Assembly (NCBI GenBank): GCA_001818315.1
Contig: MHKF01000012.1
Coordinates: forward strand, 194,080 to 249,148
Length of the DNA: 55,069 nucleotides
Direction: 5' to 3'
From: Candidatus Kerfeldbacteria bacterium RIFCSPLOWO2_02_FULL_42_19
GTDB taxonomy: Bacteria > Patescibacteriota > Patescibacteriia > HO2-48-17
Shown here: piece by piece, positions 1 through 55,069 of the stretch
Layout: each line of letters begins with the position of its first letter
How positions within the stretch are numbered: position 1 is the first letter of the stretch
Program-made: the position numbers and the translations under genes
The notes under the pieces: generated by a model
What the model saw: only the letters and a program-made list of their open reading frames with translations
Databases searched by the model: none
What the model was told of the DNA's origin: nothing

Positions 1-96
1 GTGGCGGTTAATGATGCTCATGTGATTGTTGGAAACGGTTATTACCAAGGTCAATTGCGACCCTTTATGCTTATTCCAAATAATCAAAATCAGTGA
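1..96 (+). CDS. 3' end of a CDS that begins upstream of the window (product unknown)
   Basis: Frame +1 is open from base 1 to TGA at 94-96 (VAVNDAHVIVGNGYYQGQLRPFMLIPNNQNQ*). Too short to assign a function. Confidence 0.3.
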   Translation: MAVNDAHVIVGNGYYQGQLRPFMLIPNNQNQ

Positions 97-144
97 TCCG
101 ACTTTCGCGACTTCTATTGAATAAATGCGTTTAATAGATAACCT

Positions 145-1479
145 ATGAAAAAATCAAAATCAAAAAATTCATCTTCAGTGTCACAAACTCCGGCGACGCC
201 GATGTCATCGGTTACCCCGTCTTCTGATGCAGCTTCACGTTCGTTAGCGTCCAAAAGCAACCTTTGGATTTACATCATCATTGCTGTGGTGATCGTAGTG
301 ATTGTTGTTATCATGTATGTTGTTCTCGGCGCTTCGGATCAAGACAAAACAAAAGGTTCATCGCAGAAGTCAAAAACAACTGTGACAAATGCGATGAGCA
401 CGAATGAATCTATGGAAGTTTTAGACGCTACAACGTTAGAACTGTCGGACAGAGATATGGCACTCGCTTTATTAACAGAAAATGAAATCGCTACCGTTAC
501 TCGACAATCGGGTCAAATTCGCTCAGCTCCAGTTGAATTTAATGATCATTTGGAGGAGGATAGTTGGGATTATGTTACTTTTGTGGCACGCATAACGAAT
601 TATCGTAGTACCGGTACTCCTTTTGTGGAGAATGCTGTGACGCGACATCTTTCGACGGAAGGTGCACAGCAGGGTATTGTGGAAAAAGCAGGTGATTATC
701 AGCGCATTGACCTTCCGGAAAAAATCGGAGATAGCAGTCTTGCTTATTTTATTCCGGCTGGTGATGGTTATCCGGCAGCGGTTGGAGTGCGTTTTACGTA
801 CGCCTTTTGGTCCGCGAAGGTTTTTGTGTATGATGTCAAGCCCTCTTCTGTTGTTTTATCTGAAGAAGAATTGGCGGAGTTAGCGTCTGACGACGCACTC
901 ATTACTGAGTTAACACCTCTCGCGACTGCTTTAGCGAAAAAACAACTTACCAAAGTGAAGCAACTGGCCTCCGGGGATGAACGGTATCTTGCACCTCGGG
1001 ATAATGTCGCTGTGTCACGTTTACCGCACGTGCTCCCAAATTCGACGTATATTGGCGAAGCGACCGTGACGGATAAGGAGTGGTTTGGTATGACAAAAGA
1101 ATTTGATAAAGAAGTGCTGCCTGGATTTATTTCAGGAGGTTTAGTTCGTCACAAGATCGATAGTCGTAAGGATGAGGTTGTTGAAATTATCTTATTGGAA
1201 TTTGATGCACCTACTATTCCAGATGCCTATAAGAAAAATTTTGTGCAATCTGGTGGGAGTGCGGTTGAAGAAATCACATTGCCAGCGCATATTGATCTTA
1301 CTTCGGATGCGATTATTCAAGACACCATTGCGGAACTTCAATCCGCGCAGGGAAATTATTTGATTGATGTTTCCATTTTTTCACCTTTTAACACTATCGA
1401 TCGTGAAGCTGCAACGCAAGATCTCCTTATCATCACGGATTATTACTTGAAGAATTTTTTTGGTATTCCGCTGGATTAG
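145..1479 (+). CDS. hypothetical membrane-anchored protein (S/T/K-rich N-terminus, one TM helix, large extracytoplasmic part)
   Basis: 444-aa ORF. Hydrophobic stretch LWIYIIIAVVIVVIVVIMYVVLGA after a low-complexity N-terminus. No recognisable catalytic motif. Confidence 0.6.
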   Translation: MKKSKSKNSSSVSQTPATPMSSVTPSSDAASRSLASKSNLWIYIIIAVVIVVIVVIMYVVLGASDQDKTKGSSQKSKTTVTNAMSTNESMEVLDATTLELSDRDMALALLTENEIATVTRQSGQIRSAPVEFNDHLEEDSWDYVTFVARITNYRSTGTPFVENAVTRHLSTEGAQQGIVEKAGDYQRIDLPEKIGDSSLAYFIPAGDGYPAAVGVRFTYAFWSAKVFVYDVKPSSVVLSEEELAELASDDALITELTPLATALAKKQLTKVKQLASGDERYLAPRDNVAVSRLPHVLPNSTYIGEATVTDKEWFGMTKEFDKEVLPGFISGGLVRHKIDSRKDEVVEIILLEFDAPTIPDAYKKNFVQSGGSAVEEITLPAHIDLTSDAIIQDTIAELQSAQGNYLIDVSIFSPFNTIDREAATQDLLIITDYYLKNFFGIPLD

Positions 1480-1664
1480 TTGTTCGTCTCGGGTTCTTCT
1501 TCAGAAATTCTCTTGATCAAAGATGGGGCGGTGAGAACAATGTTCTGAGACTCGTATATTGTGTCTCTATTGTACCAAGCTCGCACTTATTTTCAAAACA
1601 AATGATGTCTCACACGCGCTCCGCGCGGCCGAATCGGTCGGGCAAAAATCGGAAAGTTTGATAT

Positions 1665-1739
1665 TGGTACCAGGGGTGGGATTTGAACCCACGACCAACG
1701 GCTTATGAGTCCGCTGCTCTACCTCTGAGCTACCCTGGC
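1665..1739 (-). tRNA. tRNA with CAT anticodon (elongator Met, or Ile2 if lysidine-modified); CCA encoded
   Basis: The minus strand reads GCCAGGGTAGCTCAGAGGTAGAGCAGCGGACTCATAAGCCGTTGGTCGTGGGTTCAAATCCCACCCCTGGTACCA. It has a 7-bp acceptor stem with G1:T72, a GCTC/GAGC D-stem, a CTCATAA anticodon loop and a GTGGG/CCCAC T-stem with TTCAAAT loop. Confidence 0.85.
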
Positions 1740-1914
1740 GCGGGTCAATTTTGGCTACGGGTTTCGTTCCGATTTAAAAAATCGGAACTGCACCCCTCGC
1801 CAAAATGCCCCTTTGCTCGCCGAAGCGTGCTCCAGACTGTCCGAAAAATGCCAATTTTCAATAATGGAATTTTTGGACAGTCTGTGTGTGCACCTCTGCG
1901 GCTCGCTATGTTTG

Positions 1915-1988
1915 TTGCGGGGGTGGGATTTGAACCCACGGCCTTCTGGTTATGAGCCAGACGAGCTTCCAGACTGCTCCACCCCGCG
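1915..1988 (-). tRNA. initiator-type tRNA-fMet (CAT), CCA not encoded
   Basis: The minus strand reads CGCGGGGTGGAGCAGTCTGGAAGCTCGTCTGGCTCATAACCAGAAGGCCGTGGGTTCAAATCCCACCCCCGCAA. It closely parallels E. coli tRNA-fMet, including the C1/A72 mismatch and the TTCAAAT T-loop. The sequence after discriminator A is CAA, not CCA. Confidence 0.85.
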
Positions 1989-2135
1989 TTTGCTAAGGTA
2001 GCATATTTTTTTTGTCTGCGCAACATATTTTGCGTCCCGACGAGTTTATTTTTTGTTTTTTTTACGATCATGGTATACTTTACTCAAATTGCATTGACAA
2101 TTTTTTAAGACTATGCTTTTTTAACTTCAAAACAG

Positions 2136-4502
2136 ATGCCAAATTCACCTCGCAAAAAAAATTTTCGACCCTTGTCACCAGGGCTTTCACATCATCACCC
2201 ATCATCTATGAAAAGTGCGACTCATACTTTTCGACCTCTCTATTCAGCAACGCAGACTCAGACTGCAGCTTCGACAAAAATTGCTTTGGCGGTTGTTATC
2301 GTCACCGCTGCGCTTTTTATTGGGAGTTTTGCACTAATCTTCGGAAAATCTTCCGCAGTCGTTTTGAATGGCGGTAGAATTTTTAAACAACCAACGCAGA
2401 CGGTTGCCCAGAAACCAACGGTTGTTCGTAATAAACAACTCCAAGCTGTGTTGCAACCTTTTACGAAATGTACACCCCCCGGTGTTGCTGATCTTGATGC
2501 CGCGGATATTGGCGGGTTGATCGAACTGTATAATACCGAAGGCACGGATACCGAGGATATTTTGAATTATATTGCAGAGAAACTCTCTGCATTTGTAGAA
2601 AAAGCGCAAGCAGTACGTAATGATCCGCAGTCGCAAGCAGCTGTACAAAAGGCTGTGGCCGAATGTATGGCTACGATCGTTCGTTCACTCGATAAAGTTG
2701 TTGTACAAGAATGGCGTACTATTGATGCGTATGATCGTGATGTGAACGCGCAACTCTACACGCAAGGTTTAACGGATCAAAGTGTTCTTGATGAGTTAAC
2801 GCGTGTGCATGTGATGCTTGTGGATCAGGCAATGCCCGAGACAGATCCTCAAAAACCTCGTCTTGGTCAGGTCGATTCATTTGAGGAAAAATATTTGACG
2901 CTTGCTGCGAGTGTTGCTTCGGCAAATCCGGATGCTCTCAAACTTTTCCCCTATCTCTTTGGTGTGATTACTGCCGAGTTTGAACGTGCACTGACGCTCG
3001 ATGTAGGTTATCGTATTGATGCAGCGGCTGGATATATTGCGATTCGACCCCTTGATCCGTATTTAGTTGGAGTACAGCGTTTGAGTAAAGCTCTTAGCGA
3101 TGCGTTCTATGATCCGAATTCCGGTGATTTAGTTTTGAAGCAATCTTCACCTTTGTATCGTGAAACAAATGTTCCATATTTTGTGAACGGTTTGAATTAT
3201 TCGCATAAGCAAGTCGGTTCGTATATTGATTATGATGCGATTATTACTGCGCAGGGTATTGATCAGCCGTATGTTGCGCCGAATACAGAAGTTGGCGGTG
3301 CGCGTTATGCGCGTTGCAGTGCGATTCGGTACACGCGTCACATTGTGATTACACAGTATCGTTACACGCCGATGACGTACGTCGATTTAGAAAATTACGC
3401 GCGACAGCTTCAAGCGAAGGCGCAGGCGTACAAAGACATTATCAGTTCGTCATATATTGCGATGGCGCTTCAGGAAATTCTTTGGCCTTATCTCGAAGAC
3501 GGATTACAGCCTGGAGAAATCGAACAGATTATCGCCGATTTGCAGGCGCTCATTGATGTCTTGAACGATATTAAGGATGTGACGACACCAGCAGAGTTTT
3601 ATGCGTATCTTGTGGAGGTTGCTGAGTATCTGAATGGGATTTCTGACGGCGACGGGGGTATCGGTGTAACGCCTCGGGAGTTACTTACGCATATTACTGA
3701 AACTCTGACGCGACTTTTTGGTAGCGATGTATTTGAAGGGATTGAGTTGCATGATGGTTTGAGCGAAGAGGAAATTAATCAGTTACGCGAAAATATCACT
3801 GGCGTTGATCGTGAGTGTATTAAAGTGAATGGGTTAGATCCCTCTTGCGTGGAACAACTACCACCGCTTGTGCATAATGTTGCCGAATATCTTCGTGATG
3901 TGAAAGAAGTTATTGATAGTCCTTACGGTATCGCTCCGAATCAACCTTCCGCCCAACTCGAAAATTATAATCTCTGTCGCTTTAACGGTTTGACGGTGCA
4001 ATTCCCTGACGATGTGAATCGACCTGAGTATATTCCCGCAACGGCGAAGTATGACACTTTGCCCACGGGTTCTGTACAGAAAATGTTGCAGGATACGTTG
4101 AGCTCAGCTGCGTTGCTTGTGCCGCTTGCAAAACAGCACACCGAAAACGCTGTAGTACTTGAAGCTTTAAAGAAAGTTGAGGATTTGAAAGCGCTTTTGC
4201 CAATCGCGGCAGAAGTTATCGACGAGTATAATGATAATCGCGAACAGATCATTCAGGATGCTGGTTTGCGGGCGTATATGATAGGACTCGTGACGGCGAT
4301 CTACGAAGCTTTGGAATCAAATCCCGATGCGCCGAATACTCCATTGTTTAACAAGTTATACGAAAAGACGATCGGTAGCGGAAAGACGCTTCGTGAATTT
4401 GCAGCTGACGCATTGGATGGCGCACAAAATGTAACGAAGGATGATGTTGTCGCCCTCATTACTGCGATCGCGAACGCTCTGCAGCAGCAGATGACACGCT
4501 AA
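2136..4502 (+). CDS. hypothetical membrane-anchored protein, 788 aa
   Basis: Long ORF with one TM helix (IALAVVIVTAALFIGSFALIFG) near the N-terminus, followed by an intrinsic terminator. No recognisable domain. The start codon is uncertain. Confidence 0.6.
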   Translation: MPNSPRKKNFRPLSPGLSHHHPSSMKSATHTFRPLYSATQTQTAASTKIALAVVIVTAALFIGSFALIFGKSSAVVLNGGRIFKQPTQTVAQKPTVVRNKQLQAVLQPFTKCTPPGVADLDAADIGGLIELYNTEGTDTEDILNYIAEKLSAFVEKAQAVRNDPQSQAAVQKAVAECMATIVRSLDKVVVQEWRTIDAYDRDVNAQLYTQGLTDQSVLDELTRVHVMLVDQAMPETDPQKPRLGQVDSFEEKYLTLAASVASANPDALKLFPYLFGVITAEFERALTLDVGYRIDAAAGYIAIRPLDPYLVGVQRLSKALSDAFYDPNSGDLVLKQSSPLYRETNVPYFVNGLNYSHKQVGSYIDYDAIITAQGIDQPYVAPNTEVGGARYARCSAIRYTRHIVITQYRYTPMTYVDLENYARQLQAKAQAYKDIISSSYIAMALQEILWPYLEDGLQPGEIEQIIADLQALIDVLNDIKDVTTPAEFYAYLVEVAEYLNGISDGDGGIGVTPRELLTHITETLTRLFGSDVFEGIELHDGLSEEEINQLRENITGVDRECIKVNGLDPSCVEQLPPLVHNVAEYLRDVKEVIDSPYGIAPNQPSAQLENYNLCRFNGLTVQFPDDVNRPEYIPATAKYDTLPTGSVQKMLQDTLSSAALLVPLAKQHTENAVVLEALKKVEDLKALLPIAAEVIDEYNDNREQIIQDAGLRAYMIGLVTAIYEALESNPDAPNTPLFNKLYEKTIGSGKTLREFAADALDGAQNVTKDDVVALITAIANALQQQMTR

Positions 4503-4525
4503 AGATTTTTTCAGAGAAATAGTGC

Positions 4526-4562
4526 GAGGCAGTCCGTAGAAAGTGGACTGCCTCTTTGTATT
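4526..4562 (+). terminator. rho-independent terminator after the 788-aa ORF
   Basis: GAGGCAGTCC (4526-4535) pairs perfectly with GGACTGCCTC (4545-4554), followed by TTTGTATT. Confidence 0.65.
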
Positions 4563-4740
4563 GGAGAGTGCGTGTGGGAGAATGTGAATTTTGTTGGAAT
4601 TCTGGTAGTAATGAGCAACGAACAATTTTTATGCTTCCGCGCTTTGAAGTTGTTGCATCACCGTCTGCTCGGCTTGTGTCGCTTGCGCGCGTTGACGAGT
4701 ATGCCGAAAATCGATAGCATAGGTATATTCCTGTTGTGAC

Positions 4741-4824
4741 GCCGTCGTGGCGGAATTGGTAGACGCGCGGGTCTCAAAAACCCGTGAAGGCAACTTCGTG
4801 TCGGTTCGACTCCGACCGACGGCA
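4741..4824 (+). tRNA. tRNA-Leu (CAA), class II with long variable arm, CCA not encoded
   Basis: GCCGTCGTGGCGGAATTGGTAGACGCGCGGGTCTCAAAAACCCGTGAAGGCAACTTCGTGTCGGTTCGACTCCGACCGACGGCA. Acceptor GCCGTCG/CGACGGC, anticodon stem CGGGT/ACCCG with loop CTCAAAA, T-stem GTCGG/CCGAC. Confidence 0.9.
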
Positions 4825-4915
4825 CTCGAACAACACGAGTTAGTTTGCTGTCTGTAAAACGGCTCAATCGCGCCGGCACGCTCTTGCTTCACTATCAGAT
4901 TAACCATCAACAACT

Positions 4916-5620
4916 ATGATCATTCGACCAATCAAAACGCATATTTTTCAAGAGGGCGATGATTTGTTTGCTTTCATTACGGACTACTTCAAGAAGCTTC
5001 CAGAAAAATCCGTAGTCGTCATTACCTCAAAAATCGTCGCCCTTGCGGAAAGACGAACGGCTATCGCAGAAAATGCGCAGATGAAAGAAAAACTGATCCG
5101 CGCAGAAAGCGAATTTGCCATACCAACCAAGTATGTTTGGCTCACGGTTAAGGACGGAATGGTAATGGCTTCTGCCGGAATTGATGAGTCGAACGCAAAT
5201 GGCAAACTCATCTTATTGCCGAAAGATAGTTTCAAGACGGCTCGTTTTTTGCAGAAAAAATTGCGGGGGAAATATGGCGTGAGACATCTCGGAGTTCTTG
5301 TTACCGACAGCCGCACAATTCCACTCCGTGCCGGTGTAACCGGCGTCGCTCTCGGCTATGCGGGTTTTTGCGGAATTAAGGACTACCGTGGCACACCTGA
5401 TATTTTCGGCAGAAAGTTCAAATTTTCTCGAACAAATATAGCCGATGGTCTTGCTGCCGCCGCAGTTTTAGTTATGGGCGAAGGTAACGAGCGACAACCT
5501 TTGGCGATTATTGAAAGAGCACCGGTGGAATTTTGCGATAGAGTAAACCGTGCGGAGCTACATATTGATATCCAAGAAGATATGTACCGTCCTCTTTTTT
5601 CGAAATTGCCGAAACATTGA
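4916..5620 (+). CDS. CofE/FbiB-like gamma-glutamyl ligase family protein (F420-0:L-glutamate ligase homolog)
   Basis: 234 aa. N-terminal IRPIKTHIF..GDDL, SKIVALAERR, GIDESNANG and LVTDSRTIPLRAGVTGVALGYAGF match the CofE fold motifs as I remember them. Confidence 0.65.
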   Translation: MIIRPIKTHIFQEGDDLFAFITDYFKKLPEKSVVVITSKIVALAERRTAIAENAQMKEKLIRAESEFAIPTKYVWLTVKDGMVMASAGIDESNANGKLILLPKDSFKTARFLQKKLRGKYGVRHLGVLVTDSRTIPLRAGVTGVALGYAGFCGIKDYRGTPDIFGRKFKFSRTNIADGLAAAAVLVMGEGNERQPLAIIERAPVEFCDRVNRAELHIDIQEDMYRPLFSKLPKH

Positions 5621-5701
5621 TGAGGTGAGGTTCTCATGGCCGTACAACAACAGTAAGTTAAGAATTCTGTCGGGTATCTTAATCCCTTCTGCCAAAAGAA
5701 T

Positions 5702-5823
5702 CCGCCGCGCATTCCTCCCGCACCCTCCTGCGCGGCGGATACAAAATCCCCGCCGTTTTGAAAAAAAGAGCCGAGGCAAAGCAAAATCCTTTTCCTCCCG
5801 CAAAATAGTTTTGCTTTGCCTCG
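5702..5823. other. two GC-rich hairpins displaying the same 11-nt loop motif (unassigned structured element)
   Basis: 5702-5711 pairs perfectly with 5729-5738 (10 bp). 5772-5786 pairs perfectly with 5809-5823 (15 bp). Both loops contain TTCCTCCCGCA. Local GC is about 57-67% per 60-nt line, against roughly 35-40% nearby. Confidence 0.4.
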
Positions 5824-6055
5824 TCCGCATTGTGTACCGCCGCCCGCGCGTAGCGTGGAGCGTTCGTCCATTTCAAAAATTCTTGCTAAAATAGGTTCGA
5901 GCGTGGTTGTATAAATACACAAATAGCGGAAAAATAGTGTATCGTTACTCGCACTTGATGTTTTACTCAAGAGCAAGATATAGGAAGAAGCGTTTGCGGA
6001 AGATTGCCAAAAGACAAAAGCATGGAAGTCGGATTGGGAATATCTATTTATTGCA

Positions 6056-6820
6056 ATGCAACTCATATCATTAAATACATGGGGCGGTCGTGCTGGGAAA
6101 GAAAAAATTCTTGCGTTTTTTGCGAAGCATAAAGACGTGGATGTTTTTTGTTTGCAAGAAATATGGTCAGCCCCCTACGAACATTTAGAGGGCTATCCTG
6201 CTGGTGGACTGGGTATCGATCACTCCGATATCATGGTCTATGGAATGCAGGAGATTTCCGCTTTGCTTGAGAGTCATACAGCATATTTCAGACCGCATCA
6301 TTTGGATCACTACGGCTTGATGATGCTAGTCAAAAAAGATTTCGATGTCATTTCGGAAGGAGACGTTTTCGTTTATAAAGAAAAGGGTTATATCCCCGCA
6401 GGAGATGTCGGCTTTCATGCGCGGAATGTGCAATTTGTAACCATCACAACTCAAAAAGGCAATAGATCGATTTTAAATTTTCATGGCCTTTGGAACGGCG
6501 GAGGAAAAGGTGATAGCGAAGATAGATTGCTCCAGTCGGACCGGATTATTCAGTTCATGAAAACCTTATCCAATCCATACGTTATGTGCGGTGACTTTAA
6601 TCTTTTACCTGATACACAAAGCATCAAGAAGCTGGAGGATTTTGGACTTCGTAATCTCATCAAAGAATACGGGATTACTGCAACGCGTACGAGCTTCTAT
6701 CATAAAAGAGAGAAGTTTGCGGATTATGCTTTGCTGAACGAAGGAATTGCGGTACATGATTTTCAGGTTCTATCCGATGAAGTTTCTGATCATAGCCCGC
6801 TCTATCTCGAATTTGAATAA
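6056..6820 (+). CDS. endonuclease/exonuclease/phosphatase (EEP) family protein
   Basis: LNTWGG, DVFCLQE, GDFN and SDHSPL motifs occur in the canonical EEP order. Confidence 0.75.
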   Translation: MQLISLNTWGGRAGKEKILAFFAKHKDVDVFCLQEIWSAPYEHLEGYPAGGLGIDHSDIMVYGMQEISALLESHTAYFRPHHLDHYGLMMLVKKDFDVISEGDVFVYKEKGYIPAGDVGFHARNVQFVTITTQKGNRSILNFHGLWNGGGKGDSEDRLLQSDRIIQFMKTLSNPYVMCGDFNLLPDTQSIKKLEDFGLRNLIKEYGITATRTSFYHKREKFADYALLNEGIAVHDFQVLSDEVSDHSPLYLEFE

Positions 6821-6824
6821 TAAT

Positions 6825-7115
6825 ATGACAAGCATCCACAAAAAAGTTTGGCCAGAATATTTTGAGCAAATCATTGCCGGCAAAAAAAAGCTGGAATTGC
6901 GCCTTGCTGATTTTGAAATACACGAAGGCGACATTTTGGTTTTGGAAGAATGGAACAAAGACAAAAAAGAATACACCGGAAGAAAAGTTGAGGTTGTCGC
7001 CACGTATATTCTCAAAACCAAAGGCCTCACTTTTTGGCCACAGAAGGCAATTGAACAACATGGCTTTCAAATTATTCAATTTGAGATGAAATCAAAACTT
7101 GGATTTTCTGATTGA
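6825..7115 (+). CDS. ASCH / DUF3850-like small protein
   Basis: Start moved to the ATG at 6825, 2 nt after the upstream stop. KKVWPEYFEQIIAGKKKLELRLADFEIHEGDILVLEEW resembles the ASCH/DUF3850 N-terminal pattern. Confidence 0.55.
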   Translation: MTSIHKKVWPEYFEQIIAGKKKLELRLADFEIHEGDILVLEEWNKDKKEYTGRKVEVVATYILKTKGLTFWPQKAIEQHGFQIIQFEMKSKLGFSD

Positions 7116-7154
7116 CTAGCTGCGAAATTTTTTAGTATTTTTATTTTATGTCTT

Positions 7155-8843
7155 ATGCAAAAATGTAAACAGTGTCAAGAGGAATTTGACATTACTTCGC
7201 AAGATCGGGCGTTTTATAAAAAAATGGATGTCCCTGCACCTGATCTTTGTATTTTTTGCAGAAGGCAGCATCTGTTGATTTGGCGTAATCAGCGGACGCT
7301 GTATACACGCAAATGCGATGTCACTGGAAAGACGATCATCTCTATTTTTTCACCCGAAGCGGATTATGTAGTATATGATCGTGATTATTGGTGGAGTGAC
7401 AAATGGGATCCGTGCGCATACGGAATGCAGTTTGATTTTTCCAAGACTTTTGCGGAACAATACGATGCGCTGCTGCATCGTGTGCCGATGGTAGCTGTGT
7501 TTAATGCGAGTAGTGAGAATAGCCTCTATTGTAATCATGTTACTCAATTAAAAGATTGCTATTTGTGTTTTGCCTCCTATGCTTGCCAAAATTTATTGTA
7601 TAGTGTCTCGATGTTTGATGTGGATTCGGCTGACCTATTCGAGACAGCTCATTGTACTCGTTCTTATGAGTTGGTTCAGTGCAAGAATTGTTACAATACT
7701 AATTATGCTCTGCTGTCAGAACGTTGCAATGATTCATGGTTTTTATTTGATTGTAAGGATTGTATAAATTGTATTGGCTGTACGAACTTGCGAGGTAAAC
7801 AGTATTTTATTTTCAATCAACCTTATTCCAAGGAAGAATATGAAAAGCGTTTACAAGCTTTGAGGTTGAATACGCGTGAGGGTATTGCGGCGTTCCAAAA
7901 ACAGTTCGAAGATTTTAAAAAACAAGCTATACATCGTTTTGCAACTTTAATAAATTGTGAGAATAGTACCGGAGATAATCTGGCCGGCGCCCATAATGTA
8001 CGGTATTCTTTTGCGTTGCAAGAAGATATACAGGATTCAGCTTATTGTATTCACGGTGGATTAAAATGTGTTGATGCTTATGATTCGTATGGCGTGGGCG
8101 CTGGTTTAGAGCGTTGTTATTTCTCTATTGATAGCGGTGTGGGCAGTATGGAATTGATCGGCTGTGTCGTGGTTTATGGTTCCCAGTATGCTTATTACAG
8201 TTACAATTGCCATAGTTCATTCGAGATTTTTGGTTGCACCGGACTTCGTAATAAAAAATTTTGCATTTTGAACACACAATATAGCGAAGCGGAATACAAG
8301 GAACTGAAAAGGAAAATTATCGCACATATGAAAAAGACGGGTGAATGGGGAAAGTTGCTGCCACCCTCTGTTTCTCCTTTCGCGTATAATGAAACATTAT
8401 CGCATGAATATCATCCTCTTACAAAAGAAGAAGCCGTTCGTCTTGGTTTTAAATGGCAGGATACACTTCCGGGAACGTATGGAAAAGAGACCCTCAAGCT
8501 TTTAGATGTTCCAGAGACTATTGTGAATACCGCCGATTCTATTGTGAATGAAGTGCTCGCTTGTGAGAAATGTGCGAAGAATTACAAAATCATTCAGTTT
8601 GAGTTGGATTTTTATCGAAGCAAGAATTTACCCGTACCTGCATTGTGTCCTCAGTGTCGCTATTACGCTCGTCTTGTCTTGCAAAATCCTCATAGATTGT
8701 GGCATCGAACATGTCAATGTCAGGTTCGCGCTCATGAATGGCATCCATCGAACACTTGTCAGAATGCTTTTGAAACTCCGTATGCACCTGAGCGTCCTGA
8801 GCGGGTTTATTGTGAGGTTTGTTATCAGAGGGAAGTCGTTTAG
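7155..8843 (+). CDS. Cys-rich protein with duplicated terminal zinc-ribbon-like modules and a central Cys-ladder repeat region (function unknown)
   Basis: 562 aa. The N- and C-terminal modules both follow the pattern C-x2-C-x3-[FY]-x-I-...-FY-...-P-x-P-x-LC-x2-CR. The middle carries two repeat blocks ending GCTNLRGKQYFIFNQPYSKEEYE and GCTGLRNKKFCILNTQYSEAEYK. Confidence 0.6.
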   Translation: MQKCKQCQEEFDITSQDRAFYKKMDVPAPDLCIFCRRQHLLIWRNQRTLYTRKCDVTGKTIISIFSPEADYVVYDRDYWWSDKWDPCAYGMQFDFSKTFAEQYDALLHRVPMVAVFNASSENSLYCNHVTQLKDCYLCFASYACQNLLYSVSMFDVDSADLFETAHCTRSYELVQCKNCYNTNYALLSERCNDSWFLFDCKDCINCIGCTNLRGKQYFIFNQPYSKEEYEKRLQALRLNTREGIAAFQKQFEDFKKQAIHRFATLINCENSTGDNLAGAHNVRYSFALQEDIQDSAYCIHGGLKCVDAYDSYGVGAGLERCYFSIDSGVGSMELIGCVVVYGSQYAYYSYNCHSSFEIFGCTGLRNKKFCILNTQYSEAEYKELKRKIIAHMKKTGEWGKLLPPSVSPFAYNETLSHEYHPLTKEEAVRLGFKWQDTLPGTYGKETLKLLDVPETIVNTADSIVNEVLACEKCAKNYKIIQFELDFYRSKNLPVPALCPQCRYYARLVLQNPHRLWHRTCQCQVRAHEWHPSNTCQNAFETPYAPERPERVYCEVCYQREVV

Positions 8844-8879
8844 TGTATAATGTGAGGAAGAAGATTATTCATCCTCATT

Positions 8880-10052
8880 ATGCCAAACGATTCTGAAAAT
8901 ATTCAAAAAGCCCCCTCCCAGGGCGGCGCTAAAAAGTTTTTTTCGGTTTTGTTTCTTTTGTTGTTTCTTTTTCTCGGTCCCTCTGTACTGTATGCGACTC
9001 TCGTTCAGCGCACATTATTGAATGCTACCGGAATCAAATCCCAACTGCGAAAGGCACAAATTGGGGAACGCTTCCCACAGCTCGCTGCTGATTTTTTTGC
9101 GGCTACCCCTTCACAGATCCCTGATGATACTCTAGAAGGAATTTCTAAAAATACTTCGTTTCCTATACAAGATCCTTTTCTTCCTTTTGGCGGACGGCAG
9201 CAGTTTGAAGAAAAACTCAGTCAGATTTTACCCCCGCACGACGTATATGTATTTTTGGATAATATCGTTGATACGACATTTGCGTGGTGGGATAGCGGTC
9301 AGCCTCTTGAATCCATTCCATTGGTATTATCTTTTTCGAGTATTAAAGAGCGATTGAAACCCGTTGTGATCAGTTCACTTGAAAGTCATATCAATAACTT
9401 GCCAGTGTGTACTCCAGAAGAACTTGCACAGATGGGGTTGCAGAATGAAGGTGATCTCCCGAATGTTTTTTCTATGGCGTGCCGGCCAGAGGGTTTTACT
9501 TTGGATAATCTCGAACAGCAGGGCATTTCTAAAGATCAACTTGCTCAGATGGCACTGATTTCGATTTATGATAAAGTCGATGTCGGACTGCTGCTTTCTG
9601 ATGCGGCGCAAGCTGATCCAGAGCAATTTGAACAATTCAATGTGTTGATTACACAAATGCGTCAAGCGTTCGATACTGCTGCGCTAGTTTTGCTCTTCTT
9701 GCAAATTTTTACAGGATTTTGTTTTCTGATGATTCTTATTTTGAATTTTTCTTCCCTTACTTCATTACTTCGCTACGCAGGTTGGGCTTTATTTTTATGT
9801 GGATTGTTCATTCTCGCACAGGCGGGGTTCTTATACTTTTTTCCAGATGCGATGACAATTGCTACTTCTGGAACTCCTGAACTCGAACAGTTTGCTGATA
9901 TTCTCCCTGAGGTCATTCATACAGTTTTTTGGTCCATTATTCGACCAGCGCTTTTTGTGGGCACACCTCTCTTTTTAGTAGGAATTATATTGCTTATTGT
10001 CCGACATTTTGCATCTTCTGCAAAGCCAGTTGAAACGAAAATCCAGGCTTAA
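8880..10052 (+). CDS. hypothetical polytopic membrane protein
   Basis: 390 aa. One N-terminal TM helix, a soluble middle part and about 4 C-terminal TM helices. Confidence 0.55.
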   Translation: MPNDSENIQKAPSQGGAKKFFSVLFLLLFLFLGPSVLYATLVQRTLLNATGIKSQLRKAQIGERFPQLAADFFAATPSQIPDDTLEGISKNTSFPIQDPFLPFGGRQQFEEKLSQILPPHDVYVFLDNIVDTTFAWWDSGQPLESIPLVLSFSSIKERLKPVVISSLESHINNLPVCTPEELAQMGLQNEGDLPNVFSMACRPEGFTLDNLEQQGISKDQLAQMALISIYDKVDVGLLLSDAAQADPEQFEQFNVLITQMRQAFDTAALVLLFLQIFTGFCFLMILILNFSSLTSLLRYAGWALFLCGLFILAQAGFLYFFPDAMTIATSGTPELEQFADILPEVIHTVFWSIIRPALFVGTPLFLVGIILLIVRHFASSAKPVETKIQA

Positions 10053-10192
10053 TTCTTGACGGCTTTCACGCAGGATGTTATAAAGGGCTGTGTTCTTTGA
10101 TTTTTTGAGATTCTTACAAAGCGAGGTTTTGGGCATTTGTTACAAACACGTAGAGAGCTCGCAGGCTTTCTATGAAAACAGGAGGCAGTTTC

Positions 10193-12073
10193 ATGAAGGC
10201 ATTTGTTGGAATAGTACTTGTGTTTGCGTCTTTCTTTCAGATCGACGTGATGTACACGGGTCAACCGTTGTGGTTGCTCTGGGGTAATTCGGAGTACATT
10301 CGTTACGATTCTGAAGCGCATGTTTGGATGAATCACAATCCTGAGATCGAAACACTATTTCGGGTACTTGATCTCTACGATCGTGTGCAGAAGCATACGC
10401 TGCCTGAGCGTGTGCCAGAGAAGAAAGAGGTCAAAATCACATTCAACCCTCGTAGCTGGATTTCCGAGAATCCGATGGAGGACATTCAGGTTGCGATGAC
10501 CTGCGCAGTAGCAGTGCCGAATCGGAGACTCAAGCTCATCAATGTTGAGCAATCGATCAATGAGCTCGGAGCGGCAGAGAATATGCAACATCGACTTTGG
10601 CCGCATCTCGGATTGCTTTTTGTTGGTACGGTCGCTGACGAAGAAGGTTGGGAAGTTGTGCTCTATGACGAGCTCATTCAAGGCTATGTTGATTTGGAGC
10701 GGTTCGTTCAGTCGGGAGATGTTGTCGGTTTGAGCTTGGTAGTGACCGGCATGGATCGCGGCATTGAGTTAGCGCGGCAGGCGAAGCGTTTCGGCGCAAG
10801 CTACTGTATAGCTGGGAACGATTCAGCAATCTTTAGAGCGGATCAACTACTCCAGCTTCCTGATCATCCGATTGATGCTGTGTTCACGACCAATAGCCTT
10901 GGAGCTATTCGTCAGTTTTTGCGACACGTCGGTTCGGTGAAGCTTTGCAACCTTGAGATACCGGGTGTTGCGGTTGTTCCGACTGGAGTGAATTTGTCGA
11001 ACGAACGTTCGGTGATTCAGGCGCAACGTGCAATGCAACAGCAACTTCGTCTGCAGGGAGTCTTCGATCCGCATGACGTGTTTGTAGTGCCAAAACTCGA
11101 CCTCTTCAGCACAGAGTATTGGCAGAAGGTGTGGAGTAATTACCGTACGATCTTCAGTCACAAACATATCAATCCGGCAGAAGTCCGCAATGCGCTTGCG
11201 CTTTTCGCACAAGGGTGCACGCGTACCGGCACGGCCGATGTGTGTTCGTACTGTACGATCGCAGGTGTTGCAGACATTCGCATGCCGATGACCGAGTACC
11301 TGAAGCGATTGTTGGAGACGTATCAGTCCTTCGGGATCAATTACGTTTTCAACGCTACGGACTCAGTGTTCGAGATGCGTTCTGTCGCTATCGATCTCAA
11401 GAGCCTTGGTGCTTTCTTTCCAGAAGGAATCATGCTTTATGGCCGTGCATGGGGTTTAGCGCATCATCCTGAACTCATTCACGAGTGGCTTTCGCTCACG
11501 GGAGGACGGCTTCTTATTAATGTCGGGATGGACTCTGGCGACGAGCGCATTCTTGAACGCGGTGTGATGAAAGCCTCGCAGTTTGGATCGCGTCTCGAAG
11601 AAAATCGGCAGGCGATACGGAACGTTGCTGCAGCCGGAGCACATTTGCACTATTCACTTGTTTTCGGTTCACCCGGAGAAACGCGCGAGACGTGTGAGAA
11701 GTCGCTGGAGTTCTTCGAATGGACGCGTTCGGTGCTTCGTGGGCAGCTTGATCAGTGTGAAGCAGACATCTACTGGCTGAATCACGGATCTCCGGCGAGT
11801 CGCGTCTTTCATGACTATGGATACGCACAGCAACTCGCGTCTCTTGCGGACAAGGAGATATCGTTCGAAACGTGGGAGCACTGTTTCCATCGTCATCGTG
11901 ATTCTCTTGCAGTTCCATGGGAATGCGAAGAGGCGTGGTACGATCATTTCACCTCGATAACCGTCGAAGAAGCGCAGAAGTGCAACGCCCAAGTTTCACG
12001 TGCGATGACTGCACACGAAGGTGCGGCACCAGGTCGTCCGGATATGTTTCGCACAGCCTTTCGACCGAGCTGA
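10193..12073 (+). CDS. B12-binding-domain radical SAM (class B-like) enzyme
   Basis: Start placed at the ATG at 10193, 7 nt after AGGAGG at 10180-10185; the track start is 10172. An N-terminal Rossmann-like segment (GLLFVGTVADEEGWEVVLYDE...VVGLSL) is followed by a Cys triad CTRTGTADVCSYC, then INVGMDSGDERILERGV and VFGSPGETRETC, which are typical of B12-rSAM cores. Confidence 0.65.
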   Translation: MKAFVGIVLVFASFFQIDVMYTGQPLWLLWGNSEYIRYDSEAHVWMNHNPEIETLFRVLDLYDRVQKHTLPERVPEKKEVKITFNPRSWISENPMEDIQVAMTCAVAVPNRRLKLINVEQSINELGAAENMQHRLWPHLGLLFVGTVADEEGWEVVLYDELIQGYVDLERFVQSGDVVGLSLVVTGMDRGIELARQAKRFGASYCIAGNDSAIFRADQLLQLPDHPIDAVFTTNSLGAIRQFLRHVGSVKLCNLEIPGVAVVPTGVNLSNERSVIQAQRAMQQQLRLQGVFDPHDVFVVPKLDLFSTEYWQKVWSNYRTIFSHKHINPAEVRNALALFAQGCTRTGTADVCSYCTIAGVADIRMPMTEYLKRLLETYQSFGINYVFNATDSVFEMRSVAIDLKSLGAFFPEGIMLYGRAWGLAHHPELIHEWLSLTGGRLLINVGMDSGDERILERGVMKASQFGSRLEENRQAIRNVAAAGAHLHYSLVFGSPGETRETCEKSLEFFEWTRSVLRGQLDQCEADIYWLNHGSPASRVFHDYGYAQQLASLADKEISFETWEHCFHRHRDSLAVPWECEEAWYDHFTSITVEEAQKCNAQVSRAMTAHEGAAPGRPDMFRTAFRPS

Positions 12074-12129
12074 GTTCGTTTGTTCCACCTTCTATCGTTC
12101 TTTGAATATTCATAGAAATTTTCCTTTCT

Positions 12130-12177
12130 GAGGCTCTCAGACAAATCGTTTTGTTTGAGAGCCTCGTTTGTTTTTTT
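12130..12177 (+). terminator. rho-independent terminator after the radical SAM gene
   Basis: GAGGCTCTCAGACA (12130-12143) pairs with TGTTTGAGAGCCTC (12152-12165), 14 bp with one mismatch, followed by GTTTGTTTTTTT. Confidence 0.7.
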
Positions 12178-12330
12178 ATCACACGCAGTGCGTTTATATG
12201 TAGAACTTATTTTCCCCTACACTCTTGGCGCTCTCCGGGTTATTCATTTTTGTAATTGCAGGTGCGGCTATTTTTGCGGTATACTTATGCTAGATGAAGC
12301 GAGTATTCATTGTGAGATTTGTTTCAATCT

Positions 12331-13098
12331 ATGGGTCGTATTATCGCTGTCGTTAACCAAAAGGGTGGCGTAGGGAAGACTACTACAGCTATAAATTTAG
12401 CCAGTTTTATTGCTTCTTGCGGTAAATTTGTGCTCCTTGTGGATTTAGATCCACAAGGGAACGCTACCTCTGGCCTTGGTTTTGAGTTGCAAAAGATTTC
12501 TCGGGGAGTCTACGAAGTGCTTCTGGGCACCGCAGCATTTCGCGATATTGTGCTTGATACGGCTATTGAAGGATATCGTTTAGCGCCTTCAACGATTGCG
12601 CTTGCGGGCGCTTCGGTGGAACTTGTATCTTTGCCGGAACGAGAATCGCGTCTTGCGTATGCTTTGAAAGAAGTTGATCATGTGTACGATTATATTATTA
12701 TTGATTCCCCGCCCTCACTCGATTTACTTACAGTGAATGGTCTTGTTGCGAGTCGCGAAGTGCTTATTCCCGTACAGGCAGAGTATTATGCCCTTGAGGG
12801 TTTGGGGCAGCTCGTGAATACGATTCGACTCGTACAGGAAAACCTCAATCCTCATTTAGAAGTATTGGGTGCTGTGCTTACGATGTATGATCGCAGGAAT
12901 CGCTTGTCACACGAAGTCTTGCAGGAGATGTATAAGTATTTTCCGAATAAGATTTTTCGTTCGGTCATTCCTCGGGTCATTCGTTTAGCAGAAGCGCCTT
13001 CGCACGGCGTTCCGATTTCACATTATGATCGGCATTCGAAGGGAGCGCGTGCCTATGAAAAACTCACACGCGAAATTCTCGCAACAGAATCTGCGTAA
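12331..13098 (+). CDS. parA: ParA/Soj chromosome-partitioning ATPase
   Basis: MGRIIAVVNQKGGVGKTTTAINLA deviant Walker A motif, and DYIIIDSPPSL. ATG at 12331 is preferred over the TTG at 12319. Confidence 0.9.
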   Translation: MGRIIAVVNQKGGVGKTTTAINLASFIASCGKFVLLVDLDPQGNATSGLGFELQKISRGVYEVLLGTAAFRDIVLDTAIEGYRLAPSTIALAGASVELVSLPERESRLAYALKEVDHVYDYIIIDSPPSLDLLTVNGLVASREVLIPVQAEYYALEGLGQLVNTIRLVQENLNPHLEVLGAVLTMYDRRNRLSHEVLQEMYKYFPNKIFRSVIPRVIRLAEAPSHGVPISHYDRHSKGARAYEKLTREILATESA

Positions 13099-13190
13099 TT
13101 TTCGATATCCACTTTATGCACTACTTTATGCATCTACGATTTAACTTTTTTATCCTTCGCGCACACTTATTGTTTTAATTTTTTCTCATT

Positions 13191-14069
13191 ATGCTTAAAA
13201 AAGGACTTGGTCGGGGTTTAGAATCTCTCATCCCAAAATTACCTAAAAGCAACATTTCCACTCTGACTCTTCAAAGAGATTCAATAGTTTCGAAAGATCA
13301 GATTGCGCATATTGCTACGCATTCTATCAGTCGTAATCCGCATCAGCCGCGTACTCATTTTTCTCCTGAAACTTTGGAAGAACTGAAGAATTCTATTAAA
13401 GAGCATGGCATTTTGATGCCTCTCACTGTGACGCGTCAAGCTGATGGAGGATATGAGCTTATCGCTGGAGAACGGCGTCTGCGTGCCGCACAGGAACTCA
13501 AGATGCAAACAGTGCCGGCTATCGTGCGTAGTGCTTCAGAACTGGAGAAACTCGAACTCGCTTTGATCGAAAATATTCAACGGCAGGATTTGAATGCAAT
13601 AGAAGAAGCTGCAGCGTACCGAAAATTCATTGATGATTTTGGTCTGACGCAAGATCAGGTTGCAAAAAAAGTTGGGAAATCTCGTTCGCAGATTGCCAAC
13701 ATGCTTCGGTATTTGCAATTGCCGACTGAGATTCAGAAAGGGCTTGCAGATGGAATGGTAAGTGAGGGGCATGTGAAAGTTATTCTCGGTCTTAAAAACA
13801 CCGAAGATCAACTTGCATTCTATAGGAAAATCGCAAAACAAAAATTGAGCGTGCGTGATACAGAGATTGAAATACGTAAGGTAAAAGTCGGAAGTTTTAC
13901 CCGACGATTGGTTGTTGATCCCGATCTCCAATCCAAGAAAGAAGCGCTCGAAAAAGCGTTAGGTACGAAAGTGATCATTGAACAGCGAAAAGGAATAGGT
14001 CGGATTGTCGTGCATTTTTATTCACCAGAAGAGTTGGGTAGTCTTGTGCATATCATCACAAAACTTTAA
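13191..14069 (+). CDS. parB: ParB/Spo0J partitioning protein
   Basis: GLGRGLESLIP near the N-terminus, the GERRLRAA box and an HTH region (QDQVAKKVGKSRSQIANMLR). Confidence 0.9.
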   Translation: MLKKGLGRGLESLIPKLPKSNISTLTLQRDSIVSKDQIAHIATHSISRNPHQPRTHFSPETLEELKNSIKEHGILMPLTVTRQADGGYELIAGERRLRAAQELKMQTVPAIVRSASELEKLELALIENIQRQDLNAIEEAAAYRKFIDDFGLTQDQVAKKVGKSRSQIANMLRYLQLPTEIQKGLADGMVSEGHVKVILGLKNTEDQLAFYRKIAKQKLSVRDTEIEIRKVKVGSFTRRLVVDPDLQSKKEALEKALGTKVIIEQRKGIGRIVVHFYSPEELGSLVHIITKL

Positions 14070-14144
14070 ACGAAAATTTTTCACGTAGGATAACTCAAGG
14101 GACTTTCGACGATCACACCTCCGTTTTTAAAAGTGAATTTTCAT

Positions 14145-14236
14145 CATAGCAAAAGAGGATGAAGACGAGAGCTTTCTCAGCACACTGTGCACTGTCAGTG
14201 CTTCGAAAGTTCTCGTCTTTCTCCTCTTTTGCTTTG
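14145..14236. repeat. long imperfect hairpin, diverged copy of the 44715-44804 element
   Basis: Shares the flank TTTCATCATA, the stem base CAAAAGAGGA/TCCTCTTTTG, the apical stem and a near-identical 14-nt loop with the 44.7-kb copy. The mid-stem differs on both arms in a compensatory way. Confidence 0.7.
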
Positions 14237-14245
14237 CACATTGGA

Positions 14246-14274
14246 TAAGAAACGGTATTCAGGGCGACAGTTCC
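14246..14274. repeat. short intergenic repeat, copy 1 (TAAGAAACGGTATTC...)
   Basis: 15-nt exact match plus 10 of the next 12 nt with 27814-27840. Both copies are intergenic. Confidence 0.5.
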
Positions 14275-14347
14275 TTCATGTAGTTATAACTCAATGGATC
14301 GCTACGTCACAGTGTGCAGGTTGTCTAGCAAAAAGAAAAAGTTGTTC

Positions 14348-15838
14348 TTATACAGAAATTGGAGTTCGAACTTTTTGACGTTCACCTTTCTTCAACGCGC
14401 TTTTGATATGGTTCCGTGCACTATTCGTGATGACGAAATTCAGCCAATCAGGAGAGGGGAGTTTTCGATTTTTGTCAGTAAAAATTTCCACGACATCACC
14501 GCTTTTGAGTCTCGTTTTCAGACTCTCTATTTTATCATTAATTTTTACTCCACAGCATTTATCGCCTACATCGGTATGAATTTGGTAAGCAAAGTCGATA
14601 GGTGTTGCACCTTCCGGGAGATCAATCACGTCTCCCATTGGTGTAAATACGAAAATATGATCCTTAAAAATATTCGTTTTGACGGATTCCAGAAAACTTT
14701 CGTCTGATTGTATTTCTTTCTGGAGTTTCACGAGTTCGTCCATCCAACTGAGTTGTTTTTTGATCCATCGCGGTGAAACCTTTTCGTGCTCACTGTATCT
14801 CCAATGAGCTGCGATACCGAATTCAGCCTCATCGTGCATTTTTTTGGTACGTATTTGAAATTCCACAATTTCTCCAAGATCACAAAAAACGGTAGTATGC
14901 AACGATTGATACAGGTTTGGTTTTGGTTGTGCGATATAATCTTTGATTCGTCCTTTGAGCGGTTTCCAGTATTCGTGAATGACACCGAGAATACTATAAC
15001 ATTGTGCTACTTCTTCTACGACGATGCGTAGAGCGACAAGATCATAGATTTTTGTGATATCTCGGTTTTTTCTGAGTGCTTTTTTATAGGTTCGAAAGAG
15101 CCCCTTCGTTCTTCCGTGGATGACTCTATATTTTATATTTTTTTCTTTGAAAATTGTTTCGAGTTTTTTTTGTATTTTCTCAAGATATATTTTTTTCGTC
15201 TCCAACGGACGCGCTATTTTTCTTGTGATCCATTGATATTCTTCAGGGAGTACGTATTGGAATGCAAGATCCTCGATTTGTCCTTTAACATCCCACATAC
15301 CGAGTCGGTTGGCGATAGGAGCGAAAATTTCCATGCTTTCGAGCGCGATGCGATATTGTTTTTTTTCGGGAAGCGCTTGAAGTGTCTGAAGATTGTGGAC
15401 GCGATCGGCAAATTTAATAATAATGACCCGGATATCTTCTGCCATCGCCAGGAACATTTTTCTAAGATTCTCGACATATTTATTTTGTTCTCCACGGCCT
15501 CGGTATTTGAGCGCTCCGAGTTTTGTAATGCCTTCCACGAGTTTTGCAATTCCAACTCCGAAGTTTTTTTGAATGTCGGAAAGACTCGTTTGGGTATCTT
15601 CTGGAACGTCGTGGAGTAGCCCCGCACTTATGGTCTCTATGTCCATACCCCAATAGGCTAACTGACGTGCTGTTTCAAGACTGTGGAAAATATAGTCTTC
15701 TCCGCTCGCACGTTTTTGACCCTCATGAGCTTTCTTGGCAAATTCATACGCATTCCTGATGAGTTGCTCATCGGCATTTGGTCGCTGTGTATGCACTTCC
15801 TTGAGTACTTCTTCAATCGAAGTCAATGGCGTCTTCAT
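14348..15838 (-). CDS. rel: short RelA/SpoT-homolog (HD hydrolase + synthetase + TGS; no C-terminal ZFD/ACT region)
   Basis: HD motif LLHDVPEDT, synthetase region DLVALRIVV...YQSLHTTV, and TGS domain FTPMGDVIDLPEGATPIDFAYQIH. The protein is 496 aa and ends shortly after TGS. Confidence 0.85.
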   Translation of the reverse strand: MKTPLTSIEEVLKEVHTQRPNADEQLIRNAYEFAKKAHEGQKRASGEDYIFHSLETARQLAYWGMDIETISAGLLHDVPEDTQTSLSDIQKNFGVGIAKLVEGITKLGALKYRGRGEQNKYVENLRKMFLAMAEDIRVIIIKFADRVHNLQTLQALPEKKQYRIALESMEIFAPIANRLGMWDVKGQIEDLAFQYVLPEEYQWITRKIARPLETKKIYLEKIQKKLETIFKEKNIKYRVIHGRTKGLFRTYKKALRKNRDITKIYDLVALRIVVEEVAQCYSILGVIHEYWKPLKGRIKDYIAQPKPNLYQSLHTTVFCDLGEIVEFQIRTKKMHDEAEFGIAAHWRYSEHEKVSPRWIKKQLSWMDELVKLQKEIQSDESFLESVKTNIFKDHIFVFTPMGDVIDLPEGATPIDFAYQIHTDVGDKCCGVKINDKIESLKTRLKSGDVVEIFTDKNRKLPSPDWLNFVITNSARNHIKSALKKGERQKVRTPISV

Positions 15839-15884
15839 ACGCTTCTAGTCTAGGAGGATTGTTTGGGAATTGCAAGGGAGCGTT

Positions 15885-18188
15885 CTATTTTTTCGTTTTT
15901 TGTTGTGTATTTTTGCAGGTTTGATTCGAACACACGTAGGTGTTATCTCTTCCAAAGACTATAAGACTTGCGCATGCCGAACATTTTTCACCGGTGGGTT
16001 TGGACCAGAGAGCAAATGTACAGTTCGGGTACGTATTACAGGAATAAAAGGTTCGTCCTTTGCGACTTCGTTTTTCTACTATTTCTCCTTTGCCGCATTG
16101 AGGACATTGAACGCCGGTAGATTTTTCTATCTTTTTGACGTACTTACAATCTGGATATCCTGAACAACCTAAGAATTTTCCAAACCGACCTGTTTTTACA
16201 ACAAGTGCTTTTCCGCATTTTTCGCATGTTTCCCCGGTGTTCTGTGCTTGTTCCGTTTGTTCTTCTTTACTGAACGGTTTTGTATTGCGACATTCGGGGT
16301 ATCCCGTGCAGGCCAGAAATTTTCCAAAACGTCCGAGTTTAATCACCATGGGTTTTCCGCATTTTTCGCATACTTCATCGGTCGCTTGTTCTACAAGATT
16401 TTTTTTATCGATTTCTTTTTCTTTCAGCATAAGATGTTGTTTGAACGGCTCATAGAAATTTTTAATGATTGGCTTCCATTCTTTTTTCCCGTCAGCAATG
16501 GCGTCGAGGTCGTCTTCGAGATTGGCCGTGAATTTGTAATCTACAATGTTGGGAAAATGCTGTACCAGGAGATCATTGACGAGCATGCCTATTTCGGTCG
16601 GTACAAAACGTTTCTCTTCTTTTTGTACATAGCCGCGTTCTATGATCGTGCTGATCGTTGGAGCATACGTAGATGGACGTCCAATTCCGTATTCTTCCAG
16701 CGTTTTTACCAGCATCGCGTCGTTATATCGCGCTAGTGGCTGGGTGAAATGTTGCTCTGCGAGCATTTCTTCAGCAAAAACTGTTTGACTTTTTTCCACT
16801 TTTGGAAGAATTGTCTCTTTATTCGCTTCAGGATAGAGCTTCAGATAGCCATCGAAAGCTATGACGGTACCGGTTGCGCGGAGGATGTATTTTTGTGGTT
16901 GGTCGGCGATATCAATCGATGTGGAACGCAATCTCGCTTCTTGTATTTGCGTAGCGAGTGCCCGACGCCAGATGAGATCATACAGTTTGAATTGCTCTCG
17001 CGTCAGGTAAGGTTGGACATTGTCTGGAGTGTATGTGACTTCTGTAGGACGAATCGCTTCGTGAGCTTCCTGAGCTAATTTTTGTTTTACTTTAAAACGT
17101 CGCGGTGATGTGAGTACGTATGATACACCAAAGTTTTGTTGAATGAATGTGCTCGCTTCCTGCAAGAATTTATCAGCGAGATGCACAGAATCAGTACGCA
17201 TGTAGGTGATGAGTCCTTCAGTGCCACGTTCACCAATACTCACACCCTCGTAGAGCTGCTGTGCTATCATCATGGTCTGTTTCGATGAAAATCCTAAGCG
17301 TTTGTTCGCTTCTTGTTGTAAGGTGCTCGTTGTAAACGGCGGCGCTGGAGATTTTTTTGTTTCTTTTTCCTGGATGTTGTGTATGTGGAATTGCGCTTTG
17401 AGGAGCTCTGTTCGCACTGCTTCTGCTGCTTCTTGATTTTTGAGCGCAAATTTTTCAAGTCTTTTACCGTCTTTTTGTATAAGTGTTGCACGGATTACCT
17501 GTGCCGTTTCTGCGTTGCTTTCATCGGGACTCTTGTGTTTCGTAATCTTTTTTTCTGTCGATCTTCGATCGGATCGGGTTGTTTGAAATACACCTTCAAG
17601 AGACCAATATTCTTGCGCTCTGAATTGTTGAATTTCGCGTTCCCTTTCGACGATCAAACGCACTGCTATTGATTGTACTCTGCCAGCGGAAAGTCCGCGG
17701 CGTATTTTTTTCCATAAAAATGGAGAGAGTTCGTACCCTACGAGTCGATCGAGAATTCGTCTTGCTTGCTGTGCGTTTACGAGATGGAGATCGATCGCGC
17801 GTGGATTTTGGAGTGCTTTCTGAATCGCATCTTTTGTAATCTCATGAAAAACAATGCGTTTTGATGTTTTGGGTTGTATCTTAAAAAGAGTCGCAAGGTG
17901 CCATGCAATACTTTCTCCCTCTCGATCTTCGTCAGTCGCAAAATAGAGTTCCTTCGCGTTCTCAGCAAGTTTTTTAAGATTCTCGATTCTTTTTTTGGCT
18001 GCTTTTGGAATAACATAGGTAGGTTCAAAATCATTTTTCACATCTACGCCCATTTTGCTTTTCGGTAAATCGCGAATGTGTCCAAAAGAAGATTGCACGC
18101 TAAATTCTTTCCCGAGAAATTTTGCAATGGTTTTTGCCTTCGTAGGAGATTCGACGATAATAAAATTTTTTGCCATGGTTTTTTTCAA
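15885..18188 (-). CDS. topA: DNA topoisomerase I
   Basis: TOPRIM start IIVESPTKAKTIAKFLG, the active-site region YMRTDS, and several C-terminal C4 zinc-ribbon repeats (CEKCGKPMV...C). Confidence 0.93.
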   Translation of the reverse strand: MKKTMAKNFIIVESPTKAKTIAKFLGKEFSVQSSFGHIRDLPKSKMGVDVKNDFEPTYVIPKAAKKRIENLKKLAENAKELYFATDEDREGESIAWHLATLFKIQPKTSKRIVFHEITKDAIQKALQNPRAIDLHLVNAQQARRILDRLVGYELSPFLWKKIRRGLSAGRVQSIAVRLIVEREREIQQFRAQEYWSLEGVFQTTRSDRRSTEKKITKHKSPDESNAETAQVIRATLIQKDGKRLEKFALKNQEAAEAVRTELLKAQFHIHNIQEKETKKSPAPPFTTSTLQQEANKRLGFSSKQTMMIAQQLYEGVSIGERGTEGLITYMRTDSVHLADKFLQEASTFIQQNFGVSYVLTSPRRFKVKQKLAQEAHEAIRPTEVTYTPDNVQPYLTREQFKLYDLIWRRALATQIQEARLRSTSIDIADQPQKYILRATGTVIAFDGYLKLYPEANKETILPKVEKSQTVFAEEMLAEQHFTQPLARYNDAMLVKTLEEYGIGRPSTYAPTISTIIERGYVQKEEKRFVPTEIGMLVNDLLVQHFPNIVDYKFTANLEDDLDAIADGKKEWKPIIKNFYEPFKQHLMLKEKEIDKKNLVEQATDEVCEKCGKPMVIKLGRFGKFLACTGYPECRNTKPFSKEEQTEQAQNTGETCEKCGKALVVKTGRFGKFLGCSGYPDCKYVKKIEKSTGVQCPQCGKGEIVEKRSRKGRTFYSCNTYPNCTFALWSKPTGEKCSACASLIVFGRDNTYVCSNQTCKNTQQKTKK

Positions 18189-18243
18189 AAAAGTTTTATA
18201 ACAGTGATATGCAACTCTTTATACTATGCTTTCATTTACTTTG

Positions 18244-19137
18244 TCAAATGAAAGCATAGCGCGTCCCTCCGAGTGCCGTGATAATACCTTCACATTCAAG
18301 TTGTGTGAGAGTCGCAAGGAGTTTGTCTTGCGGTAGTCCAGTTTTTTGCATCAGTTCTTCCATACTTTGTTGTGCATCCTTTACAAAACAGGTCAGGAGT
18401 TTCTGTACTTCTGGCTGTTGAGCGAATTGTTTTACTTTCGTTTTGATGATGGTTGCTGTGTGTATTTCAGGGTAGCCAAGTTCAGTGAGTATGTCATTCG
18501 GATGTGTTACAAGAAAAGCCCCGTTTTTGATGAGTGTGTTAGTTCCTGCGCTGAGTGGCGCAAAGATAGTTCCTGGGCATACAAAAACATCTTTGCCGTA
18601 TTCTGCAGCAAGTTTGGCGGTAATAAGCGCTCCACTTTTTATTGAGGCTTCAGTAACGAGGACGCCTTGTGCAAGTCCTGCAATGATGCGGTTTCTCTCC
18701 GGAAAATGTTGAGGATAGCCCGGAGTCCCTGGAGGGTATTCCGAAAGTAGGAGTCCTCCAGATGCAATGATTTTATAAGCAAGCCATATATTGGACGAAG
18801 GCGCAATGCTCGCATCGTCAATTCCTGAACCGAGGACCGCAATTGTTTTGCCTTCATTGTGTAATGTTTCTTTATGTGCCTGTGCATCTGTCCCGAGCGC
18901 CAGACCGCTCACAATAACTATTGTATGAACAAGAAGCGGCGGAATAAAAAGAGATACGAGTTGTTTACCGTATGTCGACATTTTCCGCGAACCTACGAGA
19001 GCAAACATCTTTTGAGATTGTAAGAGTGTGTGATCACCTCGGTAGTACAGTTTTTGTGGAGGATCGTGAATATTTCTCAGTTGCTGAGGATAGATTGAGT
19101 CGTTCGGTGTAATGTATTGGATAGTATTCTGGGTCAT
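18244..19137 (-). CDS. dprA: DNA-processing protein DprA/Smf
   Basis: LVGSRKMSTYGK, GLALGTDAQAH and PERNRIIAGL motifs, plus a C-terminal winged-helix-like tail. Confidence 0.85.
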   Translation of the reverse strand: MTQNTIQYITPNDSIYPQQLRNIHDPPQKLYYRGDHTLLQSQKMFALVGSRKMSTYGKQLVSLFIPPLLVHTIVIVSGLALGTDAQAHKETLHNEGKTIAVLGSGIDDASIAPSSNIWLAYKIIASGGLLLSEYPPGTPGYPQHFPERNRIIAGLAQGVLVTEASIKSGALITAKLAAEYGKDVFVCPGTIFAPLSAGTNTLIKNGAFLVTHPNDILTELGYPEIHTATIIKTKVKQFAQQPEVQKLLTCFVKDAQQSMEELMQKTGLPQDKLLATLTQLECEGIITALGGTRYAFI

Positions 19138-20509
19138 TTTTTGACGTGTTTATTTCCAAAAGAAGGAGGCGTCGGAAAAAGGGAAACCCTACCAATCGGG
19201 TTTTTCGGATACCGAGTTCAATGACAACAAAAATACAGCGGTTGCCCACTGATTTTTTTTGAGAAGTTATTTCCCAAACTTTTGGGGATCAGCTCTTTGA
19301 CGAGCGTGATCTGATCCTCACAAGTTTGGGAGGGAGACGCAAGTGATGCATCTCCCAGCGGATTGAAGGAACAAATTTAGAAATTTAGAGCGAGGCGGTT
19401 GTTGATTGGTGCGTGAAGCATTGAAAGAATGCATTGCCCTTTTCAAGGCTCAAGAAGACTAAGTTCCATGAAAGAAACCTAGAAATCACTTGCAAACAAT
19501 CGCAGCAACACGAGGAGCATACTCCTTCTTCGAAGTAAGGATCAAAGTTACACGTGACATTTCTGTCTTCAAGATCTGACTTGTTTTCTTCTCCTGTGAT
19601 AGAGAAGAAGCAAATTTTGATATAATTTTTACTCTTTATTCAAAGAGAAAAATTTACGTGTGTTTATGACAGGTTACTGCCGTTTTACTCTTACGAGTTC
19701 TTCTGTTTCCCAACAGAAGCCGGGAGCTTCTCTCGAAATCAGTAGATCTCTTGCGAGAGTCAACACAATAGCGTGAGAAGATCAGGAGAACAAGTATCTC
19801 CTCAGTTACGTTCTTTTCTTGCGAGTTTTTGTGGCTTTGGAAAGTCACCAAGAAAAGAAGAGGTATACACCTGCAAACTTTTTGTGACATGTTCCATTGA
19901 GGTTATCTCAGGAATTTTCTCTCAGGGACTGTCCTGAAAGAATTCAGATTTGTACCGGTGAAGGCACCTCTACACGTCACACATGCTTCTTCTCCATTAT
20001 TATCTTTATAAAGTTCTAGATTACTCCAGAACACCCGAAGCAAACTAATCCTGTAAAAGGAATCCCATCTCCTTTTTTGGAAAACTTCTTTCTGATAAAT
20101 CAGTCAGAAGTAACCATACTTTGAAGGCAAGTTTCTTCTTACAAAAAAGTTTTGTGTACGTCTGCGGTTGCAGATAATTTTAGGAGTTCCAATCAACATC
20201 CTTACGCTCCTGCAAGTTCTCTAACAGTGAGTCGTTGATATTCACTTTGCGTTACAGCGCTCACAGGAGCGATGGATGTATTCATTTTCAATGAACCTTT
20301 TTTCAGAGTGATAGTACTCATGATAGCGTCCCTCGAAATACCTGTCAAGATCCTCCATGAGATCGAATTTACATTTCACTTTTTATCTTATTTCAGCAAA
20401 TAAATTGAATTTTTCGATTTTCCTCGCTATGTTGCTGTGGAAAACTTTTGTAATTTTTACCTGTTAAAAATAGCGGGTCTGTGGATAACTTTTTTGGAGA
20501 TGTATCTTC
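19138..20509. other. 1,372-bp ORF-free, hairpin-dense region (candidate large ncRNA or long structured leader of dprA-topA)
   Basis: The only track ORF is an implausible 78-aa reading frame. At least 10 local perfect stems of 5-11 bp lie between 19270 and 19950. There is a promoter-like site on the minus strand at 20348-20320. Confidence 0.35.
20320..20348 (-). promoter_or_regulatory. sigma70-like promoter (TTGACA - 17 nt - TATCAT) pointing into the ORF-free region
   Basis: The minus strand from 20348 to 20320 reads TTGACAggtatttcgagggacgcTATCAT: a perfect -35, a 17-nt spacer and a 5/6 match at -10. Confidence 0.45.
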
Positions 20510-21607
20510 TTAGAGTGCGTTAACGATGTCGATGATGTGTTGAACGTCTTCGTCTCCAAGGCCGGGATAAATAGGAAGAGAGAGAATACTTTGACTCGCT
20601 TCCTCTGCTATTGGAAGAGTGGAATAACGAGTATTTGTCTGGAAGGCGGGAAGCAGGTGGAGCGGCCAGGGGTAATGCACCTGAGTATGAATATCATTTT
20701 CGGCAAGTTTGACTTGCAGAGAATCGCGTTTGCCATCTTTGACACGAATGACATAAAGATGGAAGACATGCTTTGCTTCTGGAGAGCGTGTCGGTTTTAT
20801 GATGAGTGGGTTTGTAATTCCTGCATCATACTGCGCGGCAATATTTTGACGTAAAGATATCCAGTCATCAAGTTTTTGGAGTTTTGTTCTCAGGATCGCA
20901 GCCTGTAATTCATCGAGACGACTATTATAGCCTGGTTTGATATGATAATACTTTTTGGTTTGTCCACCGACTTTTAGAATATTTATTTCGTCCGCGAGTT
21001 TCGCATTGTTGGTCACAATAACGCCGCCATCGCCTATAGCTCCAAGATTTTTAGTCGGGTAAAAACTGAAGCAGCTTATATCTCCAAACGTACCAATTTT
21101 TTGGCTGTTCCAACTCGCCCCGTGTGCTTGGCAGGCATCTTCGATAAGAAAGAGTTGATGTTCCTGAGCGATTTTTGAGATTGCTTCGATGTTCGCTGGT
21201 TGGCCGAAGAGGTGAACAGGCAGAAGTGCTTTTGTTTTTGGGGTAATAGCGGATTCGATCAGGGTTTCGTCGATATTATAGGTATGCAGGTTAATATCAA
21301 CAAAGACTGGTGTAGCGCCTGTTGCCAATACAGGCAGACTTGTAAAGGCTGCAGTTAAAGGCGTAGTTATCACTTCGTCGCCTTGTCCTATACCAAGAGC
21401 TTTGAGAGCTAAAAAAAGCGCGTCTGTGCCATTTCCTACACTCACGCAATGTTTTGTGCCGATGTATTCGGCAAATTCTTTTTCAAAAGCCTGTACTTCT
21501 TTTCCAAGAATATATATGCCGCTTTCCAGCACCCGTTCTATAGCATCGTGGATATTCTCTTTGATGAGCTCGTATTCCTTCTTTGGAAAGGAAGTGTAGA
21601 GGGGCAT
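20510..21607 (-). CDS. DegT/DnrJ/EryC1/StrS-family PLP-dependent sugar aminotransferase
   Basis: Family motifs GNGTDAL, HLFGQPA and SFYPTKNLGAIGDGG. Start moved to ATG 21607 (MPLYTSF...), which removes the 41-nt overlap with the upstream gene. Confidence 0.85.
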   Translation of the reverse strand: MPLYTSFPKKEYELIKENIHDAIERVLESGIYILGKEVQAFEKEFAEYIGTKHCVSVGNGTDALFLALKALGIGQGDEVITTPLTAAFTSLPVLATGATPVFVDINLHTYNIDETLIESAITPKTKALLPVHLFGQPANIEAISKIAQEHQLFLIEDACQAHGASWNSQKIGTFGDISCFSFYPTKNLGAIGDGGVIVTNNAKLADEINILKVGGQTKKYYHIKPGYNSRLDELQAAILRTKLQKLDDWISLRQNIAAQYDAGITNPLIIKPTRSPEAKHVFHLYVIRVKDGKRDSLQVKLAENDIHTQVHYPWPLHLLPAFQTNTRYSTLPIAEEASQSILSLPIYPGLGDEDVQHIIDIVNAL

Positions 21608-21611
21608 ATTT

Positions 21612-22613
21612 TTATGACCAATAATGGGAGCGATGTTTGCGATAGTAGTCAAATGTTTTGGTGAGACCTTCAGTTAATGAAATGTGCGGTTCCCAGCCGA
21701 GTTCGTTTTTTATTTTCGCATAATCTCCATAGAAATCCCCGATATCTATTTTCTTTTTTTCTTCCGGAAAGGGAACGAGTCGGTATTCTCCCTTGGCGTT
21801 GACTTCTATCATGCGTTTTACGAGATCAAGCAGAGAAATCGGTTCCCCACCAAGATTGTATACTTTTCCTTTCGCTTTATCGTCTATGCCGGATAACAAA
21901 AAAGCATCTACAACATCGTCAACGAAATTAATATCGCGAATTTGTTCGCCGGTACCAAAGAGTTGAATAGTTTTTCCTTCAATGAGCAAGCGGATGAACC
22001 AGGGAATAAAACCTTGTTTACTGTGTTTCATGAGTTGTCGTGGACCAAAGGTATTCGTGAGGCGGAGAGCAACCGTATTCATGCCATAGATATCATGATA
22101 GAGTTTGTGATACCATTCTCCAGCTGTTTTATTGATGCCGTTAATATCAGTAGGATTGATGGGATGATCTTCATTGACAGGTAAATATTTTGATCGTCCA
22201 TATATTTGTCTTGTTGAGGCAAAGACGATACGTGCTGCGGGATTATGTTGGTGCGCGGTTTGGAGGAAAGCGAGTTGGCTCACACAGTTGATGGCTAGAT
22301 CGGTTTCGGGGTCGGTCATGCTGTCAATATGACTTACCTGTCCAGCAAGGTTGAAAATGATATCTTTATTTTTTAACAAATAGGGTAAGCCGAATATATC
22401 GCGCATATCAGAAATGTTCACCTGTACTTTTTCTCGAATGGGTTCGATATTAAAAAGATTGCCGCCATAGGTATCGATCATAGAATCAAGCACCATCACA
22501 TGAGCTCCAAGATCGACGAGTTTTATAGCGAGATTACTGCCAATAAAACCGAGACCGCCGGTGATGAGTATGTTTTTCCCGCGGTATTTTTGGTATTGAT
22601 TTTCGTAATTCAT
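21612..22613 (-). CDS. extended SDR (NAD-dependent sugar epimerase/dehydratase family)
   Basis: N-terminal ILITGGLGFIGSNL Rossmann motif, and LRLTNTFGPRQ late in the protein. The expected YxxxK site reads NGINK (see findings). Confidence 0.8.
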   Translation of the reverse strand: MNYENQYQKYRGKNILITGGLGFIGSNLAIKLVDLGAHVMVLDSMIDTYGGNLFNIEPIREKVQVNISDMRDIFGLPYLLKNKDIIFNLAGQVSHIDSMTDPETDLAINCVSQLAFLQTAHQHNPAARIVFASTRQIYGRSKYLPVNEDHPINPTDINGINKTAGEWYHKLYHDIYGMNTVALRLTNTFGPRQLMKHSKQGFIPWFIRLLIEGKTIQLFGTGEQIRDINFVDDVVDAFLLSGIDDKAKGKVYNLGGEPISLLDLVKRMIEVNAKGEYRLVPFPEEKKKIDIGDFYGDYAKIKNELGWEPHISLTEGLTKTFDYYRKHRSHYWS

Positions 22614-22674
22614 ATTGCTCTTATTCTAACATTTCAGATTTTTCTCTGTCAATTTTTTCGTCCGGCATTTTTAT

Positions 22675-23847
22675 TTATTTTTCAGCGATTTTTTCTATTT
22701 TTTCCGCCATGCTTTCGATAGTGTAGTGAGTTCTGAAAAGTTCTTTCGCGGATTGTTTCATGTGCGGTAAGAGATTCTCTTTTGTGAGCGCCGTGGTTAT
22801 GGCGTTGGCGAGATCAACTGGAGTGTTCTGTGTAGTTATACCTGCGTGCATCGCATCGAGATAAGGCATTTCTGCTTGTGGAACAGTAATGACCGGTACG
22901 CCGAAGCTTAATGCTCGCACGGCGGCAAGGGATGTTTCTTCATAGAAATCGGGTGCGAATACAAACAAATCAGCCACTTGATAAGCGACGGCATTCTCTG
23001 CGCCGTACAACGGTCCAGTTTCGATAATGTTGTCACGAAGATGGCAGCGATCGATGCACTTCCTCATTGTTGGTTGATAGCCATCGTCCCTGCCGACGAT
23101 AATGAGTTTGGTCTGGTGCTTGAGTGCCAATGGGAGTTTGTTGAGAGCGTACATTATAGTGTCTATGCCCTTAAGCTTATGAATCCTGCCTACAAAGAGA
23201 AGGAGTTTTGTTGTTTTTTCAATGTGGTATTTTTGGCAAAAGGCGTTTATAGTATCCTCGGAAATTATCTCGATCGTTTTTTGCGCAGCGAGCGGTATGA
23301 TGTGAATGCGCTCTTTTTTTCCACCCATGGTTTGATAATCCTGTACCTCATGTTGCGTTTGCGCAAGTAGGGCTTTTGCTTGTTGTACGAGTTTTCTCCC
23401 TATCAACACATCAAACAGGACTTTGAGCAGATATTTACTATCTTTCGGTTTTTGAATTTGTCCAAAGGCGGAAAGGCAGTATGGCTTTTGAAATTTTTTC
23501 AAGAATGGAAATATTTTTGCGTTCAGAGCATGACGCAAATCAGAAAGATAGATAAAGTCCGCCCACGAAACGTGGTTGATCAGCGTTGTTGTGTTCAGCC
23601 CTCTTGGAAGAATAATTTTTGTTTTCCATGCAAGCATGTTACTTATCGTTCGGTAGCGGAATATTTCTCGGTTTCCTTCTGTCTCATGGAGTTGCTCTAC
23701 GCGTTTTTTTTTATCGAGTACATCCGTGGTGATGATACGTACGGTATGATGTTTGGCAAGTTCTTTGGAGAGTTCACTCACGATTCTCGGTGGGCCACCG
23801 TAGCCCCACGCTGGTTCAAAATAGGGAATGCTGATCAGAATTTTCAT
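22675..23847 (-). CDS. glycosyltransferase, GT4 (GT-B) family
   Basis: N-terminal GGPPRIV pattern and C-terminal EETSLAAVRALSFGVPVI, an E-x7-E-like motif. Confidence 0.75.
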   Translation of the reverse strand: MKILISIPYFEPAWGYGGPPRIVSELSKELAKHHTVRIITTDVLDKKKRVEQLHETEGNREIFRYRTISNMLAWKTKIILPRGLNTTTLINHVSWADFIYLSDLRHALNAKIFPFLKKFQKPYCLSAFGQIQKPKDSKYLLKVLFDVLIGRKLVQQAKALLAQTQHEVQDYQTMGGKKERIHIIPLAAQKTIEIISEDTINAFCQKYHIEKTTKLLLFVGRIHKLKGIDTIMYALNKLPLALKHQTKLIIVGRDDGYQPTMRKCIDRCHLRDNIIETGPLYGAENAVAYQVADLFVFAPDFYEETSLAAVRALSFGVPVITVPQAEMPYLDAMHAGITTQNTPVDLANAITTALTKENLLPHMKQSAKELFRTHYTIESMAEKIEKIAEK

Positions 23848-24617
23848 CGTTTTATAATTGAGTAAAGTGCGATTACGAGCCCGGCATGTAATTTATGGAG
23901 AAAGTGTAACAAGGGGTTTTGGGTGTATTTTTGAGCAACCAACGTTTCTTCTTGGAACTGTTTGTGGAATTGTGTGGAACTTTTACTTGTCCTATGAATG
24001 CGAAAACGAGCTAGCGTCACTGACAGAAAGCCGGGGGCATACTTTTTTCCCAGGCGCAGCCAGTATTCATAATCCATCACTAAATGTTGGGATTCATCGA
24101 ACCATCCCACTTCGTTCATGGCACTTCTCCGCCAAAAACAGGCTGGTTGGCAGATGTAATCCGTAATAAGGAGCGTCCACAGACGATAGTGACTCATGAG
24201 GATGTTCTTGTAAAAAGTGATAGGTTTTTGGATTTCTTCTCCTTTTTCATTGATGATTTTGCATTTTCCGTAGGCCCATTGTTTTCCGGGATTTTCTATA
24301 AAAAATTGATGAATCTTTTGCAGTGCCCCGGGTTCATAGACATCATCGGCATTGAGAAATCCTAGGATATCTCCTGTAGCCATCTTGAGACCTTTATTGA
24401 TCGCATTGGTTTGTCCGTTATCAGGTTCGGAAAGATAGCGAATGTGTGGATATCGCTCCGCGAGTTCTTTAATACTATTGAGTGTTGTATCCGATGATTG
24501 TCCGTCCACAATAATATGCTCTACTTCAAGATTTCCGATATTGTCTGCGATGGACAGAATCGTTGCACGAATGAATTGTTCCTGATTGCGGCAGGGAGTG
24601 ATGATGGAAATTTTCAT
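23844..24617 (-). CDS. glycosyltransferase, GT2 family
   Basis: MKISIITPCRNQEQFI...IIVDGQSSDTT...NADD is the classic GT2 N-terminal layout. Start set to ATG 24617. Confidence 0.8.
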   Translation of the reverse strand: MKISIITPCRNQEQFIRATILSIADNIGNLEVEHIIVDGQSSDTTLNSIKELAERYPHIRYLSEPDNGQTNAINKGLKMATGDILGFLNADDVYEPGALQKIHQFFIENPGKQWAYGKCKIINEKGEEIQKPITFYKNILMSHYRLWTLLITDYICQPACFWRRSAMNEVGWFDESQHLVMDYEYWLRLGKKYAPGFLSVTLARFRIHRTSKSSTQFHKQFQEETLVAQKYTQNPLLHFLHKLHAGLVIALYSIIKR

Positions 24618-24631
24618 GGTCGGTAGTGAGT

Positions 24632-25582
24632 CTATGGAAAACGTGCCACAATACTTTTTTCGTTGCTGGTATACCAAGCGATGGTGGCACGAATGCCCTG
24701 TTCCAAGGAGTGTTGTGCTTTCCATCCGAGAGCGTGTATCTTGCTGACGTCGAGGAGTTTTTGTGGTGTCCCGTCGAGTTTTTGGCTATCGTAAGTTATG
24801 TTTCCTTGGAAGTCGATGCAATTTTTTATGAGCATTGCCAATTCTGCAATTGTGAGGTCCATCCCCGTGCCGATATTTATTATTTCGGGCTCATTATAGT
24901 GTTCCATGAGAAAGAGTACAGCATCAGCAAGATCATCCACGTAGAGAAATTCGCGGCGTGGTTTTCCTGTACCCCACAACACGACTGAAGATGCGTTGCG
25001 TTTTTTTGCTTCATAGAATTTTCGGATAAGTGCCGGTAAGACGTGTGAGTTCTTCAGATCGAAATTGTCGTTGATTCCAAAGAGATTGGTCGGCATAACA
25101 GCAATACCGTTGAGACCGTATTCTTTATGCAGTGCCTGCATGAGTTTTATGCCGGCAATTTTCGCTATAGCGTAGGGTTCGTTAGTCGGTTCGAGGAGGC
25201 CTGTCAGCAGATATTCTTCTTTCAAAGGTTGCGGTGCGAGTTTAGGATAGATGCAGCTACTTCCCAAAAAAAGCAATTTGCGAACGCCGTGTTGATATGC
25301 GCTCCAGAGAACATTATTTTGAATCTTCAGATTTTCATAGAGAAATTCGGCTGGATACGTATTATTGGCGTTAATACCTCCAACCTTTGCGGCTGCCAAA
25401 AAAACATATTCCGGTTTATTGACAGTAAAAAATTGCTTTACTGCTTGTTCATTTGTTAAGTCCAGTTCTTCTTTGGAACGAACAAGAATGTTCGTAAATC
25501 CTTCTTTTTGTAACCGACGTACGATCGCAGATCCAACAAGACCTTGGTGTCCCGCAACAAAGATTTTTGCCGTTTTTTCCAT
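24632..25582 (-). CDS. fcl: GDP-L-fucose synthase (GDP-4-keto-6-deoxymannose 3,5-epimerase/4-reductase)
   Basis: IFVAGHQGLVGSAI, LGSSCIYPK and NEPYAIAKIAG motifs. It lies adjacent to gmd. Confidence 0.88.
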   Translation of the reverse strand: MEKTAKIFVAGHQGLVGSAIVRRLQKEGFTNILVRSKEELDLTNEQAVKQFFTVNKPEYVFLAAAKVGGINANNTYPAEFLYENLKIQNNVLWSAYQHGVRKLLFLGSSCIYPKLAPQPLKEEYLLTGLLEPTNEPYAIAKIAGIKLMQALHKEYGLNGIAVMPTNLFGINDNFDLKNSHVLPALIRKFYEAKKRNASSVVLWGTGKPRREFLYVDDLADAVLFLMEHYNEPEIINIGTGMDLTIAELAMLIKNCIDFQGNITYDSQKLDGTPQKLLDVSKIHALGWKAQHSLEQGIRATIAWYTSNEKSIVARFP

Positions 25583-25601
25583 GCAATCTTATGTGACGAT
25601 A

Positions 25602-26729
25602 TTATGTAGTTATGAATTTTTTTTGCAATCTTTTTTCAAACTTCTCATGCTGATCTTCAATTGCTTCAATGGCTTCGAACGCGTCATCTTTCGTTTTTTT
25701 GGAAGCGAAGTGCTTATAATCTGCTTCGGTCATGATTTTGATAAGTTCTTTGAATTTTACTCGCGGTTCCCAACCGAAATCTTTTTTAGCTTTTGAGTAA
25801 TCGCCGATGAGTAAGTCCACTTCTGTTGGTCGATAATAGCGTGCATCAATATTGATAATTTCTTTGCCGGATGTACTATCAATGCCTTTTTCTTCGAGAC
25901 CCTCGCCTGTCCATTGTATGTTGATACCAAGATGCTTGGCCGCTTCGATAATAAATTCTCGTACCGTATGAGTTTCGTTGGTGGCAATCACATAATCATC
26001 TGCTTTTTCTTGCTGCATCATCATCCACATAGCTGTTACATAATCAGGGGCATATCCCCAATCGCGTTTGGCATCGAGGTTCCCGAGGTACAGTTTTTCG
26101 TCGATGCCGAGTTTTATTTTAGCGAGGCTGCGAGTGATTTTGCGAGTGACGAATGTTTCCCCGCGGCGGGGTGATTCGTGATTGAAGAGGATGCCGTTCC
26201 AGGCGCGCATGTTGTAGGCTTCACGATAGTTTTTCGTTATCCAATATCCGAAGACTTTTGCTACACCATAGGGAGAACGAGGGTAGAACGGTGTATTTTC
26301 CTTTTGGGGCATTGTTTGCACTTTGCCGAACATCTCTGACGATGATGCTTGATAGACACGTATGTCAGGATTTGTTTCTTTCACTGCGTCGAGGACTTTC
26401 AGTGTGCCGAGTGCATCCACCATAGCGGTGTATTCTGGAATATCAAAGCTGACACGCACATGGCTTTGGGCACCGAGATTGTAAACTTCCTCAGGTTTGA
26501 TTTTTTGGATGATTTTCGTGAGGTTGGTGCCATCGGTGAGATCACTGTAATGCAAAAACATTCGTGCATTATTGATGTGAGGATCCGTGTATAAATGATC
26601 AATACGTCCAGTATTAAAGGTACTAGCACGACGAATTGTTCCATGTACCTCATATCCTTTAGAGAGGAGAAGTTCGGCAAGATAGGATCCATCTTGTCCA
26701 GTTATGCCAATGATAAGTGCTTTTTTCAT
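25602..26729 (-). CDS. gmd: GDP-mannose 4,6-dehydratase
   Basis: [42 protein letters not shown] and [10 protein letters not shown] are hallmark Gmd motifs. Confidence 0.93.
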
Positions 26730-27073
26730 AAATGTTTTACTTTAATGCTTGAAAGTTCGGATAGAGCCTTCTGTCGTACTTTATTTTCCAATCTTTTCTC
26801 CAGTCGAGTAATGAGGAGATAATTATGAAAAGAAAGGGATAGTACCATTACAAAGGCACCAATAGCGAAGAGATCGAATGCCCGGGCTATGCCGAGACGT
26901 TCAGTGATGACATTAAAACGATCGGGAAGTATCGTAACGATAATAAAACCGAACCAGAGGATTTCCCAGATAACGAATTGATAGCGATTGAACTCATGGC
27001 GTTTATAGTGAAGAAAACTGAGATATACCATAATGAGTCCGAAGATGCTCGCAATGATTTGTATACTTGTCAT
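26726..27073 (-). CDS. DUF2304-like small membrane protein
   Basis: About 115 aa with 3-4 TM helices, an LGIARAFDL motif and a C-terminal coiled tail, next to a GT2 gene. This is the usual DUF2304 context. ATG 27073 gives an ATGA overlap with the upstream stop; the alternative start is 27085. Confidence 0.6.
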
Positions 27074-27732
27074 AGAAATTTCCACTTGAGAATTTGAACG
27101 AGGATTTTCATACCATCAATGGCGGTCGTTCCTTTGTATTCATCCAGGTAAATAGTGTCGATATCTATTTCGGCGAATTTCAATTTATTTTCTCCCATAC
27201 GAATGATCATTTCGGTTTCCACTTCATAACCGCTGCTTTTCCAACGCAGCATTTCATATGCTTCACTTGTGAAAGCGCGAAATCCAGATTGGGTGTCTCT
27301 TACAAAGACGCGGAAAAGTTTTTGAATAGTTTTGGAAAGAAGGCGATTTCCGAGCAACATTATGACGGGCATGTTGCTATTAAACTGTCTGGTGCCAAAA
27401 ACAACATGCACGTTTTTTTCCTCCAGAGTGCGAATAAAATGGGGAATATTTTCTGGCTTGTGTTGGCCATCGGCATCCATACATACCATGATGTCTGCGC
27501 CAAGTTTCCTTGCTGCATCACAGCCGGTTTTCAAGGCTGCGCCTTTGCCGAGATTCACTTCATGCCGTAAGCCAATCACCTTTGTGTCCGTCTGGAGAGC
27601 TTTTTCTAGGGTATCGTCCGTGGATCCATCGTCAACAACGATAATGCTGTCAGTATGAGGCAGTGTGCTTTTTATGACTTTTTCAATATTTTTCGCTTCG
27701 TTGTGGGCAGGAATAATAACGGTTACGGACAT
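27070..27732 (-). CDS. GT2 glycosyltransferase, polyprenyl-phosphate sugar synthase-like (DPM1/GtrB-like)
   Basis: VTVIIPAHNEAKNIEKV...IVVDDGSTDDT...MDADGQH...DTQSGFRAF motif series. Start set to ATG 27732. Confidence 0.8.
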   Translation of the reverse strand: MSVTVIIPAHNEAKNIEKVIKSTLPHTDSIIVVDDGSTDDTLEKALQTDTKVIGLRHEVNLGKGAALKTGCDAARKLGADIMVCMDADGQHKPENIPHFIRTLEEKNVHVVFGTRQFNSNMPVIMLLGNRLLSKTIQKLFRVFVRDTQSGFRAFTSEAYEMLRWKSSGYEVETEMIIRMGENKLKFAEIDIDTIYLDEYKGTTAIDGMKILVQILKWKFL

Positions 27733-27813
27733 ATTTTCTCTTGGATTACCCGTATTATGGAATAATAGAAGCATTTTTTTGCACTTTCGTCAAACGAAAT
27801 TTATACGTAAACG

Positions 27814-27840
27814 TAAGAAACGGTATTCGGCAACAGTCCC
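27814..27840. repeat. short intergenic repeat, copy 2
   Basis: TAAGAAACGGTATTC at 27814-27828 is identical to 14246-14260, and the following 12 nt are similar. It lies in the divergent spacer between the GT2 and ThDP-enzyme genes. Confidence 0.5.
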
Positions 27841-27905
27841 GCAAAGTATTGAAAAACGCACCGAAGTACTCTAGGATAAAGGTGAATCTGAGCCTTTATA
27901 ATCAT

Positions 27906-29549
27906 ATGAAAGCATCCGATCTTTTCGTTAAAGCATTGGAAAATGAGGGCGTAGAATATATCTTCGGCGTCCCTGGAGAGGAAAATTTGGATATTTTAGA
28001 ATCGCTGCGGACATCAAAAATTAAATTTATTGTCACTCGTGGCGAACAATCGGCAGGATTTATGGCGGCTACCGTCGGACGGCTTACGGGAAAAGCAGGT
28101 GTTGCGCTTGCGACACTGGGACCGGGAGCAACCAACTTGGTGACAGCGGCCGCATACGCGCAACTTGGTGGTATGCCTATGTGCATGATTACTGGACAAA
28201 AGCCAGTCAAGAAGAGAAAGCAGGGTCATTTTCAAATTGTGCAAACTACGGAAATCATGCAACCGGTGACAAAATATTCCCAGCAGGTCATTCACGGGAG
28301 TAGTATTCCGGCGCGCGTACGAGAAGCATTCAGGATGGCGGAAGAGGAAAAACCGGGTGCTGTGCATCTTGAACTTCCGGAGGATGTTGCGGAAGAAGCA
28401 GTGCAGGAGTTCAGGTTATTTTCGCGGGAGAAAGTGCGTAGACCTATCGCGGAATATAAGGCGATCAACAGAGCAGTGGAGATGATACAAGGAGCAAAAA
28501 GTCCGTTATTACTCATAGGTGCGGGAGCGAATCGTAAGCTCACGTCGAAAACGCTCAGAGATTTTATAGACACAACTGGTATTCCGTTTTTCAACACGCA
28601 GATGGGAAAGGGTGTTATTGACGAAAGACATCCGCTGTTCCTAGGCACCGCTGCACTTTCAGATAACGATTATATCCACTGCGCTATTGAAAAGGCAGAC
28701 CTCATCATCAATGTGGGGCACGATATCGTGGAAAAACCGCCATTTTTTATGAAGAGAGATTGGCAAAAAGTGATTCATATAAATTTTTTTACAGCGAAAA
28801 TTGATGATATTTATTTTCCACAGCTCGAGGTGGTAGGAGACATAGCCAACGCCATTTGGCAAATCAAAGAAAGACTGCATCAGCAAAAGCATTGGGATTT
28901 TCAATATTTTTTAGAAACTCAACAGCGGCTTGAAAAACATATGAAGGAACATACGGAAAGTAAAGCTATGCCCGTCGTGCCACAGAGAATTGTTGCTGAT
29001 GTACGGAGCGTCCTTCCGGATGACGGCATTGTTACCCTTGATAATGGGATGTTTAAGATTTGGTTTGCCAGAAATTACCGCGCGTATCTGCCCAACACAC
29101 TCCTCTTAGACAATGCCTTAGCAACTATGGGCGCTGGTCTATCATCAGCAATAGCAGCGAAGTTAGTATATCCGCAAAAGAAAGTGATTGCAGTGTGCGG
29201 CGACGGAGGATTTATGATGAACTCGCAAGAACTCGAAACAGCTGTGCGGCTCAAATTGGATATTGTTATCATGATTCTGAATGATAATGGATATGGTATG
29301 ATTCAATGGAAGCAGCACAGTATGGGATTTCCAGATTTTGGCTTACATTATGGTAATCCTGACTTTGTGTCCTATGCGGTAAGTTTTGGGGCACAGGGTC
29401 AGAAGATAAAAAAAGCAGCCGAACTGCAGGCGAATATTCACAAAGCATTTCGAAGAGGGGGTGTGAATGTGATAGAGGTCCCGATTGATTATTCAATGAA
29501 CTATCAGATTCTCACTGCAGAGTTACAAAATAAAACATGTAATTTCTAA
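27906..29549 (+). CDS. thiamine-diphosphate enzyme of the acetolactate synthase large-subunit family
   Basis: MKASDLFVKALENEGVEYIFGVPGEE, GPGATNLVT and GDGGFMMNSQELETAVR (ThDP-binding motif). Start set to ATG 27906. Confidence 0.85.
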   Translation: MKASDLFVKALENEGVEYIFGVPGEENLDILESLRTSKIKFIVTRGEQSAGFMAATVGRLTGKAGVALATLGPGATNLVTAAAYAQLGGMPMCMITGQKPVKKRKQGHFQIVQTTEIMQPVTKYSQQVIHGSSIPARVREAFRMAEEEKPGAVHLELPEDVAEEAVQEFRLFSREKVRRPIAEYKAINRAVEMIQGAKSPLLLIGAGANRKLTSKTLRDFIDTTGIPFFNTQMGKGVIDERHPLFLGTAALSDNDYIHCAIEKADLIINVGHDIVEKPPFFMKRDWQKVIHINFFTAKIDDIYFPQLEVVGDIANAIWQIKERLHQQKHWDFQYFLETQQRLEKHMKEHTESKAMPVVPQRIVADVRSVLPDDGIVTLDNGMFKIWFARNYRAYLPNTLLLDNALATMGAGLSSAIAAKLVYPQKKVIAVCGDGGFMMNSQELETAVRLKLDIVIMILNDNGYGMIQWKQHSMGFPDFGLHYGNPDFVSYAVSFGAQGQKIKKAAELQANIHKAFRRGGVNVIEVPIDYSMNYQILTAELQNKTCNF

Positions 29550-29565
29550 AAAGTAGGAAAAATCT

Positions 29566-30930
29566 ATGACTCTTCAATCGATCAATCCAGCTACTGGCGA
29601 ACTGATACAAGAATTTCCTGAACTCACTACCGAACAGATAGAAGAAAAACTTCATCAAGCGCATAGAGAGTTTGCGGTATGGAGCCAGGTCCTTATGAAG
29701 GATCGTAAAAAGTATATGCTCAGACTGGCTGATATACTTAAAACGCGTAAGAAAGAATTAGGAACACTGCTGACTCAAGAGATGGGTAAGCCAATAACGC
29801 AGGCGGTTTCAGAAGTCGAGAAATGCGCGTGGGTATGTGAATATTATGCTTCGGAAACAGAAAATGTACTTCAAGACGAGTTGATCAACACAGATGCGTT
29901 AGAAAGTTTTGTGCGTTTCGATCCGCTTGGAGTCATCTTTGCAATCATGCCGTGGAATTTTGCCTTTTGGCAAGTGATGCGTTTTGCTGTGCCGGCGGTA
30001 ATGGCAGGAAACATTGGAGTTCTGAAACATGCTTCCAATGTTCCCCAAAGCGCTGAAATGATTGAACATTTGTTTCTCGAAGCCGAATTTCCAGCAGGTG
30101 TTTTTCAGAATTTTCTCATCAGCTCATCTCAGGTCGAGGGAATTATTCGAGATTCAAGAGTTGCCGCAGTGACATTCACAGGAAGTGAGTTTGCCGGAAG
30201 CAAGGTGGCAGAAGAGGCAGGGAGCGAGATTAAACCGACGGTACTGGAACTTGGAGGCAGCGATGCGTTTATCGTACTTGACGATGCTGATGTGGAACGT
30301 GCATGTGACGTTGCGGTCATGGCAAGATTACAGAATAATGGACAAAGTTGCATAGCGGCCAAAAGATTCATCGTGCTCAGGAAAGTGTCGCAAGAATTCC
30401 TCAGACTTTTAAAACGGAGATATGAAGTTTTAAAAATAGGCGATCCCATGCAGGAAGAAACCCAAATAGGTCCACTTGCAACAGAATCTATAAGAAATGA
30501 TTTAGCAAGACAGGTGAATGAATCTGTGACAAAAGGAGCAAAAGTGATAATCGGTGGCAACAGAATAGAAGGAAAAGGTTTTTTTTACACGCCAACCATT
30601 TTAATCGATATACAGCCCGGCATGCCGGCATATGACGAGGAAATATTCGGGCCAGTCGCGCCAGTCATAGTAGTCGAAGATGCCGAACAGGCAATACAAG
30701 TGGCGAATGATACGAAGTTTGGGCTTGGAGCATCATTATGGACACGAAATATTGAACTCGCGAAAGCAATCGCAAAACGTTTGCAGGTAGGGAGTGTTTT
30801 TATAAATGGAATAGTCAAGTCTGACCCCAGGCTGCCATTCGGCGGTATAAAAAAATCTGGCTACGGTCGCGAACTTTCGCATTATGGCATGAAAGCTTTT
30901 ATGAACATCAAGACCGTCTGGATACAATAA
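29566..30930 (+). CDS. NAD(P)+-dependent aldehyde dehydrogenase (succinate-semialdehyde dehydrogenase-like)
   Basis: FTGSEFAGSKV, LELGGSDAFIV, NNGQSCIAAKR (catalytic Cys) and EEIFGPV. Confidence 0.88.
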   Translation: MTLQSINPATGELIQEFPELTTEQIEEKLHQAHREFAVWSQVLMKDRKKYMLRLADILKTRKKELGTLLTQEMGKPITQAVSEVEKCAWVCEYYASETENVLQDELINTDALESFVRFDPLGVIFAIMPWNFAFWQVMRFAVPAVMAGNIGVLKHASNVPQSAEMIEHLFLEAEFPAGVFQNFLISSSQVEGIIRDSRVAAVTFTGSEFAGSKVAEEAGSEIKPTVLELGGSDAFIVLDDADVERACDVAVMARLQNNGQSCIAAKRFIVLRKVSQEFLRLLKRRYEVLKIGDPMQEETQIGPLATESIRNDLARQVNESVTKGAKVIIGGNRIEGKGFFYTPTILIDIQPGMPAYDEEIFGPVAPVIVVEDAEQAIQVANDTKFGLGASLWTRNIELAKAIAKRLQVGSVFINGIVKSDPRLPFGGIKKSGYGRELSHYGMKAFMNIKTVWIQ

Positions 30931-30940
30931 ATCAGTATTT

Positions 30941-31831
30941 TTATGCAACGTTTTTGAGGATATGCAACTTTTGGAGTGTATAGAATACGATCGTTCTGAG
31001 AAATATATATATATTCGCAGTGACGACATAATACAAGGTGTCGAGCTTTTGGAGTTTACCAGGACAATGGAGTATGACTAATGTAGATTGTACGAAGATA
31101 TTTGACGGAGATTTACGATGGGTCAGTTTTTTCCAAGCTTGTGCAAAGGACAGAATGTTTCCTTTGGGACGAAAGCCTGTCAGGTTGTCTTTGAGATAGA
31201 CGATTGCTTTATAAGAAAGCGCTAAAGGAAAACCATATTTTTTAGCGCGGAATCCGAATTCGTAGTCGGCTCCATAGTGTGGCAGCCATTTTTTTCGGTA
31301 GTTCCCTATTTTTTGAAATACTTCGATAGGTATTAACACACCACGTCCAGAGACCGTGTCTATATCCGTTGTATCGTCCTGATTTTTGAGGAACGGTGTT
31401 TGTGAATAGCTGTAATGTTTCCAATCGATTTTTACCCCTCTATCCAGAATATTTTCCGGTGCTGCTTCATCGCGACACAGTGATCCTGTTACGGCTCGAC
31501 CATATTTTTCACTCGTTTTTTTGAGCTGTTCCAAATAATTCGGAGTAAAAGTTACGTCATTATTCAGACTTAAAATAAAATCCCCTTTTTGTGTCCTCTG
31601 TAAAACATTTTCTACTCCCCAGTGCATGGCGCCTGTCCACCACAAATTTCCGTCACCTTTGAGTATGTGTATTGTTGGATAGCGCTTTCGGATCATTGTT
31701 GCGCTTCCATCTGTCGATCCATCGTCTATGATCGTAATATTAAAATCGCGATAGGTTTGTTTTTCCAAACTTTCTAAACATTCGAGTGTGGCCTCGATGC
31801 GATTGTATACTGCAATGATAACGAAGATCAT
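30941..31831 (-). CDS. glycosyltransferase, GT2 family
   Basis: MIFVIIAVYNRIEATLECLESLEKQTYRDFNITIIDDGSTDGS. ATG 31831 forms an ATGA overlap with the upstream stop. Confidence 0.8.
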   Translation of the reverse strand: MIFVIIAVYNRIEATLECLESLEKQTYRDFNITIIDDGSTDGSATMIRKRYPTIHILKGDGNLWWTGAMHWGVENVLQRTQKGDFILSLNNDVTFTPNYLEQLKKTSEKYGRAVTGSLCRDEAAPENILDRGVKIDWKHYSYSQTPFLKNQDDTTDIDTVSGRGVLIPIEVFQKIGNYRKKWLPHYGADYEFGFRAKKYGFPLALSYKAIVYLKDNLTGFRPKGNILSFAQAWKKLTHRKSPSNIFVQSTLVILHCPGKLQKLDTLYYVVTANIYIFLRTIVFYTLQKLHILKNVA

Positions 31832-32817
31832 GATTTTTCCATAATAACGAGCCAACTATCACCTTGTTTTCGTAGGTCTCGAATGCGAATGAGCGGTAAT
31901 TGCAGGAGGCTCATACAAAGGGCATGCATGGCTTCGCAGCGTTGTTTCCATCTCCCGCTTGTTTCTTGAGTATTTCCGCTCGTCCATATCGGACTCGACT
32001 TACCTTCGATAGCTTCGAAGCGATTATTTCGTTGTTGCAACTCGACCCATACTTTGGGAGTTATCGTGCATATTGTTTTGATACGCAGGCCGGTCTTCGC
32101 AGCAAGGATTTCTAAACTTTTTTCCGAAAAAAAGTTGAGATGATAGGGAATATGCCAGTTGATCCAGCGTTTTCCAATTTTTTTCCGATAGTAACTGTCG
32201 ATATTTGGAAAACTCATAATCAGATTTCCTCCGGGAGCGAGTTTTGTGTAGAGAAATGCTGTGAATTGTAGAGGATCCGGAATGTGTTCCAATACCTGAC
32301 TGAGGGTAATAGTATGAAAGAATTCATGAGGGTAATTTGCTTCTTCAACATTTCCAAAAAAAATATTGAGGTGAAGGTCGGACGCGATTTGAGTCACATT
32401 ACGATCTTGTTCTGTTCCAAATGCTTCTGCTCCCATACGTTGTATTTCCAGGAGTGAAGCGCCGTTTCCACAGCCGACGTCCAGTACGCGTGTTTCTGGA
32501 CGGACGTGATAATGACAGGTATTGTTGGTACCTCGCAACCAACGTAACCAACGTGCCCAAAGTCCTGATTTCCAATCCGCAGCATTTTCTACACTTTCTT
32601 TATTGATATTTTTTCTTGGATAATAATCTGTGTAGAGTGCGTCGAGATCTTTTTTATTGAGTTCTGGTTTGGTTTGCCCGAATCCACAGGCAGAACACAC
32701 AAAAACGTGGAATCGTCCCGGATACCCATAGCGGTCATCAAATAAATGAGATGCGAGGAGGGTACTTGGTTGGCCGCATATTTTACACAGCGGTGAATTG
32801 TCAGGAGATTGAGGCAT
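31828..32817 (-). CDS. class I SAM-dependent methyltransferase with N-terminal zinc-ribbon
   Basis: CKICGQ...CSACGF (a 4-Cys motif), then VLDVGCGNGASLLE (SAM motif I). Confidence 0.8.
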   Translation of the reverse strand: MPQSPDNSPLCKICGQPSTLLASHLFDDRYGYPGRFHVFVCSACGFGQTKPELNKKDLDALYTDYYPRKNINKESVENAADWKSGLWARWLRWLRGTNNTCHYHVRPETRVLDVGCGNGASLLEIQRMGAEAFGTEQDRNVTQIASDLHLNIFFGNVEEANYPHEFFHTITLSQVLEHIPDPLQFTAFLYTKLAPGGNLIMSFPNIDSYYRKKIGKRWINWHIPYHLNFFSEKSLEILAAKTGLRIKTICTITPKVWVELQQRNNRFEAIEGKSSPIWTSGNTQETSGRWKQRCEAMHALCMSLLQLPLIRIRDLRKQGDSWLVIMEKS

Positions 32818-32911
32818 ATTTTTCGTTCAAGTAACTATTCGCTGAATTTCTTTACTATATCGGTTTTATTTTTTAGGTGTCAAGCGATATGAACTCGAAT
32901 GCACGCGTACT

Positions 32912-34570
32912 TTACTTTCTCTCCGGGACGTAGCGCAGGAGTGTCACGCTTTCATTCTGTACAACGATTTCCCACTGTTTTGATTTGAGGAGATGTTTTA
33001 TTTCGAGTTCGTTATTGCGATCCGGAGTAGAGTGTCCAATGTAAATGTATTTAATGTTGTAGATGCTGCGCAGGGGTCTGCCGTATTGATCGCGTATTTC
33101 ATCACCTCCATGACGTGAAGTGAGAATTTTTCCAAAGGGCGGATTTTCGTCTTGAGTATTCAAATATCCGCGGTATACGGTTGGAGCAACTGCGACATCG
33201 AGCCAGGTAGTATAGTGAGCATTCGTGAGAACCGATTCCGACCCAGAGCTATGGCTATTAATAAAGTCTATGGCTTCTACATCGGCTGGAGTCAACCGCA
33301 CGAATTGCGATCCTGCTGATGCGCCGTTTATTCTAACCCCGAGCTGAAAGGCGCCTGCAATGAAAAATAAAATAAAGAACGCAGTATTTATTTTTTTTGG
33401 AAGTGTTCGGTAGAGCATCACAAAACCTACGCTTGCAAGTATGACGCTCGGAAATATCATCAATCGTATAAGACGAATATTCAAATGTGGAATTTCGGAA
33501 CGAATCTGCGCAAGGATGTATAAGGTTATTATCCAGAGAGTTGTTAAGAGGAGAAGTTTTTTGCCGTGATGACGCCTTCGTATGAGCAGGAGACTGCTTA
33601 TCATTCCGAGCGTTGTCATAGCTGTAAAGATCGATGATGCATGGAGTGCTTTGGGAATGTTGAAAATTTTTACGTGTGGTGGAAGACTGGGTTTTTCGTA
33701 GAGGCTGTTATCTTGACTGCCGATTTTCTGATCCAGATTGAGGAGTACTTGTTCGAATATGAGTTTTACATTGACTCGGTATGAGGGTTGTAAGGCTATA
33801 CTGAGAGTTGTGATGAGCAGAAGTATACTCGTAACAATTATCCATACATATCGTTTTTTTTGTGGTTTTGCTTGCGAGTTTTCCATAAATATCTTCGATA
33901 AAAAATTTTCCGGTAGATGTTTCACGATGTTGTCGAGGTATTTTTTTTGTTTTCTTCCTATGATGAACGGTGCGATTCGTTTACTGAGGATAAGTCCTAA
34001 AAAAAGAAATACGGCACCAATGAATGGTAAAGAGGAAAGATGATGGGTAGCGAGAGAAAGAACAGTGAAAACGATAGCCGCGGTGTATTTTTTTCTGGAA
34101 ATAAAGAAAAGGCTTGTAAAAACAAAAAGGATTGAAAAGATTTCTGCCGGGCTCTGAACAAAAGCTTGCTGCAAAAGGAGCGGAACATTTATCCAAGCAA
34201 GTGCTGTACCGAGGAGAGCATTCTTTTTTTCGACAAAGATAGTTTTCATGATGCTATAGGTCAGGAAAGGCAAAGCTCCTCCCACAGTGAATATAGGCAT
34301 AAAAATGAGAAAAATTCTCCCGAATTTCGACCATATACTGCTTCCGATCAGGAGAATAATACGGAGGAACGGGGGATACAGTCCCCATATTCCTTTTTTG
34401 ATTTCCTCTATTGCCAAAAGATGGACCGCCGTATCATCGGAGGGTGGATAGATGTAACGGTAATGTATCCAGTCGCTTGCCCAGAGGATAATAAAGAAGA
34501 CAAGGAAACAACCTCCTAACAGATTCAGTCGAGTTGTGATTTTGTTGAGTTTTTGGACCTCGAATTTCAT
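32912..34570 (-). CDS. large polytopic membrane protein (possible GT-C-type glycosyltransferase or polymerase)
   Basis: About 552 aa from ATG 34570, with at least 10 predicted TM helices and a soluble C-terminal domain. It sits inside a glycan cluster. I recognise no diagnostic motif. Confidence 0.5.
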   Translation of the reverse strand: MKFEVQKLNKITTRLNLLGGCFLVFFIILWASDWIHYRYIYPPSDDTAVHLLAIEEIKKGIWGLYPPFLRIILLIGSSIWSKFGRIFLIFMPIFTVGGALPFLTYSIMKTIFVEKKNALLGTALAWINVPLLLQQAFVQSPAEIFSILFVFTSLFFISRKKYTAAIVFTVLSLATHHLSSLPFIGAVFLFLGLILSKRIAPFIIGRKQKKYLDNIVKHLPENFLSKIFMENSQAKPQKKRYVWIIVTSILLLITTLSIALQPSYRVNVKLIFEQVLLNLDQKIGSQDNSLYEKPSLPPHVKIFNIPKALHASSIFTAMTTLGMISSLLLIRRRHHGKKLLLLTTLWIITLYILAQIRSEIPHLNIRLIRLMIFPSVILASVGFVMLYRTLPKKINTAFFILFFIAGAFQLGVRINGASAGSQFVRLTPADVEAIDFINSHSSGSESVLTNAHYTTWLDVAVAPTVYRGYLNTQDENPPFGKILTSRHGGDEIRDQYGRPLRSIYNIKYIYIGHSTPDRNNELEIKHLLKSKQWEIVVQNESVTLLRYVPERK

Positions 34571-34797
34571 AATCGCTGGGTTTTTGGAGTCAGTACAATT
34601 CCAACGAAGTGGACAATGAGACTGATGATGAGGAGGGGTGTGAGTGTGAGAAAATTCGTCACGAATCCTGACCAAAGCGTGTCTATAAGGAAGAACAGCG
34701 TAAAAAGACTTAAGAGGAGCAAGCTCACGTTTTTCATAAGCGCGCTCACATTTTTTCTGAACCGAGATTGATATGTGTGTTTTTTAAAGTAGGTCAT
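34567..34797 (-). CDS. small two-TM membrane protein, translationally coupled on both sides
   Basis: 76 aa with two hydrophobic helices. There are ATGA overlaps with the upstream stop (34794-34797) and the downstream start (34567-34570). Confidence 0.55.
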   Translation of the reverse strand: MTYFKKHTYQSRFRKNVSALMKNVSLLLLSLFTLFFLIDTLWSGFVTNFLTLTPLLIISLIVHFVGIVLTPKTQRL

Positions 34798-36248
34798 TTT
34801 TTATAGGAGAAGATTATTTCTCGAATTTTGAAACTTTCATTTTTATCATAACCGGGCAGTTTGAGTGTTAATGGAAATTTTCCTTCCTGGACCCATTCGG
34901 AGAAGTTTTTTTGTAACAATCGAACTCTCGTCCATCCACCTTTGTTGATTTTTTGTAAGGGTGGTGTATGTACAAGTACTGCGGTGACTTTCGAATCCGA
35001 TATGAATTCCGCTACACTATTTGCGAGGGGTTGTACTTTTCCAAATTCTTCAACACTTTCTTTGATGAAGCCGATAATACCATCGGTAGTAATTTGCACA
35101 TCAGCTTTTTCGATTGCTATGGACGTTGTTCTGTGTGTGATATTCAAGCGATATTCAGCATACTGTTTTTCGAGAGTGAGAGGCGTTTCTTGGATATTTA
35201 TTGTTTGTAGTCCTTCGGGGTGTGCGGTAGATGCAGAAAAAAAGTTTCCGAGGACAATGATATTTTCCGCTTTTGTATTATCGTCTAGGGTTATATTCTG
35301 CTCGAATACAAACGCGTGCGGAGTTATTATTTCTTTTATCCGGATATCAGTGCTCGTATCAATATTCAATTCGTATATTCCGGACTTAGGAACAGTCGTT
35401 GTAAAGGTCAGATTTTTTCTGCCAGTATTTTGTTCCGTATCTTCATTGACACCGTCATCTGGAAATATTTCCTTTTGTTTTTCAACTCCATTTTGAGTCA
35501 GACGCATAGTGATGGTATCATCGCCGTCGGAGAGGTTACTGTCTTCATATGAAAGTTGAAATTGAAGCTTCGTAGTTTTCGTGGCTATGAGTATTTTGGT
35601 AGTGCCGCGAAAAGCGACGGTATAGCTTATATTTTTTTCTTCTCTTTTGAGAGTCACTCTGTTTTCCAACGGATAATTCCACGTTTGTATTCGTCCTTCC
35701 GTCGGGGAATTTTTGATAAAATCTTCCACACGAGCATAGAGTGTCGTTTGTGTTTGACTGTTCGTGTTAAATTTTTGAAAAAGTGTCAGATTTTGTTCTG
35801 GATCTTCAATTTTCTGCCATGCTTTGTTTTCGTTGAGATAATCTATGACTGGATGATCAATGATCATAGGTTGTATGTTTCCGTTTGGATTTTCCAAGAT
35901 GATAAAAAATGCGTTTTGATTTGGATTTTGGTACACGACGTCGAACGCTACTTGTGTTGGATTTCCGTAGGGCACGTCTGATGTTACATGAATAGTCGGT
36001 CCCGTGGCACGGACATAGGAGACATTATACGCTGGATTAGATTCTTTCCCAGCTACATTGTCCTTTATGTCGATGCCTTCGTGCGGGCCCTGAAAATTTT
36101 CCTTATGCGTAGAAGACCCAAAGAAAATCGTATTTTTGTTCAAAAGGTATATCGTTCCTATGAGAATGGTCACAGGAAGTAAGATATACATGAATCTGGA
36201 TGTGATCTGCGCGGTGAATTTTTTTGATGAAATTATTTGATCGTTCAT
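34794..36248 (-). CDS. hypothetical membrane-anchored extracytoplasmic protein, 484 aa
   Basis: One N-terminal TM helix (FMYILLPVTILIGTIYLL) and beta-rich composition. No recognisable motif. Confidence 0.55.
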   Translation of the reverse strand: MNDQIISSKKFTAQITSRFMYILLPVTILIGTIYLLNKNTIFFGSSTHKENFQGPHEGIDIKDNVAGKESNPAYNVSYVRATGPTIHVTSDVPYGNPTQVAFDVVYQNPNQNAFFIILENPNGNIQPMIIDHPVIDYLNENKAWQKIEDPEQNLTLFQKFNTNSQTQTTLYARVEDFIKNSPTEGRIQTWNYPLENRVTLKREEKNISYTVAFRGTTKILIATKTTKLQFQLSYEDSNLSDGDDTITMRLTQNGVEKQKEIFPDDGVNEDTEQNTGRKNLTFTTTVPKSGIYELNIDTSTDIRIKEIITPHAFVFEQNITLDDNTKAENIIVLGNFFSASTAHPEGLQTINIQETPLTLEKQYAEYRLNITHRTTSIAIEKADVQITTDGIIGFIKESVEEFGKVQPLANSVAEFISDSKVTAVLVHTPPLQKINKGGWTRVRLLQKNFSEWVQEGKFPLTLKLPGYDKNESFKIREIIFSYKK

Positions 36249-36796
36249 GAGTTTTGAATTCCGTTATAAGAGTTCATCGCCTGTACAATATTTACTTTTT
36301 GTGCTGTGCGGATTGCTTGAATACTGACATCTATTACTTGTTGTATTGTTTCATGTTCGTTACTTCGAAAAGGTTGTAGGACAAAATTTTCTGCACGACT
36401 GCGTACTCCAAAAGGGCGCACGCCAATTTTAAAACGCACGCATGTCTGTGTTGTGAGTATATCATATATCGACTGTACTCCCTTATGTCCTGCCGCAGAT
36501 CCGCCCCGTGTTATTTTTATTCGTCCTACTACAAGATCACTATCATCATGGATGATCCAAATATTCTTCGGTGTCACGCGATAGATTTTTTTCAAGACGC
36601 CTATAGCACGCCCGGATTGATTTATGAATGTCTGTGGTTTCACAAAGAGCGCATCTTTTTCTTTGTGGATGAGGGCATTTGCTTTTTTATTGTATGTCCA
36701 GTGAGTGTGCATGGCGTCCAGTATTTGAAAACCGATATTGTGACGAGTTTTCGCGTATTCATTGCCGGGATTACCGAGTCCAACGATAAGTTTCAT
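36245..36796 (-). CDS. pth: peptidyl-tRNA hydrolase
   Basis: MKLIVGLGNPGNEYAKTRHNIGF, plus HDDSD and GGSAAGHKG motifs. Confidence 0.93.
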   Translation of the reverse strand: MKLIVGLGNPGNEYAKTRHNIGFQILDAMHTHWTYNKKANALIHKEKDALFVKPQTFINQSGRAIGVLKKIYRVTPKNIWIIHDDSDLVVGRIKITRGGSAAGHKGVQSIYDILTTQTCVRFKIGVRPFGVRSRAENFVLQPFRSNEHETIQQVIDVSIQAIRTAQKVNIVQAMNSYNGIQNS

Positions 36797-36799
36797 ACG

Positions 36800-38164
36800 T
36801 TATTTTTTTGGGGTAATAAAAATCGGACAGCCGATCCAACCAAATTCTTTCCTGAGTTCCTTTTCAAGGAGATGTAACCAAGGCCTTGGCACTGCTTTCG
36901 GATGTGGTGTGTTTAATTCCAGTGTGATAGGATCTGTCCCGCTCTGGAAAAAATCAGTTATTCTGAGCGATTTTTTGAGAGCTCCAGGTGCAGGAGCAGA
37001 GCGTTTTGGCGGATATTTCCTTATAAATTTTTCAAGGAGAGTGCGGAGTATGTCTTTTGAGACTGTTTTGTTTTTTTCGATGAGGACGATCTCAAGTGTT
37101 TTCATGAGTGTATTGAGATGTTGTCTTTGGATTGTAGATATGAAAACAAGAGGCGCAAAATCGAGGTGTGGAAATTGCGCGTGATATTGTTGAGCGAGTT
37201 GATTTAATGTACTCGGCTGTTTCTCAGGAATCAAGTCCCATTTGTTGATAGCGAGTATTACGGGTTTACGTGCAGTCGCAATGAGTGCGCCGAGTATTTT
37301 GTCTTGTCGCGAAACCGGTTGTGATATATCCAGTAACAAAATGATCATATCGGCGTCGCTCACGTGTCTTAGGCTCTGCATAATGCCAGCGTGTTCGATT
37401 TCTTCCAGAAGTTTTTGCGTTACTTTTGTACCTACAAAACCAAGACCAACGTGACTTTTCCGTCGCACGCCCGCTGTGTCAGTAAAGATGAAATTCTTTT
37501 TGTGCCAGTGAATTTCGATATCCCCGCTATCCCGTGTGGTGTGCGGCTTGTGACTGACGACGCGAACTTCTTGCCCTTTCAACGCATTGAGGAGAGAAGA
37601 TTTACCGACATTCGGTTTTCCAAGAATAGTGATGCGAGGTATGTGGGCGTTGAGCAGGTTGTGTTTGTGCGGAAGCATCGCAGCGATACTATCAAGTAGG
37701 TCTCCGGTGCCAGTTCCGTTTTGTGCGGAAAAAAGAACGTATGTTTGGAAACCAAACGTCAGTGTTGTGTCGAAATTTTTTCGATCACGCGGTTTGTCGA
37801 TTTTATTGACTCCTACAATAGTTGGTTTTCCGAGCCGACGAAGGTATGTTGCAATCGATTGATCTTCGCGAAGCATAGTACTTTTTCCATCGATTACCCA
37901 CACAATCACATTGGCTCTTTCGATGAGCTGGCGTGTTTGTTTTTGAATATTAGCTCCTACATCATCTGTGATTTTTTCTTCTAATCCACCGCAATCGACG
38001 AGTTGAAAATAGGTTTGATTCCAACCGATTTCCATCGTTATGAGATCACGGGTTGTACCGGGATACGGTGAAACAATCGCTTTATGTTTTTCGGAAAGCC
38101 GATTGAAGAGGGTCGATTTTCCTACATTGATCCGTCCGATCAGCGCAACGATGGAAAGGGTCAT
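36800..38164 (-). CDS. der: ribosome-associated GTPase Der/EngA
   Basis: Two G domains (GRINVGKSTLFN...DCGG and GKPNVGKSSLLN...DTAG) plus a KH-like C-terminus. Confidence 0.92.
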   Translation of the reverse strand: MTLSIVALIGRINVGKSTLFNRLSEKHKAIVSPYPGTTRDLITMEIGWNQTYFQLVDCGGLEEKITDDVGANIQKQTRQLIERANVIVWVIDGKSTMLREDQSIATYLRRLGKPTIVGVNKIDKPRDRKNFDTTLTFGFQTYVLFSAQNGTGTGDLLDSIAAMLPHKHNLLNAHIPRITILGKPNVGKSSLLNALKGQEVRVVSHKPHTTRDSGDIEIHWHKKNFIFTDTAGVRRKSHVGLGFVGTKVTQKLLEEIEHAGIMQSLRHVSDADMIILLLDISQPVSRQDKILGALIATARKPVILAINKWDLIPEKQPSTLNQLAQQYHAQFPHLDFAPLVFISTIQRQHLNTLMKTLEIVLIEKNKTVSKDILRTLLEKFIRKYPPKRSAPAPGALKKSLRITDFFQSGTDPITLELNTPHPKAVPRPWLHLLEKELRKEFGWIGCPIFITPKK

Positions 38165-39624
38165 AACGCCTGTGTCACATTTTTTATATCCTCCCCGAGA
38201 ATAATAAGGAAATCTATAGTTTCATTTTTATCAAGATACTGTGGAATTCCCTCAGCAATATTCGCTTGGAATACATCGCGGAGAAGCTCGAGTGTATCTT
38301 TTTTTGCGCCGCGACTAAAATCATAAATGACGGTTTTTGTATTTTGGGTTTGTGTGCGAGCATTGCCGACACTCATCACAGAAAGTCCAAGTGTCGTTAG
38401 TTTTTCAGCTGTCTTTTGGGCGAGTCCGATTTTTTTCGTGCCATTGCGAATTTCGATGCGGGCTTCTTCATTGACCGTCGTGCGTTCGTCAAAGATATTG
38501 CGTGCGAGTCTTTGAATCTCACTATAGTTTCCCAGCCCTGCTTTTGGAATGAGGACATATGCACCGTCTTCTGTGCGATCGGAGTAAAGCAATCCTTGTT
38601 CCTGGTTGTCAATGACTTTGGTAATGATATTGTGCGTGTCGGAAACTTTGACGAGTTCAATTGCTTTCAGCATCTCCCAGACCTCAAGATTGGTACTGAC
38701 ATGATCGCCAAGATCATTGAGTATGTTATTGATTCTTTTTGGATTGAGGAGCGTTTGCAGAGAGAAAAATTTTTCTTTGACAGCGAGGAGAATCTTTTGT
38801 TGCCTTTTGGCGCGGGAAAAATCCGAACCTTCACCGTTGTTACCTTTACGTGAGCGGGCAAATTGCAAGGCCTGTTCTCCATTCATTTTTTGTACGCCGG
38901 CTTCAAAATGTATTGTCTGATAGCTAAAATTATAGTCTGGAAATTGCTTATCTGTAAACGATCGTTGGACATTAACACTGATGCCGCCGAGAGTATTTAC
39001 GATTTTTCGAAAACCTTCAAAATCAACCCGTACAAAATAGTGTATTGGCAAACCAGTGACTTCTTCCAGAATGTCGCTTGTGAGTTTTTCGCCACCGCCA
39101 GGATAACCAAATTGTCTCCCGAATGCATTAGCGTTATTGATTTTGCGAAATCCTAAATTACCCTTTTTTGGAATATTCATTTCTACTACAAGATCGCGTG
39201 GAATGGAAAGCATAGCAACTTGTCCTGTAGTAGGTTTGAAGCTTGCTACGATAATCGTATCTGCTAAATAAATTCCGCTTGAATGCCCTGGTCCACCCAT
39301 ACCGAGAAGAGCGACATTAATTCGATCGTCTTGTTCGCCCTGAAGTTTTTTGTCTCCACTGCCAAAGAGATAATGCACCTGTTTATAGAGAGGCGTTTTT
39401 TCTGTATCATCTTTTTGCACAATGTTCTCCGCCGAAAAGATGATTTTGTATGACAGGGCAAATAATCCTATGACAGCGATGGCTATAAAACCCGCGACAA
39501 TTTTACCAAATACGAGCAGTATCCAACGTATGCCCGTTCTGCGTTTGGACACGCTCGGCAGGCCTTGCATGATTTCAGCATCCCTTTGGACGCCTTCATT
39601 TTTCTTCATGAGGTTGATGTGCAT
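38161..39624 (-). CDS. LytR-CpsA-Psr (LCP) family protein with LytR_C domain
   Basis: INVALLGMGGPGHSSGIYLADTIIVASF...MLSIPRDL, and a C-terminal IEIRNGTKKIGLA segment. The start is uncertain: later ATGs at 39609 and 39570 would reduce or remove the overlap with the upstream gene. Confidence 0.85.
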   Translation of the reverse strand: MHINLMKKNEGVQRDAEIMQGLPSVSKRRTGIRWILLVFGKIVAGFIAIAVIGLFALSYKIIFSAENIVQKDDTEKTPLYKQVHYLFGSGDKKLQGEQDDRINVALLGMGGPGHSSGIYLADTIIVASFKPTTGQVAMLSIPRDLVVEMNIPKKGNLGFRKINNANAFGRQFGYPGGGEKLTSDILEEVTGLPIHYFVRVDFEGFRKIVNTLGGISVNVQRSFTDKQFPDYNFSYQTIHFEAGVQKMNGEQALQFARSRKGNNGEGSDFSRAKRQQKILLAVKEKFFSLQTLLNPKRINNILNDLGDHVSTNLEVWEMLKAIELVKVSDTHNIITKVIDNQEQGLLYSDRTEDGAYVLIPKAGLGNYSEIQRLARNIFDERTTVNEEARIEIRNGTKKIGLAQKTAEKLTTLGLSVMSVGNARTQTQNTKTVIYDFSRGAKKDTLELLRDVFQANIAEGIPQYLDKNETIDFLIILGEDIKNVTQAL

Positions 39625-40213
39625 ATTTCAAGGCAGATGTTTGAGATATGTTTTGGCGTTCACAAAGTTTTTTGAAGATCCAAAGGAGGGTTATCGATAC
39701 GAACGGTACAATGATGATATTGCCTGTCAGCGAAAATTTGAGAAAAGGCAACCCCGCAATGTAGGAGGCAAGGAGACCCGTGATATTTTTTGGATAAAAA
39801 TGAAAGAGCTGCCATACGCCAAAATTGGTCCAAAGAAAGAAGAAAAGAGAAGCGATGATACCGAACGCGGTCATGCTCCCAACAAAGAGAATTGGTTTTT
39901 TTTGTATCCATCGCATGCGCTCTTTGGCTAGAGAAGCACCAAGACCGATAATCAGCCATGCGGACCATGTGTAAATAAAAATGGCGTCATTACCGTACAT
40001 GATGTCACTGATTGCTACGGTCACCAGAGGCACAATAATACCCCATCGGCTACCGAGTAAGACGCCAGAGAGCAGTGTGATTGCCGTGAGTGTTTCGACA
40101 TTCGGGAAAAGACTGAGTGCCCAGCGACCGAATACTCCTATCATAATAAGCATCGCAGCGAAGAGTGTGTATCGAAGATTCTGATTGTGCTTCAAGATGT
40201 TGGTATTTTGCAT
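39596..40213 (-). CDS. polytopic membrane protein, possible ECF-type S-component (B12-linked by context)
   Basis: About 205 aa from ATG 40213 with about 6 TM helices. It lies directly downstream of the DUF4430-like and cobO genes. The assignment rests on context only. Confidence 0.4.
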   Translation of the reverse strand: MQNTNILKHNQNLRYTLFAAMLIMIGVFGRWALSLFPNVETLTAITLLSGVLLGSRWGIIVPLVTVAISDIMYGNDAIFIYTWSAWLIIGLGASLAKERMRWIQKKPILFVGSMTAFGIIASLFFFLWTNFGVWQLFHFYPKNITGLLASYIAGLPFLKFSLTGNIIIVPFVSITLLWIFKKLCERQNISQTSALKYAHQPHEEK

Positions 40214-40271
40214 ATTCTTTTGAGAAACGACGCATTGAGCGGTAAGGCGCGTCCGATGCGTAACTTTCAAT

Positions 40272-40730
40272 TTATTCGAATTTAAATTCAATCACGTCGT
40301 TTGCCGCGATCGTGTAGTCTGCTGCGCCTACTGGAGCAGCTTCATTATTCACGTAATAGAGCCAGTATTTGCCGTCTGTGCCATTCGTTTTATTGCCAAT
40401 AGTCGTAATCAATTGTCCAAGAGCCGTTTTTTCTATAATGAGCGTAATATTATTTTGTGTAGTAACGCGCTCGAGTAACGAAAGTGCTGTTGTGCCACTT
40501 TCAACTTCGGTATCGAAATTCTGTCCCTCAATACGTAGGGTCGCTTGGAATGTCGAATTTTCATTTATTGCTTCCTGCTGGGAGTTTTTTTGTGAATTCT
40601 TGCTATCCTGAGTAATGTCTTTCTGCGGTTCTTGTCGAATACAGCCGTAACCAAATAACACAACACCTACGATTATTATACTGAACCATAGCTTGCGGTG
40701 ATTGTAATCGATCAACGATTTTTTCTGCAT
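40272..40730 (-). CDS. DUF4430-like secreted/anchored protein (transcobalamin-beta-like domain)
   Basis: An N-terminal signal anchor ending GYGC. The C-terminus, GKYWLYYVNNEAAPVGAADYTIAANDVIEFKF, matches the DUF4430 signature as I recall it. Confidence 0.6.
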   Translation of the reverse strand: MQKKSLIDYNHRKLWFSIIIVGVVLFGYGCIRQEPQKDITQDSKNSQKNSQQEAINENSTFQATLRIEGQNFDTEVESGTTALSLLERVTTQNNITLIIEKTALGQLITTIGNKTNGTDGKYWLYYVNNEAAPVGAADYTIAANDVIEFKFE

Positions 40731-40738
40731 TTTACGTT

Positions 40739-41314
40739 TTAATGTTCAATACCCTTACGAGCGAAAAAATCGTCGGTGTAATAGTGCTTAATAGCGTTCA
40801 TTTCTGTTACAAGATCCGCGCGTTTGATCAGTGCTTCTGGGGCGTATCTTCCTGTAAGAACTATTTCGGTATTTTGGTGTTTATTATCAAGAAAGTCAAG
40901 GACTTCCGCTACTGGGATCATATGATAGCCGAGTGCGACATTGATTTCATCCAGAATTAAGATGTGCGGGCGTTTTTCTGGTTCCCTTCGCAGCGCTTTA
41001 CGTGCATAATCGAGGCCTTCGCGTACATAGTAGATATCGATCGCCGATGGATGCACGAGATCGATGACACCAAGTTGTCCGAATTGAACTATTTCGAGTT
41101 GAGGTTGCAGTAAGTTTCCTATTTTCAATTCACCAAAGTCTTTGTGATTTTTAAAAAACTGAATCATGAGTACAGAAAAACCGTGTCCTAATGCACGCAA
41201 AGTGAGTCCGAGCGCAGCAGTTGTTTTGCCTTTTCCATCGCCCGTATAGACGTGTATCTTTCCAAAGTATTTCACGGGGTGATGCGAATCCGCAGCGCGA
41301 TCGTGATACATCAT
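40739..41314 (-). CDS. cobO: cob(I)yrinic acid a,c-diamide / cob(I)alamin adenosyltransferase (CobA/CobO/BtuR type)
   Basis: GKIHVYTGDGKGKTTAALGLTLRALGHGFSVLMIQFFK and ILDEINVAL. Start set to ATG 41314 to avoid overlap with nrdJ. Confidence 0.85.
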   Translation of the reverse strand: MMYHDRAADSHHPVKYFGKIHVYTGDGKGKTTAALGLTLRALGHGFSVLMIQFFKNHKDFGELKIGNLLQPQLEIVQFGQLGVIDLVHPSAIDIYYVREGLDYARKALRREPEKRPHILILDEINVALGYHMIPVAEVLDFLDNKHQNTEIVLTGRYAPEALIKRADLVTEMNAIKHYYTDDFFARKGIEH

Positions 41315-41357
41315 AATACTTACATTGTTCACCAAAACAGCTTTATTTTCAAGTCGC

Positions 41358-43991
41358 TTAGGCGCATTTGGAATATCCACACGAACCACACGTTGTGCAA
41401 CCTTCTACGAATGCGAGGATTTGTCCGCACAATGGGCATTGTGGCGCGATACCAAGGTCCGCAAGCGAAGTTTTGGTTTGTACCTGTATTTGTGACGCAG
41501 CAGCAAATGCAGGGGTAACCTTCTTGACTTGCGTTTGTTCGGGGAGAGTTATGTTTTCACCGAACGATACAAAAGTTTCGCTGAAAGTATTTGCTTGTCT
41601 TTGTTGTGGTACAGCTGATGATTTTTGTGATTGTTCTTCGCTCGCTGTTGTTTTTGGTACGTTGACGTTTGTTGTGAGTTGCATTTGTAATTGCTTGTGT
41701 TGCGTGAGATCTTCTTCAAGAATTTGAGCAATCGCATCGGGAATCGAAAGGACCATGCCTTCTTTACGCCAATAAGGGAGCGGCCCTCGAATGCCTTTAA
41801 TTTGATCAATAATCACTTGCGGCGCGATACCGGAGCGAAGTGCTACAGAGATGAGTCGGCATATTGCTTCGGATTTTGCTGCATAAAATCCACCTGTTTT
41901 TCCAATCGTTGCAAAGACCTCAAATGGTTCCCCTTGGTCATCGTGATTAATCGTGATAAAAAGTGATCCGTAGCCCGTTTCGATCTTATAGGTCGCTCCG
42001 TGCATTTTATGTGGTCGTTTTCGTGGTGTAATGTATCGTGGTTGTTGTTCTGTAACTTTCGCTTTTTTTTCAGAAGGAGCATCTTTTTTGAGCATCAGCA
42101 CTTGTTCGTTGCGCGATCCATCTCGATACACAGTCCCACCTTTACATCTCAATTTATAGAGGAGTTGATAAAATTCGCCAACCTGTTTTTCTGTGTAATG
42201 ATTGGGAAGATTTGAAGTTTTAGAGATAGAACTATCCACCCATCGTTGGATTGCTGCTTGCACTTTGGCGTGATCTTCAGGTGCGAGGTTCATGGCATTG
42301 ACGAAGTAAGCAGGAAGTTGTTGACTAGGATGCTTTTTCTGCCAATCTTTGACGATTTGTACTTGTTCTTTGTGTGTGCCAAGTCGACTTTTGCGGAAGT
42401 AGGTCCAACTATAAAATGGTTCAATACCAGTAGCAGTTCCGACCATGGTTGCTACTGTGCCGGTTGGCGCTTGGGTGTTGAGAGTGACATTGCGGATACC
42501 TTTTTCTCGCACGAGCGTTCGTATATCCTCTGGCATACTCTTCATAAAGCCGCTCTGTAAAAATTTTTCGGTATTTAACTTCGGAAATGCACCTTTTTCT
42601 TCTGCAATCTGAGAGCTCATGGTATATGACTCGACGGCAATGAATTGGTACAGTTTGTCCATAAATCGTATCGATTCATCTGATCCATAGCGTAACCCAA
42701 GTTGTATGAGGAGTTCGGCAAGTCCAATCGTGCCAATACCGACGCGTCGTTCGCTCTTTTGTTGCTTTTCGTTTTCTTCAAAGAAATACATTGTAGCGTC
42801 GATAACATTGTCGGCAAATCGTACCGCATAGTGAATAGTTTTTTTGAGTTTTTCCCAATCTACGTCAGTGCTGATTTCATTTGCAAATCGGGAAAGATTG
42901 ATATGTGAGAGATTGCACACGGCCCACGCTGGCAAGGGTTGCTCACCGCACGGATTCGTGGCTATGAGCGGTGCGAAATACCAAGAATTTGACATGCGAT
43001 TTGTTCGTTCTCTAAACCATAATCCAGGTTCTGCGCTTCCCCAGGCACTTTTTATGATTTGCTGCCATATCTCACGTGCTTTGAATTTTTTATATACATT
43101 GAGTTTTTTTCCTTTACTGATCCAATTCGCGAGATTCCCGTCCCAAAGCTCGTCATATTCCGGGTCTTGAGTATCGGGAAATTTAAATTCCCAATCCTTG
43201 TCTTCTTCTACTGCTTTCATAAAAGCGTCAGAAATGCCGATACTGAGATTGGCGTTCGTAATTTTTCCCATTTCTTCTTTGACAGTGATAAATTCCAAAA
43301 GATCTGGATGCCAATCGTCCATAATGAGCATCAGCGCCCCGCGCCGGCTTCCTCCTTGTTCAATAAGACCAGTAACGAAACTATAGAGTGCTCCCCAGGA
43401 AACCGCTCCTGATGATCTGCCGTTCACACCTTTGACATAGGATCGTTTTGGTCTCAGGCTTGAGATATTAATACCAACTCCACCGCCACGCGACATAATT
43501 TCCGTCATTTGAAAGAGCGTGTCGATAATACCCCTGCGTGAATCGTGTGGCGAAGGAATCACGTAGCAGTTGTAGCAGGTGAGTTGTTGGTCGGTACCGG
43601 CAGCTGCGAGAATTCTTCCGCCGGGAACAAATTTCCATTCGTTCAGAAGCCATTCAAAATTTTTTGTCCATTCACGTCGTTTTATTTCCGTTGCTTCTAC
43701 AGAAGCAATGCCTTTCGCAACTCTTCGGATCATTTGTTCTGGTTCAGTTTCTACTGGTTTATCAATATGTTCTTTTTTTTGCTCTATAACGGCACCATCT
43801 TTGAGCTGAATGCGCACGGAGTCTCCGGATAGTATTTCTTGCACATATCCTACTTCTCGTTGACCTGTTTTTGGATCTATGCAAACGATAATTTTATCCC
43901 CCTTTCGCATATCTTTTCGTTGTTGATCTTTGAGGGCGTAGCGATCAAGAAAAATTTTTTCTCCGAGGTCAGAGAGGGGATTGTGAAGCAT
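41358..43991 (-). CDS. nrdJ: class II (adenosylcobalamin-dependent) ribonucleotide reductase
   Basis: LDRYALKD N-terminus, NPCGEQPLPAWAVCNLSHINLS active-site loop, and a C-terminal CPLCG...CTTCGSCGYSKC zinc ribbon. Confidence 0.92.
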   Translation of the reverse strand: MLHNPLSDLGEKIFLDRYALKDQQRKDMRKGDKIIVCIDPKTGQREVGYVQEILSGDSVRIQLKDGAVIEQKKEHIDKPVETEPEQMIRRVAKGIASVEATEIKRREWTKNFEWLLNEWKFVPGGRILAAAGTDQQLTCYNCYVIPSPHDSRRGIIDTLFQMTEIMSRGGGVGINISSLRPKRSYVKGVNGRSSGAVSWGALYSFVTGLIEQGGSRRGALMLIMDDWHPDLLEFITVKEEMGKITNANLSIGISDAFMKAVEEDKDWEFKFPDTQDPEYDELWDGNLANWISKGKKLNVYKKFKAREIWQQIIKSAWGSAEPGLWFRERTNRMSNSWYFAPLIATNPCGEQPLPAWAVCNLSHINLSRFANEISTDVDWEKLKKTIHYAVRFADNVIDATMYFFEENEKQQKSERRVGIGTIGLAELLIQLGLRYGSDESIRFMDKLYQFIAVESYTMSSQIAEEKGAFPKLNTEKFLQSGFMKSMPEDIRTLVREKGIRNVTLNTQAPTGTVATMVGTATGIEPFYSWTYFRKSRLGTHKEQVQIVKDWQKKHPSQQLPAYFVNAMNLAPEDHAKVQAAIQRWVDSSISKTSNLPNHYTEKQVGEFYQLLYKLRCKGGTVYRDGSRNEQVLMLKKDAPSEKKAKVTEQQPRYITPRKRPHKMHGATYKIETGYGSLFITINHDDQGEPFEVFATIGKTGGFYAAKSEAICRLISVALRSGIAPQVIIDQIKGIRGPLPYWRKEGMVLSIPDAIAQILEEDLTQHKQLQMQLTTNVNVPKTTASEEQSQKSSAVPQQRQANTFSETFVSFGENITLPEQTQVKKVTPAFAAASQIQVQTKTSLADLGIAPQCPLCGQILAFVEGCTTCGSCGYSKCA

Positions 43992-44076
43992 AGGTTTTGT
44001 ATTAATGATTGATGTTGAGGAATTATTATGTTTACATTTTTACTTTCGTGTAATGTTTGGACTTTGCTTGTTCCAC

Positions 44077-44553
44077 TTACTCCCTTTCTTTTATTTTCTG
44101 CTTTGTTTTGAGTAATTTCAAAGCTTCTTGGAATGCTTCGATGTCTTGAAAATCATTATAGACTGAAACAAATCGAATATACGCGACCTTATCGGTTCGA
44201 CGGAGATGTTTTACGATAATTGCTCCAATTTCATGGCTTGTTATTTTATCTTGTGTGCTTTTGAGTTGGATATCGCGTTCAATGCGTGCTAAAAGTGCAT
44301 TGAATCGTTCACTACTTATTGGGCGTTTTTCGAGTGCTTTTTTGAGTCCTGCGCTGATTTTTTCTTTTTGATATGCTTCCTCTCGGTTGTCATTTTTAAT
44401 GACGCGAAGATTGAGAATTTCCATTTCTTCCATCGTCGAAAAACGAAACGAGCATTTCATGCATTCACGACGTCTTCGAATCGTGAGACCTTCATTGGCT
44501 TCGCGGGATTCCAGGACGCGGGTATCAGTTTTGAGACACGATGGGCAGCGCAT
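44077..44553 (-). CDS. nrdR: transcriptional repressor NrdR
   Basis: MRCPSC...C..C zinc ribbon followed by an ATP-cone domain. Confidence 0.93.
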   Translation of the reverse strand: MRCPSCLKTDTRVLESREANEGLTIRRRRECMKCSFRFSTMEEMEILNLRVIKNDNREEAYQKEKISAGLKKALEKRPISSERFNALLARIERDIQLKSTQDKITSHEIGAIIVKHLRRTDKVAYIRFVSVYNDFQDIEAFQEALKLLKTKQKIKERE

Positions 44554-44555
44554 AG

Positions 44556-44604
44556 ACTCTATCGATAGTGTTTACTATGCTGAGTATAACACAATGGGTA
44601 GAGA
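44556..44604 (-). promoter_or_regulatory. two NrdR-box-like palindromes flanking an extended -10 (TGtTATACT) upstream of nrdR
   Basis: Box 1 at 44556-44571 is ACTCTATCGATAGTGT (10-bp perfect palindromic core, 13/16 to the recalled consensus acaCwAtATaTwGtgt). Box 2 at 44589-44604 is ACACAATGGGTAGAGA (11/16). The -10 TATACT lies at 44588-44583 on the minus strand. Confidence 0.45.
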
Positions 44605-44714
44605 TTTGAGAATTTTAAGAATCTCTGCTAATCTCCGCTGTACTTTTTTTTCCGTTCGTTTTGTATGCGGATTTTTTTGTTGAGAACATGAAGATGTTTG
44701 TGGATAACTTTCAT

Positions 44715-44804
44715 CATAACAAAAGAGGAGGAGGATAGGACTTTCGAAGCACACTGTGCATTGTTAGTGCTTCGAAAGTCCTATCCTCCTCCTCTTTTGT
44801 TATG
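44715..44804. repeat. perfect 38-bp inverted repeat with 14-nt loop
   Basis: 44715-44752 is the exact reverse complement of 44767-44804, checked base by base. A homolog lies at 14145-14236. Confidence 0.9.
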
Positions 44805-44880
44805 CGCGTTGCACAAACATGCAGGGTCTGTCACGAAATTCTACGATTTCACAGGCGGAAGCGTGTTCGTCGACAAACCC

Positions 44881-46167
44881 TTACATCATTTTTTTTCGGA
44901 TGAAGGTAGGAATTTCTAAATCTTCCTCAAGTTTTGTGGGTTTCGTCTCGTGTGTTATGGGTCGTGCTTCAATCGTTTCTTCTTTGCCAACAGTTTGCCT
45001 TCGAAATCCTCCGGCGTCTTTTGAGAGCGGTTCAGCCTCTTCTATTTTAATCTTCGAAGAAAATGGCGATTTTACAGCTGGTTTCACTTTGCGAGTCGCT
45101 TGTTTTCCTTGTGGTCCGAAACCCGTAGCCACGACTGTAATCTTGATTTCATCTTGTAAACTATCATCGATCACTGACCCAAAAATAATGCGTGCATTTG
45201 GATCAGTTGTTTCTGTAATAACTCGTGCCGCTTCATTGACTTCATACATCCCAAGGTTGGAACTTCCTGAGATAGTAAACAAGATCCCTTTTGCTCCATC
45301 AATAGACATTTCGAGCAGCGGACTATCGATAGCTGCTTTCGCCGCTTCTACTGCTCGGTTTTCCCCAGAAGCAGTTCCGATACCCATGAGAGCTGAACCA
45401 GCGTTTTCCATGACAGATTTTACATCAGCAAAATCAACGTTGATAAGACCTGGGAGAGTGATCAAATCTGAAATTCCTTGTACCCCTTGTCTTAAAACGT
45501 CATCCACAATTTTGAAGGCATCAAGCAGTGATGTTTTTTTGTCAATAATTTGGAGGAGGCGATCATTGGGGATAGTAATGATCGTATCGACTTTTGATTG
45601 GAGTTCTGTGAATGCATTCTCTGCAATCGCTTTTCGTTGTTCACCTTCGAATGCAAATGGTTTCGTTACGATAGATACGGTGAGTGCTCCTAAGTCTCTC
45701 GCGAGTTCCGCAATCACAGGCAGCGACCCTGATCCTGTGCCTCCGCCGAAGCCAGCGGTTAAAAAGACCATGTCTGCTCCTTTGAGGATTTTTTCAATGT
45801 CTTCTATGTTTTCTTCAGCTGCTCTGCGACCGACATCCGGATCCATACCTGCTCCGAGACCACGTGATGTATTCTGGCCAATGTGAACACGTACTGGGGC
45901 TTTTGAATGATGCAGCGATTGTGAATCAGTATTCACAGCAATCAATTCAATGCCTTTGATTTGTGCTTCTACCATGCGATTGATCGCCGCACAGCCAGCT
46001 CCCCCCGCTCCGAGCACTTTAATTTTTGCAAATGTTTCAATTTCTGGTTTCACCTCCGTTGGTTTATTGTTATGCGAACGTCCATTGTTTTGAGACACAG
46101 ATGTTCGTTTATTTTCGTTTGCCACCTCGTTTGTTATTAAAAGTAAGTTTGATAGGAATATATGCAT
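44881..46167 (-). CDS. ftsZ: cell-division GTPase FtsZ
   Basis: IKVLGAGGAGCAAINRM, GGGTGSG, and a C-terminal conserved peptide (DLEIPTFIRKK). Confidence 0.95.
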   Translation of the reverse strand: MHIFLSNLLLITNEVANENKRTSVSQNNGRSHNNKPTEVKPEIETFAKIKVLGAGGAGCAAINRMVEAQIKGIELIAVNTDSQSLHHSKAPVRVHIGQNTSRGLGAGMDPDVGRRAAEENIEDIEKILKGADMVFLTAGFGGGTGSGSLPVIAELARDLGALTVSIVTKPFAFEGEQRKAIAENAFTELQSKVDTIITIPNDRLLQIIDKKTSLLDAFKIVDDVLRQGVQGISDLITLPGLINVDFADVKSVMENAGSALMGIGTASGENRAVEAAKAAIDSPLLEMSIDGAKGILFTISGSSNLGMYEVNEAARVITETTDPNARIIFGSVIDDSLQDEIKITVVATGFGPQGKQATRKVKPAVKSPFSSKIKIEEAEPLSKDAGGFRRQTVGKEETIEARPITHETKPTKLEEDLEIPTFIRKKMM

Positions 46168-46335
46168 TTTCCTCCAAAAGTATCGTTCAACGCGTTCTTC
46201 CTATTCTTTATCCACTCGTATTCTAACTGTGGATTTTTAAATATGCAAGTTTATGAACAAAAAGAGTATTCAATTTATCATTCTTGAACACTTTTTTTAT
46301 TTGATTTCTACAACTGTTTTGTTTCTGAGATTCAT

Positions 46336-46493
46336 GCGAGAAAGGGAGGGCATAGGTTTTTTTCAAATGCGTTGTGATAAGTCACTGTATCAGATACAGT
46401 GGAAAGTGTGCCCTAAAACAACTCTTCCAAACACGATCATTCATGTTTGGGTATCACAGCATTTGAAAAAAACCTATGCCCTCCCTTTCTCGC
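46336..46493. repeat. 35-bp perfect inverted repeats enclosing 88 nt (MITE-like or large RNA stem-loop) in the ftsA-ftsZ spacer
   Basis: GCGAGAAAGGGAGGGCATAGGTTTTTTTCAAATGC at 46336-46370 is the exact reverse complement of 46459-46493. The stem extends by TGTGATA/TATCACA, and the spacer contains the palindrome CACTGTATCAGATACAGTG. Confidence 0.85.
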
Positions 46494-46538
46494 CCTTCCA
46501 CTCAGCAACAAAGAAAATGATTCTAATGTATAGCTTTA

Positions 46539-47783
46539 TTATGGCAACAGTGACCTAAACCACCTTTGCATTTTTTCGGTTGCATGGGAAAAAGATGAGA
46601 GTTTGTTGAGGCGAAAGCCTTTTTCCCTCGCTTGGTACTGCATGCCCCAACGTACTAATCCCGTTGCTGTTGTAAAAGCTGGATCTTGTATTTTATCAAT
46701 CGCTGTCGGGAGATCTCGTGGCACACCAAGCGAAGCTGGAAGACGGAATTGTTTTTTTGCGGCTTCAATGAGATCCGGGAGTTTTGCGCCTCCACCAGTC
46801 AGTACAACACCCGCGGGGAGTAAACCGTCTCGTTTAATATCGCGGAGTTCTTTATTGACGAGATGAAATATTTCTTCCACTCGTGCTTCAATAATGTCGA
46901 TGACTTCTTTGCGTGGGATGACTGCATTTTCATTTGAATCGATCGTTCCTAAATCAATTGTTTCGCGTTTTTGTACTTTTTCTGCTATTGCTGAACCAAA
47001 ACGGAGTTTGACTTGTTCTGCAATGTCTATGGAAGTACGAAGTCCTATAGCGATATCGTTTGTAATATGTCCGGCGCCAATCGGAAGTACTTTGGTATGT
47101 AATACATCGCCTTCCTCAAAGATCATAATACTCGTTGTAGTGCCTCCGAGATTGACTAACCCTACGCCGAGTTCTTTTTGTCGTTTTGTAAGGGTGCTTT
47201 CTGAACATGCGAGTACACTCATGACTAAATCGTCAATATCTACTCCGGTACGATAGATGCATTTGGTGAGATTTTTTATTTGGGATGACAGGCCGAGAAT
47301 AATTTGTGCATCCACCTCGAGTTTAATTCCGGTCATTCCGACAGGATCCTTAATATTTTTTTGATTATCTACAGAAAAATTTCGTGGGAGTACATGGAGA
47401 ATTTCGTAATTTGGAGGGGATGAGACTGTTTGCGCTGCTTCAATAACGCGCTGGATATCTTCTTCTTGAATTTCTCCATCAGCTTTAGCAACTGCTACGA
47501 CCCCGTGGCTATCCTGACAGGTAATGTGATGGCCATTGATAGAGACGAAAGCGTGCTCAATGGGTATGCCAGTCATGCGCTCAGCCTTTTCGAATGTTTG
47601 GGAGATACTTGTGACCGCATCTTCAATGCTTACAATATTTCCTTTGGAAATACCTTCACTCGGGTTTTCGGCAGCACCAATAATATGGAGTCCTTCTTGT
47701 CCATGAGTACCGACTTGTGCTATTACGACACGGATGGTTGTTGAACCTATATCGAGACCGGTAAAAATATCATCTTTTCGCAT
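46539..47783 (-). CDS. ftsA: cell-division protein FtsA
   Basis: Actin-fold motifs GLDIGSTTIRVVI and VNLGGTTTSI, plus a C-terminal amphipathic tail. Confidence 0.92.
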   Translation of the reverse strand: MRKDDIFTGLDIGSTTIRVVIAQVGTHGQEGLHIIGAAENPSEGISKGNIVSIEDAVTSISQTFEKAERMTGIPIEHAFVSINGHHITCQDSHGVVAVAKADGEIQEEDIQRVIEAAQTVSSPPNYEILHVLPRNFSVDNQKNIKDPVGMTGIKLEVDAQIILGLSSQIKNLTKCIYRTGVDIDDLVMSVLACSESTLTKRQKELGVGLVNLGGTTTSIMIFEEGDVLHTKVLPIGAGHITNDIAIGLRTSIDIAEQVKLRFGSAIAEKVQKRETIDLGTIDSNENAVIPRKEVIDIIEARVEEIFHLVNKELRDIKRDGLLPAGVVLTGGGAKLPDLIEAAKKQFRLPASLGVPRDLPTAIDKIQDPAFTTATGLVRWGMQYQAREKGFRLNKLSSFSHATEKMQRWFRSLLP

Positions 47784-47835
47784 ACGTTTTCTTCATCAAT
47801 TTGTGCAGTCATTATAACAGGAAATACGTTTGTAC

Positions 47836-48201
47836 TCAAAAAAGTTCTAAAATATACGGGAAGAAAATGAGAATTCCCACAATGAGTGCAGAAAGCGAAG
47901 CTACTAACACTGCCGACGCCATCATATCTTTAATGACGCTCGCATAATAATGAATTCGTGGTTTGAGAATATCGACCATGCGCTCAAACATAGTGTTAAG
48001 GAGTTCGAGAATAATCACAAGTGCCATCACACCAATGAGTGCGACCGCTTCAATCACTCGTACACGAAGGATGATCATAAGAATAAACACTATGCTTGCG
48101 AAAAATATTTGGATACGAAAATTCTGTTCATGTTTCCAAGCATAGTACAGTCCCTGAAGCGCATATTGGAAACTTTTAATCAGTATCTTGAAATGGATCA
48201 T
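47836..48201 (-). CDS. dgkA: diacylglycerol/undecaprenol kinase (DgkA family)
   Basis: 121 aa with 3 TM helices, and NFRIQ and ELLNTMFERMVD motifs. Confidence 0.85.
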   Translation of the reverse strand: MIHFKILIKSFQYALQGLYYAWKHEQNFRIQIFFASIVFILMIILRVRVIEAVALIGVMALVIILELLNTMFERMVDILKPRIHYYASVIKDMMASAVLVASLSALIVGILIFFPYILELF

Positions 48202-48623
48202 AACGATTGCGCGATAGTGTTATGGAGACGGAACATAGTTTTGGCTTCTTTGGTTGTCTTGTGATCGTAGCCTCGTAAGTGTAAGAATCCGTGAATAATA
48301 AGAAATTCCAATTCCTTTTTGAGTGAATGTCCTTGTATTTTCGCTTGTTTTCGTGCAATTGTCGGGGTAATCATCATTTCACCTAAAAAATATTTTTCTT
48401 TGTTACCTTTTGGTTTTTTATATCCAAAAGAGAGAACATCTGTTGGTGTATCAATATGCCGATACTGTTTGTTAAAGCGTTGAATAGTTTTCGTACTCAC
48501 GAATGCTAATGCGATGAAGAAGTTTGGTTGTGTTTGGGTATATTTGCATCCGACTCGGAGAATCTTTAATACGCGTTCCCTGGACAGATACCGTATTACG
48601 CCGTCAAGTTCCATCTTTATCAT
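48198..48623 (-). CDS. ybeY: rRNA maturation endoribonuclease YbeY
   Basis: HGFLHLRGYDH zinc-binding motif. ATGA overlap with dgkA. Confidence 0.92.
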   Translation of the reverse strand: MIKMELDGVIRYLSRERVLKILRVGCKYTQTQPNFFIALAFVSTKTIQRFNKQYRHIDTPTDVLSFGYKKPKGNKEKYFLGEMMITPTIARKQAKIQGHSLKKELEFLIIHGFLHLRGYDHKTTKEAKTMFRLHNTIAQSL

Positions 48624-48641
48624 AGGCGTATTGCTTGATTC

Positions 48642-49919
48642 TCATTGATTGATATTCTGATTCGATGTATTCGTGTTGTTGGTGTTGCTTTTATTTGTGT
48701 TTTGATTTGTTTTGTTGCTGTTGCTAGTATTTGTATTGGCATTTTTGTTTGTATTCATATTTTGATTGGTATTTTTTGGAGTGTTTGTGTTGGTATTTTT
48801 ATTCGTCTTTGTATTTGTGTTGTTTTGACTATTAGTATTATTGTTTTCAGGTATATCTTTTGAAGGCGTGATAAGTTTAAGCGATATATACATCATCGTG
48901 AAGGTAGTACGGAAACTTTCTTCTTCGCGCAATCCCGTGTTATACGTAATGCCATAGATATATTTTTCGCTCGCGAAATATGCTGTTTTTGTGTCAGTAC
49001 TCATGACACCCATAAGTCCGTTTTTTGTTTGAATCTCTTTGGGCTCTGGGTCAGATGCATTGAGTTGTTCTTTGTACCATTTCTTTGCACTTCCACCGGA
49101 AGTATTCTCGAGCACAAATATTTCTATAAATTCCCCTGTGTCGGCGGTAAAGAGTACTGTTTTTTGCCCTTCATCAGTACTTTTTTGGAGCCAGCTTTGT
49201 GGAGACAGGACTGTATACCCCCATATTTGGTTCGTAAATTGAGTAATTTGCGGAGAGTTTTCGAGTCTGCCGTTGCCAAGTGGGTCGTAGAGATTGAGGA
49301 CTTCTTCGCCGTCTTGATACGTATCCGCATCACTATCGGGGCGGTTGACGCGTGTTCCGTAGAGTGTTTCTTCGAGGTCAGTGAGTTTATCTTCGTCAGT
49401 GTCTTTTGCTGAATTCATGGCCGCTGTGTTCGTATTTTCGTTGGCGTTGTCGTTTTCTGCAACATTGGCATTCGCACTTTCATTGGTGTTTGTATTGGCA
49501 TTCACTGTTACGTTTGTATTTTCATTCGTGTTCGTATTTTCGTTGGTTGTTGTGTTGGGAGTGTTATTGGTATTTATGGTATTCGTATTCAAAGATGTGT
49601 TGACGAGCAACGTATTGACGTCATTTACGATCGTTGCTCGCGGTGTATTCGCTACGGCATTGTTAGTAATATTTTCTTGAAAGAGACCGCGAAAAACAAA
49701 AACGCTTGCTCCCGTAACTCCGGCGAGGAGCACTACAATAATAATGACGGTGATCATTTTATTTTTATTTTTTTTCTGAGCACCTTTTATTTCTAGAAAT
49801 TTTTTCGGCATCGTGTGCACTTCACTTGGGTTTTGACTAAGGTTCCCGTTTACCATTCCGTTATTTTTTGAGTTTGGTTTTGTAAATTTTGGATCAAGCG
49901 GATTCATTGTACTATTCAT
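48642..49919 (-). CDS. membrane-anchored N/T-rich low-complexity surface protein
   Basis: One TM helix (MITVIIIVVLLAGVTGASVFVF). It has long (N-T-x) runs in the N-terminal half and at the C-terminus, a central globular part, and one TSP3-like acidic motif (DSDADTYQDGEEV). Confidence 0.6.
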   Translation of the reverse strand: MNSTMNPLDPKFTKPNSKNNGMVNGNLSQNPSEVHTMPKKFLEIKGAQKKNKNKMITVIIIVVLLAGVTGASVFVFRGLFQENITNNAVANTPRATIVNDVNTLLVNTSLNTNTINTNNTPNTTTNENTNTNENTNVTVNANTNTNESANANVAENDNANENTNTAAMNSAKDTDEDKLTDLEETLYGTRVNRPDSDADTYQDGEEVLNLYDPLGNGRLENSPQITQFTNQIWGYTVLSPQSWLQKSTDEGQKTVLFTADTGEFIEIFVLENTSGGSAKKWYKEQLNASDPEPKEIQTKNGLMGVMSTDTKTAYFASEKYIYGITYNTGLREEESFRTTFTMMYISLKLITPSKDIPENNNTNSQNNTNTKTNKNTNTNTPKNTNQNMNTNKNANTNTSNSNKTNQNTNKSNTNNTNTSNQNINQ

Positions 49920-49945
49920 GGTGTGTGATTTAAAGAGATAACTTT

Positions 49946-50542
49946 TTAAGGTTGTGGAGTATTTTCAAGGGCTTTATTGACATCTCGCAGTGTTCCTGGA
50001 CCGTTGGGATTATAGTATCGACTGACCTCTTCGCCATCTTTATATCCATCTTTGTCGGTATCTGGATTGCGTGGGTCAGTCTTATATACTTTCACTTCTT
50101 TGTAGTCAGATAGGCCGTCATTATCCGTGTCTGCGTCTGCTGGATCGGAATTTGTGTTCTTTTCTTCTTCATTACTTAAGCCATCATTATCTGTGTCGGT
50201 ATCTTGATAATTGATGACGCTGGGCGCTGTGTTGAGTTCCGCAGGTGTTTTTTCTGGTATATTAGAAAGTGATGGTATCTGTTGATTTGTACCGGTATTC
50301 GTCGGTTGATTACTCTGTGACGTATTGTGTGATCGTTGTTTTGTGAAAAACCACCCTCCGACACCTATGATTCCTAAAAAGATGATTACACTCACAATAA
50401 TGATAATTTTCCTCGCAATCCCTCGATTCTCTTTTTGTGGTTCTTCTGTACCTGGAGTTTGCGGAAATAATTCCGAAGCTTTTAAGGCTTTGCCGCGTTG
50501 GGTTTGCAGTGGATCTGGATTTTGAGGTGTACTCTGAGGCAT
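49946..50542 (-). CDS. membrane-anchored protein with thrombospondin type 3-like Ca-binding repeats
   Basis: A TM helix, then DTDNDGLSNEEE, DADTDNDGLSDYKE and DTDKDGYKDGEEV repeats. Confidence 0.65.
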   Translation of the reverse strand: MPQSTPQNPDPLQTQRGKALKASELFPQTPGTEEPQKENRGIARKIIIIVSVIIFLGIIGVGGWFFTKQRSHNTSQSNQPTNTGTNQQIPSLSNIPEKTPAELNTAPSVINYQDTDTDNDGLSNEEEKNTNSDPADADTDNDGLSDYKEVKVYKTDPRNPDTDKDGYKDGEEVSRYYNPNGPGTLRDVNKALENTPQP

Positions 50543-50545
50543 AGT

Positions 50546-53500
50546 TTATGGATTCATTTGTAATGTATTGTGTATAATTGTCGTTTGTGGTGCCTGATCC
50601 GCATCAACGTCATTTCTTAACCCGTAATTAAAGCAATTACAGGAAGAACCTGGAACTCCGTCACAAGGGTTCATCGCCGGATTATCGCTCTCAAGCCCCC
50701 CATCTCCATCATTATCATAACGTACCCAGGACACATCATCATAGCGGTATTCAAGATTGGCAAATACCCAGGCCGCTTGCCCGTTCGGTGTAACTTTATA
50801 TTGATAGACGCGCGATTTTCCTGATGGAATGCCGGCAGAATTTCCAATACTTGGACAAACGTAGGCTTGCGCGTCCGGTTTCCAGCATGTTTCTGCTTCG
50901 GCATCAAATCCTTGTGTCGCTGGACAATTCGTTTGTGGGTCATCGAAGCTATTGATTGGATCTATGGGAATAAATGAAAGACTTGGTCCTAAAGTTTCAG
51001 CCCATGAATTCCATTTACTGGTGGTTTGGTACCGTAAGAAAGTACCCGCTTTCAAATCAGGATAACGTCTGTTTTGTACGTACGAATCACGTAAGAGCGC
51101 GGCCATGGCGCCAAGTTCAGTAACACGTTTGGTGTCGCGTACCAGTTCGTCTTTAAGATCCACATTGACATTGGTATTGAAGCTCCAATTTGCAATCATT
51201 TCTCTAAATATCTTTTGCGTTTCATTATTTGCTCCTTCGCTATAGGAGATAATGTAGATATTGCTGAAGAGATTTTTCAAACCGCCGTTATCCGCCGCGT
51301 CATACTGATTCGTGCCCGCAATATAGACAGTTCGACCGACCTGAACCGCTTCATATCCATTGACTCCTCCAGAAATTATAGAGTAGTTCGCAACCGGGTT
51401 TGGCGCATGTTCTTTATACCATTGCGCCGGATTGAGTCTTTCTGGATTTGCAAACACGCGTACGCCAATGCCATCGTGCGTTCCGCCACCTTGCGTAAAA
51501 AGATATTCGCGATAAACACCTTGTGGCAGTCCAGTGCTTTTGACGAGTGTATTATTAAAAGTTGATTCAGCAGAATATTCGTCTTTGCAGTAGCGAATAA
51601 TCTGATGGAGAGGCGTGAGAGAGCCTGCGTCATCGCCATTGCCATCAATATCAGAAAATGCCCATGGATTCTGGCAATAGAAAACATAGATCGGTAGCGA
51701 GCCGAATTTGGGTGGATCGCTTGCGTACCCATCATTCGTTGGACGTGCGTAGGCAAATACTTCCACTTCGCCATTTTGATTCAGGCCATTAGTATTGATA
51801 GGCAAAACATTTGTTGTGCTTGCTTCTGCGTTTATGATCGTTTGTCCTGCAGGTGTGACTTCCCAATCCCATCGCCAGCTATACCCTGGTATTGGAGCGA
51901 TAGTAAAGCCTTCTCGGGATTTTCCTTGTGCAAAAACGACACCAGTTTGATTGCGCTCAAAGAATGTATCATGAGAATCAGCTGGCGGATGTAATGGATC
52001 AAACGCTATTGGATCTTGCGGGATGTAGGGAGTGAGTTTGAGATTAGCTAGTTCGCAAAAGCTATCGGTTGTTGTAAACTCGAAGTTCTTATTATGGAAA
52101 CCGCTTGCGTTCAAATCTGGTCCGTTCATGCCAATGTTGTTTTTACTTACAACACCGTTTGGTACGTTATCCGTCAGAATATCATCTCCTTTCCAGACTG
52201 CTTTGAGTGCGGTATTTCCGGGCAGCGCCTCTGTTGTGGGAATAAATTGCGCAACAGTTTTTCTATCCCTCTCTGAACCTGTGTGATATACCCGGAGTTG
52301 GCCGATGTTACTGATATTTTCGTAGGTATTACCGACAGCACGAATAAAGCCCGTGTCGGTTGCGACGATGTCTTTAAAGAAGATGTCGGTTGTGCTAGAG
52401 AGTGTCCAAGGGCCGCCAAGATACATCGCGATGACGCCGTTATCGCCGGAAATCCACGTTCGTCGTGTCGTTGGGAGTATTTGAACGCCCGTAAGATTCG
52501 TTGATTGGAATGCTGGATCAGGAGGTATGATTTGCCAACCGTTTGGTTGTTGATCGTTAAAGAGTACCATGCCGTTATTGCCGACTGCATAGAGTACGGG
52601 CGCTGTGGCGAGAGCGTGAATTGCTTTGAGATTTTCTGGTGTGCCGCCTTCAAATTCTTTGCTATATCCTTCGCCTGTTTTAAACCGAACGATCGTTCCT
52701 TTATTTCCGATCATCCAGATATTATCTGGTATTGCAGTTACATCATTGAGATGTTCGGCTGTTATCGTCCCTTGTGGATTTTCGTTTTGCCAAATAACAC
52801 CAGTAAATCGGAGCATCGTTCCATTGTCGCCGACTGCCCAGACATTATTAGGAGCTGTTGCTGCGGCCCCTCGTAGATGGGTTGTCACGCCGCTGTTTTC
52901 TTTGCTCCAGACACCGCCAGCGAGTTTGAGAATCGTTCCATTGTCGCCGACTGCCCATGCTTGGGTTGCGTCGAGTACAAAGACGTCGTTGAGTTCTTCT
53001 GTTGTTGGACTTACTTCCGTTTGCCAATTCGCTCCATCGTATTTGAGAATCGTGCCATTACCTCCTACAGCGATAATGAGATTTTCGGCAAAGGAATCAA
53101 TAGCATTGAGGTGTTCGCTGACAGGAGAAACGTGACTACCGTCGCTTGGGTTATAGATGCGACTCCCAACGCCTTCTTTTAAGAGTTGAAAGTTATCATT
53201 TGCAAATGTGATACTTGCTGGATTCATTTCGCGACTGAAGGTGAATTCTAATACGGCATTTTTGCAGACGTATGATCCATCGGTTGGTAGGCTGGATTCA
53301 ACAATAGGACGAGCGACACAACAGAGTTGTGCTTGACCTGCCACAACACCGCAGCCATTGGTTATGAAATCACCACATTGAGCGTCATTCGTGCAGCCGC
53401 AGTAAAGACCTCGTGTGCCGCCTGTGCATGTTTCGAGATTTGGTACACACGTGAGTCCTGGGAGCCAGCTGTCACGTTCTGCAATATCGGGATTGCAGCA

Positions 53501-55069
53501 GCACCGGCAGTTATCGACACCGGGAGGCGGGTCGTCGTCGCCTGATCGACACTGATATCCTGCGCTGCAATTTGAGAATTGCGCTTCCTGACACGCCGGG
53601 AAGTTTTCGTCGATACATTGCGTTCCAGCACCGCCTGGGTTTGGACAAAATGTTGGTGCATCTTCAATGGAGGTACAACTTCCGGCATTGCAGCAATTAG
53701 AAATGCAGTCAACGTTGTTCACACATGCTCCTCCTGGGTCGCCCGGACAGGCTGCGTTACTGATGCAGATATTGTTTCGACAGCAGCCTGGAGCGCCGCA
53801 ATCATTGTGATCGTCGCAAGTGATGACCAGATCGATGGCATTACTGGCGCAGGAATCATTCGTGATTTTTACTGGTCCGCTGATACTTACAGGGTTCGCT
53901 TGAGCTTCGACAGAAGTTTGTATCCACTGCGGATAATTTATTGCTTGTTCCCATTGTTGCGGATCTTGTTGTTTTGTGAAAACGACGTAATCTTTGGCCG
54001 GAATATTGCGTGTTGCGCCAAAATTGTCGCCACTGAGCGTTGTTGTATAGGTATTGCGGTCAAAAGGAGCAAGGTCACAGAATAATGGAATACCATCTGG
54101 TCCTGCGAGTGCTATGGGATTGTTATTTTCGTCAACACAAAGATTGGTTATCGGGAATTCTTTTTTGTTACTCGCGAGATCTGTTGGTGTGCCATGCAAT
54201 CGGTTATTCACCCAAATTTCGGAGAGTGCGTCACGTGTGAGCCCCTCGGGAACTCGCGTGATAATGCGTGAGTTTCGCCAACTAGCGCCACCACATACCA
54301 TTTCGGATATCAATTCATTTCCGTTCGTTGTGTCGCGGAATTTCACAACGTCTTCTGCGGATTCATTCGTACTTCCAAAGTAGCAACCAGTGATTGTGAC
54401 GGATTGCGAAATAGGACCTTGGATGGGTGAAAGTGTTGTAATATATGGTGTGCATGTGCCGTTCACGCAGCTCGATGTTCCTGGACCGCATGCTTCGCAA
54501 TCGGTATCGGCCGTACAGAAAGCAAAATTCACTCGGAAAGGCGCGTCGTCATCCTGACCTTCGAGTGTTGACTGAATGCGCGCTGTGCCTTCATTATCGA
54601 CAGTATCGCCGACTGTTCGCGCAGTTGCTTGGTATTGATCGAGTGCACCTGTCATGTCCGCTACGTCTTTGCCGGCTGGATCGAGCGCTTGCCATTGATA
54701 TTGACCGTTATAGAGCGTTGGATTAATGAGTGTACAGTTCGGTCCGATGGGTATGGATTCGTAATTTTCTGTCTGAGGATGCGCATTATGTATGACGGGT
54801 TGATTGGGCGCTGTTGAATGCACGGAAACATTTTTTACTGGACAGGTTCCAGGATCGTTTTTTGTTTGGAAGTGCGCAGCAAAGTCTGCTCGCATATTGA
54901 CTCCGCCGCAGAGTCCTCCAGCAGTTTCGCACGCCGCTGGATTCGTTGGACAACTCCCCGGTACATTCAGAATTCGGCCATCACTAGTGAAACACGTATT
55001 AGGATCGCTTTGAACGTCTTTTGAAATAAAGAGTTCATACCATGTATTTTGTGCAAGGGTTCCTGGGAA
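50546..55069 (-). CDS. giant secreted/surface protein (5' end outside the window): Cys-rich modules, IPT/TIG-like domain, 7-blade beta-propeller-like repeats, large C-terminal domain
   Basis: The track ORF is 50546-54895. I translated the same frame upstream by hand and it stays open to 55069 (...CPTNPAACETAGGLCGGVNMRADF...), so the protein exceeds 1,500 aa. Repeats of the form AVGDNGTILK/WAVG lie at about 52280-53110. A Cys-rich block lies at about 53305-53830. Confidence 0.8.
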   Translation of the reverse strand, partial: FPGTLAQNTWYELFISKDVQSDPNTCFTSDGRILNVPGSCPTNPAACETAGGLCGGVNMRADFAAHFQTKNDPGTCPVKNVSVHSTAPNQPVIHNAHPQTENYESIPIGPNCTLINPTLYNGQYQWQALDPAGKDVADMTGALDQYQATARTVGDTVDNEGTARIQSTLEGQDDDAPFRVNFAFCTADTDCEACGPGTSSCVNGTCTPYITTLSPIQGPISQSVTITGCYFGSTNESAEDVVKFRDTTNGNELISEMVCGGASWRNSRIITRVPEGLTRDALSEIWVNNRLHGTPTDLASNKKEFPITNLCVDENNNPIALAGPDGIPLFCDLAPFDRNTYTTTLSGDNFGATRNIPAKDYVVFTKQQDPQQWEQAINYPQWIQTSVEAQANPVSISGPVKITNDSCASNAIDLVITCDDHNDCGAPGCCRNNICISNAACPGDPGGACVNNVDCISNCCNAGSCTSIEDAPTFCPNPGGAGTQCIDENFPACQEAQFSNCSAGYQCRSGDDDPPPGVDNCRCCCNPDIAERDSWLPGLTCVPNLETCTGGTRGLYCGCTNDAQCGDFITNGCGVVAGQAQLCCVARPIVESSLPTDGSYVCKNAVLEFTFSREMNPASITFANDNFQLLKEGVGSRIYNPSDGSHVSPVSEHLNAIDSFAENLIIAVGGNGTILKYDGANWQTEVSPTTEELNDVFVLDATQAWAVGDNGTILKLAGGVWSKENSGVTTHLRGAAATAPNNVWAVGDNGTMLRFTGVIWQNENPQGTITAEHLNDVTAIPDNIWMIGNKGTIVRFKTGEGYSKEFEGGTPENLKAIHALATAPVLYAVGNNGMVLFNDQQPNGWQIIPPDPAFQSTNLTGVQILPTTRRTWISGDNGVIAMYLGGPWTLSSTTDIFFKDIVATDTGFIRAVGNTYENISNIGQLRVYHTGSERDRKTVAQFIPTTEALPGNTALKAVWKGDDILTDNVPNGVVSKNNIGMNGPDLNASGFHNKNFEFTTTDSFCELANLKLTPYIPQDPIAFDPLHPPADSHDTFFERNQTGVVFAQGKSREGFTIAPIPGYSWRWDWEVTPAGQTIINAEASTTNVLPINTNGLNQNGEVEVFAYARPTNDGYASDPPKFGSLPIYVFYCQNPWAFSDIDGNGDDAGSLTPLHQIIRYCKDEYSAESTFNNTLVKSTGLPQGVYREYLFTQGGGTHDGIGVRVFANPERLNPAQWYKEHAPNPVANYSIISGGVNGYEAVQVGRTVYIAGTNQYDAADNGGLKNLFSNIYIISYSEGANNETQKIFREMIANWSFNTNVNVDLKDELVRDTKRVTELGAMAALLRDSYVQNRRYPDLKAGTFLRYQTTSKWNSWAETLGPSLSFIPIDPINSFDDPQTNCPATQGFDAEAETCWKPDAQAYVCPSIGNSAGIPSGKSRVYQYKVTPNGQAAWVFANLEYRYDDVSWVRYDNDGDGGLESDNPAMNPCDGVPGSSCNCFNYGLRNDVDADQAPQTTIIHNTLQMNP

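What the first reader, a model, noticed from the sequence alone, without database searches (positions are those of the whole stretch)
14145..14236. Second copy of the long hairpin shows compensatory arm changes (covariation) and a conserved loop
This element lies in the convergent parB/rel spacer and shares these parts with the 44.7-kb copy:
- the left flank TTTCATCATA
- the stem base CAAAAGAGGA/TCCTCTTTTG
- the apical pairs AGCAC/GTGCT and CTTTC/GAAAG
- an almost identical loop (ACTGTGCACTGTCA versus ACTGTGCATTGTTA)

The middle of the stem differs. It reads GACGAGAG...TCTCGTC here and GATAGGAC...GTCCTATC there. Both arms changed together, so pairing is preserved. This argues for selection on structure, with a sequence-specific loop.

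The stem has one T:C mismatch, a 2-nt internal loop, and two G:T pairs. The G:T pairs are acceptable only in a plus-strand RNA.

A partial extra copy of the left arm (GGGACTTTCGACGATCACAC, 14099-14118) lies just upstream, which suggests local duplication or rearrangement.
Basis: seen in the sequence. Interest (0 to 1): 0.68.

Follow-up and report, generated by a model that had tools for sequence, protein, structure and literature searches.

The report
Dispersed foldback repeat of a Kerfeldbacterium
The hairpin is one of some tens of copies of a roughly 180-base nested-palindrome repeat scattered between the genes of one groundwater Kerfeldbacteria (candidate phyla radiation) genome; it is most likely a small non-autonomous mobile element whose stem is kept paired, not a plus-strand RNA gene.

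Summary
Hairpins at 14145-14236 and 44715-44804 share flank, stem base, apex and loop, and their mid-stems differ on both arms with pairing kept.

They are not the only copies. I recovered 10 hairpin copies from one Candidatus Kerfeldbacteria population. Metagenome unitig depth suggests about 20-80 copies. On the 10 copies, 93% of cells pair and 24 of 36 pairs change on both sides (0 of 500 shuffles reach this).

The hairpin is the core of a larger unit, here 14099-14274. The "partial extra left arm" at 14099-14118 is the left arm of an outer inverted repeat (consensus GGGACNGTCGCCGAATACGC) that pairs with 14255-14274. Intact copies are flanked by A+T-rich 5-bp direct repeats.

G:T wobbles fall on both strands, and copies lie in both orientations relative to genes. 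In two copies the 40-nt apex is inverted relative to the flanks. These points argue against a plus-strand RNA.

No Rfam family, phage or plasmid match was found. The family was absent from GTDB representative genomes and from 80 related loci.

Best reading: a lineage-specific MITE/REPIN-like foldback element (confidence 0.55). No transposase partner or empty site was found.

The parts
14094..14098 (+). Left flanking pentamer CTCAA, a possible decayed target-site duplication. Its partner is TTCAT at 14275-14279.
   Evidence: It matches 3 of 5 here. Better-preserved copies match 4-5 of 5.
14099..14118 (+). Left arm of the outer inverted repeat (GGGACTTTCGACGATCACAC), a degenerate form of the family consensus GGGACNGTCGCCGAATACGC.
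14119..14144 (+). A-side spacer. It includes most of the conserved flank TTTCATCATA (14139-14148), which runs on into the left arm.
14145..14183 (+). Left arm of the inner long hairpin: stem base CAAAAGAGGA, variable middle GACGAGAG, apical CTTTC-TC-AGCAC.
14184..14197 (+). Conserved asymmetric loop ACTGTGCACTGTCA. The family form is ACTGTGCA-N-TGT-B-A.
14198..14236 (+). Right arm of the inner hairpin.
14237..14254 (+). B-side spacer (CTTTGCACATTGGATAAGAAAC-like). The family consensus is CTTTGCGAATTGCACAAGAAAC.
14255..14274 (+). Right arm of the outer inverted repeat (GTATTCAGGGCGACAGTTCC). The full element is 14099-14274, 176 nt.
44705..44822 (+). Second copy: proximal A flank, perfect 38-bp hairpin (44715-44752 / 44767-44804), loop 44753-44766, and proximal B flank.
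44847..44880 (+). Degenerate right outer arm of the second copy (TTTCACAGGCGGAAGCGTGTTCGTCGACAAACCC). It abuts the ftsZ stop codon at 44881-44883 and is multi-copy in the metagenome.
   Evidence: Sequence read.
27815..27840 (+). Solo remnant: distal B spacer plus right outer arm (AAGAAACGGTATTCGGCAACAGTCCC), lying in a divergent spacer.

Best explanation
The hairpin is the core of a lineage-specific, high-copy, non-coding foldback repeat of the MITE/REPIN kind.

**Shown**
- A complete copy is about 176-184 nt.
- Its order is: outer inverted-repeat arm, A spacer, long inner hairpin, B spacer, outer arm. The hairpin has a conserved base, a variable but paired middle, and a conserved 40-nt apex with a 14-nt loop and a TC/TC internal loop.
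- The whole unit can fold into one rod.

**Inferred**
- Copies were spread by a transposase supplied in trans, not yet identified. It inserted them into A+T-rich pentamers, often at or beside TAA stop codons, and duplicated 5 bp.
- The stem stays paired for one of two reasons. Either a folded single strand is needed for mobilisation, or replication template switching copies one arm from the other. Template switching also explains multi-base paired changes and the inverted apex.
- After insertion some copies decay. The copy at 14099-14274 is such an older copy. The copy at 44.7 kb has a perfect inner hairpin but worn outer arms.
- Any effect on neighbouring genes, such as a long double-stranded RNA in 3' untranslated regions, would be secondary.
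For: **Copy number and distribution**
- Ten hairpin copies were recovered from one Candidatus Kerfeldbacteria population, all between housekeeping genes.
- Unitig depth of the apex is 173-738 against about 5-14 in single-copy flanks, which suggests about 20-80 copies.

**Anatomy**
- Homology runs beyond the hairpin to an outer inverted repeat.
- The L019 copy folds as one 184-nt rod at -100 kcal/mol, z = -12.7.

**Signs of insertion**
- Five-bp direct repeats flank intact copies: ATAAT/ATAAT, ATAAA/ATAAG, TTTAT/TGTAT, ATTAA/ATTAT. With the L016 boundary corrected by eye, own pairs match at about 0.69. As computed they match at 0.60. Non-partner pairs match at 0.41.
- Truncated forms and remnants exist: window 27815-27840 and L019 4644-4731.

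**Restricted range**
- The loop pattern is absent from 185,579 GTDB species representatives.
- The covariance model finds nothing in 1.34 Mb around ftsZ of 80 other Patescibacteria, including the closest relative at 71% FtsZ identity.

**Against a plus-strand RNA**
- There is no strand bias of wobble pairs.
- Copies lie in both orientations relative to genes.
- The apex is inverted in two copies.

**Not another known element**
- No Rfam family matches.
- The element contains no canonical promoter or terminator, while canonical terminators exist elsewhere in the window.

**Precedents**
- REPIN hairpins show compensatory changes (PMC3116915).
- Template switching yields multi-base compensatory changes and loop inversion (PMC8794818).
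Against: - No autonomous element with the same terminal repeats was found. No transposase lies in the 35 window ORFs I scanned.
- The one IS found nearby is IS1182/IS5-like, in L019. Its ends are not significantly similar to the outer repeat.
- No empty site or insertion polymorphism was seen. The L016 site is identical in four assemblies, and no skipping joint appears in the contigs.
- At least three copies (L015b, L018, L114b) have the hairpin without recognisable outer arms.
- In w2 and L114b the inner hairpin is perfect or nearly perfect while the outer arms are worn or absent. Simple neutral decay of a dead MITE does not predict this. It points to active maintenance of the hairpin.
- The 5-bp duplication rests on six or seven copies, and boundaries were partly chosen by eye.
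- Copy number is inferred from collapsed unitigs of a community sample.
Confidence: 0.55

Rival explanations
1. The element is a cis-acting RNA hairpin selected for a host function at gene ends. Transcribed into 3' untranslated regions, the 38-44-bp duplex with its conserved apex would block exonucleases, act as an RNase III or protein-binding site, or terminate or insulate transcription between neighbouring genes.
For: - All 10 copies lie downstream of at least one gene end. Several start within 0-2 nt of a stop codon: w2, L016, L113, L114b.
- Pairing is kept through many two-sided changes.
- The inner hairpin stays perfect where the outer arms have decayed (w2, L114b).
- The TC/TC internal loop is conserved in 7 of 10 copies. 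On the other strand it would form tandem G·A.
Against: - The hairpin has no T-run, and the simple terminator scan finds nothing in it.
- The genome has ordinary intrinsic terminators.
- The loop would be read in either sense. In co-directional contexts the split is 4 to 2, and the apex is flipped relative to the flanks in two copies.
- There is no wobble strand bias.
- A near-identical 40-nt apex in tens of copies, absent from relatives, looks like recent amplification rather than ancient regulation.
- No RNA data exist. Only DNA runs were found.
Confidence: 0.17
2. The element is a double-stranded DNA or cruciform recognition site for a host protein involved in, for example, nucleoid organisation, gyrase or IHF-like binding as described for REP/BIME, or replication or segregation. 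The site would work in either orientation.
For: - The conserved asymmetric apex tolerates inversion relative to its flanks.
- Both strands fold equally well.
- Copies are spaced roughly every 15-25 kb in the sequence examined.
- One copy lies beside parB and one beside ftsZ.
Against: - The copies show no positional regularity, and no partner protein is known.
- A duplex binding site does not need 38-bp paired arms or paired changes in them.
- The family is absent from related species that share the same housekeeping genes.
Confidence: 0.08
3. The pairing is not selected at all. The arms are kept alike purely by mutation, through intra-strand template switching at quasi-palindromes, acting on a functionless repeat.
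For: - Multi-base blocks are swapped together, for example GAGA/TCTC against TCTC/GAGA in the mid-stem.
- The apex is inverted in two copies.
- Both patterns are listed as template-switch signatures in PMC8794818.
Against: - It does not explain why the apex and stem base stay conserved while the middle varies.
- It does not explain why w1 and L019 have accumulated unpaired positions.
- This is a sub-mechanism compatible with the best explanation rather than a full alternative.
Confidence: 0.1
4. The resemblance is due to chance or to a recent segmental duplication of one locus, flanks included.
For: None beyond the initial two-copy view.
Against: - Ten copies lie in unrelated gene contexts.
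- The motifs have 0.00 expected chance matches.
- Homology ends at the element boundaries.
Confidence: 0.01

Closest known systems
REPINs (REP doublets forming hairpins) mobilised by RAYT transposases
   Same: - It is a high-copy, extragenic, non-coding repeat about 100 nt or longer that folds into a long hairpin.
- Some parts are conserved and an intervening part is variable but paired, with compensatory changes on the two sides (PMC3116915).
- It is lineage-specific.
   Different: - Here the centre (apex and loop) is the most conserved part, and the variable part is the mid-stem. In REPINs the two REPs in the arms are conserved and the central spacer varies.
- No RAYT or Y1 transposase was found in the sequence I could reach.
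- Intact copies carry 5-bp flanking direct repeats. From my knowledge, IS200/IS605-type single-strand transposition does not produce these.
- There is an additional outer inverted repeat.
Bacterial MITEs such as Correia elements, ERIC/IRU, RUP and Rickettsia palindromic elements
   Same: - It is 100-200 bp long and has no coding capacity.
- It has terminal inverted repeats and short A+T-rich flanking duplications.
- There are tens of copies in intergenic DNA.
- Decayed and truncated copies exist.
- It can fold into a rod.
   Different: - The whole length is palindromic, not just the termini.
- The inner hairpin also occurs without the terminal repeats and stays perfectly paired when they decay.
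- No parent IS is known.
- The host is a candidate-phyla-radiation bacterium. I found no description of MITEs in that group.
Integron attC sites
   Same: It is an imperfect palindrome of 60-140 nt, recognised in attC as a folded single strand, in which pairing rather than sequence is conserved over part of the stem.
   Different: - In attC the conserved boxes lie at the stem base and the centre is variable. Here the centre is conserved.
- attC sites occur in cassette arrays beside an integrase. These copies are dispersed singly among housekeeping genes.
Flip/flop hairpins of parvovirus and poxvirus termini
   Same: An asymmetric hairpin tip is found in both orientations relative to the neighbouring sequence.
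   Different: - Those hairpins lie at the ends of linear replicons and flip through hairpin-transfer replication.
- These copies are internal chromosomal sites.
- Each locus shows only one orientation in the assemblies.

Membership tests
MITE (non-autonomous DDE-type transposon) | Terminal inverted repeats | tested here: met
   The outer inverted repeat has consensus GGGACNGTCGCCGAATACGC. It is present at both ends of six copies and matches 20 of 20 in L019.
MITE (non-autonomous DDE-type transposon) | Target-site duplication flanking each copy | tested here: inconclusive
   Five-bp A+T-rich direct repeats match 4-5 of 5 in four of six full copies. Own pairs match at about 0.6-0.69 and non-partner pairs at 0.41. 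The sample is small and one boundary was corrected by eye.
MITE (non-autonomous DDE-type transposon) | Many dispersed copies without coding capacity | tested here: met
   Ten copies of 110-184 nt lie in unrelated intergenic contexts. Unitig depth is 20-80 times that of the flanks.
MITE (non-autonomous DDE-type transposon) | A related autonomous element with the same ends | tested here: not met
   The only IS seen is IS1182/IS5-like (L019 2074-3324). Its ends are not significantly similar to the outer repeat; the best shuffle fraction is about 0.05. The whole genome could not be searched.
MITE (non-autonomous DDE-type transposon) | Presence/absence polymorphism (empty sites) | tested here: inconclusive
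   The L016 site is identical in four assemblies. No skipping joints appear in the contigs. The population is nearly clonal, and the nearest relative is too distant for comparison.
REP/REPIN-RAYT system | An associated single-copy Y1 (RAYT) transposase gene flanked by the repeats | not testable with these tools
   None is among the 35 window ORFs scanned against Pfam. The gene flanked by two copies in L015 encodes ribosomal protein L27.
REP/REPIN-RAYT system | Extragenic hairpin with compensatory changes | tested here: met
   Cells pair at 93.2%, and 24 of 36 pairs change on both sides. None of 500 shuffles reaches this.
Any curated RNA family (Rfam 15) | Covariance-model match at or near the gathering score | tested here: not met
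   The only hits are weak generic long-hairpin matches (plant miRNA precursors) far below threshold.
Intrinsic (Rho-independent) terminator | Short G+C-rich stem followed by a T-run | tested here: not met
   No terminator-like site was found in either element region. Canonical examples exist elsewhere, for example 12129-12166.
Integron attC | Conserved boxes at the stem base with a variable centre, in arrays next to an integrase | tested here: not met
   The centre is the conserved part. Copies are single and dispersed, and no integrase lies nearby.

The most novel reading that the evidence does not exclude
The 40-nt apex with its paired stem is not mere transposon debris. It would be a hairpin signal that the cell or the element actively maintains.

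- It stays perfectly paired when the surrounding repeat decays (w2, L114b).
- It tolerates complete replacement of the stem sequence (L114b).
- It occurs in flip and flop orientation.

This could mean either of two things. One is a hairpin-templated copying or inversion mechanism not yet described for bacterial chromosomes. The other is a protein-recognised DNA or RNA hairpin mark at some 50 gene ends in a reduced CPR genome.
Probability: 0.12. Interest if true: 0.7.

Novelty: new member of a known kind. Interest (0 to 1): 0.38.

Why it matters
- Candidate-phyla-radiation bacteria have small, streamlined genomes. A repeat with tens of copies would take up about 1% of a roughly 1-Mb genome. That is a notable load and a likely cause of contig breaks in these metagenome-assembled genomes.
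- The family is a clean natural example of a point that matters for RNA-structure screens. Paired arm changes and a conserved loop, the usual hallmarks of a functional RNA, also arise in a DNA-level foldback repeat.
- If the hairpin proves to be actively maintained, it would give a handle on transposition or hairpin biology in an uncultured lineage.

Tried and rejected
- **DnaA box, NrdR box or parS reading.** A perfect TGTGGATAA lies beside copy 2, but copy 1 has none. The 9-mer is only about twofold enriched in the window. I compared NrdR-box and parS consensus sequences by eye from memory, and neither fits.
- **Outward promoter in the A flank (TGnTATGAT).** The promoter scan finds nothing inside the elements. 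nrdR has its own promoter-like site outside the element. In copy 1 such a promoter would read antisense into parB.
- **Small ORF in the hairpin.** A 29-codon frame exists in copy 1 only. Copy 2 has no ATG.
- **RAYT-like gene flanked by two copies.** The flanked gene in L015 encodes ribosomal protein L27, and the ORF flanked in L019 has no Pfam hit and is low-complexity.
- **IS1182-like element of L019 as the parent.** Its end similarity to the outer repeat is not significant.
- **Cross-species conservation.** I first read the lack of DNA similarity between loci as evidence of different species. Searches show that all loci belong to the same population, so no cross-species claim can be made.
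- **Searches that found nothing related.**
  - Viral contig scans gave zero hits for one pattern and one chance hit for the other.
  - Phage and plasmid BLAST gave nothing.
  - The literature search found no description of such repeats in this group.
- **Orthologous empty sites.** I looked in strain variants of the M32 peptidase locus. All four are identical.
- **RNA-seq.** Only DNA metagenome runs, held as contigs, contain the locus.

Full report
**1. The observation**

The window holds two long hairpins of the same design. The first has arms 14145-14183 and 14198-14236 (39 nt, 85% complementary, 14-nt loop). The second has arms 44715-44752 and 44767-44804 (38 nt, 100% complementary, 14-nt loop).

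The shared flank plus stem base (TTTCATCATARCAAAAGAGGA) and the shared apex (GCACACTGTGCAYTGTYAGTGC) each occur exactly twice. None is expected by chance. Local alignment gives a unit of about 109 nt.

Both strands of both copies fold far better than shuffles, with z from -7.2 to -15.1.

Copy 1 lies between convergent parB and a rel/spoT homologue. Copy 2 lies between the ftsZ stop and the nrdR start.

**2. Source organism**

The ParB protein of the window is found on contigs of GCA_001818335.1 and GCA_001818755.1 and on several groundwater assemblies. All are identical across the spacer.

The closest other genome in the GTDB set is Candidatus Kerfeldbacteria RIFCSPHIGHO2_12_FULL_48_17, with FtsZ at 71% identity. 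The organism is therefore a Kerfeldbacterium (Patescibacteria, candidate phyla radiation). The window is about positions 194,178-249,246 of a 320,239-bp scaffold.

**3. It is a family**

- An exact scan of JGI metagenome contigs for the loop pattern gave 20 stretches holding 21 matches. Six of the matches have the full hairpin design, and the rest are chance matches.
- A covariance model built from eight copies found two more in neighbouring sequence.
- Exact-protein look-ups show that all these loci belong to the same population as the window. These are therefore intragenomic copies.
- In Logan unitigs of four groundwater runs, the apex has a summed depth of 173-455 at 90% likeness and 738 at 80%. 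Flanking single-copy DNA has a depth of 5-14. This suggests about 20-80 copies.
- The loop varies commonly at only two positions.
- The family was not found in the following:
  - 185,579 GTDB representative genomes
  - 1.34 Mb around ftsZ of 80 other Patescibacteria
  - viral contigs
  - phage or plasmid records
  - Rfam

**4. Anatomy**

BLAST and alignment of extended flanks show that homology runs beyond the hairpin. A complete copy has these parts in order:

1. An outer arm, GGGACNGTCGCCGAATACGC.
2. An A spacer, ...CATCTGTGAAAAATACATTTTGATCATAG.
3. The inner hairpin, made of:
   - a base, CAAAAGAGGAGGAAGAC
   - a variable middle of 7-8 bp
   - an apex, CTTTC-TC-AGCAC / loop / GTGCT-TC-GAAAG
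4. A B spacer, CTTTGCGAATTGCACAAGAAAC.
5. The complementary outer arm.

The L019 copy folds into one 184-nt rod at -100 kcal/mol, z = -12.7.

In the window the full element is 14099-14274. It pairs with 14255-14274.

Copy 2 has a worn right outer arm at 44847-44880, directly against the ftsZ stop codon. It has only traces of the left one. A solo right arm lies at 27815-27840.

L019 4644-4731 is a short form with outer arms and B spacer but no hairpin. L015b, L018 and L114b have the hairpin without recognisable outer arms.

**5. Covariation**

I built a 10-copy alignment registered from the apex. On it, 93.2% of cells form standard pairs and 24 of 36 pairs change on both sides (48 cells). None of 500 shuffles reaches these values. 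Slid registers give 6-10 such pairs and 47-57% pairing (the eight-copy version is).

L114b has an almost wholly different stem that still pairs at every compared position but one. L113 has CTTCC/GGAAG in place of CTTTC/GAAAG. Paired arm change is therefore real.

One caveat applies. I built the alignment by structure, which leans towards that structure.

**6. Which strand, DNA or RNA?**

- Wobble-type mismatches number 12 on the loop(+) strand and 7 on the other in nine well-registered copies. This is no bias.
- Relative to the A and B spacers, the 40-nt apex, including its TC/TC internal loop, is inverted in L015a and L016.
- Where both neighbouring genes run the same way, the transcript would carry the loop in one sense in four cases and in the other sense in two.
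- The element has no T-run terminator and no promoter-like site. Ordinary terminators occur elsewhere in the window.
- No RNA runs hold the locus.

These points do not fit a plus-strand RNA with a sequence-specific loop.

**7. Signs of mobility**

Intact copies are flanked by A+T-rich 5-bp direct repeats:

| Copy | Left / right pentamer |
|---|---|
| L016 | ATAAT / ATAAT |
| L026 | ATAAA / ATAAG |
| L019 | TTTAT / TGTAT |
| L113 | ATTAA / ATTAT |
| w1 | CTCAA / TTCAT |

Own pairs match at 0.60 as computed, and at about 0.69 once the L016 boundary is corrected by eye. Non-partner pairs match at 0.41. Several of these pentamers include a TAA stop codon, which explains why copies sit right after genes.

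I found no parent element. The IS1182/IS5-like transposon in L019 has unrelated ends. No transposase is among the 35 window ORFs scanned. No empty site was seen, because the population is nearly clonal.

**8. Reading**

The best fit is a lineage-specific foldback repeat of the MITE/REPIN kind. REPIN hairpins are known to show compensatory changes (PMC3116915). Template switching in replication is reported to give multi-base compensatory changes and loop inversions (PMC8794818). Together these account for the paired changes and the flipped apex without invoking an RNA function.

One thing remains unexplained. The inner hairpin stays perfect where the outer arms have decayed or are absent (w2, L114b). 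This suggests active maintenance of the hairpin, by selection or by a mutational mechanism.

I put 0.55 on the mobile foldback reading, 0.17 on a selected RNA hairpin at gene ends, 0.08 on a DNA-binding site, and 0.10 on purely mutational maintenance of a functionless repeat.

**9. Verdict**

The element is a new member of a known kind, in a lineage where I found no earlier description of such repeats. Interest is moderate.

Noticed in passing
window 46336-46493: A 35-nt perfect inverted repeat encloses an 88-nt spacer between ftsA and ftsZ. The right-arm region (46440-46493) has unitig depth 30-60 against about 10, so a few more copies exist elsewhere. Contigs show only one spacer orientation. 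It could be a second small repeat family or an invertible segment.
   Followed up: partly
window 19272-19331: A hairpin with 24-nt arms (88% complementary) lies in a 1.3-kb stretch without long ORFs (19140-20510), next to the dprA homologue. It is single-copy in the metagenome.
   Followed up: partly
L015 1527-1622 (same as L108 16882-16977): Another 35-bp perfect hairpin with an 8-nt loop. Its sequence is unrelated, and it lies in the pilus gene cluster of the same genome.
   Followed up: no
L019 1980-3400: An IS1182/IS5-like DDE transposase gene (2074-3324) has 15-nt terminal inverted repeats (CAGACTGTCC...). It lies next to tRNA-Pro and 480 nt from a full copy of the repeat. Its ends are not significantly like the repeat's outer arms.
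   Followed up: yes
L015 6130-6798: The ribosomal protein L27 gene is bracketed by two copies of the repeat in opposite orientation, with the A sides facing the gene. CTP synthase converges on it.
   Followed up: partly
window 44699-44707 and window-wide: A perfect DnaA-box-like 9-mer (TGTGGATAA) lies directly left of copy 2. The window has 28 matches with at most one mismatch, against 13.8 expected. No clustering typical of an origin was examined.
   Followed up: no
window 48667-49574: G+T-rich repeats with 12- and 30-nt periods lie inside the 425-codon ORF 48642-49919 (minus strand). This implies a repetitive low-complexity protein.
   Followed up: no
window 1665-1988: Two tRNA-Met (CAT) genes lie 175 nt apart on the minus strand, with a 28-nt inverted repeat (1748-1806) between them.
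   Followed up: no
L028 11254-12756: In the closest GTDB relative the ftsZ-nrdR spacer is about 1.5 kb, against 328 nt in the window. It holds no copy of the repeat.
   Followed up: no

What the first reader, a model, noticed from the sequence alone, without database searches (positions are those of the whole stretch)
19138..20509. 1.37-kb ORF-free, hairpin-dense gap between dprA and the glycan operon: candidate large ncRNA or giant structured leader
Most other genes in the window are separated by about 100 nt or less, or overlap at ATGA junctions. In contrast, 19138-20509 has no ORF longer than 78 aa in any frame. The short ATG ORFs I translated by hand (13-43 aa) lack sensibly spaced SD sites.

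The segment 19270-19950 is packed with local inverted repeats with perfect stems:
- 19272-19281/19322-19331, enclosing 19284-19292/19311-19319
- 19332-19337/19351-19356
- 19586-19593/19602-19609
- 19632-19637/19642-19647
- 19700-19707/19712-19719
- 19730-19735/19754-19759
- 19784-19789/19797-19802
- 19811-19821/19849-19859, enclosing 19831-19838/19841-19848
- 19912-19916/19941-19945

A near-consensus promoter lies on the minus strand (TTGACA-17 nt-TATCAT, 20348 to 20320). A weak hairpin (19184-19203) plus a T5 run lies just before the dprA start. Together these would bracket a minus-strand RNA of about 1.1 kb. However, three stem positions are G:T on the plus strand and would be C:A on the minus strand, so the transcribed strand is unresolved.

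ACACGT occurs four times in either orientation, at 19144, 19550, 19656 and 19972. I do not recognise tmRNA, RNase P, SRP, 6S, rRNA or group I/II intron signatures.
Basis: partly seen in the sequence, partly recalled or inferred. Interest (0 to 1): 0.78.

Follow-up and report, generated by a model that had tools for sequence, protein, structure and literature searches.

The report
Conserved 1.1-kb structured RNA before dprA
The 1.37-kb gene-free gap upstream of dprA in this groundwater candidate-phyla-radiation (CPR) bacterium most likely encodes a previously undescribed, heavily folded non-coding RNA of about 1.1 kb, which would be longer than the roughly 600-800 nt quoted from memory for the known large bacterial RNAs OLE, ROOL and GOLLD.

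Summary
Window 19138-20509 has no ORF over 78 aa, no Pfam or Rfam match, and all 11 listed hairpins are at the stated coordinates.

The only close relative found, L036 (DprA 64% identical), carries the same element directly upstream of dprA, although its upstream neighbour is pth rather than DegT.

- **Conservation:** the element is 67-69% identical over more than 1,000 nt. Four-fold degenerate sites in dprA are only 30% identical.
- **Not coding:** about 30 indels are mostly not multiples of three, and substitutions show no codon periodicity.
- **Structure:** folding energy is far below shuffles (z = -10.4 on the minus strand, -5.8 on the plus strand; coding controls about 0). The signal is confined to 19200-20400. 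A structure predicted from the window alone keeps 28 compensatory pairs in L036, against 3-6 in slid controls and 9-15 in coding controls. These include a long-range helix spanning about 790 nt.
- **Signals:** a sigma-70 promoter (20348-20320, 48 of 50 nt conserved), two conserved DnaA boxes upstream, and a conserved intrinsic terminator (19251-19226) bracket a minus-strand RNA of about 1,086 nt.

My best reading is a new large structured ncRNA whose terminator also gates dprA-topA. No transcript data exist, and only two species carry it.

The parts
20480..20488 (-). DnaA-box 1 (TTATCCACA, perfect consensus), inside a conserved 15-mer AAAAGTTATCCACAG
   Evidence: One search gives the pattern match: 6 boxes in the window against 1.33 expected. 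One search shows it invariant in L036. (family D1) shows it repeated 44 nt away.
20436..20444 (-). DnaA-box 2 (TTTTCCACA; TTATCCACA in L036), the second copy of the AAAAGTTWTCCACA repeat
20380..20405 (-). Conserved AT-rich island (ATTTATTYGCTRAAATAARATAAAAA) between the DnaA boxes and the promoter; role unknown
   Evidence: alignment columns 126-151. The flanking columns are poorly conserved.
20320..20348 (-). Sigma-70-type promoter: TTGACA (20348-20343), 17-nt spacer, TATCAT (20325-20320). Inferred transcription start about 20313 +/- 3.
   Evidence: 11 of 12 matches. (48 of 50 nt identical in L036, spacer included). (best match in the window; the other 11-of-12 minus-strand matches at 22652 and 32883 sit just upstream of gene starts).
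19226..20316 (-). Body of the predicted structured RNA, about 1,086 nt from the inferred start (about 20313) to the terminator U-run
   Evidence: Conservation is 67-69% against 30% at dprA four-fold sites. There is no coding signal. z = -10.4. 28 compensatory pairs. The local z-score signal is confined to 19200-20400.
20205..20271 (-). 5' hairpin H3 (arms 20271-20251 and 20225-20205; 18 pairs)
   Evidence: paired in 100% of cells, with 1 compensatory and 3 one-sided changes. inverted repeat I3.
19397..20201 (-). Large central domain closed by long-range helix H5 (20201-20189 pairs with 19409-19397; GGAUGUUGAUUGG/CCAAUCAACAACC in the window, GUGUGUACAUUGG/CUAAUGUACACAA in L036)
   Evidence: 12 pairs counted, 3 with changes on both sides, 95.8% of cells paired. 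One search gives the arm sequences. inverted repeat I9.
19811..19859 (-). Hairpin H22/H23 (11-bp stem UUCUUUUCUUG/CAAGAAAAGAA enclosing a small hairpin)
   Evidence: (2 compensatory pairs)
19700..19719 (-). Hairpin H26 (CUUCUGUU-GGGA-AACAGAAG, GNRA-type loop)
   Evidence: (2 compensatory pairs, 100% paired)
19272..19356 (-). 3' hairpins H41 (19356-19332) and H42 (19331-19272; about 18 pairs)
   Evidence: inverted repeat I1; H42: 94% paired, 1 compensatory pair
19226..19251 (-). Intrinsic terminator: CAGUGG-GCAA-CCGCUG followed by UAUUUUUGUU
   Evidence: One search shows the stem, the GNRA loop and the downstream U-run conserved in L036, with U.G changed to U-A. The A-run that would make it bidirectional is not conserved. 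In L036 the dprA ATG lies inside the U-run.
19138..19225 (-). 88-nt window-specific spacer before dprA, with a second weak terminator-like hairpin (19203-19184 plus T5). It is absent from L036 and no promoter-like site was found.
18244..19137 (-). dprA, the gene directly downstream of the element in both species. topA follows at 15885-18188.

Best explanation
The gap holds a gene for a non-coding, highly structured RNA of about 1.09 kb on the minus strand, the same direction as dprA-topA.

**Proposed mechanism**
1. Transcription starts at about 20313 from a conserved sigma-70 promoter. That promoter lies downstream of two conserved DnaA-box repeats, so DnaA may modulate it.
2. The RNA folds into three parts: a 5' hairpin, a large multi-branched domain closed by a long-range helix (20201-20189 pairing with 19409-19397), and two 3' hairpins.
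3. It ends at a conserved intrinsic terminator (19251-19226).
4. I favour the terminated 1.09-kb species as the functional product. It would be a stable, stand-alone large structured RNA of the OLE/GOLLD/ROOL kind, probably working with protein partners or as an architectural RNA.
5. The fraction of polymerases that read through the terminator supplies the dprA(-topA) message, because no separate dprA promoter is visible.

**Shown here:** conservation under purifying selection, absence of coding signal, excess structure, compensatory changes, and conserved promoter and terminator sequences.

**Inferred only:** that it is transcribed, where its exact ends lie, that DnaA acts on it, that it acts in trans, and what it does biochemically.
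For: **Conservation**
- The only close relative (L036; DprA 64%, Pth 65% identical) has the element directly upstream of dprA.
- Identity is 67-69% over more than 1,000 ungapped nt. dprA four-fold degenerate sites are 30% identical, which is saturation.

**Non-coding**
- Six-frame Pfam search finds nothing significant (one sub-threshold hit, E = 0.074).
- About 30 indels are mostly not multiples of three.
- The longest frame open in both species is 38 codons. Substitutions fall evenly on the three codon positions, and changes that alter the amino acid far outnumber silent ones.

**Structure**
- z = -10.4 (window) and -8.4 (L036) on the dprA-sense strand. Coding controls give -0.9 to +0.5.
- The signal is limited to 19200-20400, which is exactly the stretch between promoter and terminator.
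- RNAalifold consensus energy is -194, against -89 +/- 8 for column shuffles.
- On a sequence-only alignment, the structure predicted from the window alone keeps 28 pairs through changes on both sides. Slid controls give 3-6, and pair shuffles give 13.9 +/- 2.5 (0 of 500 reach 28).
- Three coding genes of equal divergence give 9-15 compensatory pairs. Among pairs that changed, 47-49% stay paired in the element, against 21-36% in those genes.
- The long-range helix spanning about 790 nt has 3 compensatory pairs.

**Strand and ends**
- The promoter is 48 of 50 nt identical.
- Energy in excess of shuffles is 85 versus 51 kcal/mol (window) and 81 versus 41 kcal/mol (L036), favouring the minus strand.
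- The terminator hairpin is conserved, and its U-run is conserved only in the minus-strand sense.

**Not a known family**
- Rfam finds nothing at gathering thresholds or at E <= 10 in either species.
- ARAGORN finds no tRNA or tmRNA gene.
Against: - There is no expression evidence of any kind.
- Only two species carry the element, so covariation has limited power. The 44-helix model is a minimum-free-energy prediction in which many pairs are probably wrong: 78 pairs are broken in L036.
- The direct G.U versus A.C strand test is only weakly in favour of the minus strand (58:43 against 47:53). One conserved stem position is A.C on the minus strand and G.T on the plus strand.
- In L036 the dprA start codon lies inside the terminator U-run, and no dprA promoter is seen in the window either. 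The RNA is therefore physically the 5' leader of any dprA transcript. This fits the purely cis-regulatory rival equally well.
- A 10-of-12 or better promoter match is not rare by chance, so the promoter call rests on its conservation.
Confidence: 0.5

Rival explanations
1. Giant cis-acting leader only. The roughly 1.06-1.09-kb structured RNA is the 5' untranslated region of the dprA-topA message. It acts as a sensor or attenuator whose fold decides whether polymerase stops at the terminator just before dprA. The terminated fragment has no function of its own.
For: - The element is directly upstream of dprA, in the same orientation, in both species, although the upstream neighbours differ (DegT versus pth).
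- In L036 the dprA ATG lies inside the terminator U-run, which leaves no room for a separate promoter.
- No promoter-like site is found in the window's 88-nt spacer.
- More distant relatives (L044, L046) have a short dprA leader made of a promoter, a terminator-like hairpin and a T7 run ending at the ATG. Attenuator-style control of dprA may therefore be ancestral.
Against: - By my recollection it is several times longer than any known riboswitch, T-box or attenuator leader.
- The main domain is closed by a long-range helix and is separated from the terminator by two stable hairpins.
- No sequence of 5 nt or more complementary to either terminator arm, which could act as an anti-terminator, exists elsewhere in the RNA in either species.
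- There is no Rfam cis-regulatory match.
Confidence: 0.27
2. The functional molecule is read from the plus strand, as an RNA antisense to the direction of dprA. Alternatively, the hairpins act in single-stranded DNA.
For: - The plus strand also folds better than shuffles (z = -5.8 in the window).
One of these is kept in L036 (columns 1039/1072).
- Compensatory changes alone cannot tell the two strands apart.
Against: - Energy excess is about 1.7-2x larger on the minus strand in both species.
- One-sided changes that keep pairing number 47 on the minus strand against 28 on the plus strand.
- There is no conserved plus-strand promoter or terminator. The only plus-strand promoter-like site matches 9 of 12 positions, inside the element.
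- The run that would serve as a plus-strand terminator tail is not conserved in L036.
Confidence: 0.08
3. A DNA-level element: a replication origin, a DnaA-titrating or DnaA-regulated locus, or a partition site, with the hairpins incidental.
For: - Two conserved DnaA boxes lie 44 nt apart, next to a conserved AT-rich island.
- parA, parB, topA and dprA are close by.
- ACACGTG resembles half of a parS site.
Against: - Cumulative GC skew rises steadily across the whole 55-kb window, whatever the gene orientation, with no turning point near 20 kb.
- No DnaA family was found among the window proteins scanned with Pfam, and dnaN was not specifically looked for.
- There are only two boxes, and both lie outside the conserved structured kilobase.
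- The CACGTG motifs are not conserved in L036.
- DNA-binding sites do not explain 28 compensatory pair changes or 1 kb of continuous conservation.
Confidence: 0.05
4. A decayed gene, a relic of mobile DNA, or a recently exchanged neutral sequence, possibly with one or more unrecognised micro-proteins, and no RNA-level function.
For: - Gene callers placed short ORFs here in some assemblies: 38, 39 and 98 aa in the window's population, and 113 and 66 aa in L036.
- The distribution is very narrow, at two species.
Against: - The called ORFs are not conserved in frame between the two species.
- There is no Pfam match in any frame.
- A six-frame search of 5.8 billion proteins found nothing at E <= 10.
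- There is no other copy in the window and no match in the phage or plasmid collections.
- Conservation is about 68%, while neutral sites are saturated at 30%.
- Invariant blocks coincide with promoter and terminator signals, and stems show compensatory changes.
Confidence: 0.05

Closest known systems
Large 'ornate' bacterial ncRNAs: OLE (RF01071), GOLLD (RF01998), ROOL (RF03087)
   Same: - A long, highly structured, non-coding bacterial RNA with many helices and GNRA-type loops.
- Conserved well above neutral.
- Discrete promoter and terminator signals.
- No known biochemical function.
- Found by noticing an unusually long, gene-free, structured intergenic region.
   Different: - No sequence or structure match to any of them.
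- About 1.09 kb, against roughly 600-800 nt (from memory).
- The host is a CPR/Patescibacteria groundwater bacterium, not Firmicutes, Lactobacillales or phages.
- Known in only two species.
- Preceded by DnaA boxes and fused to the dprA-topA unit.
- There is no evidence here for oligomer formation or for a partner protein.
6S RNA (ssrS) co-transcribed with ygfA, and other ncRNA genes that share a transcription unit with the next gene
   Same: An ncRNA gene lying directly upstream of, and in the same orientation as, a protein gene that appears to depend on read-through or processing of the same transcript.
   Different: By my recollection 6S RNA is about 180 nt and has a defined open-promoter-mimic fold. 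There is no match here. This comparison rests on established knowledge and was not tested as homology.
Terminator-based attenuator and riboswitch leaders (for example T-box and riboswitch expression platforms)
   Same: The order is promoter, structured RNA, intrinsic terminator, then the start codon of the downstream gene. In L036 the ATG lies within the U-run.
   Different: - Several times longer than any known leader, by my recollection.
- No anti-terminator complement found.
- No match to any Rfam cis-regulatory family.
Bacterial oriC and DnaA-box clusters
   Same: Two DnaA boxes that are consensus or differ at one position, next to an AT-rich island, in a region rich in chromosome-maintenance genes (parAB, topA, dprA).
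   Different: - No GC-skew switch.
- No DnaA family among the window proteins scanned.
- Only two boxes.
- The conserved kilobase is a folded, covarying sequence rather than a box array.

Membership tests
OLE / GOLLD / ROOL / HEARO and all other Rfam 15 families | Match to the family covariance model (sequence plus secondary structure) | tested here: not met
   cmscan at gathering thresholds over the whole window found only 3 tRNAs. At E <= 10 with permissive filters on 18900-20800 and on the L036 element, only scattered chance hits appeared (snoRNA and sRNA families). No family was shared between the two species.
Group I / group II introns | Catalytic core (for example group II domain V) detectable by covariance model; usually an intron-encoded protein | tested here: not met
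   No intron family hit at E <= 10. There is no ORF over 78 aa and no Pfam hit in any frame.
tmRNA / tRNA / RNase P / SRP / 6S housekeeping RNAs | Covariance-model or ARAGORN detection | tested here: not met
Generic kind: functional structured ncRNA | Conservation above the neutral rate without coding signal | tested here: met
   67-69% identity against 30% at four-fold sites. Indels are out of frame. Substitutions are even over the codon positions.
Generic kind: functional structured ncRNA | Thermodynamic stability beyond composition, and compensatory base-pair changes | tested here: met
   z = -10.4 and -8.4, against about 0 in coding controls. 28 compensatory pairs, against 3-6 (slid), 13.9 (shuffled) and 9-15 (coding controls). 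Power is limited to two sequences.
Generic kind: functional structured ncRNA | A discrete transcript with defined ends | not testable with these tools
   Only predicted signals are available: the conserved promoter and the conserved terminator. One 1,382-nt JGI contig (L042) spans exactly 19209-20590, but the type of that dataset is unknown.
Terminator-based cis-regulatory leader (riboswitch/attenuator) | Intrinsic terminator directly upstream of the regulated gene | tested here: met
   Terminator at 19251-19226. In L036 the dprA ATG lies in its U-run.
Terminator-based cis-regulatory leader (riboswitch/attenuator) | Mutually exclusive anti-terminator pairing with a terminator arm | tested here: not met
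   No complement of 5-6 nt or more to either arm exists elsewhere in the RNA in either species. G.U-containing alternatives were not searched exhaustively.
Chromosomal replication origin (oriC) | Cluster of DnaA boxes with an AT-rich unwinding element | tested here: inconclusive
   Two conserved boxes and one AT-rich island. This is fewer boxes than typical origins, and no repeated 13-mers were seen.
Chromosomal replication origin (oriC) | GC-skew polarity switch; usual linkage to dnaA/dnaN | tested here: not met
   Cumulative skew is monotonic over 55 kb. No DnaA family among the window proteins scanned; dnaN was not specifically looked for.
Pseudogene / decayed protein gene | Detectable similarity to a protein family, or an intact ORF in relatives | tested here: not met
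   Pfam six-frame: no family at E <= 0.01; one sub-threshold hit at E = 0.074. A 5.8-billion-protein search with all six frames: none. L036 has only unconserved short ORFs. More distant relatives lack the region altogether.
Repeat arrays (CRISPR, TIGR, tandem repeats) or MITE-type mobile repeats | Repeated units, or multiple dispersed copies | tested here: not met
   TRF finds only a 17-nt trivial repeat. There are no repeat families beyond chance-size pairs. There is no second copy in the window. The rest of the genome could not be searched.

The most novel reading that the evidence does not exclude
This is the founding member of a new class of giant (over 1 kb) ornate RNA in CPR/Patescibacteria. 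By my recollection of the sizes of OLE, ROOL and GOLLD, it would be larger than any described structured bacterial RNA apart from the ribosomal RNAs. Its expression would be tied to DnaA, and so to the replication cycle. It would act in trans, as a ribonucleoprotein scaffold, an RNA-only assembly or a ribozyme, in DNA processing or chromosome maintenance alongside DprA and topoisomerase I.
Probability: 0.3. Interest if true: 0.88.

Novelty: new variant of a known kind. Interest (0 to 1): 0.74.

Why it matters
Bacterial non-coding RNAs longer than about 500 nt with conserved, complex folds are very rare, and by my recollection the known examples (OLE, GOLLD, ROOL) have pointed to unusual biology.

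CPR bacteria have very small genomes. Keeping 1.1 kb of folded, non-coding sequence under purifying selection, with DnaA boxes on one side and dprA-topA on the other, implies a function worth that cost.

If it is a stand-alone RNA, it extends the size range and the taxonomic range of large structured RNAs, and it gives a concrete target for cryo-EM and for RNA-protein studies in an uncultured lineage.

If instead it is a 1-kb leader, it would be by far the largest bacterial cis-regulatory RNA. It would also point to unexpected control of DNA-uptake and recombination genes in organisms thought to depend on scavenged DNA.

Tried and rejected
**Searches for more homologues (none found beyond L036)**
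1. Twenty-four contigs carry the identical DprA. All come from one population at about 100% identity, so they carry no information.
2. The GTDB species-representative scan with DprA gave a best hit of 42% identity (Doudnabacteria). nhmmer found no element in any of the 27 loci.
3. DprA and Pth searches of 5.8 billion proteins each gave a single relative above 53% identity. The lineage is therefore sampled only twice.
4. I concatenated all six reading frames of the gap into one query, to fish for spurious ORF calls on homologous loci. Nothing scored E <= 10.
5. A metagenome scan with the invariant 18-mer GAGTACTATCACTCTGAA returned only the same Rifle population plus 5 chance hits.
6. Three scans of viral contigs, and blastn against the phage and plasmid collections, found nothing real.
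7. The next-closest DprA and Pth relatives (L044-L047) lack the element.

**Ideas rejected**
- *Alternative genetic code:* all three stop codons are frequent in every frame.
- *Origin of replication:* no GC-skew switch.
- *parS / ACACGT motif:* not conserved in L036.
- *Tetraloop-receptor and RNase-P-like short motifs seen by eye:* not in the right structural context and not supported by Rfam.
- *Riboswitch-type anti-terminator:* none found.

**Technical note:** my first dinucleotide-shuffle script hung and was replaced. One search also hit the time limit, after printing three of its six results.
Full report
**1. The observation**

The window's minus strand carries a run of glycan genes ending with DegT (20510-21652). 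Then comes the gap, then dprA (18244-19137), topA (15885-18188) and relA/spoT. Because both flanking genes are on the minus strand, the gap lies downstream of DegT and upstream of dprA.

- Its longest ORF is 78 aa.
- Every frame has 15-26 stops of all three kinds.
- The six translated frames give no significant Pfam hit; one sub-threshold hit at E = 0.074.
Nine are fully Watson-Crick and two carry one G:T on the plus strand.
- The promoter-like site TTGACA-17-TATCAT (20348-20320, minus strand) matches 11 of 12 positions.

The structure is far beyond chance. For 19222-20316, the minimum free energy is -356 kcal/mol, against -271 +/- 8 for dinucleotide shuffles on the minus strand (z = -10.4). 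On the plus strand z = -5.8. Four coding stretches of the same length give z from -0.9 to +0.5. In 200-nt sliding windows, strongly negative z-scores occur only between about 19200 and 20400, and they are stronger on the minus strand.

**2. Known families**

Rfam 15 finds nothing in the gap at gathering thresholds. At E <= 10 it finds nothing but scattered chance hits. ARAGORN finds no tRNA or tmRNA gene. There are no tandem arrays. There is no second copy in the window, and no match in the phage or plasmid collections.

**3. Relatives**

The identical DprA occurs on 24 contigs. All belong to one groundwater population (JGI C687J scaffold names and an ANAN16 ENA record; I take these to be the Rifle aquifer site, which I did not verify) at about 100% identity, so they are uninformative.

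In 5.8 billion protein clusters, DprA has a single relative above 50% identity (P0002, 64%). Pth shows the same picture. The lineage is an unnamed CPR/Patescibacteria branch sampled only twice.

The relative's contig, L036, reads der, pth, a 1.26-kb gap, then dprA. That gap aligns with the window's gap over its whole length: blastn gives 71% over 999 nt with 46 gap openings, plus a 139-nt 3' block (MAFFT alignment).

The window also has der (36800-38164) and pth (36245-36796, 65% identical to L036 Pth). Here, about 15.7 kb of glycan and other genes lies between pth and the element. The element therefore stays with dprA while the upstream side has been rearranged exactly at its 5' edge.

More distant relatives lack the element. 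This holds for DprA or Pth relatives at 53% identity or less (L044-L047), and for 27 GTDB loci.

**4. Selection and coding potential**

Between the two species, dprA is 64% identical in protein and 67% in DNA. Its four-fold degenerate sites are only 30% identical, so neutral sites are saturated. The element is 67-69% identical over 1,023-1,200 ungapped columns. It is therefore under purifying selection about as strong as that on the neighbouring gene.

It is not coding:
- About 30 indels are mostly 1, 2, 4, 5 or 8 nt long.
- The longest frame open in both species is 38 codons.
- Substitutions are spread evenly over the three codon positions, and changes that alter the amino acid greatly outnumber silent ones.
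- A search with all six frames against 5.8 billion proteins found nothing.

**5. Anatomy from the alignment**

Upstream there are discrete conserved islands separated by poorly conserved sequence:
- two copies of AAAAGTTWTCCACA 44 nt apart, containing DnaA boxes (TTATCCACA at 20488-20480 and TTTTCCACA at 20444-20436);
- an AT-rich island (20405-20380);
- the promoter block, with 48 of 50 nt identical including the spacer.

From the promoter onward, conservation is continuous for about 1.1 kb. It ends at a hairpin, CAGUGG-GCAA-CCGCUG, followed by a U-run (19251-19226). The stem, the GNRA loop and the U-run are all conserved, with one U.G to U-A change. The A-run that precedes the hairpin in the window, and would make it bidirectional, is not conserved.

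In L036 the dprA ATG lies inside the U-run. The window has 88 extra nucleotides with a second, weaker hairpin and no promoter-like site. These signals bracket a minus-strand RNA of about 1,086 nt, running from about 20313 to about 19228.

Sigma-70-like promoters appear to be used in this genome. Two of the other three 11-of-12 minus-strand matches (22652 and 32883) sit just upstream of gene starts; the third (38958) lies inside the LytR-family gene. Matches of this quality are not rare by chance, so the promoter call here rests on its conservation.

**6. Structure conservation**

RNAalifold on the two sequences gives -194 kcal/mol, against -89 +/- 8 for column shuffles and -140 for the reverse complement.

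To avoid circularity, I predicted a structure from the window sequence alone and counted how it fares on the sequence-only MAFFT alignment.
- Of 360 pairs, 28 are kept through changes on both sides.
- When partners are slid by 1-3 columns, only 3-6 are kept.
- Pair shuffles give 13.9 +/- 2.5, and 0 of 500 shuffles reach 28.

The same procedure on dprA, der and pth alignments of equal divergence gives 9-15 compensatory pairs. There, 21-36% of changed pairs stay paired, against 47-49% in the element.

Well-supported helices are:
- the 5' hairpin 20271-20251/20225-20205;
- hairpins at 19859-19811 and 19719-19700, each with two compensatory pairs;
- the 3' hairpin 19331-19272;
- a long-range helix, 20201-20189 with 19409-19397, in which 3 of the 12 counted pairs changed on both sides (GGAUGUUGAUUGG/CCAAUCAACAACC against GUGUGUACAUUGG/CUAAUGUACACAA).

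That last helix closes a domain of about 790 nt. This argues for one large fold rather than a string of unrelated hairpins.

With two sequences the model is necessarily rough, and 78 predicted pairs are broken in L036.

**7. Strand**

Evidence for the minus strand:
- the conserved promoter and the sense-specific terminator tail;
- an energy excess over shuffles of 85 versus 51 kcal/mol in the window and 81 versus 41 kcal/mol in L036;
- more one-sided pair-preserving changes, 47 against 28.

The direct G.U versus A.C test is only weakly in favour (58:43 against 47:53). One conserved stem position is A.C on the minus strand. I put the minus strand at about 85-90%.

**8. What it is and how it works**

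The evidence establishes a conserved, non-coding, highly structured element with promoter and terminator signals. That describes a gene for a large structured RNA.

Two mechanisms compete.

*(a) A stand-alone RNA.* The terminated 1.09-kb product is the functional molecule, and read-through supplies dprA. I favour this for three reasons. The fold is a closed multi-domain architecture. It is several times longer than any known leader, by my recollection. No anti-terminator complement to the terminator arms exists.

*(b) A giant cis-regulatory leader of dprA-topA.* This is supported by the strict linkage to dprA, by the lack of any room for a dprA promoter in L036, and by outgroup relatives (L044, L046) that have a short promoter-hairpin-T7-ATG leader before dprA.

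The two are not mutually exclusive.

The DnaA boxes suggest that DnaA influences the promoter. An origin of replication is unlikely, because cumulative GC skew rises steadily across the whole window whatever the gene orientation, and no DnaA family was found among the window proteins scanned.

**9. Comparison with what is known**

In kind, the element resembles the large ornate bacterial RNAs OLE, GOLLD and ROOL. It matches none of them. By my recollection of their sizes it is longer than all of them. It occurs in a CPR bacterium and has a distinctive context of DnaA boxes and dprA-topA. Literature searches found no description of a large ncRNA in CPR/Patescibacteria or upstream of dprA.

**10. 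Verdict**

The feature is real and under selection, and is very probably an RNA. It is most likely a new family of large structured ncRNA. Its function is unknown and no transcript has been verified. Only two species carry it, which limits statistical proof of the fold. Interest is high for RNA biology. The decisive tests are read mapping for ends and strand, and a wider nucleotide-level homology search.

Noticed in passing
window 20510-36245, compared with L036 1819-2400: In the relative, pth is followed directly by the RNA element. In the window, about 15.7 kb lies between pth and the element: DegT, epimerases, glycosyltransferases, DUF2304, a TPP enzyme, an aldehyde dehydrogenase, a methyltransferase and two proteins with no Pfam match. 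This is a glycan-gene island gained or lost exactly at the 5' edge of the element.
   Followed up: partly
L044 about 1150-1230; L046 about 320-405; L036 3616-3643: In this clade dprA has no visible Shine-Dalgarno site. Its ATG directly follows a hairpin plus a T6-T7 run. In L044 and L046 a TTGACG-17-TACACT promoter lies only about 15-20 nt upstream of that hairpin, giving a promoter-terminator-ATG arrangement that suggests attenuation control of dprA.
   Followed up: partly
L042 (JGI C687J35504_10089723), which equals window 19209-20590: A 1,382-nt contig, 100% identical, spans almost exactly the element. It runs from 80 nt inside DegT to 17 nt past the terminator U-run. If that dataset is a metatranscriptome, this would be a transcript assembly. 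The dataset type could not be checked.
   Followed up: no
window 1-55069: GC skew is positive on the plus strand across the whole window, although from 14.3 kb onward most genes are on the minus strand. If the skew marks the leading strand, most genes here are on the lagging strand.
   Followed up: no
window 20794 (inside DegT), seen in L006: One JGI contig of the same population carries an 11-nt insertion (AGACACGCTCT) inside DegT, which would shift the reading frame. It is either a strain variant or an assembly error.
   Followed up: no
window 17720-17826 (topA), seen in L007: One contig differs at 33 positions within about 100 nt at its end, while the rest of it is identical. This is probably a chimeric contig end or a recombinant variant.
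   Followed up: no
window 145-1479, 2136-4502, 7155-8843, 8880-10052, 32912-34675, 34794-36248: Six long ORFs of 390-788 aa have no Pfam match at all. The 633-aa ORF at 10172-12073 has only a sub-threshold radical-SAM hit.
   Followed up: no
window 50546-54895: A 1,449-aa minus-strand ORF has only a faint BNR/YCF48-like repeat hit. It is a very large protein of unknown function.
   Followed up: no
window 678, 15682, 28814, 44699: Four further TTWTCCACA DnaA-box matches occur in the window, making 6 in total against 1.33 expected by chance. Their conservation was not examined.
   Followed up: no

What the first reader, a model, noticed from the sequence alone, without database searches (positions are those of the whole stretch)
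44715..44804. Perfect 38-bp inverted repeat (90-nt hairpin) between ftsZ and nrdR that is not a canonical terminator
44715-44752 (CATAACAAAAGAGGAGGAGGATAGGACTTTCGAAGCAC) is the exact reverse complement of 44767-44804. The two arms are separated by the 14-nt loop ACTGTGCATTGTTA. I checked every base.

No T/U tract follows the stem on either strand, so it does not look like an ordinary intrinsic terminator. It sits 77 nt after the ftsZ stop and about 160 nt before the nrdR start on the minus strand.

A 38-bp perfect duplex in a transcript is an RNase III-class substrate. As DNA it could extrude as a cruciform or be a protein-binding palindrome. A diverged homolog exists 30 kb away (14145-14236), so this is a dispersed element family.
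Basis: seen in the sequence. Interest (0 to 1): 0.7.

Follow-up and report, generated by a model that had tools for sequence, protein, structure and literature searches.

The report
Palindromic repeat element at gene ends
The perfect 38-bp hairpin after ftsZ is real, but it is the core of a roughly 175-bp palindromic repeat scattered just after gene ends in two Kerfeldbacteria (CPR) genomes, and it most likely acts as a two-way transcription terminator; this is a new family of an already familiar kind.

Summary
Arms 44715-44752 and 44767-44804 are perfectly complementary, with a 14-nt loop, and are identical in three independent assemblies.

The hairpin is the core of a larger element of about 175 bp (44705-44880) that starts right after the ftsZ stop codon. 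I found 8 copies in total:
- 3 in this genome (A, B at 14114-14283, D just upstream of the window).
- 3 in Candidatus Kerfeldbacteria RIFCSPHIGHO2_02_FULL_42_14.
- 2 on other metagenome contigs.

Full copies have terminal inverted repeats (GGnACnGTCGCCGAATAC), suggestive 4-bp duplications and an invariant apical module. Compensatory change is heavy: 16 of 33 pairs.

Every copy lies just 3' of a gene, and 4 lie between convergent genes. The outer stem is an A-tract/T-tract, so a G/C-rich stem is followed by TTTTGTTAT on both strands.

The family is absent from Rfam, phages, plasmids and 80 related Patescibacteria loci. Relatives have ordinary short terminators after ftsZ.

Best reading: a MITE/SPRITE-like interspersed palindrome used as a bidirectional terminator or 3'-end hairpin. 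RNase III cleavage is possible but untested. This is a new member of a known kind, of moderate interest.

The parts
44705..44880 (.). Whole repeat element, copy A. It starts directly after the ftsZ stop codon (TAA|GGGTTTGTCGACGAACACGC, read on the - strand) and ends at the conserved TTTCATCATAAC arm.
   Evidence: Flanks are homologous to the arms of other copies; the junction with the stop codon is shown.
44715..44752 (.). 5' arm of the perfect 38-bp inverted repeat. It has an A-tract (CATAACAAAAG, 44715-44725) followed by the purine-rich, G/C-rich stem.
44753..44766 (+). 14-nt loop ACTGTGCATTGTTA. It is asymmetric, and together with the inner stem AGCAC/GTGCT it is invariant in all 8 copies.
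44767..44804 (.). 3' arm of the inverted repeat. The G/C-rich part ends at 44794; the T-tract TTTTGTTAT lies at 44795-44803. The mirror T-tract for - strand transcripts is the complement of 44716-44724.
44832..44880 (-). Terminal inverted repeat plus outer 'Y-type' arm (GGGTTTGTCGACGAACACGCTTCCGCCTGTGAAATCGTAGAATTT). In this copy it is followed by an 'X-type' inner arm, so copy A is rearranged relative to canonical copies.
   Evidence: Local alignments to the arms of copies D, B, L009a and L010.
14114..14283 (.). Whole repeat element, copy B, with TIRs GGGACTTTCGACGATCAC ... GGGCGACAGTTCC. It is the only hairpin in the convergent parB/rel intergenic region.
14145..14236 (.). Core hairpin of copy B: 39-nt arms, 85% complementary, loop ACTGTGCACTGTCA, and the family's 2x2 TC/TC internal loop.
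46336..46493 (.). Element C, a second perfect inverted repeat with 35-bp arms (GCGAGAAAGGGAGGGCATAGGTTTTTTTCAAATGC) around an 88-nt branched insert. It lies between the ftsA stop and the ftsZ start and is a distant relative of the family (38 bits to model R1).
44583..44612 (-). Promoter-like site for nrdR (TTCTCA, 18 nt, TG-n-TATACT), downstream of the hairpin.
   Evidence: a consensus match only
44556..44571 (.). NrdR-box-like palindrome (ACACTATCGATAGAGT on the - strand) immediately upstream of the nrdR start codon (44551-44553).
   Evidence: 3 mismatches to ACACWATATATWGTGT; 44 of 100 shuffles also give at least one such match in the window, so it is weak on its own

Best explanation
The hairpin is the core of one copy of a previously undescribed family of small palindromic interspersed repeats in Candidatus Kerfeldbacteria (Patescibacteria/CPR). 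Full copies are about 170-190 bp.

A full copy has these parts:
- Terminal inverted repeats, GG(N)AC(N)GTCGCCGAATAC.
- Two non-identical arms, which I call X and Y.
- An outer stem made of an A-tract plus AGAGGAGGAAGA.
- A short variable but complementary segment.
- An invariant apical module, CTTTC-TC-AGCAC / 14-nt loop / GTGCT-TC-GAAAG.

Shown: the unit has been copied to unrelated loci in at least two deeply diverged species. It always lands just after a stop codon. Its two arms co-evolve.

Inferred: it spread as a non-autonomous, MITE-like mobile element that inserts at T(A/T)AT-type sites, which often overlap TAA stop codons. It is retained there because it works as a bidirectional Rho-independent terminator and 3'-end protective hairpin when transcribed from either side. 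In that reading a G/C-rich stem is followed by UUUUGYU.

At this locus it would end the ftsA-ftsZ transcript, and nrdR would start from its own promoter 100-130 nt further on.

The perfection of copy A has a likely cause. Its inner stem is CGAA/TTCG where the family has a TC/TC mismatch. This is best explained by hairpin-templated (quasipalindrome) correction of one arm from the other.
For: Family and anatomy. An exact-pattern scan of JGI metagenomes returned 5 true copies and 2 chance hits. A covariance model found copy D in the same genome (L095:6240-6345) and the distant relatives C and L009:1537-1612. Alignments show homologous arms and TIRs outside the hairpin.

No genes are shared between the host contigs and the window, so only the element is similar, at 77-90% nt identity. 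The L009/L012 contig belongs to Kerfeldbacteria RIFCSPHIGHO2_02_FULL_42_14. Apart from its own species' near-identical entries, its best CTP synthase match in the database is 67%.

Structure. 95.8% of cells are paired. 16 of 33 pairs carry changes on both sides, against 4.1 +/- 1.6 in shuffles and 2-4 for slid partners. Within a copy, pairing is 85-100% Watson-Crick. Between copies, identity in the same columns averages 67%.

Position. All 8 copies lie 3' of a gene: 4 between convergent genes, 4 between co-directional genes, none between divergent genes. Element ends lie 0, 1, 1, 4 and 13 nt from a stop codon in 5 copies.

Terminator layout. T-tracts follow the G/C-rich stem on both strands of every copy, with 5-8 T in 10 nt. 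There is no other terminator-like hairpin in the ftsZ-nrdR or parB/rel spacers. A promoter-like site for nrdR lies downstream of the hairpin. Relatives with 71-73% FtsZ identity lack the element and have hairpins at the same position after ftsA and ftsZ: short hairpins with T-runs in L093 and L094, a longer imperfect hairpin after ftsZ in L013.

Mobility hints. 4-bp direct repeats flank three copies: TTAT at L012, TAAT at L010, TAAT at D, each with a 1-2 nt offset. Assemblers break contigs inside the element at 4 loci.
Against: - There are no transcript data, so termination is inferred from layout and position only.
- The stem (27-38 bp) and loop (14 nt) are far outside the usual terminator dimensions. 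The consensus terminator scan does not call it.
- The arms continue to pair beyond the T-tract, which a plain terminator does not need.
- With 8 copies, the enrichment at convergent sites and the absence from divergent sites are not significant. Background intergenic length is 27% convergent and 16% divergent.
- No empty site, no autonomous element with matching TIRs and no transposase was found in the DNA available. The direct repeats are short, A/T-rich and need a 1-2 nt offset.
- Copies are old (55-80% identical), so there is no sign of recent transposition.
- Arm-to-arm conversion can mimic compensatory evolution without any selection for structure.
- The invariant apical module is unexplained by a terminator role. 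For 5 of the 8 copies it was the search pattern itself, so its conservation is partly ascertained.
Confidence: 0.6

Rival explanations
1. Selfish or neutral interspersed repeat with no host function. It is a MITE-like palindrome that survives only where insertion does least harm, just after stop codons. The T-tracts are simply part of its sequence.
For: The same argument was made for the pneumococcal BOX, RUP and SPRITE repeats, which are enriched at convergent sites (PMC3049150). Orientation of the core and arms relative to transcription is mixed. Copies are old and diverged. The family is missing from close relatives, which manage with ordinary terminators.
Against: Pairing is kept at 85-100% while copies have drifted to about 67% identity. 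The apical module is invariant across two deeply diverged species, which neutral decay does not predict, although arm conversion could explain the pairing. Where the element is present, no other terminator-like hairpin is seen in the spacer.
Confidence: 0.2
2. RNase III processing site. The 38-bp perfect duplex in a read-through ftsA-ftsZ-nrdR transcript is cut by RNase III, which separates or destabilises the flanking messages. Element C on the other side of ftsZ would do the same, so that ftsZ mRNA is excised or tuned.
For: The duplex is well beyond the roughly 20 bp that bacterial RNase III needs (established knowledge). ftsZ is bracketed by two perfect inverted repeats of 35 and 38 bp. Correia elements of Neisseria are cut by RNase III at their inverted repeats (PMC10969869).
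Against: No transcript or cleavage data exist. Most family members have mismatches and bulges, and the perfect stem of copy A is the exception. If termination at the T-tract is efficient, little full hairpin would sit inside a longer transcript. No rnc gene was examined in this genome. This reading is compatible with the best explanation rather than exclusive of it.
Confidence: 0.1
3. DNA-level recognition site. The invariant, asymmetric apical module and the TIRs are bound by a dedicated protein. This could be a domesticated transposase as in REP/RAYT systems, or a nucleoid or segregation protein. The palindrome would then act as double-stranded or cruciform DNA.
For: The apical 38 nt are far more conserved than the rest of the stem. 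G-U and A-C mismatches show no strand bias (8 versus 5), and the core is found in both orientations relative to transcription and to its own arms. That argues against a strand-specific RNA role.
Against: No candidate protein is known. No transposase, integrase or reverse transcriptase is encoded in the window or the flanks examined. The REP signature (a short palindrome with a 5' GTAG) is absent. Conservation of the apical module is partly due to how the copies were found.
Confidence: 0.07
4. Locus-specific regulatory RNA: an attenuator or leader controlling nrdR, or a small RNA gene.
For: It lies 161 nt upstream of nrdR. The Y arm carries an outward-facing extended -10-like motif (TGTTATGAT) that points towards nrdR.
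Against: The same element sits next to unrelated genes: parB/rel, rpmA/pyrG, rpoD/TrmB-like and an M32 peptidase. There is no Rfam match. Orientation relative to neighbouring genes is not consistent. nrdR has its own promoter-like site and an NrdR-box-like palindrome closer to its start.
Confidence: 0.02
5. Assembly artefact, or an integron attC site.
For: Palindromes can arise from chimeric assembly, and several contigs end inside the element. attC sites are imperfect palindromes that begin right after a stop codon.
Against: The sequence is identical in three independent assemblies, with unique genes on both sides. The attC core sites (RYYYAAC ... GTTRRRY) are not conserved in the family, the neighbours are housekeeping genes, and no integrase is nearby.
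Confidence: 0.01

Closest known systems
[quoted passage not shown] 2011, PMC3049150)
   Same: Both are small interspersed repeats whose transcript is a long duplex followed by a U-rich tract. Both have A-run/T-run ends. Both lie close to CDS 3' ends and often between convergent genes. In both, the stem and tract are longer than in ordinary terminators of the host, no matching IS is known, and the target duplication is unresolved.
   Different: The phylum and the sequence are unrelated. The Kerfeldbacteria element is larger (about 175 bp versus a short element with an 18-bp duplex). It has additional arms with proper 18-nt TIRs outside the terminator-like core. It is symmetric, with T-tracts on both strands, and has an invariant apical module.
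Correia elements (Neisseria) and ERIC elements (Enterobacteria): palindromic MITEs
   Same: Both are 100-190-bp imperfect palindromes with TIRs. Both are intergenic, co-transcribed with neighbours and fold into long hairpins. They are reported to act on transcripts through RNase III or RNase E cleavage, to carry promoters and possibly to terminate transcription (PMC10969869).
   Different: There is no sequence similarity. No TA duplication and no IHF site were tested here. Copy density looks lower, at about 1 per 10-20 kb in the DNA sampled. Cleavage and promoter activity are untested.
REP/BIME elements with RAYT transposases (Enterobacteria, Pseudomonas)
   Same: Both are extragenic palindromes at gene 3' ends, often between convergent genes. 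REPs have been credited with 3'-end stabilisation and termination (bioRxiv 10.64898/2026.03.23.713779, abstract seen).
   Different: REPs are 20-40 nt with a conserved 5' GTAG and no TIRs. That signature is absent here, and no RAYT-like gene was seen.
Bidirectional intrinsic terminators between convergent genes
   Same: The layout matches on both strands: A-tract, G/C-rich stem, loop, stem, T-tract. The position is right too, between convergent genes or after the last gene of a unit.
   Different: Ordinary terminators are unique sequences with 5-17-bp stems and 3-8-nt loops, for example 12129-12166 in this window. This one has a 27-38-bp stem, a 14-nt loop and extra paired arms, and it is a repeated, evidently copied unit.

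Membership tests
MITE (miniature inverted-repeat transposable element) | Small (under about 300 bp), non-coding, able to fold into a stable stem-loop | tested here: met
   Size is 170-190 bp. Only short chance ORFs overlap it. Free energy is -72 to -111 kcal/mol for 120-220 nt.
MITE (miniature inverted-repeat transposable element) | Terminal inverted repeats | tested here: met
   GG(N)AC(N)GTCGCCGAATAC is present at both ends of L012, L009a, L010, D and B. It is degenerate in A, L009b and L011.
MITE (miniature inverted-repeat transposable element) | Multiple dispersed copies at non-homologous loci | tested here: met
   8 copies lie next to unrelated genes in at least 2 species. A whole-genome count was not possible.
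MITE (miniature inverted-repeat transposable element) | Target-site duplication | tested here: inconclusive
   4-bp direct repeats are seen at L012 (TTAT), L010 (TAAT) and D (TAAT), each needing a 1-2 nt offset. Copy B matches 3 of 4, and L009a shows none. The flanks are A/T-rich, so chance is not excluded.
MITE (miniature inverted-repeat transposable element) | Presence/absence polymorphism (an empty site), or a parent IS with the same TIRs | tested here: inconclusive
   All contigs carrying the same nrdR or pyrG protein have the element. The TIR motif occurs only inside element copies in about 1.5 Mb of fetched loci. No transposase was found in the window. Only a small part of each genome could be examined.
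REP / BIME (RAYT-associated) | 20-40-nt imperfect palindrome preceded by a conserved GTAG tetranucleotide | tested here: not met
   The unit is 170-190 bp and has no conserved GTAG at the foot of the hairpin.
Intrinsic (Rho-independent) terminator | G/C-rich hairpin immediately followed by a U-rich tract | tested here: met
   ...CCTCCTC is followed by TTTTGTTAT (7 T in 10 nt) on both strands of copy A. The other copies have 5-8 T in 10 nt. This holds only if the outer A:T pairs are read as the tract.
Intrinsic (Rho-independent) terminator | Usual dimensions: stem about 5-17 bp, loop 3-8 nt | tested here: not met
   The stem is 27 bp without the A:T tract (38 bp with it) and the loop is 14 nt. 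The consensus scan does not call it.
Intrinsic (Rho-independent) terminator | Located at the 3' end of a transcription unit; transcripts end in the U-tract | not testable with these tools
   The position criterion is met: all 8 copies lie 3' of a gene. Transcript ends need RNA data.
RNase III substrate | Double-stranded RNA of about 20 bp or more that is actually transcribed and cleaved | not testable with these tools
   The length criterion is met with a 38-bp perfect duplex. Transcription and cleavage are unknown.
Integron attC site | Conserved R''/R' core sites (RYYYAAC ... GTTRRRY), a cassette context and a nearby integrase | tested here: not met
   Copy A has near-matches (CATAAC ... GTTATG), but the other copies do not (GCAAAAG, CCAAAAG and others). 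Neighbours are housekeeping genes and no integrase is present.
Any Rfam family | Score at or above the family's gathering threshold | tested here: not met
   The window has only three tRNA hits at gathering threshold. At the locus there are only generic hairpin matches to miRNA precursors, far below threshold: 43 bits against 103.

The most novel reading that the evidence does not exclude
The invariant, asymmetric apical module (CTTTC-TC-AGCAC, a 14-nt loop ACTGTGCAYTGTNA, then GTGCT-TC-GAAAG) is the recognition site of a dedicated trans-acting protein. That would make this a REP/RAYT-like or RNA-punctuation system peculiar to Kerfeldbacteria. The protein could be a domesticated recombinase that keeps the palindromes perfect and flips their cores. 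Alternatively it could be an RNA-binding or RNase activity that, with element C, brackets and tunes the ftsZ message. Either would be more than a passive terminator or MITE.
Probability: 0.15. Interest if true: 0.6.

Novelty: new member of a known kind. Interest (0 to 1): 0.4.

Why it matters
Patescibacteria (CPR) have small, streamlined genomes, and I found no description of interspersed palindromic repeats in them in the literature searched.

A repeat family that sits on stop codons and looks like a two-way terminator would matter in four ways:
- It would show that mobile palindromes can supply transcription punctuation even in about 1-Mb genomes.
- It gives a concrete sequence motif for annotating transcript ends in Kerfeldbacteria.
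- It explains recurrent contig breaks in their metagenome assemblies.
- It offers a natural example of arm-to-arm correction and nested flipping in palindromes.

It is not a new principle. Pneumococcal SPRITE, Neisseria Correia elements and enterobacterial REP/ERIC elements are the precedents.

Tried and rejected
- Rfam, whole window at gathering threshold and the two loci at permissive E-values: only tRNAs and sub-threshold generic hairpin (miRNA precursor) matches.
- Genome-contig scan with the apical pattern: 0 hits, so neither host genome is in that collection.
- Covariance model R1 against 80 ftsZ loci of related Patescibacteria (1.3 Mb): no copy. Long hairpins of any sequence are rare there, with 3 found.
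- The closest FtsZ relatives at 71-73% identity (L013, L093, L094) lack the element at the orthologous site. L013 does have a hairpin with the TCTCAGC...GCTTCGA motif right after ftsZ. With 0.3 such hits expected by chance in the DNA searched, I do not build on it.
- Viral contigs (3 patterns), the phage collection and the plasmid collection: no match.
- Search for an empty site among contigs encoding the identical nrdR or pyrG: none, all the same population. Extending the window to the right failed because the giant protein is not on record with my coordinates.
- Search for a strand or orientation rule: G-U versus A-C mismatches, core orientation versus transcription, and arm order all give no consistent bias.
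- Statistics of convergent, co-directional and divergent placement: the trend is in the expected direction, but n = 8 is too small.
- A conserved small ORF starting at the ATGATGAAA of the Y arm: reading frames differ (6 to 30 codons) and copy D lacks the ATG, so I rejected it.
- attC, a locus-specific nrdR attenuator, TIGR arrays and DNA-uptake sequences were considered and rejected. The reasons are missing core sites, the dispersed distribution, the lack of a tandem array, and the low copy density.

Full report
OBSERVATION. The inverted repeat is exactly as described. Arms 44715-44752 and 44767-44804 are 38 nt and 100% complementary, separated by the 14-nt loop ACTGTGCATTGTTA. As RNA, either strand folds at about -72 kcal/mol, against -25 +/- 3.4 for dinucleotide shuffles (z = -14, 0 of 200 shuffles as good). 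It is not an assembly artefact. The same sequence, between the same unique genes, occurs in three independent assemblies, and two further contigs simply stop inside the hairpin. ftsZ (44881-46167, -) ends 76 nt before it and nrdR (44077-44553, -) starts 161 nt after it. A class II ribonucleotide reductase gene follows nrdR. The second copy at 14145-14236 is also real.

ORGANISM. The window matches NCBI contig MHKG01000023.1 (GCA_001818335.1). It also matches a 320-kb ENA scaffold and GCA_001818735.1 at 99.9% or more. The nearest species representative is Candidatus Kerfeldbacteria RIFCSPHIGHO2_12_FULL_48_17, with 71% FtsZ identity. No closer relative exists among 5.8 billion proteins; the next best hits are 73%. 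The host is therefore a CPR/Patescibacteria bacterium from groundwater.

A DISPERSED FAMILY LARGER THAN THE HAIRPIN. An exact search for the apical motif in JGI metagenomes gave five more hairpins of the same build and two chance hits. Three of the five lie on one 32.7-kb contig. That contig belongs to Candidatus Kerfeldbacteria RIFCSPHIGHO2_02_FULL_42_14: its CTP synthase is 100% identical to that genome's, and the next best match in the database is 67%. A covariance model built from seven copies found an eighth, copy D, in the window's own genome 3.7 kb upstream of the window start. It also found two looser relatives. One is element C at 46336-46493, a perfect 35-bp inverted repeat around an 88-nt branched insert, between ftsA and ftsZ. 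The other is a perfect 34-bp hairpin at L009:1537-1612. The host contigs share no genes with the window, so only the element is similar, at 77-90% nt identity over up to 150 nt.

ANATOMY. Aligning the flanks shows that the copied unit is about 170-190 bp. It consists of:
- Terminal inverted repeats, GG(N)AC(N)GTCGCCGAATAC.
- An outer stem, A-tract plus AGAGGAGGAAGA.
- A 5-6-bp variable but complementary segment.
- The apical module, CTTTC-TC-AGCAC / loop / GTGCT-TC-GAAAG.

Copy A spans about 44705-44880 and begins on the base after the ftsZ stop codon. Its arms are rearranged, with a Y-type outer arm followed by an X-type inner arm. Relative to the arms, the core is inverted in L009a and L010 compared with A, B and D. 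Recombination or template switching between the arms of a palindrome would produce exactly this.

PAIRING IS MAINTAINED. On the 8-copy alignment, 95.8% of cells are paired. 16 of 33 pairs carry changes on both sides, against 4.1 +/- 1.6 after shuffling and 2-4 when partners are slid. Each copy keeps 85-100% Watson-Crick pairing, while copies are only 55-80% identical to each other (mean 67%) in the stem columns that were not part of the search pattern. Five copies have a 2x2 TC/TC internal loop; copies A, D and L009b lack it. Copies A and D carry fully paired versions there (CGAA/TTCG and CCGAA/TTCGG). That fits correction of one arm from the other. Such arm-to-arm conversion could also generate 'compensatory' changes without selection, so the covariation shows that the palindrome is maintained but not by which force. 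G-U versus A-C mismatches show no strand bias (8 versus 5).

WHERE THE COPIES SIT. All eight lie just 3' of a gene. Four lie between convergent genes: parB/rel, a 635-aa ORF/123-aa ORF pair, rpmA/pyrG, and rpoD/TrmB-like. Four lie between co-directional genes: ftsZ>nrdR, upstream of rpmA, after an M32 peptidase, and after a PMT-type glycosyltransferase. None lies between divergent genes. With eight copies this is a trend, not a statistic; background intergenic length is 27% convergent and 16% divergent. In five copies an element end lies 0, 1, 1, 4 or 13 nt from a stop codon. Three copies are flanked by 4-bp direct repeats (TTAT, TAAT, TAAT), allowing a 1-2 nt offset. This hints at insertion into T(A/T)AT sites that overlap TAA stops, but it is not proof.

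WHAT IT MOST LIKELY DOES. Those 11 bp are CATAACAAAAG on one arm and CTTTTGTTATG on the other. Read as RNA from either side, a 27-bp G/C-rich stem (...CCUCCUC) is followed at once by UUUUGUUAU and preceded by the matching A-tract. The same holds for both strands of every copy, with 5-8 T in the next 10 nt. That is the design of a bidirectional intrinsic terminator, with an oversized stem and loop.

Three context observations agree with this:
- The ftsZ-nrdR and parB/rel spacers contain no other terminator-like hairpin.
- A promoter-like site with an extended -10 (44612-44583) and an NrdR-box-like palindrome (44556-44571) lie between the hairpin and nrdR.
- The nearest relatives lack the element and have hairpins at the same position after ftsA and ftsZ: short hairpins with T-runs in L093 and L094, a longer imperfect hairpin after ftsZ in L013.

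My best reading is a MITE-like palindromic repeat that is tolerated, and probably used, as a two-way terminator and 3'-end hairpin. The family, its anatomy, its placement and the co-evolution of the arms are shown. Mobility and termination are inferred.

RIVALS. A purely selfish repeat with no function is the main alternative. A DNA-level protein site would explain the invariant apical module and the lack of strand bias, but no candidate protein is known. A locus-specific nrdR regulator is excluded by the dispersed distribution. An attC site and an assembly artefact are excluded by missing core sites and by independent assemblies.

COMPARISON WITH KNOWN ELEMENTS. The closest functional analogue is pneumococcal SPRITE. 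It is an interspersed repeat with an 18-bp duplex and a U-rich tract and AAAA/TTTT ends. It lies close to CDS 3' ends, is strongly enriched between convergent genes, and has no known parent IS (PMC3049150). In architecture (TIRs, a 100-190-bp palindrome), the element resembles Correia and ERIC MITEs. It fails the REP definition because it is not a short palindrome and has no GTAG. It matches nothing in Rfam, the phage collection, the plasmid collection or IMG/VR. Literature searches for palindromic repeats or MITEs in Patescibacteria/CPR returned nothing relevant.

VERDICT. This is a new repeat family, in a phylum where I found none described, but of a well-known kind. Interest is moderate (0.4). 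What remains unexplained is the invariant asymmetric apical module and why ftsZ is bracketed by two perfect long inverted repeats.

Noticed in passing
window 46336-46493: A second perfect inverted repeat (35-bp arms, 88-nt insert folding into three small hairpins; -105 kcal/mol, z = -13.5) lies between the ftsA stop and the ftsZ start. ftsZ is therefore bracketed by two perfect long palindromes. Its stem (…AAAGGGAGGGCATAGGTTTTTTTCAAATGC) resembles the family stem. No Rfam match.
   Followed up: partly
window 44556-44571 and 44583-44612: An NrdR-box-like palindrome (ACACTATCGATAGAGT on the - strand) lies immediately upstream of the nrdR start codon, which suggests autoregulation. A promoter-like site (TTCTCA, 18 nt, TGTTATACT) lies just upstream of it. 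The box has 3 mismatches to the consensus, and such a match is not rare by chance (44 of 100 shuffles).
   Followed up: partly
L013:11584-11681 and L013:17823-17984 (Kerfeldbacteria RIFCSPHIGHO2_12_FULL_48_17): The nearest relative genome has its own, unrelated family of long imperfect palindromes (47-66-nt arms, 74-77% complementary). The two copies are similar to each other, and one lies in the ftsZ-nrdR spacer. Palindromic interspersed repeats may be a general feature of Kerfeldbacteria.
   Followed up: no
L013:11302-11328: About 50 nt after the ftsZ stop in the nearest relative, a hairpin carries the same asymmetric TCTCAGC...GCTTCGA motif as the family's inner stem. About 0.3 such matches are expected by chance in the 1.45 Mb searched, so this may be an ancient remnant or a coincidence.
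   Followed up: partly
L009:1537-1612 (= L098:16901-16989): A perfect 34-bp hairpin with an 8-nt loop has an inner stem (TTTTTTCAAGACAC) like that of element C. It lies about 50 nt after one gene's stop and inside the called 5' end of the next 249-aa gene, whose start is therefore probably mis-called.
   Followed up: no
L004, L005, L097, L100, L102 (contig ends): Contigs from several metagenome assemblies end inside or at copies of the element. The repeat is a recurrent cause of fragmentation in Kerfeldbacteria assemblies.
   Followed up: partly
Y arm of the element: window 44705-44716 (- strand TGTTATGAT), window 14138-14148, L010, L009a, L095 copy D: The Y arm carries an outward-facing extended -10-like motif (TGnTATGAT; TATAAT in copy D). 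It points towards nrdR in copy A and towards rpmA in L009a, but antisense into the neighbouring gene in copies B, D and L010. Promoter activity is unverified.
   Followed up: no
window 18244-19137 (-) and 19272-19331: A DprA (DNA-processing protein A, natural transformation) gene lies next to topA. A 24-bp imperfect hairpin sits just upstream of it.
   Followed up: no
L085:11244-11295: In another Patescibacteria genome, a 26-bp perfect palindrome with no loop lies directly after ftsZ. Its sequence is unrelated to the family.
   Followed up: no
window 1668-1988 (-) and 4741-4824 (+): Three tRNA genes are present. A 28-nt imperfect inverted repeat (1748-1806) lies between the two adjacent ones.
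   Followed up: no
window 50546-54895 (-) and beyond the window end: A very large ORF is called as 2217 residues in one assembly and 1758 in another. It runs off the window end, and the exact 1449-aa reading from the window is not on record. Gene models therefore differ between assemblies.
   Followed up: no
window 41358-43991 (-) and downstream genes: The class II (B12-dependent type) ribonucleotide reductase is followed by a CobA/CobO/BtuR-type cobalamin adenosyltransferase gene and by DUF4430 and DUF6580 genes. This looks like a compact nrdR-RNR-cobalamin handling cluster directly after the cell-division genes.
   Followed up: no

What the first reader, a model, noticed from the sequence alone, without database searches (positions are those of the whole stretch)
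46336..46493. 35-bp perfect inverted repeats enclosing 88 nt inside the ftsA-ftsZ spacer
The ftsA-ftsZ intergenic region is unusually long at 371 nt. Within it, 46336-46370 (GCGAGAAAGGGAGGGCATAGGTTTTTTTCAAATGC) is the exact reverse complement of 46459-46493.

The pairing continues after a 2-nt bulge (TGTGATA at 46373-46379 with TATCACA at 46452-46458). The enclosed sequence carries its own 19-nt palindrome, CACTGTATCAGATACAGTG.

There are two readings. It may be a MITE-like insertion (terminal inverted repeats, about 158 bp, no ORF). It may instead be a large stem-loop in the ftsA-ftsZ co-transcript that would be cut by RNase III and so uncouple ftsA and ftsZ levels.

The 101-aa plus-strand track ORF that covers it is almost certainly spurious.
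Basis: seen in the sequence. Interest (0 to 1): 0.62.

Follow-up and report, generated by a model that had tools for sequence, protein, structure and literature searches.

The report
Palindromic dispersed repeat between ftsA and ftsZ
The 158-bp perfect hairpin between the cell-division genes ftsA and ftsZ is one of about ten copies of a small non-coding palindromic repeat found only in this groundwater Kerfeldbacteria (CPR) species. It is not a dedicated ftsA/ftsZ control element. It is unusual in that its outermost arms differ between copies yet stay perfectly self-complementary within each copy.

Summary
In detail: 46336-46370 and 46459-46493 are exact reverse complements, and the other details are as stated. 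The 231-nt region folds at -108 kcal/mol (z = -13).

The element is not unique. Nine complete, one truncated and one degenerate copy lie in this 1.16-Mb genome. All are intergenic, and each sits 6-45 nt after the stop codon of a gene, most of them housekeeping (recA, iPGM, ROK kinase and others).

No copy turned up in two pattern scans of 185,579 species genomes or in a covariance-model search of 400 genomes of the class. A sister strain (about 95% nucleotide identity) has 72 other letters where this genome has 257, so it lacks the element. More distant relatives carry a small terminator after ftsA. Like this genome, they have a promoter-like ftsZ motif, which here lies downstream of the element.

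The MITE-like reading survives in part: no target duplication, conserved termini or partner IS was found.

The anatomy is atypical. Outer 16-18-nt arms share 40% identity between copies but pair almost perfectly (22 covarying pairs). Inner arms share 87% and the apex 70%. Non-wobble mismatches are not rarer than wobbles, so nothing points to RNA-level selection. This is a new variant of a known kind, of moderate interest.

The parts
46336..46493 (.). Element e1, 158 bp: one copy of the dispersed palindromic repeat family. Its asymmetric apex is in the family's 'forward' orientation on the + strand, which is antisense to ftsA/ftsZ.
   Evidence: CM score 160 bits, E = 5e-29
46336..46351 (.). Outer arm, left (GCGAGAAAGGGAGGGC). 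This is the hypervariable zone: 24-62% identical to other copies, and perfectly complementary to 46478-46493.
46352..46379 (.). Inner arm, left (ATAGGTTTTTTTCAAATGC-GT-TGTGATA). This is the most conserved zone of the family (mean 87%). It contains the 2-nt bulge (46371-46372) that is present in all aligned copies.
46380..46451 (+). Asymmetric apex (mean 70% identity between copies). The predicted inner helices show no compensatory changes.
46383..46401 (.). A perfect 19-nt palindrome specific to e1. The other copies are only partly palindromic here. Three substitutions relative to the family consensus each complete a base pair.
46427..46450 (.). Small apical hairpin, CCAAACACGA / TCATGTTTGG
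   Evidence: (pair I6)
46452..46477 (.). Inner arm, right (TATCACA-GCATTTGAAAAAAACCTAT)
46478..46493 (.). Outer arm, right (GCCCTCCCTTTCTCGC), hypervariable zone
46318..46329 (.). Weak extra outer stem, left half (TTTGTTTCTGAG). It pairs with 46501-46512 at 11 of 12 positions. It is only marginally better than chance (5.6% tail of cross-copy controls).
46501..46512 (.). Weak extra outer stem, right half (CTCAGCAACAAA)
46299..46555 (.). Segment that a sister strain (about 95% identical flanks) replaces with 72 other letters. This is the empty-site allele. 240 nt of intergenic DNA here correspond to 55 nt there.
46220..46248 (-). Promoter-like motif upstream of ftsZ (-35 TTGCAT at 46248-46243, 17-nt spacer, -10 TAGAAT at 46225-46220). 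Three of four relatives carry a clear TTGnnn-17-TA(G/C)AAT at the same alignment position; L030 is only loosely similar. It lies 88 nt downstream of the element.
   Evidence: read from the sequence and alignment; the automatic scan did not list it because the -35 matches only 3 of 6
46539..47783 (-). ftsA. Its stop codon lies 45 nt upstream of the element in the direction of transcription.
44881..46167 (-). ftsZ

Best explanation
e1 is a copy of a young, lineage-restricted, non-coding palindromic dispersed repeat. It is of the MITE / REPIN / ERIC kind and is about 158 bp long.

Shown:
- It occupies the stretch between the ftsA stop codon and the separate promoter-like motif of ftsZ. Relatives carry a short intrinsic terminator at that place.
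- It is absent from that site in a sister strain.
- It has about ten paralogues after other genes.
- The long stem is almost purely Watson-Crick, although the outer 16-18 nt of the arms have diverged almost to randomness between copies.

Inferred:
- It arrived by insertion, or by import of an allele that already carried it.
- It persists because this position disrupts neither gene.
- The arms are kept matched at the DNA level, most plausibly by intra-hairpin template switching or gene conversion. That process is described for quasipalindromes and for stems maintained by replication errors (PMC8794818, PMC8604942).
- The conserved inner arms, with their invariant 2-nt bulge and the apex, are the part under constraint. 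They are probably the recognition module for whatever protein moves or binds the element.
- Its effect on ftsA/ftsZ is incidental at most: a very stable hairpin in the ftsA 3' untranslated region or in a read-through transcript.
For: - Copies: blastn, nhmmer and the covariance model find 9 complete, 1 truncated and 1 degenerate copy in the genome.
- Location: all are intergenic, 6-45 nt after a stop codon. The neighbouring genes include recA, iPGM, a ROK kinase, a DsbA-like gene, a GalT-like gene, the CCA-adding enzyme and a response regulator.
- Restriction to this lineage: 0 hits to two independent patterns in 185,579 species genomes. 0 of 400 genomes of the class and 0 of 20 nearest relatives by covariance model. 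The metagenome scan returned only the same organism, and the viral contigs held nothing real.
- Empty site: in run X15 one contig with 95% identical flanks joins 46298 to 46556 through 72 other letters. Run X16 gives the same 30 letters after 46298.
- Relatives: genomes at 69-74% FtsA identity have spacers of 152-284 nt with a small hairpin plus T-run after ftsA, and three of four have a clear promoter-like motif where this genome has its own.
- Three zones: outer arms 40% identity, inner arms 87%, apex 70%.
- Stem statistics: 41 pairs, 22 with changes on both sides, 54 compensated cells, 98% paired, 0 of 500 shuffles as good; slid controls give 4-7 such pairs.
- No wobble excess: over the arms plus the flanks reached by the local alignment there are 8 G.T, 4 A.C and 32 other mismatches. 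Within the stem proper, the outer 17 pairs have only 2 non-Watson-Crick cells in about 130.
- Orientation: the apex is antisense to local transcription in 7 copies and sense in 2.
- Non-coding and unknown to Rfam: no Rfam family matches. The frame from the ATG in the inner arm stays open over its full length in only 3-4 of 10 copies (read from the alignment).
Against: - No target-site duplication is visible at either the outer or the inner boundary.
- The termini are the least conserved part, the opposite of a transposase-recognised TIR.
- No autonomous element with the same ends exists in the assembly.
- The sister-strain difference is a replacement (257 nt for 72), not a clean insertion. The direction of the event, and whether it was transposition or allele import, is therefore not proven.
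- The closest paralogue is only 63-80% identical in the apex and 24-62% in the outer arms. No donor copy is present, which is odd for a recent insertion.
- The invariant bulge and the better conservation of inner arms and apex suggest some function beyond selfish persistence.
- No transcript data exist.
Confidence: 0.65

Rival explanations
1. It is a dedicated regulatory stem-loop in an ftsA-ftsZ co-transcript, cut by RNase III to uncouple the levels of the two genes.
For: The hairpin is very stable in the transcript orientation (-108 kcal/mol). It would be a good double-stranded RNA substrate. No canonical terminator lies between ftsA and ftsZ.
Against: About ten paralogues sit after unrelated genes. 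The element is absent from this site in the 95% sister strain and in all relatives examined. ftsZ has its own promoter-like motif downstream of the element. The apex is antisense here. Canonical terminators are rare genome-wide (9% of genes), so their absence here means little.
Confidence: 0.04
2. The family has been recruited by the host as a gene-end RNA hairpin that acts from either direction as a transcription block, an mRNA 3' stabiliser or an RNase III site. Selection on RNA pairing keeps the stems.
For: All 11 copies lie just after a stop codon, and none lies in a divergent (promoter-only) spacer, although such spacers make up 22% of intergenic DNA. e1 sits where relatives have a terminator. 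The palindrome folds in transcripts of either strand.
Against: Zero of about 10 independent loci in divergent spacers is not significant (p about 0.08). No U-tract follows the stem on either strand. There is no excess of G.U over other mismatches. No conservation exists outside one species. No RNA data are available.
Confidence: 0.15
3. It is a structure-specific DNA site. The folded inner arms, the bulge and the apex are recognised on single-stranded or cruciform DNA by a recombinase or HUH enzyme. The outer stem is regenerated by fold-back copying at each transposition.
For: The 2-nt bulge and apex asymmetry are invariant despite wholesale turnover of the outer stem. Non-Watson-Crick cells tend to lie in the conserved inner arms (10 of about 185) rather than in the hypervariable outer arms (2 of about 130); the difference was not tested for significance. 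Total length is uniform at 153-167 bp. Three copies lie within 2.3 kb around the xer gene. e1 has no donor copy with similar arms.
Against: No conserved cleavage or target motif flanks the copies. The sister strain's empty site does not contain either outer arm in the 60 of 72 letters recovered, so the arms were not copied from the local target. The outer arms still share a weak purine-rich consensus, so they are homologous rather than made from nothing. No enzyme link was tested.
Confidence: 0.15
4. The element encodes a small Cys-containing peptide starting at the ATG in the inner arm (MxCD.QLY.I.RKVCT..TLSNT..).
For: Copies e2, e3 and e6 keep an open frame of about 50-58 codons with similar residues (read from the sequences).
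Against: In e4, e5, e8 and e10 the frame stops after 1-9 codons. e7 has no ATG. e1 is frameshifted relative to e2, e3 and e6. The SD-like purine run lies 18-20 nt from the ATG. The 101-aa ORF has no Pfam match.
Confidence: 0.01

Closest known systems
ERIC / IRU elements of enterobacteria (about 127-bp imperfect palindromes in transcribed intergenic regions)
   Same: Size class. Whole-element palindrome. Non-coding and dispersed in intergenic DNA next to housekeeping genes. Either orientation occurs. Pairing is kept by compensatory changes. No obvious transposase.
   Different: ERICs are conserved in sequence along their length and are shared across genera. This family is confined to one species and a sister strain. 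Its outer arms are nearly unrelated between copies while remaining perfectly paired.
Correia elements (CREE/NEMIS) of Neisseria
   Same: Hairpin-forming intergenic repeats of about 100-160 bp that are co-transcribed with neighbouring genes. As RNA hairpins they can be RNase III substrates (from established knowledge).
   Different: Correia elements have conserved 26-bp terminal inverted repeats and a TA target duplication. Here the termini are hypervariable and no duplication is seen.
REPINs (REP doublets) mobilised by RAYT (Y1 HUH) transposases
   Same: A hairpin made of two inverted conserved modules (here the inner arms) with a less conserved spacer. No target duplication. Copies cluster around a recombinase gene (here xer). 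The family is genome-specific.
   Different: No RAYT link has been shown. REPINs are far more numerous. REPINs lack an extra outer stem that is hypervariable yet perfectly complementary.
Classical bacterial MITEs (for example RUP, Nezha, TIMEs)
   Same: Small, non-coding and multi-copy, with inverted-repeat ends and insertion polymorphism between strains.
   Different: Two defining features were not found: a target-site duplication, and conserved termini shared with an autonomous IS.
Hairpins created and maintained by replication template switching (PMC8794818; arm homogenisation in PMC8604942 and PMC13100816)
   Same: Perfect Watson-Crick stems with multi-nucleotide 'compensatory' changes and few G.U intermediates. 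e1 also has its own 19-nt palindrome, completed by three substitutions that each form a pair.
   Different: Those papers describe a mutational process, not an element family. Whether that process acts here is inferred and not shown.

Membership tests
MITE (miniature inverted-repeat transposable element) | Small, non-coding, multiple dispersed copies | tested here: met
   9 complete, 1 truncated and 1 degenerate copy of 153-167 bp. No conserved ORF.
MITE (miniature inverted-repeat transposable element) | Terminal inverted repeats conserved between copies, because the transposase recognises them | tested here: not met
   Each copy has inverted ends, but the terminal 16-18 nt are only 40% identical between copies. 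Conservation (87%) begins sub-terminally.
MITE (miniature inverted-repeat transposable element) | Target-site duplication flanking each copy | tested here: not met
   No direct repeats at the outer boundary. A palindromic TA/ATAT duplication at the inner boundary cannot be excluded.
MITE (miniature inverted-repeat transposable element) | A related autonomous IS with the same ends | tested here: not met
   No solitary inner-arm sequence anywhere else in the 18-contig assembly at up to 4 mismatches.
MITE (miniature inverted-repeat transposable element) | Presence/absence polymorphism (filled and empty sites) | tested here: met
   The sister strain has 72 letters in place of 257 at this site. It is a replacement rather than a clean excision or insertion.
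REPIN / RAYT system | A single-copy Y1 (RAYT) transposase gene flanked by the repeats | not tested
Three copies flank a tyrosine (Xer-type) recombinase gene, not a Y1 enzyme.
Structured non-coding RNA family | Conservation across species, strand-specific placement, and covariation that includes G.U intermediates | tested here: not met
   Found in one species only. Orientation is mixed (7 antisense, 2 sense). No G.U excess. No Rfam match. The apical helices show no compensatory change.
Intrinsic (Rho-independent) terminator | A GC-rich hairpin directly followed by a U-tract | tested here: not met
   No terminator-like site in 44600-47000. The T-run lies inside the 5' arm, not after the stem.
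Integron attC site | Conserved R''/R' boxes (RYYYAAC / GTTRRRY) at the base of the stem, and placement in a cassette array next to an integrase | tested here: not met
   The base of the stem is the hypervariable part. The copies are dispersed among housekeeping genes whose order is conserved in relatives.

The most novel reading that the evidence does not exclude
The family, together with the sister hairpin families of this genome that share the sub-apical TATATTTTC..AA motif, may be a self-templating fold-back element. Only the inner arms and apex would be inherited as a recognition module for a hairpin- or cruciform-binding enzyme. The outer stem of about 17 bp would be rebuilt, one arm copied from the other, at or after each move. 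That would explain four things: hypervariable but perfect termini of fixed length, mismatches confined to the conserved part, no target duplication, and no donor copy.
Probability: 0.15. Interest if true: 0.7.

Novelty: new variant of a known kind. Interest (0 to 1): 0.38.

Why it matters
For ftsA/ftsZ biology it matters little, because the hairpin is a passenger between a gene end and the next promoter. The family is more useful as a clean natural example in a minimal (1.16-Mb) CPR genome. Long perfect hairpins persist while their sequence turns over, and they do so without the wobble-pair intermediates that RNA-level selection would be expected to leave. That makes it a compact test case for DNA-level palindrome maintenance (template switching or gene conversion) and for how non-autonomous repeats spread in bacteria with very few mobile-element genes. 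It is also a warning for annotation. These elements break short-read assemblies at the arms, create spurious ORFs, and look like covarying structured RNAs.

Tried and rejected
- Rfam at permissive E-values returned only chance hits to microRNA and IRES models.
- The coding reading was rejected. The frame from the inner-arm ATG is broken in most copies, and the 101-aa ORF has no Pfam match.
- Target-site duplications: none at the outer boundary.
- Complementarity extending into the flanks: marginal for e1 only (5.6% tail) and absent in e3, e7 and e10. My automatic boundary finder failed for five copies.
- Partner IS or solitary ends: none.
- The idea that the outer arms are pre-existing terminator stems or copies of the local target is not supported. 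The recovered 60 of 72 letters of the sister strain's site contain neither arm.
- Terminator replacement could not be argued, because only 9% of genes have a canonical terminator.
- Strand bias of wobble pairs: not significant.
- Viral contigs gave pattern-only chance matches. One of the two metagenome hits was also chance.
- RNA-seq: no run holds ftsZ.
- Apex inversion: one low-coverage unitig in run X8 joins the flank to a flipped interior. However, 31-mers cannot span the 35-nt perfect arm, and four other assemblies agree with the window. I treat it as an assembly ambiguity.
- At e2, e6, e9 and e10, sister-strain coverage of about 4x was too fragmentary for clean calls.

Full report
**Observation.** The sequence is as described. 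Arms 46336-46370 and 46459-46493 are exact reverse complements (35 nt, 88 nt apart). After a 2-nt bulge (GT, 46371-46372) the pairing continues, TGTGATA against TATCACA. The enclosed 19-nt palindrome lies at 46383-46401. ftsA (46539..47783) and ftsZ (44881..46167) are on the minus strand (Pfam families), so the spacer is 371 nt. The region 46300-46530 folds at -108.3 kcal/mol as RNA (z = -13.2) and -65.9 kcal/mol as DNA (z = -13.1). Chance is not an explanation.

**Organism.** FtsA homologues carry source names of Candidatus Kerfeldbacteria (CPR/Patescibacteria), and the samples are groundwater. The genome is 1.16 Mb in 18 contigs at 43% GC. Only one other genome shares its GTDB family.

**It is a repeat family.**
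- blastn, nhmmer and a covariance model (R1) find nine complete copies. They are e1 (this one), e2-e5 on the same contig, e6 and e10 on contig C6, and e7/e8 in tandem on C17.
- There is also a truncated copy (C6:28092-28231) and a degenerate one (C2:36793-36930).
- All are intergenic and lie 6-45 nt after a stop codon. The neighbouring genes include recA, iPGM, a ROK kinase, a DsbA-like protein, a GalT/HIT-like protein, the CCA-adding enzyme and a response regulator. Three copies surround a Xer-type tyrosine recombinase gene.
- None of the 11 lies in a divergent spacer. Such spacers hold 22% of intergenic DNA, so this is a trend only.
- The asymmetric apex is antisense to local transcription in seven copies, e1 included, and sense in two.

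**Distribution.**
- Two independent degenerate patterns, one across the right arm and one across the apex, found nothing in one genome each of 185,579 species.
- The covariance model found nothing in 400 genomes sampled across the class (301 genera), nor in the 20 nearest relatives at E <= 1.
- The metagenome scan returned only a contig of the same organism, plus one chance hit.
- Viral contigs gave only pattern-level chance matches.
- Rfam has no match.
- The family is therefore confined to this species and its closest strain.

**Filled and empty site.**
- e1 is identical, and in the same orientation, in four other assemblies of the species (L024, L032-L034).
- Three 2020 groundwater runs (X15-X17) hold a sister strain. 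It differs at 20 of 436 and 4 of 86 positions in the flanks, which is about 95% identity.
- One 597-nt contig in X15 joins window position 46298 to 46556 through 72 other letters.
- Sixty of those letters were recovered: GTATACTTCCGAGGAATAACAATTTATTTT, then 12 unknown, then GAACTCGCGTTTTTTACGGTAGCAGGGATT. X15 and X16 agree on the first 30.
- The last 17 letters are the end of ftsA (..WFKSLLP*). So 55 intergenic nucleotides there correspond to 240 here.
- The recovered letters contain neither outer arm of e1.
- The event is a replacement rather than a clean insertion. Its direction, and whether it was transposition or import of a diverged allele, stays open.
- The sister strain does carry the family. 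A 205-nt contig matches the cores of e2 and e6 and has yet another purine-rich outer arm (..GAAGACGCAGAAGGGAGAG|CATA..).
- More distant relatives (69-74% FtsA identity) have spacers of 152-284 nt. Each has a small hairpin plus T-run after ftsA. Three of the four then have a conserved block ending in TTGnnn-17-TA(G/C)AAT; L030 is only loosely similar.
- In this genome the same kind of promoter-like motif (TTGCAT-17-TAGAAT, 46248-46220, minus strand) lies 88 nt downstream of e1. So ftsZ most likely does not depend on transcription through the element.

**Anatomy.** Alignment of eight copies (A1) shows three zones.
- The outer 16-18 nt of each arm average 40% identity between copies. A weak purine-rich consensus remains.
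- The inner arms average 87%. They read ATATATTTTTTCAAATGCG-TT-GTGATA and TATCAC-A-GCATTTGAAAAAATATAT, and include a 2-nt bulge present in every copy.
- The 78-column apex averages 70%.
- The long stem has 41 pairs. Twenty-two show changes on both sides (54 cells), and 98% of cells are paired. None of 500 shuffles reaches this, and slid controls give 4-7 such pairs.
- Compensation also occurs in the conserved part. In e7, TTCAAATGC/GCATTTGAA has become TTGAAACAC/GTGTTTCAA.
- The two predicted apical helices show no compensatory change.
- Element length is uniform at 153-167 bp. Complementarity stops abruptly at the outer ends. Only e1 has a marginal extra 12-bp stem in its flanks.

**RNA or DNA?**
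- In the outer 17 pairs only 2 of about 130 cells are non-Watson-Crick.
- Over the arms plus the flanks reached by the local alignment, mismatches are 8 G.T, 4 A.C and 32 other. Within the stem proper the counts are about 6 G.U, 1 A.C and 5 other. Neither shows a significant wobble excess of the kind RNA selection would be expected to leave.
- The hypervariable outer arms tend to be better paired than the conserved inner arms (2 of about 130 against 10 of about 185 non-Watson-Crick cells; not tested for significance).
- Together with mixed orientation and single-species distribution, this points to complementarity kept at the DNA level.
- The literature describes such a process: replication template switching that homogenises, extends and perfects inverted repeats (PMC8794818, PMC8604942, PMC13100816; found).
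- e1's private 19-nt palindrome fits this. Three substitutions relative to the family consensus each complete a pair.
- That this process acts here is an inference.

**What it does.**
- Most likely it does nothing specific for cell division. It sits in a permissive gap between the ftsA stop and the ftsZ promoter-like motif.
- In the ftsA transcript it would form a very stable hairpin. No U-tract follows, and the scan finds no terminator in 44600-47000.
- Canonical terminators follow only 9% of genes in this genome, so I cannot argue that e1 replaced one.
- No RNA run holds ftsZ from this locus.

**Wider context in the genome.**
- A scan for long inverted repeats shows several other hairpin families.
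- One family (TTTCGAAGCAC, a 14-nt loop, GTGCTTCGAAA) shares the sub-apical TATATTTTC..AA motif with this family. It has a copy right after ftsZ (window 44715-44804).
- Two apex-less hairpins (C3:14328-14403 and C11:38545-38620) carry TATATATTTTTTCA with an 8-nt loop.
- The covariance model gives a weak hit to one member of the 14-nt-loop family (C10:26024-26108, E = 5e-6).
- Earlier notes of this scan reached similar descriptions for other copies. I used them as leads only.

**Limits.**
- Sister-strain coverage of about 4x left e2, e6, e9 and e10 unresolved.
- A flipped-apex unitig in run X8 cannot be told from a de Bruijn graph ambiguity across the 35-nt arm.

**Verdict.** The element is a dispersed, insertion-polymorphic palindromic repeat, not a dedicated ftsA/ftsZ regulator. 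It does not meet the strict MITE definition: no target duplication, hypervariable termini and no partner IS. It is best called a new variant of the ERIC/REPIN/MITE kind. Interest is moderate and rests on the outer arms, which are hypervariable yet perfectly paired.

Noticed in passing
window 44715-44804: A perfect 38-bp-arm hairpin with a 14-nt loop lies right after the ftsZ stop. It belongs to a second hairpin family (..TTTCGAAGCAC-N14-GTGCTTCGAAA..) that shares the sub-apical TATATTTTC..AA motif with the family studied here. So both ftsA and ftsZ are followed by palindromic repeats.
   Followed up: partly
window 46220-46260 (minus strand); L025, L028, L029, L030 spacers: A block upstream of ftsZ (TTTTTGTGTTCA.A .. 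ACTTG.. 17 nt .. TAGAATA) aligns with the spacers of relatives that share only 69-74% FtsA identity. It is clear in three of the four (L030 is only loosely similar). It is probably the ftsZ promoter plus an upstream box of unknown role.
   Followed up: partly
window 46520-46547 (minus strand): A promoter-like site, TTGCCA-16-TAGAAT (10 of 12 matches), overlaps the last ftsA codons. Its -10 box lies in the segment that the sister strain lacks. If active, it would transcribe through the hairpin towards ftsZ. The scan found 5 such sites against 3.5 expected, so it may be chance.
   Followed up: no
genome contig C6:28092-30408 (loci L006, L055, L061): Three family copies (one truncated) lie within 2.3 kb. 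They bracket a Xer-type tyrosine recombinase gene and the adjacent response-regulator gene. This recalls REPINs flanking RAYT genes, but no functional link was tested.
   Followed up: partly
genome contigs C3:14328-14403 and C11:38545-38620: Apex-less 34-bp-arm hairpins carry the same TATATATTTTTTCA.. sub-apical motif with only an 8-nt loop. The C3 copy has pyrimidine-rich 5' arms. This suggests a common hairpin scaffold with exchangeable tips.
   Followed up: no
run X8, unitig across window 46336-46650: A low-coverage contig joins the right flank to the element interior in flipped orientation. This may be a real inversion between the 35-nt arms or a k-mer graph ambiguity. Four other assemblies show the window's orientation.
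   Followed up: partly
window 44819-45886 (+): A 355-aa ORF runs antisense inside ftsZ. It is presumably spurious, and is a reminder that long antisense ORFs occur in this genome.
   Followed up: no
whole genome: Only 89 of 961 genes tested have a canonical hairpin plus T-run within 120 nt downstream. Tens of long inverted repeats (arms of 20 nt or more) were also listed, several seen just after gene ends. How transcription ends in this organism is an open question.
   Followed up: partly
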